DNA of 64,000 nt from Takakia lepidozioides. Its lineage: Eukaryota; Plantae; Bryophyta. The stretch lies in contig CM060733.1 of the NCBI GenBank assembly GCA_030704615.1, forward strand, positions 76,260,001-76,324,000, read 5' to 3'. The notes beneath the pieces are model-generated. The model was not told the origin of the DNA and made no database searches. It saw nothing but the letters and a program-made list of their open reading frames with translations. Positions 1-64,000 of the stretch are shown in pieces (position 1 is the first letter of the stretch; every line of letters starts with the position of its first letter). The position numbers were made by a program, and so were the translations under genes.

Positions 1-2650
1 GACCTCTGTGCCTGCCTCAAACTTCACTTCCCTCCGCTTCCGATTCGCCTGCCTTTCATACCGTTTCCTAGCTTTGGCAATGTTGTACTTTGCGAGCTTC
101 AACAAACGCTCGCGTTCTTCCAGTACCGCCGCTACTGCCGGTTCCTCAACGTCCTGGGCGGCCCAACTTGTCGGCACCAGAGGTGCTTTTCCATAGACCA
201 ACACAAAAGGGGAAACTCCCGTCGCGGAGTGTTCTGTGTTATTATAACAGAACTCTGCCGCGTCTAAGTGTTCCATCCAGTCTGATTGGTCTGCCGACAC
301 GTAATTCCGCAAGAATTGCTTCACTACGGAATTCACTCTTTCCGTTTGGCCGTCCGTCGTAGGTCGGAAGGCGGTGCTCATCTTCAGCCTCGTCCCCATC
401 TTCTTCCAAAGTGCTCTCCAGAATTTACTCGTAAACTTTGGGTCGCGGTCCGAGACAATATCCTTCGGGACTCCATGATGCTTTAAGACGTGGGCGAAGT
501 AAAGTCGCCCTGTCTCCTGCGCAGTTGCCGTCTCCTTGGTGGGGATGAAATGGGCCATTTTACTGAACCTATCTACCACCACCATGATTGCATCGAATCC
601 TTTTGACAGCGGCATAGCAGTCATGAAATCCATCGAGACGCTTTCCCAAGTCCCCTCTGGAATCGGCAAGGGTTGTAACAGCCCCGCTTGCTTTTTATAC
701 TCGCTCCGGTTTTGTTGGCATGTGGTGCATGTCTTTACATACTCCTCTGCCTCCTCCCTCAGTTTGGGCCAGAAATACTCTTTCTTCAAGAGTGCCGCAG
801 TGCGCTTGGCTCCACCGTGGCCCGCAAGCGGGCTATCATGGCATTCTCTCAAGAGACTATCCCTGATCCCTCCCTTTGGCACATAGAGACGTTTTTGCTT
901 ATACCGGAGCAGTCCGTTTTGCAAGTGGAACTGCGATTTAACCCCCATTCTCAAGTTCTGCATCACGCACTTTGCCAGCTCATCCTTCCGGCAAGCCTTC
1001 CGGATCTTCCTTTGGAGCGCCGTCTCGCCCTTGTACACCAACAAGAGCTGCTGCTTTCTACTTAAAGCATCGGCCACCACATTGTCCCGTCCCGGTTTGT
1101 ACTGGATATCCACGTCGAACACTGCCAAAGTATCTTGCCACCTAAGTTGTTTTGGGGACAACTTGGGCTGCGTGGCAAAATACTTCACCGTGACATTGTC
1201 CGTGAACACCTTCACTGGGTTGGAACCAACATAGTGGCGCCAGAGTTCAAGGCAATGTACCACCGCCTTCATCTCTTTTTCGTGCGTCGGCCACCGTCGC
1301 TCCACTTCATTCAGTTTCTTACTTTCGTAAGCCACTGGACGTCCATCTTGCATAAGTACACCCCCAATTGCGAAGTCCGATGCATCTGTATGAATCTCAA
1401 ACGGACGATCGAACTCCGGGATTTTTAAGACTGGAGCTTCCGTCATCCGCTGCTTCAATTCAGCAAAAGCTTGGCCACAAAATGTGTTCCATACCCAGAC
1501 TTTGGATTTACACAGAAGGTCCGACAGCGGCCCCGCGATCTTGGCGAAATTTCTCACATACTTCCGGTAATAGGAGGCGAGTCCTAGGAAGGATCGCACT
1601 CCCGGGACCGAAGTCGGAGGCTCCCAGTCCAAGATCGCCCTCACCTTTCTGTCATCCATTTTGATCCCATCCTGTGTAATCACGTGCCCCAAGAACTCCA
1701 CTTTTGTGACCCCGAATTCGCACTTTGAAGCTTTGGCATACAGCTTCCCTTCTCGCAATTTTTGGAACACCCTTTTGAGGTGCTCCAGGTGCTCCTCCTT
1801 TGTTTTCGAGTACACCAAGATGTCGTCGATGTACACGATCACAAAGTCATCCAACCACTCCTGGAAAAGGCTGTTCATCAGCGTGCTAAATGTCGCTGGT
1901 GCATTGGTGAGCCCAAAAGGCATCACCAAGAACTCATATGAACCATACCTTGTCCTGCACGCGGTCTTCTCCTCATCTCCTTCCGCCACCCGAATTTGGT
2001 GATAGCCGGAGCGCAAGTCGATCCGGCTGAAATACTTCGCTCCTGCCAACCGATCGAAGAGGTCGTCGATCCTTGGCAAAGGGTACCGGTTTTTGATAGT
2101 CACCTTATTCAGAGCCCTGTAATCGACACACATCCGCAGCGTCCCATCCTTCTTGTCTGCAAATAGCACCGGGGCTCCGTAAGGTGACTTACTCGGCCGG
2201 ATGTACCCCTTTGACATTAGATCTTTGAGCTGAGTCTTCAGCTCGACCAACTCTTTGTGGCTCAACCGGTAGGGCGCCTTGGCAGGCGGTTCCGATCCCG
2301 GTATCACCTCAATTTTGTGGTCAACTCCTCTTCGCGGTGGCAAGCCGCTTGGTAAATCCTCCGGCATCACATCCTGGTATTTCTCCAAAATCCCCTTGAT
2401 CCAATCTGGGCTCGGCTCCCCATCGCCTTCTCCTTTCACTTCTCTAATGTAAAGCAAAAACTGGGACTCGTGTGTCTCCTCCACGGCCCACTCCTTTGCT
2501 GATAGAAGGTTTATTCGCCCTCCCACGGATTTGGGCGTTTCCGACACTCGTAAAACCTCGCCACCATTCCCACATGGCAGCGTGACTACTCTCTTGCGGC
2601 CATCTATGACCGCTCCGGATTTGCTCAAAAAGGTCATTCCCAAAATGAGA
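1..2650 (-). CDS. pol: pol (end of protease, RT, RNase H, integrase) of the chromovirus-like element, open to the window edge
   Basis: Manual translation gives [50 protein letters not shown]. No minus-strand ORF is called here, consistent with a frame that reaches the edge without a stop. Joined to gag-PR by a 1-bp deletion at about 2652 (DGV-DLILG). Confidence 0.9.
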
Positions 2651-4130
2651 TCACTCCATCGATCTCGCAGATAGTGAAGTTCTCACGTCCCTCCCAACTC
2701 CCCAGTTGAAGAGGAACATCAAACGCCAACCTTGTCGCCAACTGAGGTTCTCCTTTGGCAGAGCGCACCTCAATAGAGGCCCCCACGTCACTTGTCGGGA
2801 GTCCCAACTTTCGCGCCGCCGCCGGCGTCATGAAGGAGTGCGACGCTCCTGTGTCCACCAACAACGACACATTAGTTCCGGATATTATCCCATCCACGAA
2901 CAATAACTGACTCCCTTTTCGTAAGGCGCCAGTTTCCTGATACAACTCACAAGAAAATTTGCCTACCTTGCAAGTCCTGGCGACCACCGCTTCCACCAAG
3001 CGACTGATGGTATCTTTCGACAGCTCCGTGGTCGCCCGAGTCATGTTCAATTGCCGGGGCTTCGTGCACTTCTTGGCCATGTGCCCGGGCTCCCCGCAAT
3101 TGAAACACACTCCATCAAAGGTCGCCTTCTGTCCGCCATAAGTCGCTCCACCCGCTTTTCCTTTCGAAGCACCGGGTGCCGCCTTGACGTGTGAAGGACC
3201 TCCCTTCGATTTCCACGTGCCATTTTCGCCGCGTGGCCTATCCCACTTCTTTTCCGGTCGGGAGGAGTCACCTTCCCGCCGGGTCTTCTTGTGGTTCAGC
3301 TCCGTACGGCCTTGTCTCTCACCCCTAGGGACATCCGAGAAACATTCAGCTCTCTCAATTGCCTCGTTCAAAGTCTTGGGTGGCTTCTCCTCCAACTTCC
3401 GCCTAGCCCATGGGGCCAGTCCCGCCACAAAGTTGAAGACCATTTCTGGTTCTGCCATGTCCGCGACTTCGAGCAACAGCACATTGAAAGCCTGGACATA
3501 CCCTCGAATGTCATCTGTTTGCTTCAAATTCCTCATCTTGTCCCGGGCAAGCCAGGATGCGTTGAGGGGCACAAACTGTCTCTTCATCAATTCCTTGAAC
3601 TCACTCCAGTTCAAGGTTTCCGGGCTTGGGCCTCGGTCGTGAAGGCGTTTCTGCCACCATTGTTGAGCATAGCCCCTCAAATAGGTGGGAGCCACTTCCA
3701 CCCGATCCTCGTCACTCAACTTGGCCGCCCGGAAGTACTGCTCTAGCTCCAGGAGCCAGGTGTTGAGTGCCTTCCGGTTTCGAACGCCCTCAAAGGTGCC
3801 GGGTTCCTTAGGCTTCACCTTAAACTTTGCCTTGGTGGAAGTGGCATTAGCCGCCTTCAACACGTCTTTCAACGTCCCGCCAAACTGCGCCAACAACCCT
3901 TCCCAAAAGGCTGCCGGCATGGGAGGCATCTCTTGGTTTGTCGGAGCTCTCAAAGATTCCTCGGGCTCCGACTCCTCGGATTCCTCCCGCTCCTGAGCGG
4001 CCTCGTTTTCGGAAACATTAATCGCTTCCTCAAACGGCCGCCTCGGTGACACGTCGCCCCCATCGGGCTCACCGGGATCATCATCTTTTGGGCCGTTCCG
4101 CTTTCGCTTCGGCTTGCCCGACCCCATGAT
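2634..4130 (-). CDS. gag: gag-protease of the chromovirus-like element
   Basis: ORF 2634..4190: [17 protein letters not shown] capsid start, [14 protein letters not shown] zinc knuckle, [11 protein letters not shown] aspartic protease. The likely start is the first ATG after the PBS. Confidence 0.9.
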
Positions 4131-4168
4131 GAGGCCAATCCCAAGGACGATCGCGTACTGAACTCTAA

Positions 4169-4180
4169 GCTCTGATACCA
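4169..4180 (-). promoter_or_regulatory. Primer binding site complementary to tRNA-iMet
   Basis: Minus strand reads TGGTATCAGAGC, 2 nt inside the LTR end. Confidence 0.95.
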
Positions 4181-4182
4181 AG

Positions 4183-4906
4183 TGTCGCACACCTCAGTTC
4201 GGTAAACTCCCCTTCAAGTCATAGTTACTCGCTTTGATGCGCGCGCCTGACTCCCAACCTGGCCGCCGGGCCAACTTGGAGTTTCGGCTGCTCACCGGGA
4301 CATAACGGTCCCCTTCCGCTTCCCTCTAAACCCTCCACCTATTTGGGACTAGGAGAATTCCCTTTGGTAGATGGCAGTCCGGAACAGCTCCCCACTCTTT
4401 GGTCGCTTTCCGGCTCGCTCGCTTACTCACTAGTTTTTGGTCACCAACGGGCTTGCACCGTTCTCGGGGTTACTACTCCCTATATATACTTCTGTAGCTG
4501 TCCGCGGGGGTTTCATAACCAGCCATGCCATTTTATGGCGAACCACCACGAAAACCCTCGACTCCCGGTGGTGAGTCGCGGTGAGTCTTGGCCCACTCAC
4601 CGCGGCCCCAATGGACCGTGATGAGTCCCAAGACTCCCCACGACTCCCACCTCGAGGTCTCCACCCCATGGTGAGTCCTATGCCACCCCCACTAAGTCCC
4701 ACTAAGCTACCACCACCCCTTGTGGAGCCACCTCCACCGCAACCCGGTGTGCGGGGCTCCACCTAGTGAGCGCCTCCGCCTCCTTGAGTGCCTTGGGCAC
4801 TCAAGGGTGCTTCAGCCCCCCATACCTATCGCTGCCGCTGCCCCCACCACAGGGGCAGCCCCTCATGTGTCCCGACCCCCTGCCCTCAAGGCAAAGGGCC
4901 GCGACA
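4183..4906 (-). repeat. 5' LTR (724 bp) of the chromovirus-like element
   Basis: TGTCGC...GCGACA inverted termini, PBS-adjacent, TATA-like TATATATA at about 4481-4488; interrupts the gag of the next element. Confidence 0.85.
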
Positions 4907-7900
4907 CAGAAGGTAGGGCCACAGATGGCGTTACAACCAACACGGGCAAAACCACCCTTTCCAATATATTCAGGAAAAGGGGATCCCGATGTACACATTA
5001 GCCAATTTGAGCACATGTGTATAGTGAACAATGAGAATGGCGATGATGCCAAGATGAGACTGTTTCCTTGTTCACTTATCAAGAAAGCAAGTGAATGGTA
5101 TGCAAGATTCCCTGATAATCATTTCCTAACCTGGAATGGCTTGAATACAGCATTTCGAAATAGGTTCAGGACAAGTAAAACTGAGGATGAAGTGTATGGA
5201 AGTTTACAACAGCTGAAGCAAAAGAAGCATGAAACTGTTGAAGAGTATATGGAGAAGATGGAATTGATGATGAAAAAGCTGGCTGCAGTACCAGCGCCCG
5301 GTTTACAGAAGACTTGGTTTGTGAGTGGACTAAGACCAGAGTTGCAAAAGAAAGTGGATATGTTACCCCATAATACAGTGGAGGAGGCATTTGAAACTGC
5401 AAACAGAATTGAGCAATTGGGAATGCTCAGGAGAGAGAAAAAAGAAGATGAGGACTCTGAGGATGAGTGAGATGAAGAAGAAGAGCAAGAACTAAAAGAA
5501 AGATTAAGAGAAAGGAGAAGTTGAAGAGGGATAACTATGAAAAAAAATTGGAAGAAATCTTGAAGAAGTATGCCACAGAGGCTGCAACACATTGGCGGAA
5601 GGGTGTTTGGTGTGCAAAGTGCCAGAATGAAGGCCATACCACCACAGAATGCCACATGAAGGAGAAACACTGTACTATCTGTAAAATGGATAACCATTCT
5701 ACTGAGAATTGTTACTACAACAGAAGGACAGCTGCAAGAGAACCTAGGCAAGTAAGGGTGCATCAAGTGCAGCCCCAGCCAAGAAGAAACAATGATCAGG
5801 ACCACTATGGTAGGTCTGGTGGTTATAACAATGGCATGGAAGGGAGAGGTAATTCAAGAGGGAATTACCAAGGAAATTCCAGAGGCAACTATCAGGGTAA
5901 TCCAAGGGGGAATTACCAGCCCGGGAATCAGGATTATAGAAATAATCCAAGAACAGACCAAGGGCGAGGACCCAATGGTGAAGAGCTATGTTACTATTGT
6001 AATCAGCCAGGACATCGCAAGGCAGCCTGTTCATTCTGGATAAGACACCAGAATGAGATGAGAGCTCCTGTGAATGAGGGCCCAGTGGTGGCAGCTCACA
6101 TGGTTAGGCCATGTGTTGTACCAGAAGTAAGTACAATGATAGTAACAAGAAGTAAAGCCAAACTAATACCTCCAGTAGAAGAGGAAGAAGATGAGAATGG
6201 AAGTGGCAATGATATGCCTGAAGATGAAGAGACTTGGAAAGATGAGAAGGAACTGCACAAGGAAGTGGCAGATACTATAAGGGAAATGCAAAAGAGTACT
6301 GATATTCCTGTGGCAGATTCCTCTGATTCGGATGGAGAAAAAGAAGGGAGTGAGGAAGAAAGGAAAAAAGAAGATGCAGACATGCAAAGTAATGAAGAGA
6401 CTTTGGCTGAAGTAATATGCCAGACCAAAGCAGAAATTACCATTGGACAGCTATTAGCTGTGGCACCTTATTGTAGGCACAGGCTGTATCAAGCAATCAA
6501 TCGAATTGCCCAAGAGACAAGAAACACAGACCTGAACAGCAAGGTGACCAGTTATAATGTGAAGCCGGAAGGGCGAGAAACAGTCATGGACTTGATGATT
6601 CTATGCCAGTAATCCAATTGAGAATTGGAAGCACAGAACTAACTGATGTACTGATAGATGGTGGTTCTAGAGTAAATATCATGACAGACCAATTAAGGAA
6701 GAAACTTGGTCTAAGTAACATGAAACCAACCCCATTTACAGTAACAATGGCAGATCAAAGAAGTGTACAGCCATTGGGATTAATAAGAGGAGTTAAGATA
6801 CAGATACAGAAAATGATCTTTATGATCACAGTAATTGTATTAAAAATGGATGAAGTCATGGAGGCTTACTCCTTATTATTGGGACGTCCGTGGCTGAAAC
6901 AGGCCAGGGTATTCCATGACTGGAATTCTCAGTTACTAACCGTGCATAATGGGATACACGAGATACAAATTACCACAAAGAAATCTAGTAGATTACCTGC
7001 TACAAGAAGACCTCGAGGAGTCACAGAGTATGACTGGAAAGGAGGACTGGATGAAGAGCAGGAAGCTACCCTATTTGCTGCACACCCAGAGTGGGAGCAG
7101 GTTGCAGAGATGCGGCTTGAAAGCCTAAGTTGTTTGAGAGGTATCTGCTGTGGTGTAGTGACAGCAACACCAACTGAAGAGGAAACCAGCATTTACCCAT
7201 CACATTTCTATGAAGAAAGAGAAGGAGAAATAGAAATCCTAGAAGAACCAGCCACTGTGAGCTTACAGGATGAAGTGGTGACTGGTTGGACAATCACAGC
7301 TGATAAGCAGGTGAGGGAAGTAAATGTGGGAACTAAAGAGGAACCGAGGATGGTGAAAGTAGGAGCTGATTTGGAGCCGGAATTCTTCGAAGAAGCTAAA
7401 AGCTTGTTCATCAAATACAGAGATGTATTTGCTTGGAGCTATGAGGATCTAAAAGGGATACCACCTGAAGTCTGTCAGCATAAGATTGAACTGGAACCAG
7501 GGTCAGTACCAATCAAGCAGGCGAGGTATAGAATGAATCCCAACTACGCACAGAAGGTTGGAGAAGAGATAAAGAAGTTGGCTGAGGCTAAGTTTATATA
7601 CCCAATAGAGTATACAACTTGGTTGTCACCCATTGTTATAGTTCCCAAGAAGAATGGCAAACTAAGAGTATGTGTGAACTATAAGAAGCTGAATGCTTGT
7701 ACGAAGAAAGATCATTTCCCTTTGCCATTCACAGAAGCAGTATTAGACACTGTGGCAGGCCATGAGATGTACTCATTCATGGATGGCTTCAGTGGTTATA
7801 ATCAAGTGCAAGTGGCAGAAGAAGACCAAGGGAAAACAGCTTTCATCACAAATTGGGGGGCTTATGCATACAAACTCATGCCCTTTGGACTCTGTAATGC

Positions 7901-7982
7901 ACCAGCGACCTTTCAGAGAGTGATAAGTGAATCTTTTCATGAGTATCTGGATGATTTCATGCAGGTATTCTTGGATGATTTC
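4907..7982 (+). pseudogene. gag-PR-RT of family B copy 1 (stop, frameshifts, RT truncated)
   Basis: ORFs 4766..5470, 5521..6612, 6603..8021; CYYCNQPGHRKAAC; KDHFPLPF; MDGFSGYNQ; MPFGLCNAPATFQR; ends at FLDDF. Confidence 0.9.
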
Positions 7983-10900
7983 TTAACCCTGAGTTTTAAA
8001 GAAACTCCCTTCTTGGAATAAGTCCCCTATTTGCAGTCTTGCCCTGTGTTCCTCCACATGCACCTGACCTGCTGGCAATCGAAACAATTGCTGGAGGTAT
8101 AGGGGAGTAATCATCAATTCAACTCCCTTCACCGTTGTTGTTCATGCCCTTGGCTCAAAGTTCTACAAAAATTGTAACATGTACTGTCTATGGTGTAATG
8201 TCCAATCTAGGCTTTACAATCCTTGCAATCTCAGCTCCTTCAGTAACTGTATCGCCTGTGGGGTAGCAATTGTTTGTTTATGCAGAATTGTGGTGCTCTT
8301 CACCCTGATTTCCTCCATTCCTCTCACTCTCTTCATTTTAGACTCACAGAACTGTTTTGGCTGTAACAACTGCAGGAATGCCTGTAGTGCACAAAGCATA
8401 AACGTATGGTTGCCGCAGAAAGCTATGGGTAATTTCTTGTAAGCCTGCGGGGCTTGCAAGCATCGCTCAAGAGAAAAGCTCCGCTCTGTCCTTTCGTGTC
8501 TATGCCACTGCGTAAGTAATATTGCGAGCGTATAGTCTGTTAGTTCCTCCATAGTTTCCAAGCTATAGCATTGATGGTCTGTCCCGTCGAGACGCCCATT
8601 ACTCAGAACGACGCCGCCTCTTGCGCTTAATTTCCCTCCATTTTCTTGATCCTTTCTCTGGTTTTCTATTGGCTGTATCCGCTGTGACTGGATTTTAGAT
8701 TTTATTTTCTTTAGTGGACTTTCTCTGTTGGATAGTCCACTAGGATCACACATGTGACAAGAATTCCGCTTTTCTGTACTTGCCGTTCGTTCCGTTTCCT
8801 TTTTTCCGTATTCATTAATGGGCCCGCCTTTCATCCCTTTTGACGGCCGTTCTTGTCCTCTTTCTTTTTGACACCTGTTCTTGCACTTCCTTCTCGGCTG
8901 TGTGTCGCGCCCTGACCTCCACGTGTCTATTTTTAAAGTAATTTCCGTTTTCTCTTCCGTCAGCCATTTTCCTGAAGTTATTATGCGTCCACTTGTCACT
9001 GATTCTATGGATCGTGTAACTTTAGTAGGCTGTGTTGAGCTGTGACAGGCTGTGTCATACTGTGTTACGCTGTGATAGGCTGTGATGCACTGTGGTAAGC
9101 TGTGATAGGCTGTGACACGCTGTGGTAGGTTGTGATAGGCTGTGTTGCGCCGTGCTGGGCTGTGATAGGCTGTGTCACGTTGTGATGGGCTGTGATAGGC
9201 TATGTCACGTCGTGATGGGCTGTGATAGGCTGTGTCACGTCGTGATGGGCTGTGATAGGCTGTGTCACGTTTGTTTTGCCCGCCCTGGTCATATATGCTG
9301 GGCCTAGCGACAAGTGCTCCATACTCCGTTCGTAACACTGGTGCAGCCCGTGACTGCTCTTGCGGTTCAACATGCAAATCATGCTGCAAGGGTTTGTCAT
9401 GGATACCACTGTACCCCTTCAACTTATTGGCATTGACTCTTCCCAGCATTTCTTTGTTAATGGTTTGTAACATGGCGGTGTTGTTATCATACATCTTTTG
9501 TATGACATAAGGTCCTTTCCATGGTGATTTAAGCTTAGAAGCTTGAATCTTTCCTTTCTTCTGCAACCATAGAACCAAATCCCCCGTCTTAAAAGTCTTT
9601 AACTTGCCTTCATCAAACTGTTCCTTTCGCTTCATCTGAATTCTGGTCATATTATCAGCTGCATCAGCACGTACTTCTTCCACATGGTATAATTCATGTT
9701 TCCTGACCTTGATGGAGTCTTGCAATTCCATTCTCTTTCCCCACTCCGTTCTCATGGTAGGTAACAGGAATTCCACTGGAAGTAAGGCTTCCATACCATA
9801 AACTAATTGGAATGGTGTATACTTAGTGGTGACTTTATATGAAGTCATGTATGACCACAAAGCTGTCAGCAGCTTTGTATCCCAATCCGTTCTGTTTGCA
9901 TTGACTATCTTAGCCAAGATAGTACATAGTATTTTGTTGGTAGCCTCTGCCTGCCCATTACCCTGTGGGTAATATGTTGTACTCTTTCTATGCACAATCA
10001 TAAACTCTTTAGTCAACAACTCAATGGTCTCATTCATGAAGTGACTTCCCTGATCACTGATAAATTCTAAGGGACAGCCAAATCGTGTAAGTATGTTCTC
10101 GTACAGGAACCTTGCTGTGGACTTGGCTGTGTTGTCCCTCAAAGCTTTAGCTTCCACCCACTTTGTAGTATAATCAGTGGCTGTAATTATGTACCTGTTT
10201 CGTGTATTCTTGGATGGTGGGTTAATTGGTCCAACAAAGTCTAGTCCCCATTTCTGAAATGGTTCCATAGGCATTGTAGGATGCAAGGCCATCCTTCCAG
10301 ATCTCTGCAAAGGTCCTAGCCTCTGACATTCATCACACTTCTGACAATACTCGTGTACATCTTTGAACAAAGTAGGCCACCAGTATCCTGCGAGTAGTAT
10401 CTTTCTACTGGTAGTCTCTTCTCCAAAATGACCTCCAGCCACTCCTTTATGAACTTCCGCCAAAACTTTATTTACTTCATGGTGGTACAAGCATCGTTTT
10501 AGTACTCCATCAGGTCCTAACTTATACATTCTGTTTCCTACCATAGTATAAGGTAAAGCTTTGATAGCGATTCTCTTCCTCTGCTCCTTACCATAACTAG
10601 GTGGGCACTGACCATGAGCAAGGTAGTATCTGATTGGCCACTGCCAATCTAACCAATCATCTGCACTTCCCTGCACCTCCACTGCAAAGAGACTCGCATC
10701 TGGTAATTGATCATCTTTTCCTGTGGCTGGTTCTCCTGTTGACAATCGTGACAAATGATCCGCCACAAGATGCAGTCTCCCAGGCTTGTAAACAACCTCG
10801 AACTCAAACTCGTGCAAGATTATCAACCATCTTGCTATTCTTCCGCTTACCAAAGGTTTGTTTACCAGGTATATCAGAGCCTGGTGATCCACATAGAACA

Positions 10901-11172
10901 TAAACTTCTTGCCCAACAGGTAATGCCTGAATTTCTTCACTGCATAGATCATTGCCAATGCTTCTCTTTCCGTTGTGCTATAGTTCCTTTCAGCACTGTT
11001 CATCAACCGGCTAGCATAGTACACAAGTGAATCTATATTCCCTGTAACATTCTGGGCTAACACCGCTCCCAACGCTTCTCCTGATGCATCGCAGTGAACA
11101 TGGAATACTACATGCCAGTGAGGGTTAATCAGCACAGGTGTAGTTGTTACTGACAGTGTAAGTTCCTCAAAA
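7983..11172 (-). pseudogene. Inverted segment: RNase H-integrase plus N-terminus of the extra ORF
   Basis: ORF 8214..11135: HCDASG, NYSTTEREALA, HHCC zinc finger, GLDFVGP, SDQGSHF, YYPQGNGQAE, GPY. Its C-terminal part matches 33243-33695. Confidence 0.9.
9027..9270. repeat. 30-bp tandem repeat (about 8 units) built of CACAGC decamers after integrase
   Basis: Unit TGTGATGGGCTGTGATAGGCTGTGTCACGT; translates as (RDTAYHSPSR)n. Confidence 0.9.
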
Positions 11173-14062
11173 ACAACTGCAATGGAAGAGCAAGGCTCTT
11201 CACACAGTGAGGGTGGACTAGCAGGGCATCCCGAGACTAAGAGGCAGAGACGGGGAAAGACTGTAGTGGCGGATCCACTGGCTTCACGGATTCCGCATGA
11301 TAATGTTTCCCAAGCTCATGTGCAGGAAGGGGCACAGCAACACAGAGAAATGTTATTACTGGAAGCAGGACCTTCCAAGAGGGAGGAGGAAGTTACTTCT
11401 GTATCACAACCATCACAGCCAGCTGATCGACTTGTCACAAGGTCACAAGTTGTCCATGCAGCTCAACCAGAAATAATTGATTTGGAAAGAGAAGGGTTAG
11501 ATATTCCAACTACAGAACAGATAGTGACAGAAATGGAGAAGGGGGACCTTCTCTATGAATATTCTGGTCTGGTCAAGGAGACAGAGATTCCAGAGGTGCA
11601 ACAGTTGCCCAAGGGAAATCCTGAGGTGCATATAATACACACACCTGTGTCGGAGGTACCACAGGCGGAAGGTCATGACACTGTAGCACCGGTGATAGAT
11701 GAAGTAGTTCAGGAAGAAAATCCGGTGGGACAATGGCCTGAATGGTTCGTGAGACATCACACTGTTGAAGATCAGGAGGAACAGCAGCAACCTCACCATG
11801 ATGACCCTCAACAGGCAATGCTGATGAGTTCCATAGGCATGACACTTAATTTGTTGGGGACTTATGTCAAATCCCATGTTCCAATTACCCAATTGACAGC
11901 CTTGAGAGAGGAACTCAGGAAGGAGTTTGAGGCTGGACTAGCCACTGAGTGTGCAAACAAGGTCGATGAAGAGGTCACTCTCAAGATGCAGCAGGACTTG
12001 GGAAATACAGAAGTGGCTTTGCAATTGGCCAAGGAACAATTGATTGAGGCAGGCCTCGCGCAAGACCAGTTACACGAAGCACATAAGCAACAGCTATACC
12101 AAATGCAGGTGCAGCATGAAAGCAAGTTGCAAGAAGTGAATGCACTACATACGGAGTTGCAGACAGTGCATGACAGGATGGCGATACAATGTGCTACATT
12201 CACAACTATGCTTGACCAATCTACAAAAGAAATAAACAGTCAAGCGGAAAAATGTACGAAGGCAAAAGAAGAGAATGTTGAGCAAATGAAGCTCATTGTC
12301 GATATGAAGAATACAATCTGTCGCAATGAAGATACTTTCAAGCAATACAAGCAGATTGAAGCTGATCAAGAGAAGCACATCGTGGAGTTGCAACAAACCA
12401 TCATGGCCAATAGAAATGAAATCGCGGTCAATAACAAGGCTTGGAAGGAAGCCAATAATCTACTTGCTGCTTATGTGCAATTGGTTGAACCTCAGGCGAA
12501 GCGCATGGAGGCTTTACAACAGCAGTTGGAATTGTACAAGCTAAGAGAGGAGCAAACTCTCAGGGGAACCACAAGCAACTTGGTGGATAACAGCCTTATG
12601 CAGGTCTGGTTAGCACAAGGGCCAGTAGAGGGCAAAGAACCACGAAAGCTCACCCAAAGCGAGATGAATGAGCTTAGGCTGCAGGTGCAGAACATTGCCA
12701 CAACTACTATAGACAATGTCTATAGTAGGATAGCAGAGTTACAAGAGGATGTAGACGGACTGCAGACTCAAGTGGAAGACCTCACTTCAAACATCGACAA
12801 AAGAGTCTATATCCCTCAGGAATAGCTAATGGCTTCTTATTTACAAGCCATAACTTTGGCTTTTCAGTCTTCACAGGAGGTGCAGGAGATGCCAATGATA
12901 CAAGAGCCAGTACCACCACCACCACAACAAGTCACTGTACCAGTAGCTGAACCTGTGGTTACTACAACCACACCACAGCCACCACAGCCACCACAGCCGG
13001 AGGTATGGGGCAATGCCGCTTTTAACCCACCTAAAACTCCAGCTGCAAGGGAGTACAGTAGGGCTATGATTATGCCCTTCAACCAAATTCCCATCATGTT
13101 GGATTTGGCTTGGAAAGAATTTAGTCCTCCGCAGTCATTCGCACATTACTACCAAATCATGCGTATTTGGCTGCCAGTGGCAACTAGGACTAAAGTTCTT
13201 CCAAACAATCGACATATTGAAGATCATCACTTTGCACAATACTGGCACGAGGCAGGTACCATGTTGAGGGAATTGATTGCTTTCCAGGTTGTACATGGAC
13301 TCATTTACACCAAGACTAAGGAGGTAGCAAGTATTGTCATGGGATGTATACTACGCTGCTTGTTTTCTGGTACGTTACCACATTGAGCAACAAAAGATGC
13401 AAACACGCTTTCTGAGTTATTCCAGTGGAGATCATTGGGTATTACCTTCGGTGCCACCTCATATGTACCTATATGACCCAAAAGTTATGATGCAAAAGGA
13501 TTCTCAAATTTGTTCATGGTTTCAAGCGGCCTGGAACCATTTGTCAACACAGAAATTTGGCATTGATGACATTTTCTATAAGGGACATGTGGCATGGAAA
13601 TACTTGCACGCTGCACCAGTAATTGGTACCCCACTCACCTGGACAGACAAGGAGCTCAGTGTCTACACCAATTTTGCTGTTCAGCGGTTACACCAAGTTG
13701 TAGAATACAAACTTCCAGACATGGTAGGACAGCATTGTATGCCCCAGATGATTCCACAAAAAGTTCAAAAATTAAAACACCTGAGAGGCGATGAGGATTC
13801 TGATACAACTGTTTCTTCACCGAATTCTTTTGACATGGGAGAAGACTATGCAGTTCAGATGGCAGAGAAGAAGCGACGGGGGTCTCCTATGCCGGAAAGG
13901 TTACCTCGATATCAGCCTCCAGAGGGCCTCACTTATCCAGGTAGTGATCAACCATCTCCGTCAACCAGAGCCAGACCTCGGGCTCGTACACACAGTCCGC
14001 CACGAAACTCTCAACGTCAAAAAGGTGCTCACTCACAAAGGTTTGCTAGTCGAAATCAGTAA
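11173..14062 (+). pseudogene. Remainder of the large extra (post-integrase) ORF of family B; coiled-coil rich, function unknown
   Basis: ORFs 11182..12825, 12829..13386, 13334..14062 are collinear with copy 2 (34010-35715). Confidence 0.8.
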
Positions 14063-14100
14063 ACCGTGAGGACACGGCTTTTTGAGGGGGGAAGGGGTAA

Positions 14101-15050
14101 TGTTAGAGGACTGTCGGGGACTTAGACACTTATACGGGATCTGTAGGGTACCCTTAATTTTTGCACAGACTGAGACCAACAGGAGCCTTAGGGGTGACAG
14201 CAGCGCACTGTAGAGGGGGGTTACACAGCCCGTCACAGTCGTCACAGTCGTCACAGCCGACACAGCCAACACAGCCCGTCACAGTCGTCACAGCCGACAC
14301 AGCCAACACAGCCCGGCACAGCCACACAGCCAGTCACAGCCCGACACAGCCAAACACAGTCGCACAGCCAGTCACAGCCCGTCACAGTTTCACACAGCCA
14401 GTCACAGCTTGACACAGCTGTCACGATCATAGGGAACGAAGAGTAGGACAGGGAACGACTGTGGGGAACAACACCTGCGAAGGGAACATGTTAGTTCACA
14501 GACGACGGTTAGTGAGGAAAACGGTTAGAACCACGGATAGGAAGATAAAGGGAGAAACGGGGAATTGAGGGATATCATTCGGAGGAGGACTTCTTGGTCA
14601 TGGAGGAGAGGGGATCGGGCAGAGATGAAGAACGGAAGTGAAGATAGAGAGATGATGAGTAGATGCTTGATATATGTAAGGCTGTAATGATATTGTAGAG
14701 CAGATTAGAGACACAATGGCTTCGGCCTGATACCTGATAAATCATAATCGGATACTTTTACGATACAATCATACTGTGTAGAGAGATCTGAGTGAAGCTG
14801 TGGAATGAATGGATGAGTTGATGGAATCCAATAGATTGATAAAGCAAACTGATACTTAATTATCAATGGTAAGATAGCTAACATGAATACCAAAAGGGAA
14901 ACAAATAGGAAACACCCCCATGATACACTAGCTGTAGGTCATGACTGATTGTTCTGCGCGGGCTGAGTACTTAGAGATTTCCAACTCTTCTATCTTGGAG
15001 TTTCCGCCTCGAATAGCGAAGGGATGGGTGAGTAGAAGCCGCGCGACAGC
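14101..15050 (+). repeat. 3' LTR of family B copy 1, about 75 bp short at its 3' end; PPT at about 14084-14097
   Basis: GAGGGGGGAAGGGG-TAA-TGTTAGA; aligns with 35754-36645; CACAGC repeat block at 14223-14425. Confidence 0.88.
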
Positions 15051-16183
15051 AGCCGACCTCGACATTCATGAACGAAATTTGAGGACTCTTGCAGAGAAGG
15101 AGCCTCCCGCTCAAGATACCCCGGGTAGAGGTAGAAAGGCAAAGGGAAAAGATGTTGTTGGTGTTGTGGGGAAAGGAAGGGGTAGAGGGAAGGTGGCACA
15201 AGTGCAGGGAAGTGTTGCAGATATTGGCCCAATGGTGCATGTCCAGCAGACTCCACCGCATGGTAGGGGATCCGTGAGAAAGAACAAGGGGGTGGTTGAT
15301 CCCAAAGACCCGTACCATGCAGTGGAACATCCGACGAGGGTCATTCGCCCTACCAGGTTGGAGATGGCCAACGTCGGATTCCTTGCCATGATGGAGTCCA
15401 AGAAATCTGATTACAAGGGCGAGCCATCACCAGTGTGGGAGAGGATTGTAGAGTTCCTCGGCACGGTGCGTGTTCTCTTTTGCTTCTTCTCTGCAGTGGG
15501 CATGGATCATTTCAATCCTCTTGAGTATTCCATTGTAATTTTGTTTGCAGGCTAAAATGACCAAATCCTGGGTGAACGGGAGGGAGAAGCAATATGCAGC
15601 CGAACTCATAATCTTGGACATCCCTGATGGTTGGCAGTCCCGGATGTCCCTCCATCCGGTGCTTGTCCGGGTTGGAATGCTTTTGATGAGCGCTACTGGT
15701 GGTGGGTTTTCTCCTTTTGCAATTTTTTCCTGTCCGATGCAGGTGTTTTGGTGCTCATACAGTCCGCCGACGTTCGCTGTCGCCGTGCACTTGCCAGCTA
15801 TTTGAAAGCCTCGGGCATGAGAGTCCTGAAGACATGGAATTGTGTGAACAGCATGTACTTTACGAAGGGGGATCGTCCGGGAGAGATGGTAAATTTGCCT
15901 TCTTCTTCCTCTTCTTGGTGGTTCTCGGATGGAGTTGTGTAGGTCGCTCGAACTCATATGTAGGGGCCTGATTTGTGAAGCTTCTTAGTTCCTTCTAGAT
16001 GTGTTGTTCGCAGACTCGTTTGTTTGAAGTTGTTTGTCTCGTCCAAGTGCATCCACCAACGACTCTGGCCGGCATTTCGGAGTTCGCCATCACTCATGGG
16101 GGCAAGTTCATAGACGACAGGACAGATCCTCCCACAGATGACATGCACCACAACTACGTCGACAGCAACGTCTGCTTGCGAAG
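15051..16183 (+). pseudogene. Partial spliced gene with a beta-class amino-MTase-like domain (paralogue of 25500-26150)
   Basis: AELIILDIPDG...PGWNAFDERYWWWVFSFCNFFLSDAGVLVLIQS...KTWNCVN; introns at about 15466-15550 and 15889-16013; frameshift at about 15631; cut by the N gap. Confidence 0.6.
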
Positions 16184-16683
16184 NNNNNNNNNNNNNNNNN
16201 NNNNNNNNNNNNNNNNNNNNNNNNNNNNNNNNNNNNNNNNNNNNNNNNNNNNNNNNNNNNNNNNNNNNNNNNNNNNNNNNNNNNNNNNNNNNNNNNNNNN
16301 NNNNNNNNNNNNNNNNNNNNNNNNNNNNNNNNNNNNNNNNNNNNNNNNNNNNNNNNNNNNNNNNNNNNNNNNNNNNNNNNNNNNNNNNNNNNNNNNNNNN
16401 NNNNNNNNNNNNNNNNNNNNNNNNNNNNNNNNNNNNNNNNNNNNNNNNNNNNNNNNNNNNNNNNNNNNNNNNNNNNNNNNNNNNNNNNNNNNNNNNNNNN
16501 NNNNNNNNNNNNNNNNNNNNNNNNNNNNNNNNNNNNNNNNNNNNNNNNNNNNNNNNNNNNNNNNNNNNNNNNNNNNNNNNNNNNNNNNNNNNNNNNNNNN
16601 NNNNNNNNNNNNNNNNNNNNNNNNNNNNNNNNNNNNNNNNNNNNNNNNNNNNNNNNNNNNNNNNNNNNNNNNNNNNNNNNNNN
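16184..16683. other. Assembly gap (500 N)
   Basis: Run of exactly 500 N. Confidence 1.
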
Positions 16684-16979
16684 AGCTCGACAGAAGTGTC
16701 CCCACCAGGATTCGGCGTGTGTATCAGATGGCCACGGCGGGCTCAGCTGTTCGCAATGAGGTGTACACCATCACCATTTCAGAATTACCCACCTGCAATT
16801 GCACCGACTTCCAGATCATGGCGAACAAGGGGGCATCATACTGCCCTTGCAAGCATTTGTACTACGTGTACCTAAAGAGACTCCGTTGTAATTCCACAAC
16901 TCATCACTTCATACATGCACCAGGGTTGAGCCCCCAGGAGGTTCACACTCTTCTGAATATGGATCCAGGGGACCAGTGA
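16684..16979 (+). CDS. C-terminal fragment of a SWIM zinc-finger protein
   Basis: YTITISELPTCNCTDF-x10-PCKHLYYV matches the SWIM CxC-xn-CxH pattern; 5' end lost in the gap. Confidence 0.8.
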
Positions 16980-17727
16980 GCTTGGCTTGCGGTCCCCATA
17001 CAATGGTACGCCCATCCTTTTCGGATAGTAGAACTGTACTGCTGCCAGTACCTCAGACTCTGGCCACAGAAAGGTCCGACATATGTCTTGCCTACCAGTA
17101 ACCTGTTTTGCTCGAACTAAGATATTACTATATCGTTCACTTGTTTCCACGTGCATGTATTTTTGTATGTTGGAGGGTTCATGTTTTTCTGCTTTCCGAA
17201 AACTTGCTTTCCTCATTCGACCTCCGACAAGGAAATGCGGCGCCGCATTTCCAAGTATCGTCGTAGGTACTGGTAGAGGCGGCCTTCGCCAACACCAAAC
17301 CGCTCCGAAATTTCGCACGTGCGAACCCTAATGCGGCACCCTATTTCCCAGTTCAGTTGCAAACCTTTCCCGCCGAATACCCGAAGAAGACAGAATTGTG
17401 AAGTACTGCAGACTGTATTGGTGCAGACTCCATTGGTTCAATCGCGACAAAAGGGTCAGCTTCATTCCAATGTTAAGGCATGTAGAACTGCGGAATACTC
17501 TATACAGGCCAGTATGCGACGTCCTTTTGAAGTGGTATACTGGATTTCCCGTTGCACGGTCACTTATTTCCATGAGCGGATCTAAAAAACCATGAGCGGA
17601 CTTGTTACTGACGACATATCTTCGCCGCATTACATGATCTGGAACGTCCAAAAACGGCAAGGTAAAATAAAAAACTATTATTTTAATACTTGTTTAATCT
17701 GCCGCATTTCCAAATTTGGAGGAGTCC

Positions 17728-17830
17728 GCTCATGAAATCCGCGTATCTTAGACTTCGGCTCACCGCTCATGCGGCTCATGCGGCTCATGGCTCATGGCTC
17801 ATGGTTTCTGCTCATGAAATAGTAAACCTC
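17728..17830. repeat. Short GCTCATG tandem cluster, possibly a subterminal repeat of the SWIM/palindrome-bearing element
   Basis: About 7 GCTCATG copies just before the switch to Gypsy sequence. Confidence 0.45.
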
Positions 17831-17957
17831 AGAGTAGCCCCATCGTTAGTCGCCATCTTGCAATCTGTGAACTTGAGCCAGGACCTCGTGTATTCAAGGT
17901 CTCCTGTAGCTGGGCCTTGCGTTGCTTGTTAGCCTTCCATGGTTGTATCCACTCCCA

Positions 17958-19455
17958 CTATCCAATGCAATGTGGACATAACCAATCCCCATCCGGAACC
18001 ATCTCAAGAGGTGGAGTCAAGCATCTCATATGCCAACCTCTAGAGCATCGATCACACACCAGCATGGTGGCTGCCCCTCTAGCAGACCCACACAACATGC
18101 ACCTCAAACTTGCAGATACCACTGCCAGGTTTGGGTCAATCCTGCCATCAACATTCGGAAGGTGACATGGCGCCTACAATTACGCACATGGTCCTTCCAA
18201 GTTATGCCATCCCGACCCTCCAAGACCAAGACGCCTGAGGGTAAGACCTCCCGAACCCTCAAAATAACACGTCCTGCAGTCACATCCAAGGTCGTAGGAG
18301 CAGTCTGCTGCAGATAGACGTAGTCACCAGGGTTGAATCTCCGAACCCCAGGACGCTAGCCCCCACCACGTATGGTAGCATACCTCAACGTATCACGGTG
18401 TTGTGCAATGGCAAGGTTCTTGAAAGCCATGGGCATGACTTTCTTGAACAACTCTGCACGCTGCTCACATGCACATGCCCACACGTCCGGATCGTCAAGA
18501 TTAAGAACTGTAGCAGCTTCTCTGCGAATGGATGTAGGCAAATCCGGCTCTCGGCCAAAGAAAAGAAAATATGGTGAAAAGGAGGCAAGTGATGCTTGCT
18601 TGCTGAACCTGTAGCCCATGGCTAACCAGGGTAACTGAAGGTCCCAATCTCCTAGGTGTCCCTTCTGCAAGTCATACTTGCGCAAACCCCTCTTTACTGT
18701 CTGAACAACTCTCTCTGCCAAGCCATCGGCCTCAGGATGATCCCGAGAAGTGGTGCGGTGGTCTATCAAGGCCTTGTCACACAAAGCCTAAAACTCCCCC
18801 AAGAACTCTCTCCCTTGGTCCGTGAGTACCTCAGCTGGAGCACCGAATCGGCTAAGCTCACAATCCAAGAATGCATACGCAGCTCCTTCACTAGCCTTAT
18901 CAGGCAATGGAACCAACTCAATCCACTTGGAGAAGTGCTCCACCATGACCAACACGTACTTGTTATGGCGCATGGTCAGTGGCAACGGCCCTGCGAAGTC
19001 AAGACTCCACCTGTAGCCCAATCCCATGATCGGAAGAAGGTGCAATTGTGGAGTAGGGGCGTTGAATGAAGCACGCACCCTGTCACACACCATGCACCTA
19101 GCCACAAATTGTTGCACCTCTGTGTGCATACCACGCCACCAATACTGCCCTTGCAGTAAATATGAGTGCGTCGCACCCCAAAATGCCCCAACTCCTCATG
19201 GGCATGCCGCACTAACCGTGCCCGCTGTGTTGGGTGAGGCACAATCCTCACTCGACCATCCTCCTACACTTGGAGCAGGTGTGTCCCCTCCCACTTGAAC
19301 CTCTTGGCTCGTTGTAGGATCCGATCCCTCTCCTTGGCAGTCACAGTGGCTGCAGTGTCTCCAGTGCGGAGGTAGTCCAACACAACTAAATCCTCATGTA
19401 TATCTTTGGCGCCACCTTGCTCATTGCTGGCCTCAGGATCCTCAGATACTTGATC
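17958..19455 (-). mobile_element. Ty3/Gypsy integrase fragment with C-terminal PHD finger (family C)
   Basis: HEELGHFG..CMVC, WSLDFAGP, LTDQGREF, HPEADGLAE; then CMLC-x10-CDRC-x4-H-x2-C...WLCPHC at 17967-18101. Confidence 0.9.
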
Positions 19456-19931
19456 TTTCCCAAGTTGCGGAGGACAGCAAACTATAGCGTAGGAATTCGG
19501 AGCCATCGAACACCGCACGGAGTTGGCAAGTGCGAGGTTCAGTATAGCGACAGACCAAGGCTCACAGGCACCATCTAAGTGGATCTGCGGAGTCCATCGA
19601 CGATTGGAAGTCGCACATTGAAGTGGAAAGTATTGTTTCAAGCTACATGCATGAAGGTGGGAGGTTTGATTCCATAGCCAGTAAGTATGACAATGATGGC
19701 CGATTCGGTGACGAAAAAACATCTCCTGACAGTTTCTCCTGAGGGTGGATCCAGCAGTATTCTCGGTGCAGACAGGAACGTTCGCACTGACAAGTGCCAG
19801 GACTGTTAGTTAAAACAGTCAGACAACCAAGTTGTGCTTATCAAGACTGGCCGCAATGTTGTTTCGGAACAATGCAACCCATTCAGGTTCCAGATTTCCC
19901 GTCCCGAGTGATTCTTTCGATTGTTGGTGGA

Positions 19932-21610
19932 CGGAAATACGGCGCCGCATTTCCGTTTTGCTTCTTGGTCATGCTCCAAAGCGACGGAAATGCGGCACCG
20001 AGTTTCCGTCCGGGGGAAACCTTTATACTCTCCAGAACGGAAATGCGGTAACGCATTTCCATCCAGCAAGCACGGTATGTGAAGGTGGAACGGAAATGCG
20101 GTACCGCGTTTCCGTTCTGATTGAGAATTATGAACAACGGGAACAGAAATGCGGCACCGCATTTCCGTCCGAGTCGCACTTTTCCGACATTCCAGAACGG
20201 AAATGCGGCGCCGCATTTCCATTTTGTATCTGATGCATGGAGCTGAGGGATAGAAATGTTGCAGCACATTTCCGTCCTTAAAAGACATTCATACTCTCCA
20301 TAACGGAAATGCGGTACCACATTTCCATCCACCAAGCATGGTATGTGAAGGTGGAACGGAAATGCGGTACCGCATTTCCGTTCTGATTGAGAATTATGAA
20401 CAACGGGAACAGAAATGCGGCACCGCATTTCCGTTCTGATTGAGAATTATGAACAACGGGAACAGAAATGCGGCACTGCATTTCTGTCCGAGTCGCACTT
20501 TCTGACATTCCAGAACGGAAATGCGGCGCCGCATTTCCATTTTGTATCTGATGCATGGAGCCGAGTGCGATTCCGACAGCTTCATACAGCGCAATTCCGA
20601 CCGCTTGAGACATTCATACTATCCAGAACGGAAATGCGGTACTGCATTTCCGTTCTGACTGAAAATCGTGAACCATCGGAACTGAAATGCGGCAGCGTAT
20701 TTCCATCCGAGTCGCACCTCCCAACATTCCAGAACGGAAATGCGGCACCGCATTTCCGTTCTGATGAAATATCCTGAAACATCGGAACTGAAATGCGGGC
20801 GGTACCGCATTTCCGTCGGAGTCGCACCTTCCGACATTCCAAAACGGAAATGCGGCGCCGCATTTCCGTTTTGTATGTGAGGCATGGAGTTGTGGAACGA
20901 AAATGCGGCACAACATTTCCGCCAGCGTCAGACGTTAATACTCTACAGAACGGAAATGCGGTACCGCATTTTCGTTCTGACTGAAAATCGTGCGCAAGGG
21001 GAACAGAAATGCGGCACCGCATTTCCGTCCGAGTCGCACCTTCCGACATTCTAGAACGGAAATGCGGCGCCGCATTTCCGTTTTGTATATGGGGCCTGGA
21101 GCTGTGCTACGGAAATGTGTTGCCGCATTTCCATCCATGTGAGACCTTCAAACTTTCCAGACCGGAAATGCGGCACCGCATTTCTGTCCAGGTGAGACCT
21201 CTATACTTTCCCGAACGGAAATGTGGCACGGTATTTCCATTCATCAACTAACGTATGTGAAGGGGGAACGGAAATGCGGTGCCGCATTTCCATTCACATT
21301 GAAAATCTTGAACCACGGGAACTGAAATGTTGTGCCTCATTCCCGTCCGAATCGCACCTTTCGACATTCCAGAACGGAAATGCGGCGCCGCATTTCCCTT
21401 TTGAATCTCATACATGGAGCTGTGGGACGGAAATGCGGCACCGTATTTCGTTCAACAACTAAGGTATGTGAAGGTGGAACGGAAATGCGGTGCTGCATTT
21501 TCTTCCAACAAGTACGGATGTGTAGCTTCGTGATGGTACTTAACGGAAATGCGGCGCCGCATTCGCATTTTCGCTCCAACTCAGCAGACGCTTGGACGGA
21601 AATGCCTTGA
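19932..21610. repeat. Array of about 31 palindromes (C)GGAAATGCGG-NN-CCGCATTTCC(G) at a 53-bp period
   Basis: Starts at 19932, 19985, 20038, 20091, 20144, 20198, 20251, 20304, 20357, 20410, 20463, 20516 ... 21322, 21375, 21428; 29-bp spacers of about five recurring types. Confidence 0.97.
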
Positions 21611-22001
21611 AATGTGAACACGTGGAGCAACGGAATTGCTGCACATGTCGGCACTCTATCTGACTGAAGGGGCATGAGGCGGCGCGGCCTGACCGTTGGA
21701 TAATGATGTTTGTTTTTCGGACGGCAGGCGTACCCTGAACGATTCGAATTTCGTAATGACGCAAAGTCCACGAGGAGACACTTTCGTCCAACCCTTTCGA
21801 ACCCAAGTGGTGCATCACCGCCGTTTCATCTACTTTTGTCGTGTCTCCTCAGTCACCCCTCTCGCGCCCTTTCCATCTGCACTCTTTGCCCCTTTTCCCT
21901 CTCTCTGTTCTTCTTATGCTCGAACCTGAGAGGGGGGGAGTTCGTGCACCAGACAGGAGACCTCGTCGCAAGCTCCGGAAATTATACTTCGGACGTAGGC
22001 C

Positions 22002-25000
22002 AATGCCGAAGGGGAGGAAGCAGATGCGTCTACAGGAGGAGATTGCCATCTCCGAGTAGCAGGCCACTCAGGCAACCCAGCCACCAGTGAGAGCTCCATG
22101 CGATCGGGCTGCGCGCAGCTGATCGAGCACCGAACCCCCCATTTTGCTTCTGTAATTCTTAGACTGAATGCTAGGAGACTTGAATGCAGAACATGTTTGC
22201 ATGCCTAACAGGAAAGGTGGACGTGCTGGAGGGATCGCAGGAATCCGAAGAGCCGCAGGAAGAGTCCGAGGAGCTAGCTGCAGCACGTACACCCACCCGA
22301 TCCCCGAGCGCGGGTATTCCTGCCGGGCCTAGCCCTGTGCGATTCAAAGACGCGGCTTTGAAGGGCAAGTTCAAAGCCCCAGAGATCGACTCGCGTTCTT
22401 CGGTCATGGAGAATCGCCAGCAGGGGTCGGGCCCTTCTCCAGCAAAGTCGAAGAAGAAGCAGCCCGTCCCTCTACTGGCTTCTGAACCGGCTCAGGCCGA
22501 TTCACCCCCCCCCAACGCGAATGAAGCAGCAGGGTAAAAGACAGATTCAATTGCAGCAGACACCTTCACCTGCAAGGATGAGGAAGCAGAAGGCAATCAG
22601 GGCAACGGCCGAACAATCTCCCGCAAAACGCTTCCACGAGCTGAAGCTCAGTTCCTGGAGGATTTCCCGCCTGCAGATGTTGGGGCCGACTCTGCTGCAG
22701 CGAAGGCAATGGGATCGACCGTTGATCTCGATTTGGTACCGGAGGAGGGTGCTGCCGCTCAACGTTCGCAGCAAGACCTCACCCCTGATGAGCAAGCAGG
22801 CCCGGAGGAGGCCTCTGCAATGGCAGAATTGCCCGCAGACAGGCCCCAGAGTGCAGCTCCAGTTGAGGATGCTCCAGCTGCTCAGCCACTACCGGCACCT
22901 ACAAACATGTCTCCGGAGGATTTCAAAGTGCAGCGGATAAAATGTTGGAGGAGACACACAGTAGCATTGGCAGAGTTCTGGGCAGCAGGGTATTCCAGCG
23001 GACTCTTCGAATCCCACTCTGTCGCATGGTCTCCCTTCCCATCGTCAGGCAGGCCCTTCCCGGAGATGTGGATAAGCTCAAGTTCGCATTTCGAGAAGGG
23101 TACCGTCTGGGATCGGCAGCGTTTTACGTTCCATTGAGAATGAGGACGGCGAAACTCGTGGACCCACTGCCGATGAATTGTCAACGTGGGATACCCACTG
23201 GCACACTCGCAACAACGAATTCGAGGCGACGCTGAAGGGTGATCCAGACTTCGGCCATATGTCTGGTAAAATGTTCTTTGTGTGGGACGGGAATCACCGA
23301 CTTCTCGCCTGGTGGGAGTACATCAAGCAGAACCATGCCAAGCACATTGGCTGGCATTACATGGTGGAGTGTGTCATCCTGAAGGTGAAGGCGGCAGACT
23401 CCTCCCTGCTCAAGAATGCCATGGCGGACCTCAACTCATAAGATAGTCATACCCTCCCTAGCACGTTCGAAATGCGGTGCCGCATTTCGGTTTCCATTCT
23501 GGTTTGTTTCCGTGCTTCCGTGTACTGAACTGGAGAGTGTGCCTTGCAGGGTCACTGAGAATGCGTACGTGCATACCCACATGGCACATATGCTGTACAG
23601 GGTGAGGAAAACTGGTCTCACTGATCCGCAGATGTTTGCGGAAATGCTGGAGCCCGAGCTCATTCAGAAAGCCGTTGCAAAAACAGACCGGACATGGTAT
23701 CGTCTCACTATGGATGGAATGGTGGAGGTGATATACAAAGTAAGTCGTCCTCCAATTTCCCTCTGCTCATCCTTCCCCAATTTCCAGTAATGTTTCCACA
23801 TGAATCGAATGTAACGCTTCTGCATGTTTTTGTTGGCAGTCAAACATCAAGCTGGATTTGGCCCATGCCAAACGCTTCTTCATGGAAAGTGAGGGGCAGG
23901 TCAAAACGTTGCAGTCATTGACTGAGCACTTGAAGGAAGCCGGTGTCAAGTCCAGAACCAAATACAAGTCAAAGCTTGTGAAGCTGGTGGCAATTGCAGA
24001 TCCGGCACTTGGACAGGACTTCATCCCCGAGATTGCAAAACACTATTCTCGGGCCATGCAGCCGACCATGCAATTGGAGAAACTGCATCACCTCTCAACG
24101 GCATGTGTGGAGGCGAAAGAGAAGGTGAGGTTTCAATGCACTGAAGTTCCTTCCTAGCAATAGCCACTCTCTTCCAGCTCCTGACATTGGATCGGAAATG
24201 GCAGACACGGTGGCTGTCGATCTGGAATGCATCTGAGAGCATAAGGACAATGTGGTCTTTTCCACTGGAAGTTTCCGACCCTGCAGTGGATGTGTGGCTC
24301 AACCGTATGACTTGGTGGTTCCAGGTAATTCAAGGTACTTCCCCAGATTTGCTTTTCTGAAATGAATTCCCTGAACTGCTACGTGACAATGCATTTGGGA
24401 ATCGCAGGTAATGTCGAATGCGAAGGAGCAAGTCGTAATGCACACAAATTCGTTCGGCTTGTACGTCAAATGGGATGGAACACAGACATTGGAAGACTAC
24501 GTGACACGTTTCAGATGTGCGTACAAGGACAACCTTTTCGCCAGAGAGCTACAGACAGCAAGAAGGAGCGTGGAGTTTACACATCAGGAGGGAGCGGGGA
24601 AAGCTGCAATGCGAATTGTTTACAGGTGAAGCACAGCTGCCCTTGTATGCGAAGCCTGGTTACGAGTTTTGTCTCGGAAATGCGGCACCGCATTCGCATT
24701 TTATGTTTTCGGTGGCACTCTGCGAGTAGGTTGGTCTCAACTTTTGCTCACGCATGCTGACTGCCTTGCAGGTATATGAAATACGTGCTCCTTCAGACAG
24801 GGGCCCTGGCTCAAGAGCCCCCGTTCTTCATGGCTTGGACCGTGGCGGGCCCAAGCTGTGTCTACACACCCGAGATGCAGAAACAATGGCATCCCGCGCA
24901 TCTCGTTGGATGCCCGTGGTACCTGGACATGTCTGGCGGTATTGTTGACGAGTCTTAGAAAGATCTGCATGCCTTGGCAGAAGAGAAGAGAAAGGAAAGA

Positions 25001-26553
25001 CGTGTCCCTGCTGGGCCAAAGTCGGCAAAGGAATCTGCTGCTCTGGAAGAATCCAGAAAGGCAGCTGAGATGGCACAAAAGACGGTGGATGCAGCTGCGC
25101 AGGCCCAACAGAAGGGGTCGAAGAAGAGGACTCGCCAGCAAGGAGCAGCTGTTGTGACACCCGCCAAAACGAAGAAGCAGAAACAGCCTGTTCAGGAAGA
25201 GGGTGAGGAAGAGGACTCCGATGGAGACTTTGCAACCAGCCCACCCCCCCAAACGCAGGCTGCCTCCCCTGTGCCCACCGTTGTCACGAGAGGCACGAGA
25301 ACTGGCTCGGCAAAGAAGGCACTCTTCAACCCCCCAGGGGGGCACCCTTTCGAGCCGGTGGAAATGAAGAGGCCGAAAGTGGCTCCCGAAACAGTAGTCC
25401 AGTGTGTAAATGAGAGTTTCTTGGCGGCTTTGGATGGACGGGCAGCCAAGTTGGCATACATGAAGACCATGGAGGGTCTGAAGGGCAGAGCACTGAAGAA
25501 GGCGACTGCCAAAGAGCCTTCCGACACCCCAGGATTTCAGAATATGGTCTCGTTCTTTGAGAGGGTGTGTGCAGAAAAGGATTGTAGGAGGGGCGGAAAT
25601 GCCACCGAGTGGTCTTGCGATATGATCATCTTGGATATTCCGGACGGAGAGCCTGTGGAAGGACTGCAAGCTTTGCCATCTTGGAACAGGTACTCGGAGG
25701 ACTTTTGGAAGAAAGGATTCGGGCTTGCCCGCATGGTGTTGGACGACAGAGGCTGTGTGGTTGTCCTGGCGAGCAGAGGAAAAAACACTCAGACAGGAAT
25801 TGCGAAGTGGACCCGCAAGAGCGCCGTCCCGATTCTGAAAAAGAAGTGGACGTGCATCAACACACTGGGCCTTCGGTCGGAAGGGAAGAAGGTGATTACG
25901 ACACTGGCACTCGTCCATTCATTTGCTTGGGTGTTTTCAAATGCGGTGCCGCATTCGGTTTCTAATCGTTCCCCCCTGTGTATGCAGACGAAGCAGTTCG
26001 ATGCATACTGCTTTGTGAAGGAGAACTCCACCTTTGCTTTCCGGAAGGAGGGAGGAAAGGTTGACCCGAACTGCGACCCCTCGATTACGACGTTCTGTTC
26101 AACAACGTTCCCAAGGAACTTCTCCCTCATAGCCTCACTTCAACGGAACCCCTGCGGTACTCACGGACTCGGAGCCCTGCCTTCATTCAGACAATTATGG
26201 AGACATGCACAGACGTGGAGGGCACAGTGCTCCACCTCATCTGTGGGATAGGTATGCAGAATCTTGATCTATGCTGTTCTGCAAATTCTCGTTAGGATGT
26301 AGTTTGCAACATCTGAAGCGCCATGTGGTATTGGGTGGATGGCATTGTAACAGGTGCCTCAATGTAGGCTGGGCGGTTTTCCGACCGGCACCTCTTTGCC
26401 TACGAGGAGGATTCATCCGTGTGGGGATCCCATCTGGAAGGGCTGCAACGGAATGTTAAGGCTCCCGACAGAGCGGAAGTCTCCTCGGATTCGTCGGAGT
26501 CCGAGGAAGACACAGTGGACATTGATGCGGAGGAGAACCCGGAATACGAGTGA
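22002..26553 (+). pseudogene. Multi-exon gene: low-complexity N-terminus + ParB/Srx-like domain + helical region + beta-class N4C/N6A DNA methyltransferase-like domain
   Basis: IPLCRMVSLPIVRQAL..KLKFAFREGY and FFVWDGNHRLLA (23286-23309); CDMIILDIPDG (25619-25648); RSPAFIQTIMETCTDVEGTVLHLICGIG-ASM*AGRFSDRHLFAYEED (26170-26412); about 8 introns; several stops and frameshifts. Confidence 0.72.
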
Positions 26554-26622
26554 GTGCAAACATTGTAAGTTTGCAAAGCCTTCTGGGTCATTTATGTCAA
26601 ACGAATTTCCCGACTGTGGTTC

Positions 26623-26757
26623 TCATGTGAGCAGCGTGCAGAGTTGTTCAAGAGAGTCATGCCCATGGCTTTCGAGAACCTTGCCATTGCACAACACCGT
26701 GATACGTTGAGGTATGCTACCATACGTGGTGGGGGCTATCGTCCTGGGGTTCGGAGG
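26623..26757 (+). mobile_element. Short family C integrase fragment, inverted relative to the adjacent gag-PR
   Basis: Near-identical to the reverse complement of 18340-18472 (EQRAELFK..AIAQHRDTLRYATIRGGG). Confidence 0.85.
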
Positions 26758-26759
26758 CG

Positions 26760-29510
26760 CAGCTGTAAAAGTGGCTAGTGTTGGCATCTTGCCCCGCTGG
26801 GCAGCCGCAATACCCCTATGAATGTCACAGGGAGCTGTGCACGGCGACCATCCCCTGACTGCCATCCAGGCCTGTAGGATGCTGACTCTTTCCAGAAGTC
26901 CATGGTGAAGCCCATGGGATATAACACTGCCCCACCAACGAGGACATCGTAAGAGACCGCTTCTGTCACAATGGCCTTGGCTCGCATCACTGAGCCATCT
27001 ACAGGATGATCCGGCTGCAGTCTAATGGCCAACTGATGCCGTGTCATGCCCCGAGCCTACTCTGATCCTCCCAAAGATGTCTGTATCTGGAAAGGACAAG
27101 GCTCCATATCCGCCTCCATGAGGCCCAAACCTGCGATAGCAGCTCTGCCCAACATCAGTGGCTGAGCTCCCGAGTCCAACAAGACCCGAAGTGGCCGGTA
27201 CTTCTTGCCTGCCGGTCCACTCAAAGTGAAAATGCCTCCCTGGTTGTCTAACAAGACAACTGCAGGTGTCACCATGGCGGGCTCAAAGGCTGGCCTAGCT
27301 GGCAGCTCCGTCAATCTGGCAGCTGCAGCTTGCCATGGCGCAGCCGTGGCAGTCTTGACCCTCAAATCCGAGGATCCCTATTCCATTACACCTTCCACTA
27401 ACTCCGTAGAAGATGAAGTGACCTCCCCACTCTCACAGAGTGTTGCTGCTAGTCTGAACACTGCAGGTGGTCTTACCCCCGGCGTCGCAATCATGGTTGC
27501 CGAGAACAGTGGGGCTTGACACACAGAGGTGGCTGCCCCCAATAACACACCGGCTGCACTAGTCTTGGTAGCAGGTGTCAGTGCTGCACGTGTAGCTTTC
27601 CCCAATGGCATAGAAACCTCCGCCTCGGTAACAGTCGGGCGAGAGCTAGGTGCCATGGATGGCGTTGACACTGTCTCCGCCAAGGTGAATGACTGAGGCA
27701 GCCTCGCTTGACGGCTTGCCTCCCCACGTTGTGGATCCAACTCCACCTCTGCACCTCGTGGCTCAGGAACTCGTGCTGCTCCTCGAGTCACGACTGCGGC
27801 AGACTCCACCTGCTCTAGTGGTAGTGCTGCTCCGCACATGAATCCCATGCCTCCCATATCTCCTCCCTCAGGAGCAGGAGGTGGACCATCCCGCCTAGGA
27901 GCCGGTACCGCCTGAGCTATAGCCATGGCAGCGAGCCTCTGCTCTAGCTGCTGAAGCCGATTGGCCATGCCTTGGTCAACACCTTGACCTCCGCGTCCTT
28001 GGCCATGTGGAGCTTGCCCTTGGCCTGCACCTCGTGCCCGACCACCTCGTCCTCTTTGGGCTGGTCCACCTCGCCCCCGGCCACCATTATTCCCTTGGAA
28101 CTGGCCTGGGCGCAACTCGGGATGCAAGTCATAACACTGGGCATCTCCATGCCCATACTTGCCGCAATGCCCACACTGCAACTGTGCAGGCTGTGCTTGT
28201 GCCGGCCTTTTGCCACTCTCTGGGCAATCTCTCTTGACATGGGGTCCTCCACATGTCCAACATATCACCCCTGGTTGCTGTTGGCCTGCAAAAGATGCCA
28301 CGGGCCTCTGCACCTGAGGTCCCCTATAAGCTCCATGGAACTTGGGCTGGGCAACCTTGCCCCCCTGACCACGCTGTGGGGCAGTCCCTTGTGCCTATGG
28401 GCTGACAGCTGTGCCCCGTGCAGGCATGTCCTTGCCAAATCCAATTGTAACAACTCGCTCCTCCACCATGTTGAGCTCAATCCGCTCAGCCAGCAGAAAC
28501 ACATCTGCTAATGTGGGTTGGGCTGCTTGTAACAGGGTTGCATCTCGCACCCTTCTCTTGAGCTCCTTGTCCAGAATTCCATACCAAAACTGGATTGCAT
28601 GACCCATTGGGTCACACTTATCAAGCGCCTGATACGAGTGTACGCCTCTTGCAGGCTCTCACTGGGTTTGCGCTGGAAGTCTTGCAAACTTCGTAGCTTC
28701 TCTGTCCGTACACCTTGGTAGTTCCTCCGCAACTCCTGGAAGAACTCTACCACTGGGTTGAATCTAGGCACATGTGTTGTAGTCGTGGCAGGAGGAGTAG
28801 TAGCACCTTTTGAACTGGTACCACCTGCAGAAGTACCGGCACTACTTGCTCCACTACTAGTGCTGGCAGTGGGAGATATTGGTACTGATGCAGCTACTGG
28901 TCGCGTCGTGCCTCGAGTAATGGAGACGTAGTCAGGTGACCAATACATCCTCCACTCCTCAATCTCTGCTTCATGTCCTCGCCTGAACTCGTGGTAATCG
29001 TCCATAGGCGGGCCTTCCAAATGCTGGAACAGTCCCTTCCACGCCATGAATGGGGTGAATAGTTGTGGGTTGCGCATCTGCTGCAAATCACACCAGCTGT
29101 CGAACTCCTGGATAAAGTCATCCAACTCGATTGTGCCCACAGCTCCAGAGTACCTACGAGGCCCCTTGGTAGCTCCATACATCTCCTCCATGTCGTCCCA
29201 CAACAATGGCGAATGAAACTGCACACCTGTTGATGAAGCCTCCGAGTCTGTGTCTGACTCTGCACTAGTTGAGGGTGGAGATGAAGGTGGTCTGAAACGA
29301 ACACCTCGTCTGGTGAACCCACTCTCACTGCTACTGCCTGTAGCCGTACTCCCCTCAGAACCCCTGGGTAACTCCGTGATGACACTCACAATGTGCACCT
29401 CCCCCACGTGACACTATAAGGCTCTATTACTAATTCTAATAGTGACACGGGTAGGCACCTGTTGCAGTTTAAGGGTCATATCCCAGTGGCTCAGGGCACC
29501 TGCACCTGCA
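26760..29510 (-). mobile_element. Ty3/Gypsy gag-protease fragment (probably family C)
   Basis: Capsid-like RYSGAVGTIELDDF, knuckles CWTCGGPHVKRDC and CGHCGKYGHGDAQC, protease VLLDSGAQP..YDVLVG; frameshifted. Confidence 0.85.
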
Positions 29511-32091
29511 TCCACCGCAAGAACTCCTATGGTTGGCTGGTCATCAACCTAGCCTCACCATAGAAGAAACACTGGTGGTCTTACTGGTCGTCACTCTAGC
29601 CTCACCACCGACAGCATGCTCTAGGATTGACCGGTGATCAAATCCGGCCTAATCCCTATGAAAGCAAGCGCCCACACAAAACCAACATGGCGCACAGTCA
29701 AGCATGCAGGTGTTGGGGGATCCAAACACAAGAAATCAAAACATCAACACCCCCACACCAAAATCCAGCTGCAATGTTGATCCTGTAGAATATCCCAGCC
29801 CAAAACCCCGGACTGACTGGCCTCCACCAAGAGAGGCTTTGGCAACTACAAGTACAAGGTAATGAAAATAGTACAGAGATGGAGGAGAAGAATAGAAGCC
29901 CGACCAAGCAAGATCTAATCCTGATCTATACTATCAACTGCTAGACTTCTCTCAAAGTGCCTCGCTCTGCATGATGGTAAGGTGTAGGAGGTATATCTAT
30001 GTCCAGAAACCTGCCACTAACCTTGTCCCAAGCTACAGTAGCTCGCTCTAACCAACCCTCCTCCTCTTTCTGCCAGGTAGAGACAAAGCAACACTCTGCT
30101 ATCTCCCGCTCACTGAACACTAAAGAAAACAAAGATAGGGTCTGATAGTCTCTCAACTCAAAAGCTTTGAGACGGTTGCGGGTGTCCTCATTGCGAATGA
30201 TTGCATCTCCTTCAAACAGAACAAACTTGTCCTCGCTAATGAACCCCCGCTCGTGGTTGCCTTGTGCAGAGTGTGTCCGGCTGCAACGCTGTCTGATTGC
30301 ACAAACTTGTGTAGCTCCTGCTCCTCTACTCCAGCACACCACGGCCTTGTGGCTGAACACCTTGGTCCCCGGGGCTGTCTTTGGCTATGTTCCAAGCCTA
30401 GCTTTCACCCACTTTGGTATTTCACCTACAGCTGCAGAATTGCTGGCTCCAACAGAGTTCTGACTGTCCAAGGCGATATTGAGGCTCTCAACGCCAACTA
30501 CAGCAGTTTGTTGTCCACTGCTAATGCCTGACTCCCATTATGCAATCAACTCGTCCAACTGTTCTCCACTCAAATCAGTCTGAGTTCCTTGGGAAACATA
30601 AATCTTGTCCCCTTGTGTGCACAGGCTAAGAGAAGAGACCTGCCCTTCAACGATGTCCTCATTTCCCCCAGCCATACAAGGAGTACATCCACGAGATTTG
30701 TCTCTCATATAGACCAGCACAAGTTCTAGAAACAGGATTGTGGATCTTTCATGGCACACTCACACTCTAAAAATTCCATAGATTTTTAGCAGAGTCCCAA
30801 AAACAAAAACCAGGTCTAGATAGGTAGATTTCCCCTTTCTGCAGCTATCCCCTCAAAAACTGAGTCAAACGGAGCTCATTTGACAAAGATATGACCAACC
30901 AGGCTCTTTAAACATAACATTTTTTTAAAATAAATAAAATAAATAAATAAGACAAAACAAATACAAGGAAAACTCTTTTTTTCAATACTTGTCTTGGTTC
31001 CCTGTTCCTTGGTTCCCTGTTCCTGTATATGTGCCCAAAGTTCTAAATTGGTACCAGAGGCTCTTAGGTATTGTTCATATTCGACTGGCAGCACTCATCT
31101 CTGTGGCGAACGCAGCCCGCCAGTCTCTCGCATGCAATCCTGTCAGCTCAACTTGAGCAACAGATCGTTCTCGTGCAGGCACCGTGGCAGCTCCAAAACT
31201 ATGGGTGGCCTAGGAAGACGATGTCTCCTCACTTAATGAGAACGTTGAGTGCAAAAGGATAATGGTATAACAGACAGCTGAAAGCGGCTCACAGTAAGGC
31301 CGGGGAGGCTATCTTTTGGCAAAGAAATTCAAACGTTCATGCACAAACTAGTACCAACCCTGGACGAGTTCCCTGGACGCGTCTAGACTCCCCACCAAGC
31401 ATGCTTGCCCTGCTGGAAAGGGCTGACCCGACCCATACACTTCTTCAAGCACAGAAAGAGAAGGAAAATCCCTTGGTGACGAAGGACTTGGTGCTTGAGG
31501 TGCCTGAAACTGCTTCGATGGGCCTCCCTCAACATTGGTTTGAGCCTCTTCCTTCTCAGCTGCTGCCTGAGTCTGCAAATGCTGCACGCAGCATGCTCCT
31601 AACTCCCACCTTCAATTCTTAGCTTGCATGTCTTACTTTGTCAGTCTCTTGCTTGTTGCTCCCACTGCTGCTAGGCTGGTGATGCATATCTGCAGAGGAC
31701 CAGCCGCTCCCTCCCATGTGTGGAGCACCCCTTCTTGAGTCCATCCCTCATCCATTGTACAGTTCTGATGTCTATATAAGAGGTGGGAAGAGATATGGCT
31801 GGTTGTTCAGGGATAAACAATGTTGCAATGAGGCAGCTGCAAGCTGCCAAATCAAAGACTTAGAAGGCCATCAGCTCCTTTGGTTGTGCCCTGTTTTTTT
31901 CACGCTCAAGCTCTCTCTGAATGGTCTCTTCCTGAGCTGACAGTGCCCAACCTGTCGACTTCTCCACATTCTCTTTCACATCTCTACCGTCAGGTTGCTC
32001 TACCAAGACATCGCCGCTCCCGCTTCTTCCTGTTCTTAACAACGTCCTCTGCCTCTTTCAATTTTCAGCTTCTCTTCCTCTCTCGTGAGAG

Positions 32092-32436
32092 ATTTGCAAT
32101 CCAGTGGGTTCTCCCAAATATTTTGCAACTTCCCATTGTCATTTCCGCTGGGAACTGAACCATTCTCAGAGATCCATTTGTCTCGAATGCTTTCAAGTAG
32201 AGCTCGGCTGGACGGTTCTCATTCTGCACCTTCACATACCAGCATTGTAGCGGCTTGCGTGCAAAGTGTAGCCTCATACTCTGATAAGCCTGTCTTGAGA
32301 CACCAACGTAATATAGAATCTTTTCCTCATAAAAAATGGCATACACACTTGCCTTCGAGTCAGGTTTGCTGCAATTTGCAATCGTACCCTCCTCAGTCAA
32401 GAATGCTACGAACTTGAGATCACTCAAAGATAAAGC
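32092..32436 (-). pseudogene. Intronless fragment of a GIY-YIG domain protein (cyanobacterial / GRXS16-N-terminal type)
   Basis: SVYAIF..LYYVGVSRQ..SMRLHFARKP..C..VKV; after a 1-bp frameshift RPSRALLESIRDKWISENGSVPSGN..IWENPLDCK. Confidence 0.75.
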
Positions 32437-33234
32437 GTTGCCACCCACTTGTGCCTGTCGCCTTCGCAGTGCATCTTGCTTCCGCCTATATTCTTCTTGT
32501 GCCTGGAATGTGAGCTGCCGTGTTTGTCTTGGTGTTCATCGGCTGCTGCCAGTTTTTTTACTTCCACGTCCTCCATTATCCGAATTTTGTTGTCTGCTTT
32601 CCCATCTAGATCCATGTACTCCGCAGCTTTCATCTTCTCCTTGATTTGCCTTGTGTACTCCAAAGCCTCTGGTGACTTGGTAGCTTCAGCGACTGCAACA
32701 ACAGTGACGGCTCCGGCATCGTCATCCTCCAGGCGTTTCAGGGCACGCTGAATATTGTGGTCACATTCAATGATATGCTTCTCAAACTAAGCACTACTTA
32801 CACACAAGTAATCTTGCAAGTGCTAACCCTCAACTCCTACCTTGCACTCACAGGTAAGAGATCATCTCTCTCGAGTGATAGAAAGCTTGAAAGACACACA
32901 CTCTCAACACAAGAAATATGAAATCCATCGCTATCACTCTTTAAAATAGAAGTCGAGCTAGGGGCACCCCAAGCTATGGGGACTCCACCCCACAACAACC
33001 TACACTCCCATCATAAGCACACTCAGATCCAAACGCATGAAGGAGCTCGGTTGCGCAGGCTCAACTCGAGAGAGATGAGCTGCGCGACTGCCGCTCTCGT
33101 GAAGATAAGACGGGAGGTGTCAAACTAAACTTGACACCTGATTTAACACTTGACCTAAATCCAAGTGTTAAATACAAATCACTAGCTTTATTCTAGCTAG
33201 TTTCACACTGTGCTTATTTAACTTGACACCCCAC

Positions 33235-36200
33235 ATGCTTACATGCACTTACCTGTTCCATTCTGGGCCAACCATACCTTCATGTTCTGTGCCTTGCAAG
33301 CTTTCCTTCAGCTGTTTCAAACAAAGCCTTTTTGTTCGTCTAGAATGAAGAGAGTGAGGGGAATGGAGGATATCAGGGTGAAGAGCACCACGATTCTGCA
33401 GAAGCAAACAATTGCTACACCGCAGGCAGTGCAGCTGCTAAGGGAGTTGCGATTGGAGGGGCTGTTACGCAAGGACTGGTCCTTGCATCATCGGCAGTAT
33501 TTGATTCAATTTCTTCATAACTTTGAGCCTCGGACGGGAGTTACCCAGGTGAGGGGAGTAGATATAGAAATTACTCCCCAGTACCTGCAGCAATTGTTTG
33601 ATTTGTCATCGGGTCATGTGGATGTGGATGAGCATAGGGCAAGATTGCAGATAAGGAATTTGTTCCAAGAAGGGAGTTTCTTTAAGACTCAAGATTACGC
33701 TTGTACCAAAGCTGAGTACCCAGGGCTCAGAGAAGTTGGCCAAATATTGAACGTTCTGTGTGCCATGAAACAGAATCAACAATATTTGAGCAGGTCATTA
33801 ACAGAGGAGATCTTGAAAGCTTTGAGGGGAGAGGATGTAGCTTGGGCGGAGTTAATGTACAATGGTCTGGTGGACGAGATGAAGAGGTTACAGGGCACTG
33901 CTTCTAAGTCTCCGATCATTGTGTCTGGTCCAGTCATTGCCTAAATCATTCTTGACTCTTGCATACTTGATACTCGGGAACGTAAGGAGATGGGAGTGTT
34001 TGAGGCAGTAACCACTGCAATTGAAGAGCAGGGCTCTTCACATAGTGAGGGTAGACTGGCAGGGCAACACCAGTCTAAGAGACAGAAGCGGGGTATGACT
34101 GTAGTGGCGGATCCACTGGCTTTACGGAAACCGCACGATGATGTTTCCCAAGCTCTTGTGCAGGATGGGGCACAGCAGCACAAAAGGCTGTTATTATTGA
34201 AAGCACGGCCTTCGGAGAGGGAAGAGGAAGTCAATTTGGTACCACAGCCACCACAGCTAGTTGACTCAGTTGTCTTAGAGGTTCCACAGTTAGAACATGC
34301 TGTGACACAATCCCCAATTGCTCTGGACGGAGAAAGGTTGGACATTCCCACTACAGAGCAGGTCGTGGCCGAAATTGAGAAGGGTGACCTTCTCTATGAA
34401 AACTCTGGCTTGGTAAGGGAATCAGTGGTTCCAGAGGTGCAGCGCTTGTCCAGGGAAAACCCTGCTGTGCATGTAATACCCACACCTGTGACGGAGGTAC
34501 CAGGGATAGAATATAAGGACACTGCAACACCTGTGGAGGATGAGGTGGCTCAGGAAGAGGATCTGGTGGGGCAATGGCCTGAATGGTTGGTGAGGCATCA
34601 CACTGTGGAGGATCAGGGAGAACAGCAGCAAGTTCACCATGATGACCCCCAGCAGGCCATGCTTATGAGTTCCATAAGCATGACACTTAATTTGTTAGGC
34701 ACTTATGTGAAATCCAATTGGCAGCTTTGAGGGAAGAACTCAGGAAGGAGTTTGAGGCTCAAATTGCCACTGAGTGTGCTAACAAGGTAAATGAGGAGGT
34801 CAATCTCAAGTTACAGCAAGAGTTGGAGGACACAAAGGCTGCCTTGCAGTTGGCCAAGGGACATTTGATTGAAGCAGGCCTCGAGCAAGACCAGTTGCAT
34901 GAAGCACATAAGCAACAGTTATACCAATTGCAGGTGAAGCATGAGGGCAAGTTGCAAGAAGTGAATGTACTACATACAGAGTTGGAGGCAGTACATGAGA
35001 AGATGATCATACAATGTACTACACTCACAACTATTCTTTGAGCAAACTGCATTAGAAGTTAACAGACAAGGGGAGAGATGTATGAGGGCAGAAGCTGAGA
35101 TAATAGAGCAAGCAAAACTCATTGTTGATATGAAGAATACAATCTGTCGCAATGAGAGTACTTTCAAACAATACAGACAGGTTGAGGCTGACCAGGAGAG
35201 GTACATCTTGGAGTTGCAACAAACAGTCATGGTCAATAGAAATGAACCCTCTGTGGCTAACAAGGCTTGGAAGGAAGCCAATAATCTGGCTGCTGCCTAT
35301 GCGGGCCTGGTTGAACCTCATGCGAAGCGCATGGAGGCTTTACAGTAGCAATTAGATGTGTACAGACTCACGGAGGAGCAGACTCTCAGGGGTACCACAC
35401 AGGATTCCACTTAAAGTTCGGCCGTTAAAACACCTAAGGGGAGACGATGATTCTGATACTACTATTTCTTCAGAGGACTCTTTTGACATGGCAGAGGACT
35501 ATGCACTTCAGATGGCAGAGAAGAAACAACGGGGATCTCCTATGCCTGAGAGATTACCTCGTTATCAGCCAAAGGAGGGTCAGACATTTCCAGGTAGTGC
35601 TCAATCATCTCCATCCGCCAGTGACAGGACTCGGGCTCGCACACGGAGTCCTTCACGCGACTCTCACCGACAGAAGGGTGCTCGCTCACAAAGGTTTGCT
35701 GATCCCAAACAGTAAACCGTGAGGACACGGCTTTTTGAGAAGGGGAGGGGTAATGTTAGAGGGCTGCTTGGGACTTAGACGCTTTTACGGGTTCTGTGGG
35801 GTACCCTTAATTTTTGCGCGGACTGAGACCAACAGGAGCCTTAGGGGTGGCAGCAGCAGGCTTTAGGGGGGTTACACAGCCAGTCACAGCCCGACACAGC
35901 CCGCCACAGCTTCGCACAGCTTTACACAACCAGTCACAGCCCGACACAGCTTTACACAGCCAGTCACAACTCGGCACAGCTTGACATAGCCTGTCACAGT
36001 ACATGGGGAACAGTTATCATTGACAGGGAACGACTGTGAGGGAACGACATCTGCAGAGGGAACGTGTTACTTCAGGGGTGACGGTTAGTTAGTTAGGTGG
36101 TTAGAACAGCTTGCGGGTAGATTAGGAGAGCGGCAACGGGAAGGGGATCACTTCACGGGGAGCGCTTCTTGGTCATGCATGAGAGGAGATCAGGCGGAGA

Positions 36201-36719
36201 GCAAGAACGGGAGCAAGGATGGAGAGCACGGTGAAGGAGGAAAGATGAACAGTAGATGCTTATTACATGCAAAGCTGTAGTGATACTGTAGGGCAGATTA
36301 GAGTCACCATGGCATTGGCCTGATACCTGATAAATCATAATCTGATACTTATTCGATACAATCACACTGTATAGAGAGACATGAATGAAGCTGTGGAATG
36401 AATGGATGAGTGAATGGAACTTGGTAGATACTGAAGCAATCTGATGCTTCAGTATACACAGTAAGGTAAATTGCTAACATGAAGGCAAGACAAAATACAA
36501 ATAGGAAGCACAACCATGATTCACTAGCTGTAGGTCATGACTGATTGTTCTGAGTGGGCTGAGTGCTTAGAGATATCCAACTCTTCTATCTTGGAGTTTC
36601 CACATCGGATAGCAAAGGGATGGGTGAGTAAAAGCCGCTCGACAGCGCCTTAGGCACCTTTGGGCTGGAGGTCAACCAAAGAGGTTGCCTAGAATCGCCA
36701 TGGAAAGACGCATCTAACA
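33235..36719 (+). mobile_element. Family B copy 2: extra ORF (degenerate, internally deleted), PPT and complete 3' LTR
   Basis: ORFs 33243..33944, 33990..34730, 34718..35041, 35082..35348, 35356..35715 are homologous to copy 1. Confidence 0.9.
35754..36719 (+). repeat. 3' LTR of family B copy 2 (966 bp)
   Basis: PPT GAGAAGGGGAGGGG-TAA; termini TGTTAGA...TCTAACA. Confidence 0.9.
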
Positions 36720-37636
36720 CGGGTGGCGCGGCCTTCCCCCGTGGGGGGAGTTGACCCCTGGAGCAAAGTACGGGTTGCTGGTACACTACGTGGCAGCACC
36801 AGGCACCATAGCTGGGCCCGCGCAGATACGTCACGAGCGGCAGAGACGACGGAGCCTGCTATTACCCACTGGACCCGCGCCGGCGGCGGGCCAGTCATGC
36901 CGCGCCACGTAGCACTGGCCACGGGGTATCGGTTTTAACCGCTGGATATTACGACGGACCCCGCCATGGACTGTTGGTCCCTGGGACGGGTATTTTAAGG
37001 GGGGTTTCCTCCCTATGCCTTTGATTTCTTGTGCACTATTCATGGTGTTCTTCTTGCATGGAATGAGGGCGTGTTTTAGCAAATTATAAGAAATGGTTGG
37101 AACCATTGGATAGGCCCCAGTGAGGCCATCAGTTTGATATGTATTCCGGGGCTTGTGAAAGCACGGCTCACGGGTGGATGCCACAGGCAAAGAGAGAGAG
37201 CCCAGAGACAGGGAGGAGAGAATCCCTGGTAGGGGTTTCACAAAGTAGAAGATGACATGTTCCAACTTCGTTCTAGGCGGGTTGCTTGCATAAATTAATC
37301 AGATTATATTGGAAGTAGGTGGAAGAGGCGTAGGGAATGGACCCTAGGACCCACTGAATGTTTAATCCTTGTTTACACACCAGGGTGGCGATCAGATGAG
37401 AAACTGATGGGTGGCAGATTTCATTCATCTTGGCCCGGTGATTGTTTAAGTTGCTAATGTGTTATTGATTGGTTTGGTATAGGAATTTAGGGGCGCTCCC
37501 AAGTGTATGAAAGCTCAATGAAGGAGTTAGTTAGAGAGGGAGAGAAAGCCACACATACTCCTGCAGTGGCTAGAGGCTTTCATCAAACAAACGAAATTGA
37601 ACCATAACGATCGAGGTCATGTGAGAGAGAGAGAAC

Positions 37637-39641
37637 CTGAACTTGCCATCTGTTCCGACAATGCCAATTTCAATGTTCTTGCCTGATATTTGGCCCTCAA
37701 ACCTGCCAACATGGAAGGTTAAGACAAACTCTCAACATTTTTCTTTCTTGACATACAACAGAAGGCGAGTGATGAAACAAATAGAGGTTTATATCAAAAC
37801 TCAATAGTTGTCAGAAGGAATGAGAATGGTGCTTACCCCTTTTTCAAAGTAAGAATGGCAGTGTGAATTGCATCTTCCAGCTCCATATCATTTGTATACC
37901 TACTCACTCAATAAATCCCCCCAACCACACATACACGCACATTCATCAACAGTTTTCTGAGGACAAATGGCAAGCCAGCTCACCAGAAGAACAGTGATAA
38001 ACAAAAGAGGGGGAGAATGTACTCATGAGACGTTTGTTGTAGCCTTGTGGCCATAGACCCCGCCCCCAGTTTGGGCAGAACAAGAGGGAACAGACACTAC
38101 CAATGACACTACTTTTCTTTTTTCTTTTTTCCTTTGTCAGTGGCTCGCTCCAATAGTGAACATAAACAATTGGTTCGGGCTTTCCAGATTTCCTCTAGAA
38201 ATCCCTCCACACAAGCATCAATATGTTGTGTGTGAGCTGCCCAACAATCAAACCCCAACAAGGCCAAGGCCTTACGCTCAGCCTCAAGATAAGAATGTAC
38301 TCATAAGACTTTGTTCGCAGTAGCCTTGTGGCTAGGGGGGAGAGAGAGGGAGAAAGAAAGAAGACAAATAATATTTTTAGCATCCACTCGAAGCCAAATA
38401 GCTTGTGGAATAAGAAAGAGACAAAGGGAAGTTCCCACAGAGCTCCAAGAACAGTACCTTCATAACCATTCAAGTACCTGCAATAAATTGCAAAAAGAAA
38501 ATTGACTTGACAAGAGGAAGAGATAGCAACCTTTTCTCTAGGAAGGAATTTGCTTTGGAAACATTCTTCCCAATTGCGGATGCCTTCCATGAAAAGTAAG
38601 AGCCTGAGGGGTCCACCTGCACACCCTGCCTCACCATTAGACACTCGGAGCAATCCCTTTTCACCACGTACTCTTTCAAACCAGAAAAGAACATTCTACT
38701 TACAGATGCAGCAGACTAGAGGTTTTCATTCACTTAAATTTAGACTCGTCTTTCCTTGTTATTTGTCATGCCATCTCAGATATCTGCAACTCATCAAGAA
38801 TCTCTCATCTGATAGATGAAGGTTTCCACTTACATAGTGTCACGCTCTTAAGCATTCAGTCACAGAGGGGCCCCCTGCCTTAGAGCATTCCCCCACAACA
38901 AACAAAGCATCTCAACCAAGCTTGTCCGCCACTACAACTTATATTACTTCAACAGCAACGGTTTCATAACAATAACCATCAAATTGCTGCTGGAATCAGA
39001 TTCCACGATAAAGACCTCCTCCTCCACAGACAACCTACCCACAACAAGCAAAAATAGAGCCATAAACACAAGACGCATCTAATCTTGGGGCATGTGCCCC
39101 TCTTGAAGGTGAATTTGAGGAAGCCACCTGGTACCTGTAACTGAGGACCATTGTCATCAAAGCCTGCCACCAATAGTGAGACACCAAAGGGTCTCACGCC
39201 TCTGCAGATTTACAGCCAACTGAGCGTTACCCCACTGAATGCAAACAGGCTGCCACATACATGAAAGTGGAACCAGAAGGGAACTGCGCCCCGTGAGCAA
39301 TGCTCCTAGCTTCCACACTAAAGTGCACAACTGCGAGCCTTTCACTACTCAACATGCATGCCTGAAATCCATGCAAAGCTATTTCAAGGAACTACCCTTC
39401 AACTACTACAAGTAGCTTGTATTCTGACTTCTGTTCTAGATCACCTTACAATGAACCCCAAGGAAGATAACATAGACCACATTGTATGGAGGTTCCTGAG
39501 TCGCAGTTAGTCAGATTCAAGCTGGATGGAAAGATTTAGAGCAGCTAAGAAAATCCGTACATAAGATAATGGACCTACCCAGACTGGGTAAACTCTTGCA
39601 TCACTGCAGCCGTCTCTCTAACCAATTGAGATGTTGGGATC
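37637..39641 (-). pseudogene. PAB: 20S proteasome subunit alpha type-2, five internal exons only (39579-39641, 39135-39201, 38531-38616, 37837-37899, 37637-37702)
   Basis: QLVRETAAVMQEFTQSG / GVRPFGVSLLVAGFDDNGPQL / VDPSGSYFSWKASA / YTNDMELEDAIHTAILTLK / FEGQISGKNIEIGIVG with GT-AG ends; indels; 5' and last exons not found. Confidence 0.85.
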
Positions 39642-40402
39642 CTGCACTCAAGACAAAGCATCAGTGTAAGTTACACCTACATAAATAGCTACACTGTGAA
39701 GTACTCGAGATAATAGCTACACTATGAAAGTACTCCCCTTGACATTGAAGGCATCAAAGTAAAGAGAAAGGGAAAATTCAGTTTAAAATTTTATTTATGG
39801 GTTCTCTTGGTTTGTCCCCGCTAGATGCTCAAGAACAATCGGCATGCAGAGCCACAATGCACTTGTATCTATGAATTACTTTTATTCTTCATTAAGAATC
39901 GCAGACATGGTAGAGGCGTTGGTTTTGTTGTGCTTGCTTTTGGCTCTTGCGCACCAGCACCCGGGAATCAGGACCCATGCCACTGCAATAACCAAGAGAC
40001 GAATAATTGTCATCAATACCATATGCTTGTTACTAAAACTTAAGCAGATAGACTAGTGAATTGTGAGTTACACTGGCACTTATAAGAGACATCATTTCTC
40101 CCCATTTACGACATGGGAGATAAAAGATAGGCATGGAATCACCATTGCGCAACGATTAGAGCTGTTGTGATGAACTCAATTGCGATATACCACTAGCATT
40201 ACAAATACCCACAATGCCTACCACTTGCTGCAAGAACCAAAGGTCAGTGAGAACAGTGACCTGTACACAACTCCGATGTTTTCTGTAATTGATTGTATCT
40301 TGTGAACCTGCACACATATTTTTGGTCAGCAACCGATCAGGCACAGGACTGCCAAATGAGGGCCCAATGTACATCCGCTAAATGAATCAGATGCCACGAC
40401 TA

Positions 40403-40623
40403 GACAACCTGCCCACAACAAGCAAAAATAGAGCCATAATCACAAGACGCATCTCATCTTGCAGTGTGCGCCTCATGAAGGTGAGTTTGAGGAAGACACA
40501 TGGTACAGCTGAGGACCATTGTCATCAAGCCTGCCACCAATAGTGAGGCACCAAAGGGTCTCACGCCTCTGCAGATTTACAGCCAACTAAGTGTTACCCA
40601 ACTGAATGCAAACAGGCTGCCAC
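40403..40623 (-). repeat. Duplicate of the GVRPFG exon and flanking intron of the proteasome pseudogene
   Basis: Direct copy of about 39027-39256. Confidence 0.85.
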
Positions 40624-40824
40624 CCCCCCCTCAGGCTAAGCACACCCCACAAAGCTTAAAACAGTTCCTACAGGTGTGAACATTGTCCAAGGTAATGGAG
40701 CATAGTGATCGGTGACTCAATCTCCGGTAGACGCATTCTAATAGCTATTCAACTTTTGATGGCAAAATTCTAACCTAATCTATGAGCAATATTAAAGGAA
40801 AAAAAAACTTAGGTTCTGATCTGT

Positions 40825-42330
40825 TTAATTTGTCTGCTCTTTTTCAAGGATTCTAGCTAGGCTGCGAACCCCCAGATCATCTCTAAACCTAGAATGCTTG
40901 ATTTTTCCAAGAGGCTTGGTTAGAATATCAGCTAGTTGGTCTCCTGTTGGAATGTGTACAAGATCTATTTTCATATTTTCAACTTTCTCACGTATATAAT
41001 GATAATGTACTTCTATATGTTTGGTTCGGGCATGAAAGACAAGGTTTTGTGTAATTTTCATGCTGCTCTGATTGTCATACAGGATGACAGTAGGTTCGTC
41101 GCTTACAACTCCAAGTTCTCCTGCAAGATTTCTCAGCCATGTTGTCTCTTTGGCACCTTCAGTTAGTGCTCGATACTCAGCTTCAGTGCTTGACAAAGCA
41201 ACTGTAGGTTGCTTTTTAGAGCACCAACTAACAGCAGAGTCTCTGAGACAAAACACGTACCCAGTTGTCGAGTGTCGTTTGTCATGATTTCCCACCCAAT
41301 CTGCATCGGTATAGCCATGGAGATTGTTGTTGATACTTCGACGAAAGAGAAGACCATAATCAGCAGTCCCTTTTATGTATCTGAAAATTTGCTTAACTGC
41401 ATCAAGATGGGCTTCATGTGGACTGGACATAAACCTACTGCCACACTTGTAGCATATGAAATATCAGGTCTCGTATTTGTCAAGTAAATAAGACTTCCGA
41501 CCATCTGTTTGTAAAGTGTTGAATCAGCACCCGGAGAGTTCATGTTTGCGCATTGGCTGAGACAGTGTCAACTATGCCATCGGTGGCACCCGCTCGCCCA
41601 AGTGTGCCAGCGGTAAGCCTTGTCTGTAGACTCGTTTCCCCCCTTTGTGGGTCAAAATCCACATCTGCTCCTCTTGGCTCAGGAGCACGCGTTGTTGCTC
41701 AAGTGACAGCAGCTGCCGAGTCCACATGCAATGGTCCTGCAAGTGCGGCTCCTCACATGAAACCCATACCAATCTGGTCCCTAGGCATAGGAGGTTGTGC
41801 AAGTGGGGTTTGAACCTCAGGCCTTGGAGCTGGCGCAACATGAGTAGTGGCCATGGTAGCAAGACGTTGCTCTAGTTGGGCAAGCCTATCCACCATGCCT
41901 TGGTCATGACCTTGCCCTTGACCTTGTGCTCCTTGGTTTTGGTTACGACCTCCACCGCGACCTCTGCCTCCTCTACCTCTCTGGACTACATTGCCTCGTC
42001 CCCGACCACCATTGTTCCCTTGGAACTGGCCTGGCCGTAGCTCAGGATGCAAGTCATAACAATGGGCCTCTTCATGCCCATACTTGCCACAATGCCCACA
42101 TTGTAGTTGTGTAGGTTGTCATGGGAACAGCTTGAGGTTTGCAATTGATAAGATTAAACCTCTCTAACATTCTCCTTATATATCCTCGTTGAGTCATCAT
42201 AATGCCTGCAGATAAGTGAATGAACTTTGCTGCAAGGTAATGATTGATGAGCCTCAAGTCAGTCATTTCATAAGCATTCTTGAGCTGATTTCTAAGCCAT
42301 GCAATCTTCTCATGATTGTCTCCGGTCAAG
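40825..42330 (-). mobile_element. Ty1/Copia RT-RNase H fragment
   Basis: YEMTDL, TRPDISYA, YTDADW, SWCSKKQPTVALSSTEAEY, ARTKHIEVHYH, QLADILTK. Confidence 0.95.
41552..42119 (-). mobile_element. LTR-less Gypsy gag fragment inserted in the Copia RT
   Basis: HPELRPGQFQGNNGGRGRG..LEQRLA is homologous to 27640-28195. Confidence 0.9.
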
Positions 42331-42429
42331 CAACCTGGCAGGTATTCAACTAGTTAAGCTAGCCACTTTGCGATTGTCTTGACGCCCACTCGGGATTTTC
42401 TATTTCCCCCCTCTTACAACTTCTTAGGG

Positions 42430-43862
42430 CCACCATCTGAAAGGTTATTTAAAGATAGATGCCCATGCATTATAAATGGATGTATGAACATTATCGAGAA
42501 TAAATTTTTAGTAAATAGTTGTATGAACGTTTATCGAGGACAAAATTTTGTTTTAAATATACTAAATGGTGACAACTTACAAATTTTGTCAATACATAAC
42601 AATAAATAGTGCATGTGATTCATGACCGAAGTTGATACATTTATTGTAGTTGTTGATTTTTTTTAATTTCCCTTAAAACTCCTTAGAGCCGCCCTAAGGA
42701 ATCCTAAAGTCAAATATAAGAAAAAAAAAATTAAATATTTTTATTTTCTCCTTCTTAGGACTCCTTAGGACTATCCTAAGGAGTCCTAATGGCAATTATA
42801 AATAATAATTTATATGTTTTCATTTTTCCACTCTTAAGACTCCTTAGGGGTACCTTAAAGAGTCCTAAGGGCGACTATTTTTAATAATTTACATATTTCT
42901 ATTCCTCCCCCCTTCCTACAACTATCTAGATGGATGTTCATACATTACAAATGGATGTATGAACATTTATCGAGAACAAAATTTTGTTTTAATTGTAATA
43001 AATAGTGACAACCTACAAATTTTGTTCGTAGATACTAATAAGCGGTACATCCGATTCATAAATATAATGACCAAAGTCGATACATTTATTGTAGTACTTG
43101 ATTTTTTTTATCTCCTTAAATAACATATATATATATTCCTCCTTTAGGACTCCTTAGGACTGTCTTAAGGAGTCCTAAGGGCAATTATAAATAACAATTT
43201 TTTTGTTTTTTTTCCTCCTCTTAGGACTCCTTAGGACTGTTCTAAGGAGTCCTAAGGGCAATTATAAATAATAATTTATATGTTTTAATTTTCTCACTCT
43301 TAGGACTCCTTAGGGCCATCCTAAAGAGTCCTAAGAACAATTATAAATAATTATTTATATATTTTTATTTCTCACCTCTTAGGACTCCTTAGGAGTGCTC
43401 TAAGGAGTCATAAGGACAACTATATATAATAATTTTTTATAGTAATTTATATATTTATATTTTTTCCCTCTGGCCACTATCTAGATAGATGTCCATGCAT
43501 TACAAATGGATGTATGAACATTTATGAAAAATAAAATTTTGTTTTAATTGTAATAAATGATGACAACTTACAATTTTTGCTAGTAGATATCAATAAACGG
43601 TACATCCGATTCATAAATATAATGACCAAAGTCGATACATTTATTGTAGTACTTGATTTTTTAATTTCCCTAAAGAGTCGTACGGGCCACCCTAAGGAGT
43701 CATGAGGACAATTTATAACAATTTATATATATCTTTTCCTTCCTCTTAGGACTCCTTAGGACTATCTTAAGGAGTCCTAAGAATAATTATAAATGTAGTA
43801 ATTTACATCTTTCTATTTTCTCCCTTGTTGAGACTCGTTAGGGCCACCTCAGAGTAATTGTA

Positions 43863-43946
<84 letters not shown>

Positions 43947-44045
43947 CTAACGACTTTTTAAAGGAAATTATAAATGATGATTTATATGTTTCCATTTTTT
44001 TCTCTTAGAACTCATTAGTATCGACCTAAGAAGTCCTAAATTCGA
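42430..44045. repeat. AT-rich compound repeat: about 11 hairpin units (TTAGGACTCCTTAG-N7-CTAAGGAGTCCTAA) at about 79 bp inside three roughly 0.5-kb higher-order units
   Basis: Units at about 42673, 42755, 42834, 43144, 43221, 43300, 43379, 43746; repeated block ATGGATGTATGAACATT at about 42474, 42951, 43506. Confidence 0.85.
43867..43944. repeat. (AT)n microsatellite
   Basis: About 39 AT units. Confidence 0.97.
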
Positions 44046-45186
44046 ATATAAATAATAAAATTATTATGATTAATATTTAATTTTTTAACTTAACACAATT
44101 ACTATTATATATATTTTTAGATTAATAAATGAAGTAGGTGGAGATGATTATTTTGAATCTGAATAAATAAGGGAGTTAGTGGATCTCACATTAATGTACC
44201 AACAACTATTTTAATACTTATCAGTAATAGAATTTTGTTTTATTTGTAATAAATAATGACAACTTACATAGTTTGTCTGTTTCTATATATCTAGTTAGTT
44301 TCTAGTAATGAAAGCTACATGTGGTTGGTGTGATTAATAATTAGCTTTCATAAATCCTTACATCTAGTACTTATTGTAATTTTACATCAAAAGTTAAATT
44401 TATGTATCTATCTAATGTCATTATAAAAAGTATATATATGTATGTAAACTTCACAAAGAACACACACAATCGTTATCTCTGAACTTGTTTAGTCTTTCAC
44501 TATCTTCCAGTCTATTGTAGAGTTTTTCATAGTCTTTCAGAGTCCTTCACAATCTCTTATTGCTTTTGAATCTATCAGGATCCCTCTTAGTCTCTTCCAA
44601 CATCTTACATCTTCGGTAGTTTTTAGCAAAGTTGTTTATAATCAAACTCTTTTAAGTGATTAGAACAGAGAGCAGGAGAGAGAGAAGAGATAGAACGGAA
44701 TACAATCATACTGTTACATTTCTGATCTTTGAATGTTCAAAAAATGAAAGTGAAGTTGAATGTTCTGTCATAGATCTAGAAACAAGCTTGATTGTTATAT
44801 GTTTAAGTACTGTGTAGTTATAAGGGAGTGTTTGTAGAACTTATCTGTGACCACAAACTAGAACTGTAGTTTTCCAGGTTAAAGACCTCGTCTAGAATAA
44901 TCCGTTTAGGTGGAAAAAGATGACTGGAAGGGTGATAATCCATTCAACTGGACAAAGGCGATTGGAAAGGTGATGATCTGTGAAAGTGGACAAAGGTGAC
45001 TTGAAGACCGATAATGTGTGCAGCTGGACAAACGTGATAATGGACGTGAATGGCGATAATCTGTTCGAAGGAAACTATCATCTTCTGATATTGGACCGAA
45101 AGGGTGATAATTACATAATATTTGGTGAGAGTCATTCGAACCCAACTTAATAATATATATATACATTTTATATAGTACTATATTGA

Positions 45187-47445
45187 TTGAAAGTGAAGCT
45201 GGATAGTCGAATAATATTGTATTATCTAACTATTGATATGAGTCGATCTATTCATGAATGCCAAATATTTGCTAAGTTATGTTGTGGGACAAAAAGAAAA
45301 CGTCAGTTCCTTCCATACTTTGATTCATGGTATAATGCTAATGAATTACAGTATTTTTGGGAAAAATGTACTTCTACAATGGTGTCTAAAATGAAATGTT
45401 GCTCCATATGTGGAGTAATAAATTTTAATAGTTATCTACAAAATTTTAAGAAAATTAAAAAAAATCCGAGTTGTAGCATATCACCATATCAAATAGCAAA
45501 TATATATCTAAAATATTATACAGAAAATATTGAAGAAAATACATGGAATGTGTGTAATAAATGTGTAAAAAATAAAAATAGAATATCAAATGTTGTATAT
45601 TTTTTACCATCTTATATATTTTTTAAACTCATCTTTCACATGTACAATTATTAACTGTGATCGATATAAGTTTAAGTCTTAAGAAAAAATATAATGAATA
45701 TGGGTTGGGTGAATTAGAGCAAAGATCAATTTTAGATAATGCTATAATTGTTTGGAATCATGAAGAAGATACATGTACTAATAGAGAATATATCAGTAAT
45801 CAAATATCAACTATATTAGCTCAAAATCTATTAACAAATCCAATCATTCAATATTTTATGACATTATCTGAATTACCAAATCAGACATCGGGTGTCTGTA
45901 TACTTCCAGATCGATGTATACAAGGGATAGTTGAAAAATTTGTATCAGAAGGGCAATTACGAACATCTTTAAACTGTCCTAATGTCCTGTTTCTGATACA
46001 ATTCAATATAATAAAAATCAACTTTATAATGTTGGAAATATACAGGTAAGAAATGCTGTAATAAATCGACCATTTTTAATTAATATAGAAGGATTAACAT
46101 CACAAAATATGCATCCAATTTTTTTTTTAAATTAACTTTAGAAAATGTTTTATTTCCTTTTCTATTTCCACATGGAAAAAGGCATTGTACAAATTTTAAG
46201 GATGGTTTAAATGGATACTTAAAAATGAGATGTAACACTTTATTTTCACCATTCACTTTATATAAACCTTATGTTCTTCTCATGTATCAAATATGACAAT
46301 GTCATTTAATAGCGAAATAAGTAAAAGATATTTGTTTAGAAAAAGATATAAAGTTATATAAGAAAAAAATCCAAATGCAACTGATGATATAGTTATGAAA
46401 TATTTTATTAAATATAAAATTCCATCATCTACTCCTGGATCTCCTCAATATCATAAATTTTTTTTAAAAGATTTACTTGCAATGGTTGAAAAATATGGAA
46501 TGCCACATTTGTTTTTGACATTAACTGCTGATGAAATATCTGAAACACGGTGGAAAGAAATAGATGATATTGAAGAAATTGCTAAAAAAATTAATTTTAA
46601 TTTTAATTGGTCGGATTTGTGCAATAGAATGTGCTCATCATTTTCATACCCGAATTCAAATGTTTATGAAGTACTTTATTTTAAATAAATATCATATATT
46701 AGGTAAAATTTTACATTATATTATTCGATATGAAGTTCAACACCGAGGTCCCTTCATGCTCATATTATTTTGTAGATAGATTCTCGAGATGTAGATAGAA
46801 TTACAAATGAAATTGTAGCTTATTTACCCAAAATAACAGCGACAACTTCAGATTCTTTGGATTACAAATTACATCATATTATTCAAAGAAAACAAATTCA
46901 TAAATGTAACCGTTATGGTTGTAAAAAAGATTCTACAACCTGTAAATATGGATTTCCTTATGAACTTTTTTAAATACAATCCCAGCAATAAACCAGACAA
47001 CACAAAGTTGGGAATATCCCCGAGGTGAAGGTACAGATCATAAGAACATAGTACCATATCATCCAGTTATATCTTTATTAGGGAATGCCCATTCAAACAT
47101 ACAAAGAATTACAAATACTGATTGGTCATTATATATCTTAAAATATACAATGAAAGCTGAACCTACTGGAAAATTAAATTTAAATGCTAATGATGATATG
47201 AAGTTAGGACTTTCTGATTTATCTGAAATACAATTAAAAGTTGTTTCGTCTTATGTTCTTAGTAACCCAGTATTTATAAAAGAAGCAGCAATTACATTAT
47301 CTAATATACCTATAATTCAAAGAAGTGAAGTTGTTTATTACATTAATAGTGCACATGTACAACATAGAACACGATTTATTCAAAAATCTAACAACTTATC
47401 TCTTCATCCCATTGATTTATATTCGATGAGACTAGAAAACCTTGT
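45187..47445 (+). mobile_element. Helitron Rep (HUH endonuclease) half, degenerate
   Basis: PGSPQY..DLLAMVEKYGMPHLFLTLTAD, RYEVQHRG-(frameshift)-LHAHII (HUH), YILKYTMKAE (Y2); many stops. Confidence 0.9.
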
Positions 47446-49909
47446 ATTGCAACCATAATACGTATACTGACACCAGCTCAGACTTCAGAGATTCCTCATG
47501 GACATCAACCAGGGTCATCCAGACATAACCATGTCATCAGAAAGGCATGAAGAAGCATACATTCATAATCGGCGTCACTGTCATCATGCTCACTGGGGCG
47601 ATTGTAATGCACCGCTTTCCTCTTCCTGCTGCGTGCAGAGACATTGACTTCTGATGGACGTTTCTTTCCATTCTCCTCCTTTATGGGTCCATCCTCTGTG
47701 AATTTCACCCTGACAATTAGAATGCTGCACGGTATTTATTGATTTAGTTCCTTACGCTGTGCAGAGATACAACGGGTAATCGGCCTAGTTCAAAACAATC
47801 CTTCCAATATTGTGAAGCCACAAAGGAGAGGACCTCATAGAAATGTGGAACTACAATTCTACAATTTGTCAAGGTTCAGAGTCGTGCCTAAATACTGCAT
47901 TCTGTTAGTTGTGTTCAATGCACACGACAAAGAAGAACAAACGTATATTAAGGATGGTCAACCCATCATGCTAAGCTTCATCCAACAACTTAAACCGACG
48001 GTACTGGCCCGCTGTGAGGGGGAAAATAAGACAATTGTTATCTTAGGAGTTTTAAGAAAATTTGGTTTTTGTGTTATTATTGGCTCATGAGGGGGAATAT
48101 GCCAAAACAGATCTGACAGCTTGCACGCAGTAAGAGTGGAAGGACCACTCATCATACATCATTTACAAATGATGGTCCATGAATTTTATCTCAGTTTTGG
48201 AAAAAGTGGTGGGGCTTGCAGAATAAACTAGTTAATGAAATTCAGCCTGGATTTTCAGTGTTATTGGCTCACACCCAATCTCAATGAGTTCTAGGTCTAA
48301 AAGTGATGTTTCTGTATGAACAAGTATGCATATCAAAGATTAACCTGCATTCGTCTGGTTCATATTTAGGGCACCATTTGTTGAGAACATCTCCATCACA
48401 CATGCTCCACCCCTCACTATACAGCTGCCTCGACCCTGATTCTCATCTGGGCATTGAACTGAGCTAAACATGAACGATGTTGATGTTGAGGTAGACCTGC
48501 CGTGGTTACTGACATGAATTGAGCATCTACTAGTTTAACACTCAAAATGCATTTGTTCTGGGTAAGTAGACATGCATTGGATTGACAACTCAAGATGCGG
48601 ATCGCTGAATGGATGGTTGAGATGCATGCAAACTTTGTAAGAATACAACGATTAAAAACCAATGGAATTCTCTTTCTCAAGGAAGAGATTCAGAATTCTC
48701 CGAAGGAATGCTTGTCTAGTGATGATTTTTCCTTACTACGTCCCGGTTGTGCCAGTGGTCTTGATAGGTACAACTGGGACCATCATAATATCCAAGACAA
48801 TATATATGATAGAGACGCAAAGACGTGAAATTATCAAAATGCATGGAAGAATGTCATGATTAGAACAACACACATTGAGAATTAGAGGAGCGACGACACA
48901 ACGGATTGATTTTGCTCGATTTTCACTGTTATTGGCGAGTCCGACCAAAAACCCTCAATGTCAATGTCAATGTCAGCCTTTATATCAGCTGTCAATAACC
49001 CCTTCAGCGGATCGTGTGAATTTGGGTATGAGCCAATAACAGTGAAAGATAGAAGGATGCCAGACCACTTCTAAACTTAAGTGGAATAACAAGCCTATGT
49101 TTAGTTGCATATAGCAATAAAGTAATAGCTAGATTTAGAATAATTTTTGATTATTTTGAATAGTAAACATGTACTAATTTAGTTCATAAAATAATATAAC
49201 TTTGATAACTTAACTTTTAATAATTTTAATTTAGGTGATGACTAAAAAGATGGTAAAAAATAACTAAAAAGATGATTAAAATATAAAAGATAAACTAAGA
49301 ATTTTTTATAAATGTAGGTCATGTGAATATAGAGCATTGTTTCTGAGATCTATCTTATTCTTGTTAGTGTAATGTTTTTGAGATTGTAGGTGGAGAGGGA
49401 ATGTGAAAACTATGGAAGATATAGCAAGTACATCTAGTAAAAGAAAACGGATTCATAAACCTTACATTACACTTTTGAGCGGTCAATACGATGAAGAATT
49501 GGGTACTATCAGGCTAGAATATGAATTTCCGGGAATTGCTTGGGTGTTGTAATCCCAGCTGTCGTGGGAAACATTGCATATTAAATATTTTACCTTGTCC
49601 AAAAACATTGAGTGATAGAACCGTTTACAAGCTTTTCCAGAAAAAGTCAAAAGGAACTGTGCCTTTGGAATGTGTAATAGTATGGATTAGAAACCATAAA
49701 TTATGCGAGAGATGTGTTTCTCTGTTAAGAAACAGATGTCCAAATTGTTTATCCTCTCCATAGCCATCTTCATTTGATTCCTTCAGAAGAGTTTTTTTTA
49801 AGATGTTTATTAGTTAGTGAAGTACCCGTTATCAGTACAAGTGAATTCCGAAATGTTGTTTCCTACGCTTTGTCTCAGAAATCTCTTCATACAGATGTAG
49901 ATCTCATAG

Positions 49910-50677
49910 TAGTGAAATGTGGGATGCTCAGTTGCAGCAATTAGTGGAGCCTAATGCCGACGAGCGAGAGCGGGCTATGGGTTTTTCCACTGGGACCATG
50001 GCGGTGCCTTCTCTTTCTGAGGCATCACGTCGTCAGGTGTTGGGGCAAGCGATTGATCTCAATTGCTTAACCTGGATTATCAGCTTGGCTATGGCTGAGC
50101 AACGTAGAGTGCGGAGTGCACTTCCCTTGACGGTCTCTCTGCCTACCGAGACGGTTCAGGCAGTGAGTGGGGGCGAACCGGTGAGGACCACGGGGTGTAG
50201 ACATCCATGACACACGTGGGAGGTGCTCGAGGTTCAGAGGGAGTTGGCAGCCAATGCGGCTGTGGTGGATGAGGTTGAGGATTCTTCTCGGGTGGTCGAG
50301 GAGGACCTCAAGGATGAGATGATGGGGCAGGATGAGGCCTTGTCATTGACGGAGCAGACAGGGAGTACTGCTCATGAGGGTGTAGCATAGCAACCATGGG
50401 ACGCGTCCTCTACCTCTAAGTTTGTAGGACTTAAGGTTGCAGTTACGGAGGACAATTGGGAGCCTGACATTGGACCCATTGTCACTGGAGGAGAGAGACG
50501 ACGTATACGGCGGTTCCTGAGGGCTTACAAGAATTGCTTTGCCTTCAGTTTGAAGGATTTGGGAGCACTGAAGGGTCAGGAGATTCGTATTGAGTTGGCC
50601 ACGGACACGCCAATCTTTCGGAGACCCTATAGATACAGTGACATGGAAAGGTCTTTGATTCAGATGAGGACTCAAGA
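49910..50677 (+). mobile_element. Gypsy fragment: C-terminus of a DNMT3-like C5-methyltransferase domain followed by pre-RT sequence
   Basis: EPNADERERAMGF..T....LSEASRRQVLGQAID resembles C5-MTase motifs IX-X; then FAFSLKDLG..IRIEL....PIFRRPYRYS..ER, typical of the start of Gypsy RT. Confidence 0.7.
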
Positions 50678-50702
50678 TCTATACAATACTATTATTAAAG
50701 AT
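50678..50702 (+). mobile_element. Probable Helitron 5' terminus inserted in the Gypsy fragment
   Basis: A|TCTATACAATACTATTATTAAAG; Gypsy homology stops exactly here. Confidence 0.6.
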
Positions 50703-52457
50703 GGGAAAGACGTTTCTCCATACTGGTTACATACAGAGACAAAAGATACGTGGAAGGCTCTTATTTCAAAAGCATACCCGACCACCACGTCATCTATTGT
50801 GGTATTCAATGGAAATGCTATATGGTGTGAAAATTCGCATGTGAAGGAGTTTGGAGATTTTGGAGAAAATGAGGTACATTTAATGTACTTACGGAATTTG
50901 TTGGGAACGACAGATGCTCGTGTTTTACGATCGAAAATGCACTCTTATTTTCTTTTAGCACCTTACAGAGGACGGAGTGGAACAGACACAAGACGGGGGC
51001 ATGGTGAGTCAAAAAGCCAGGTTGACTATAATTAGAAATATGATGAATAGGAAAGTTGCTTTAAAAGACTCCTCAAAAAATGAACCATGGTGGTACACAT
51101 CAGGTGATGAGGATGATAAATAGGACTTCTGATTATACTTGAATTACTTTAAAATATTTCATAAAAATGACAAACTATGTATATGAATGAAGACATCATT
51201 CTTATGGATGAATTACATTTGATTATTATTTTGAATAGTTAGTATATATGCAAAGCAAAACATCTCAATAGAAGATATAAAAAATAAATATATCCAAAAA
51301 GGTACTTAATAGTTTAGGATGGTCAATCTTTTGGGTATGTTACGTGTTAGTTCAAGTTCATGCCTAAGTATGTGAGATGTAGCCAGACTACTTCTTTGAT
51401 TGGCCCCTGGCAATACCTAATAGGTATAGCCAGATTGTCATGATAGCGCCGTACTAGGCTGGGTAGTGATTGATAACTAGTGAGTGGTGAGGGGGTCTGC
51501 CAGGGTAGTGACTAGTGAGTGGTAAGTAGTGAGTGGTGAGTGGTGAGGGGGCTCTCATGGCCATGCGGGAACAACCGGTACCAGGCCAGATGGTACAGTA
51601 ACCGTGGAGGGCGAGACGTAGGCCGCGGACATCCGTGCACGTGGGCGCTGCCAATGTTCAATGCACCTGGCCTCTCTCTTCTTCTCTACTCTGCAGCCAT
51701 CTCAGGTTCCATTCTTGTAAGGCGAAGCAAGTTGCTAGATCCATTCTTTATTGAATTGACAGTCATTCTATTAGTGCCAAATATTTCAGTCAAAATTAAG
51801 TAATCTATTTGGTAGCTCCTCTAGAAGTGAATTCAAGGGGATTCAAAAGACCTTCAATGGAATTAACTAGGTTTAGGTAGGATAAGGGTAAAATAAATAG
51901 AAATGTATGTAAGGGTTTTAGATAAATTGGTAACATACCCATTAACCCAAACAGATCTTAATTAATTAAATATAAATATAAATATAAATATAAATATATA
52001 AATATATATTTCAAAATATAACTTAAGCATAATAATCAATGCTTAAAAACTGATATTCAATCCCAAAAATGTAAGAACAAAATATAGGCACATGTGCAAG
52101 GTAGCACCTAGTAAACCGCAATAGTACCTCCATTATTTATTACTTTGAGATTTGCTTGAAGTACAATTCAATGAGCAAGGGAATGAATGCTGTTGTGGGT
52201 AGAAAATCATAATGATAGTCAACAAGCTATTGACTTGGATTCCATCACCCGACAAGAAAATCATGACCTGGCCTATGGATTGGGTAAATGCTAATATTTT
52301 ACCCTTCACCCAGGTTCACTCCAGGCCCTTCCAAGCCTAGGTCCGGGAAAAATATACAAGATTCCCTTGATAAGGGTCCAGGTAAAAGTAAGGGATCCTA
52401 CCTGTAACAAGGATTATCTGTAAAATAATTGTTGGAAAAGATAAAGATAAAGGTAAA

Positions 52458-52608
52458 GTTTTTTTTAACGTCCAGAGAATTTAAAAGAGCCTACTCCTCA
52501 ACACACAGGCCATCGAGGAGGTTTGAAGGCACGTTGAAGGATTGAACCTAGGATCACCTAGGCTATGCACATGCAGGCATAAACTCCCTCCATTGGGCTA
52601 CCTGCTCA
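52458..52608 (-). mobile_element. tRNA-derived SINE-like element
   Basis: Minus-strand A box TAGCCCAATGG, B box GGTTCAATCC, A-run tail. Confidence 0.5.
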
Positions 52609-52799
52609 AGTGCCGGAATGTCTCTTAAAAAAGAAAATATAGTTAAGTTTTTTTTTATTTATTTTTTATTTTAAGGAAAACACCTGGGAGCGACAGCTCA
52701 CAAATCAGGCCCCTTGATAGTGAGAGGATAGTGCATAATAAAGGTTTATTCAGTCCCCTTGATAGTGAGAGGAGAATACATAATAAAAGTTTATTATGT

Positions 52800-53017
52800 T
52801 TTTTAAAAAAACAAATTGTGAAACCTGGGAGCGACTGCTCACAATTCAGGTCCTTGAGGAAGGGGAAAATTTAACCCCCTTTCAGATAAGCCATTAGGCA
52901 CACAGGTGGGAACGTTACCACCAAACCAACTGGTCATACACACCAGGCAGGGCAGCGGGTTTGAACCCCGAACCACCAGGGCGACACACTGTGCACTTAC
53001 TAGCTGAGCTACCAGCT
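52800..53017 (-). mobile_element. tRNA-derived SINE-like element
   Basis: Minus-strand A box TAGCTCAGCTAG (53000-53011), B box GGTTCAAACCC (52957-52967); no full cloverleaf. Confidence 0.6.
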
Positions 53018-53029
53018 GATATGCGTATT

Positions 53030-54785
53030 TTTCAGATTTTCATGGGCTCAAAATCATCGGGTGTTAGAGTGTTTATTATTTTTAAATGACATCTAGATGT
53101 AACTCTTGAAAGCATAACGTATGTTAGTCCTGGTGAAAATTCTTCTTTTATTGATATCATTACATTTGAAGATATTGTTGCACCTTGAGATTTGTATCCC
53201 ATTCATGGCATATGCTAATGTCAATGGAAAAGTTGTTTTAGTATATTTAATTCCATTTTGATGTATATATGCATCTTTTAGTTTAGACACTGGTATACTA
53301 TTGCCAGAATTATGTAGGAGTACTAATATTGATGTAATTGTTTGGGGATCCGATGTTGCTTGAATTTGTGTAACTGTTCCAATTGAACCGTTGGCACCAC
53401 CAATTTCTAGTATTTTGAGTTAACATTACTTTTGCACCAATGCATATCTCAGAAATTTCATGCCATTTTGAATCGTATAACCAATCTTGAAGCTCTATGT
53501 TATCAATTGCATTTGAGGTAGGTTTTATATTTATTATTTATTTTTCAGAATATAAAAAGTGAAGTATCATGGTGTTGTAATGAGTTACGTCAACCCGATG
53601 AGAACACAATATTGTCGTATCATGATTTATAAAGTTTTGAATTGTCTGGGATTGTATATAGCAAGAATTTAATGTATCATGTATTTCTGACTCAGTGGGT
53701 TTTCTATTTCTTATAATATTTAAAAAAATGTAAGTATTCTAAATCAGATGAGTATCGAATTGCAGAAGTAAGAATATGTTTGTGGGCTGATTGATACACA
53801 GGAGAACATGAAATATGACACATACAATTTAACGAACGACTTTTATTTTTATGTATACATACTGGAGGTAATTGAGCAAGGTCACCCACTAGAAGTAATA
53901 ACTTTTTGGATTTTGTTTTATTAAATTGTGGATCAACATGTCGAAGTCTACGCAATACAAATTGGATAATTTCGGAAGTCATCATTGAAATTTCATCTAT
54001 TATAATTATATCAGCAGATTGTAGTTGAAAAAAAATTTCATTACTTTCATATAATCGAGCTGGGTGACCTTTTGATTGGTATAGCAAATTGGGAATGAAC
54101 CGTTTTTGCATACGGGCTAATACGTGTTGCTGCAGCTCTCGTTGTGGCACATAGTAGTATATATATATATTTAATTGAAAATTGATAAGTTATATATTTA
54201 ATAAAAAAAATGTCTTACCACTTCCTGGTGACCCTTCAATAATATGTACACCATTTTTAGAATATTTAATTTTTTTCCATTGATCATATGTCAATGTTTC
54301 ATATTGCATACTATGGAAAATTTGTAGATTACGTGAATGCATATGTGCACTTTCATTTACCATATGTACATTTGTTGTATTTATTGTTGGAAGTATATTA
54401 GTACAAGTTAGATGTTCTTCATTATTGAGATTATAAATTTGTAAAATATTTACTATTAATTGTTGGGTTTGTTGTGTTGTATATAAATTTCTAGATGAAT
54501 AAAGTTGTATAATATTTATCAAATCTGATTCATTTGTCAAAATACGTCGTAATTTATATTCCATAAAATATGATTTTGATGTATTTGAGGCAGAAATTAG
54601 GTCAACTTCATTTTCAAATGGTACTTTATGTAATAAAACATTAAAAAAGTGTGGTTCTGTATGATGGGCTGGATGATAATCTGTAAATCTTACTATTCGA
54701 TTTGTACAATATACATAATTACTCAATGTATCACGGCCTTGTAAAATTTTATTTTTAATCGTTTTTTTTTCTATGTGTACTGAGA
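53030..54785 (-). mobile_element. Helitron PIF1-type helicase half, degenerate, inverted relative to the Rep half
   Basis: GSPGSGKT (Walker A), IIIDEISM (Walker B), GDLAQLPPV, FPLTLAYAM..KSQGAT, GLTYVMLSRV. Confidence 0.92.
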
Positions 54786-55954
54786 CCAATATTGGATGAA
54801 GGGGCTGCCGTTTTGTAATTCGGGAATGCATTTGGTAGCTACTTTATGTAATCATGGAATTGCCTTATGCAACAGCAATGGGTGTTGGCTATCTTGGTAT
54901 TCCCATCTTACACTGTATTATTTGTTCCCAAACTGCAGGTGCCTGCTTGTGAAGAAAGTAGCACAGCATATTGATGTTGTTAGGAACATGTCACACAATT
55001 ATCACCACTTCTACGAGTTACAATAGTCTTCTGATCCTTCACAATCGGACTTGCCGAACATTTTGGTACTACACCATGGCATTTTTAGCTGTCAAGCTAT
55101 CCCGGAATGGCATTGTACATCTTGACTAAGTCTGGATGGGGAATATTTCAAAACCTCTAAAGTGCCTAGCTTACCTCTAGCTTATTCCAATTTACACATC
55201 TCTCGACCTGGTGTAGACACATTGGAGGATTATGGAGACAAATGTAGATGTGTGTTTTTGCAAAGATTAAGTATGAGCTCATGTAAGACAGATTATTCGA
55301 ATGTTCGTATGTGCAGCTGAATCAGAGGCTGAGTCAGCAGGCAGTGAAGAAGACTCGAAGATTTGCAGTATTTTCACACTTGAAGATGTAGGGTTACTCG
55401 CTTACTTCAGATCAGAGCAAGACTGCATGGCCGGCTTCAAATATCTCCTTTCTTTTGCAATGACAGGATTTGAACACCAGGCCTTATGAATGGACTCTGG
55501 AGACCAAGGAAATGACAATGGACCTCCGCTCTCTGGATTTGAGCCTGGGACCACGTTCCGCGCGACAAGACTGCTAACCCGCACCCGGAGTTTCCGTTCA
55601 TGCATAAAATACGTTACTATACAATCAACGCTGACGGATAATTTTCTGTCCAAGCCCATTACTACTATGCTGCGAAAAGGATGATAAAGTGCAACACTGG
55701 GATGAGACATGAGACCTTCCGGAATCCAGTGGGTGAAATTCAAGCAAGTGGTGTACGTTGCTATCGTTGCGTGAATTGCAAATTACGGGACCTTTAGAGC
55801 CGTCAGATCAACACAATCTCAATACTCTTTTCAGCCGTGCAATCTGAAACATCGTGCGCGCCATCCGATGTCGTCGACTGGTGGAAGCATATAGAGTATC
55901 TGTTGCGAGAGAAGCGAAGAGAAGAGGAAGAAGAAGACGAAGAGAGGGAGGAGG

Positions 55955-63225
<7,271 letters not shown>

Positions 63226-64000
63226 TTTATTGGCTGCAAGCCTTCTTGGTAGGCGGCAGGAGTGGGGAACAGAGACCAACTGTGTACATTGAAGTCGCCA
63301 TTATCTTTTCACAATGCTAATTGGCACTATTATTTAGCTTATAAGTGGACGTTTCTGATCAGTGATTTGAAATAGCAATGAGTGAATCTGGCAAATGGCT
63401 CTTGCAGCTTTCACCTTAATCTCTACTTTTCCCTTGTTGTGGTGAAGGAAACTCTGTTCTTCCTTTCTCTCATTTGTCAGATCTGTTTCTAGCTAGAGCA
63501 CTACAGCACTAACCTCATACTCTTCAGTATGAGGCCAGTGCCCATGTAACCGAATTGCTGTTGGCTGTGCTGGAGTCCTATGGCTGGTCGCCAAAATCCC
63601 TGACCCATCAAGTCGCATATCTCTTTCTCTATCATTCACTTTCAGTTGTTCTCCTCAGTGTGTCCCTGGCCTTTGGGTATCCTGTGTATGCATATTACTT
63701 TTTCCTCCTTCTCCCTACTCTCTAGGAGTCCTTCGAAAGAGGTCAGTTGGCTTAGGTGAAGGGCCTGATTAGCCAGCATGCCCTTCCTGGTATATGCATT
63801 CCTTTGTGCTAGCATGATTAAGATGTAGAAAAAGAATTTCCACACCTTTGCTTCTATGTTTCTGGGTGCTAATGAATGGGGTGACACTGCTCAAAAGAGG
63901 AATAACTTCTTCAGTCCTGAACTTCCAAGAGAGAAGGGGATGGGTATGAAGTTTCCAAAGTGGACTTGAAAACAAGGCTGCCATGAGTGGGATATCCCAT

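Follow-up and report, generated by a model that had tools for sequence, protein, structure and literature searches.

Clade-specific palindromes in a tandem array and in introns of a ParB/methyltransferase-like gene of a Takakia lepidozioides repeat element are probable docking sites for the element's own protein

The window analysed here, which is the whole stretch of 64,000 nucleotides from contig CM060733.1 of Takakia lepidozioides, contains a ParB/methyltransferase-like gene (21917..26553, plus strand; 5′ exons approximate, with fern homologues) that is a pseudogene in this copy. The stops and frameshifts of the window copy are open in the X4, X7 and X9 contigs. Two small runs yielded 82 and 80 contigs of the element, and the breaks are open in the majority contigs. 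The window gene is a decayed copy within a multi-copy element, and this repeat is likely a DNA transposon; Gypsy pieces cut into the window copy from either side, and its element ends were not found. Upstream lies the last exon of a SWIM-finger gene (16689..16979, plus strand), with a Pfam SWIM match that was below the cut-off (E=0.015) and 41% identity to locus L078 over 69 aa. The depth of the SWIM contig in X4 was 62.5, compared to 63.2 for the methyltransferase contig, and the SWIM gene is found near the ParB gene in the window and in three clusters of loci. Among 148 of the 221 long ORFs that surround the relatives, Pfam searches revealed no transposase, and Pfam was also silent on pieces of the L078 SWIM gene, which presumably is MULE-like from its look. 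We infer that the SWIM-finger gene is likely the transposase of the element.

The exon part at 22927..23437 (plus strand), which is frameshifted in the window copy, encodes a ParB/Srx-like domain with a GxxR motif (GNHRLLA), and residues G116, N117, H118 and R119 are almost invariant across 25 alignment rows. A fold model was built on the relative L005, which is 45% identical to the window exon, rather than on the window copy itself. The ParB domain of this model had a pLDDT of 89.8, and its best structural match was KorB with a middling Z of 7.7 (rmsd 2.4, 89 aligned). Eight rows had a Z of at least 5, namely KorB, PadC, SerK, sulfiredoxin (twice), pNOB8 ParB, SbnI and Atu1540, the last of which we take to be ParB-like. 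Foldseek with the L005 model returned none at E<=0.001, searches for a helix-turn-helix after the ParB domain gave no match in profile or Atlas searches, and a single-sequence model of the full fern protein P0025 was unusable (pLDDT 34). The N-terminal domain is predicted from this model to have a ParB-CTPase (ParB/Srx) fold. Folds of this type are also described for SerK, SbnI and sulfiredoxin, none of which is a DNA clamp, and the nucleotide of such ParB-fold proteins is described as not predictable from sequence (PMC12704722).

The exons at 25592..26470 (plus strand) encode a putative amino-methyltransferase-like domain with the motif DIPD and a SAM-binding-like motif that comes last. Atlas leads for this domain were at 0.86-0.88, a PHROG DNA methyltransferase matched weakly (E=0.046), and so did a phage methylase by tblastn (E=8); the match to the last motif of the phage methylase had 7.6 bits, for a target chosen from the same tblastn match. 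The region had no Pfam and no PDB matches, Pfam over every exon of the window gene found no family at the cut-off, PDB profile searches gave nothing significant, and the single-protein searches, the viral protein scan and a first metagenome scan were empty. The catalytic consensus of N6/N4 (beta-class) methyltransferases (PF01555) is (D/N/S)PP(Y/F/W), and the phage enzyme carries DPPY at this motif. The consensus is absent from the window (DIPD), from L005 (DIPE) and from others (DVPT, DLPE and DCPN), and the three fern proteins have DLPF at the site. These comparisons suggest, with weak support, that an amino-methyltransferase-like domain is present in the gene, and methyltransferase activity in the window lineage appears doubtful; with its degenerate catalytic motif, the domain may here serve for binding alone.

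Seven introns were modelled on the plus strand, which together make up ~16% of the coding span. I2 (23438..23549, 112 nt, phase 2) has the same position in 39 of the 45 relatives that span it, I6 (24626..24771, 146 nt, phase 2) in 6 of 12, and I7 (25892..25987, 96 nt), which is within the methyltransferase-like domain, has an L005 intron within 3 residues. The remaining introns are I3 (23740..23839; same position in 21 of 30 relatives), I4 (24125..24204), I5 (24325..24407; same position in 14 of 18) and I8 (26252..26353; an L005 intron within 3 residues). The I2 donor has decayed to AT in the window copy and is GT in the X4 and X7 contigs, the I6 junction (IVYR, then Y) aligns with the fern proteins, and I7 is 97 nt in the X4, X7 and X10 contigs compared to 96 nt in the window; unspliced homologues cease matching at the I7 point. 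A first-pass annotation had proposed RNA-seq as the check on these introns. This check went partway, in that I4 and I5 are spliced out in run X9, which, like X10, was taken as RNA by guess, and no junction was seen for I2, I6 and I7, which X9 coverage excludes, X10 covering the 3′ half of I7 only. The X10 contig is unspliced through this half and starts at the palindrome described below with unrelated sequence. From their conserved positions in relatives, the I2, I6 and I7 segments are very likely introns.

Upstream of the gene, a tandem array of 30 units (19934..21565) carries the palindrome GAAATGCGG-YR-CCGCATTTC in each unit, with a period of 53 bp in 24 of the 29 intervals. The mean pairwise identity across units is 89% for the arms and 38% for the spacers, and only the central 2 bp vary (CA 12, CG 6, TA 6 and TG 4 in 28 units). 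In the window there were 61 strand-matches to AAATGCGGYRCCGCATT with at most 2 mismatches, compared to 0.03 expected from shuffles, and outside the array AAATGCGGYRCCGCATT was found only at 17233, 17330, 23470, 24678 and 25939. Three of these matches belong to single palindrome copies in I2 (23468..23489), I6 (24675..24702) and, in a shorter form, I7 (25939..25955). The scan thus agrees with the first-pass annotation, which had placed three palindromes here, inside short introns about 1.2 kb apart and in no exon: the spacings are 1208 and 1261 bp, and none of the modelled exons of the window gene contains a copy. The other four modelled introns are also without a copy, with a longest match to the array of 8-9 nt. 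The intronic copies consist of the palindrome alone, and the array spacer is not carried along. The 3′ extension CGCATTCGCATTTT of the I6 copy is common only to the last array unit, and the 3′ flank CGGTTTC is common to the I7 and I2 copies. The X4 contig that covers the I2 copy shows 6 differences from the window and the one that covers the I6 copy shows 3, none of which is within the motif.

The other two copies are outside the gene, one 250 bp downstream of the SWIM exon (17229..17254) and a weaker one at 17325..17350. The link of the motif to the gene, as it was first drawn, is too narrow for these two, and the motif is therefore a property of the element and not only of the gene. Motif frequency was compared with the rest of the window and with the DNA that flanks the relatives' loci; the motif is element-specific and missing from flanking DNA. 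Three near-identical matches in the viral contigs, which are in phage coding sequence dissimilar to the window, were taken as chance, and a CRISPR-like reading was rejected, with spacers that recur in related groups and no match from Rfam.

The protein tree had 53 rows (the window, three fern proteins and 49 of 80 loci), with the window row on a long branch. Four other protein clades have palindromes of their own, both upstream of and inside the gene (48 related loci), with the common core (C/T)GG-NN-CC(G/A). The counts of motif by clade at these 48 loci are near-diagonal: the A motif has 55 copies at 11 of 17 A loci, the C motif 38 copies at 14 of 18 C loci, the F motif 4 copies at 2 of 5 F loci and the B motif 3 copies at 1 of 3 B loci, while the window motif has no copy in 282 kb. 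All 38 copies of the C motif are in the 99.8 kb near the gene, compared to 0 in 119.4 kb of flank. Own-clade matches are found upstream (53) and in the gene span outside modelled exons (46); the only match in 41.7 kb of modelled exon was found by hand to be within the intron that matches I6. These counts show motifs that differ by protein clade, with a diagonal that is partly circular since the motifs were derived from the tested loci; in addition, kin share motifs even without co-evolution.

The motif was found by the automatic model in 1 of 81 two-sided conserved-position introns of relatives, and two more cases were added by hand. In both L039 and L055, an intron of 110 nt that corresponds to I6 in position holds one clade-C copy. 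The I5-position intron of L082 holds six unevenly spaced copies, and the gene L005, which is intact, has 9 introns that share no recurring palindrome. Sites tiling the element, as first proposed, are thus seen in 3 of 7 window introns but not in most short introns of relatives, which shows that tiling of introns by sites is optional.

The array periods tend towards whole helical turns. In 7 of 9 true arrays, the period deviates from a whole number of 10.6-bp turns by no more than 0.11 turn, and other arrays of the same organism have periods of 53, 63, 63 and 64 bp; a scan with the period left free has its peak at 8.5 bp and not at 10.6 bp, and the spacings are non-independent. The 51-bp units of clade C are off phase, and one open frame runs across these units in L054, so the units could be coding there. 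The arrays of L023 and L027 persist although one of the two arms has decayed. A candidate motif D, from L023, proved to be a further stretch of the repeat unit and was set aside.

Since the palindrome is found both in the array and in introns, and relatives have their own words in similar non-coding places, docking sites are likely. We consider it probable that the palindromes are parS-like loading sites which the element's own predicted ParB-like protein would bind as a dimer, and through which it would act on that element. The arms are selectively conserved, and the I2 and I6 copies are present in family-majority contigs. Short templated copying, by gene conversion or break repair, would bring array palindromes into non-coding DNA; introns alone would tolerate the copied palindrome, and selection would retain the copies. 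Coding constraint would by itself lead to an avoidance of exons. The predicted ParB-like protein would then bind the arms, load as a nucleotide-gated clamp and slide like KorB, for which a sliding range of up to 1.5 kb is described (PMC11790492). Along the gene, the clamp would be reloaded at sites spaced 1.2-1.9 kb apart. The most likely outcome would be self-regulation of the element's chromatin and transcription, and the CG-rich core might be shielded or marked against host methylation. As a more far-reaching proposal, which we hold only tentatively, a transposon family of non-seed land plants may run a bacterial-style centromere system on itself, in which a nucleotide-gated ParB clamp at helix-phased, family-specific palindromes, reloaded at intronic sites about one sliding range apart, would drag the methyltransferase domain along, writing or shielding cytosines against host 5mC silencing. 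If true, this would be the first sliding DNA-regulatory clamp of such a kind on plant chromatin and, next to VANC, a second case of sequence-specific anti-silencing, with an independent evolutionary origin.

Alternatively, the array could be functional or merely selfish, and the intronic single copies could be a neutral spill-over of breakage-prone palindromes which templated repair copies into nearby DNA and which survive only in introns. The extension shared by I6 and the last unit and the flank shared by I2 and I7 do indicate copying, most short introns of relatives are without a copy, introns are a small part of the coding span next to constrained exons, and the X10 contig changes sequence exactly at the I7 palindrome. 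However, the copied pieces are centred on the palindrome without the spacer, family-majority contigs keep the I2 and I6 copies intact while neighbouring intron letters differ, clade-C copies are missing from 119 kb of flank, and a distant clade again has a single copy in the intron that matches I6; a neutral origin is thus unlikely.

The reading that a host factor or the SWIM-finger transposase binds the palindromes, and that these work as internal or subterminal transposition enhancers do, appears quite unlikely, given that arrays concentrate at and inside the ParB gene in every clade with arrays and that published ParB accessory genes, as far as described, span superfamilies (Sola1 and Plavaka), with the Plavaka arrays adjoining the ParB gene. 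Dyad sites with a free 2-bp centre also suit a ParB-type dimer. Such binding would nevertheless fit the two copies just downstream of the SWIM exon (17229 and 17325) and the SWIM gene near the ParB gene in three locus clusters, and a motif that follows the ParB tree would follow a linked transposase too. An action of the copies in RNA, with intronic hairpins or intron-intron pairing that tune splicing or give small RNAs for feedback, is very improbable: the copies are foldable as RNA (-13.1, -7.3 and -6.2 kcal/mol), any two are mutually complementary and the clade A upstream arrays are seemingly intronic as well, ahead of the first coding exon, but two of the three hairpins are weak, no Rfam match was found in 16600-27000, and the helix-phased periods and the copy outside the transcription unit (17229) point to recognition of double-stranded DNA.

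Docking of a ParB-like protein on its own element has relatives among known systems. ParB/parS and KorB/OB likewise have the ParB-CTPase fold with GxxR that is predicted here, and likewise dyad sites of 16-26 bp in several copies, and phage ParB-N6N4-methyltransferase fusions exist (PMC11790492, PMC12704722). Unlike these, the window gene is eukaryotic, spliced and in a repeat element, and no ParA was seen. In Arabidopsis, VANC/VANDAL likewise has family-specific short motifs that accumulate in non-coding DNA, be it intronic, intergenic or terminal; they are often tandemly repeated and diverge between families (PMC5735166, PMC10398659), and the motifs of the window family are also family-specific and concentrated in non-coding parts, including introns. 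The parallel with VANC proteins drawn in the first reading holds for this functional likeness. However, VANC21 recognizes the 9-mer YAGTATTAY (PMC5735166) whereas the window motif is a long palindrome. The window protein has a predicted ParB fold and yielded no VANC-related domain, and binding and demethylation, which would be predictions for the window protein, are demonstrated for VANC (PMC5735166, PMC10398659). The parallel is therefore an analogy, and the window system, by its domain content, appears to lie outside VANC/VANDAL. If the docking sites are real, they would solve by convergence a problem that VANC also faces, namely how a short motif can cover a long element.

The red-algal Plavaka, with its ParB accessory gene and inverted-repeat arrays, is a closer published precedent than VANC. 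PAG3 of the Bostrychia Plavaka (EnSpm/CACTA) is likewise an accessory gene with an N-terminal ParB-like domain that is adjoined by tandem inverted-repeat arrays, and its authors propose self-binding and self-modification (10.1101/2025.02.11.637652). The window family shares a multi-copy element, an intact ParB accessory gene and adjoining inverted-repeat arrays, which are also found in relatives. PAG3 differs in that it is fused to a 2OG-oxygenase, with the methylase as a separate gene (PAG2), in a red alga and a CACTA-type element, and the excerpted account makes no mention of intronic single sites, clade-specific motif turnover or helical phasing (10.1101/2025.02.11.637652). The Sola1-1_Ec32 gene of Ectocarpus, which we likened by domain description, also fuses a ParB-like domain to one of N4C/N6A methyltransferase type and is carried by a large DNA transposon, and its product is proposed to bind and modify the element that encodes it; the gene differs in its brown-algal host and Sola1 transposase, and its main text has 0 occurrences of 'palindrom' and describes no target sites (PMC12477816). 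The design of a ParB accessory gene with an inverted-repeat array is thus already published for algal transposons. A literature search, with most subscription journals outside its scope, found no paper on intronic, clade-specific ParB sites in plant transposons. The algal ParB accessory-gene proposal came without defined target sites, and the candidate protein-motif pairs from five clades with different palindromes make it directly testable; if true, these would also be a source of orthogonal protein-site pairs for plant chromatin targeting.

The palindrome has the consensus AAATGCGG-YR-CCGCATTT, and its pattern gives 61 strand-matches in the window compared to 0.03 expected. Thirty units form a tandem array at 19934-21565, with a period of 53 bp in 24 of 29 intervals, while five single copies lie outside the array at 17233, 17330, 23470, 24678 and 25939. 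Among 28 aligned array units, the arms share 89% pairwise identity versus 38% for the spacers, and the two central bases are variable. The three copies that the first-pass annotation had reported in the ParB/methyltransferase-like gene are all present, in the modelled introns I2 (23438-23549), I6 (24626-24771) and I7 (25892-25987), and the feature is real. A 79-bp AT-rich tandem repeat at 42672-43435, with an internal CTTAGGACT...AGTCCTAAG dyad, is unrelated to the palindrome.

Under the seven-intron model (I2-I8), translation from 23139 yields 897 residues, interrupted by two internal stops and one frameshift; the modelled product can be aligned over the junctions to proteins of the fern Adiantum. 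A scan with the ParB exon returned 145 relatives, the best 80 of which were kept, and 49 representative loci were aligned using a spliced aligner with no prior on intron position. Of the 45 relatives spanning the I2 position, 39 received an intron there; the corresponding figures are 21 of 30 for I3, 14 of 18 for I5 and 6 of 12 for I6. As a control, an intron fell within 3 residues of the unshared I4 position in 1 of 24 relatives. The intact related gene L005 has introns within 3 residues of the I7 and I8 positions. The reading frame would be lost if I2 or I6 were retained. In the window copy I7 can be read through without a stop or a change of frame, but contigs of three runs have one additional base in it. 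In run X9, guessed to be RNA, I4 and I5 are spliced out at the modelled GT-AG sites; I2, I6 and I7 lie beyond the coverage of this run. A contig of X10, also guessed to be RNA, carries the 3′ half of I7 unspliced, with unrelated sequence before the palindrome, which counts against I7 as an intron. The support for the three introns with a palindrome (I2, I6 and I7) is their conserved position.

Recurring palindromes, absent from shuffles, occur in many related loci, and their type follows the protein clade in the tree: CTCTCGG-NN-CCGAGAG in clade A, GCATTCGG-NN-CCGAATGC in clade B, ACTTTYGG-NN-CCRAAAGT in clade C and GGCCTCGG-NN-CCGAGGCC in clade F. On the co-divergence of motifs and proteins that the first-pass annotation had raised, counts in 48 loci, chosen from the 80 at roughly one for each nucleotide cluster, are near-diagonal, although the motifs were derived from the very loci in which they were counted. 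The exceptions are one F-type match in clade A and, over 219 kb of clade-C sequence, five A-type matches. Close to the gene the C motif occurs 38 times, versus none in 119 kb of flank, where a looser pattern gives 7. Of the own-clade matches, 53 are upstream, 46 lie within the span of the gene but not in modelled exons, and a single one falls in the 41.7 kb of exon; manual inspection places this last match in an intron of 109 nt at the I6 position, and L039 also has its single own-clade copy in an intron at that position. Clade-A arrays start after conserved splice positions matching I2 (L037), I3 (L011), I5 (L026) and I6 (L027), or after a clade-specific one (L020), in contigs that end before the next exon, and L082 has six copies within one intron. 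The idea that sites tile the element covers three of the seven modelled introns of the window gene, and under the automatic model the motif occurs in only 1 of 81 two-sided conserved introns of relatives. A search of all nine L005 introns gave no recurring palindrome. In the arrays of L023 (1-800) and L027 (3079-4190), only the right arm of the clade-A palindrome is preserved, the left one having decayed; the L027 array retains its 85-bp period despite this decay.

Clade-C palindromes also occur in 51-bp units (L054:9040-9390, and L065, L035 and L046); in L054 these units can be read as a 17-residue repeat in one open frame with T-rich, intron-like flanks, being either an intron or a coding repeat. 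A second class of palindrome, ATGCCA-N4-TGGCAT-like, is found close to the SWIM gene and also downstream of the ParB gene (L046:3357-3517; L073:3810-3902 and 12502-12545) and may represent terminal or transposase sites.

The gene belongs to a multi-copy family, and its copy in the window, matched by 82 and 80 contigs from two small runs, is a pseudogene. In contigs that represent the family majority, the reading frame is open where this copy has stops and frameshifts, and the I2 donor is intact. Differences in the X4 contigs over I2 (6/6) and I6 (3/3) all fall outside the motif, as do the 14 listed of 15 over I7. The first-domain model of L005 is confident, and the chains it matches have the ParB/Srx fold, with KorB as the best (Z 7.7); Foldseek with this model returned no significant E-value. 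GxxR is conserved in the ParB/Srx-like domain. The sequence of the second domain weakly suggests a methyltransferase-like identity; its catalytic motif is degenerate (DIPD in the window copy). A SWIM-finger exon lies upstream of the ParB gene at nearly equal X4 contig depth (62.5 and 63.2), and three clusters of relatives likewise have a similar gene, in either orientation, close to the ParB gene. Judging from the protein tree, the host is probably a bryophyte.

Gypsy pieces interrupt the element copy on both sides. Ty3/Gypsy gag, protease, RT, RNase H and integrase pieces occur on both strands at 2634-11315 and 28508-29413. A stretch of 133 bp of Gypsy integrase DNA is present on either side of the copy in inverted orientation (18339-18471 and 26624-26756, 98% identical), and abrupt joints at 17830/17831, about 19457 and 26626 suggest rearrangement. 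A second, different methyltransferase-like gene piece, related to the same family and with no ParB part seen, spans 14938-16183 up to an assembly gap (16185-16684) and is multi-copy in runs X4 and X7. A segment of about 270 bp at 17557-17827, deeper than its flank in X4, has imperfect inverted ends rich in GCTCATG/CATGAGC and may be MITE-like or an element end. Short tandem repeats lie at 9026-9269, 14223-14424 and 35874-35999, and a minus-strand ORF at 54190-54843 with weak P-loop helicase matches (UvrD E=0.009) is possibly a Helitron piece.

Tandem slippage, already considered a poor explanation of the intronic copies, fares no better here: the derived tail of the I6 copy recurs in just one array unit, the last, the I2 and I7 copies have flank in common, and array spacer sequence is absent from all window introns. 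Short templated copying followed by retention fits these sequences better. The intron positions appear older than the motif differences, and therefore the sites would have to be regained or rewritten in each lineage. Further arrays in this organism have periods of 53, 63, 63 and 64 bp. With one spacing from each of 23 loci, the mean cosine is 0.42 at 10.55-10.6 bp (p about 0.002 versus uniform spacings). Seven of the nine true arrays (53, 74, 75, 85, 127, 139 and 213 bp) have periods within 0.11 turn of an integer. Phasing with the DNA helix is only suggestive, since the best period in a free scan is 8.5 bp and the spacings are interdependent.

We favor, with some reserve, the palindromes being parS-like sites at which the element's own predicted ParB-like protein would load. 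Sites are 1.2-1.9 kb apart, a distance similar to the 1.5 kb over which KorB is described to reach (PMC11790492), as a parallel and not a test. The accessible part of Iyer 2016 lists ParB-HTH methylases in chlorophytes and chytrids and none for land plants (PMC4738411), and our literature search found no report of intronic, clade-specific sites. The general design is already known in algae, as a proposal: as described, Ectocarpus Sola1 carries a ParB-methyltransferase (PMC12477816), and in Bostrychia Plavaka ParB-oxygenase genes adjoin inverted-repeat arrays (10.1101/2025.02.11.637652, preprint). The parallel previously drawn with the VANC anti-silencing proteins of Arabidopsis VANDAL transposons lies in the use of non-coding motifs specific to each family (PMC5735166, PMC10398659), while the protein, with its predicted ParB fold, is probably a different one.
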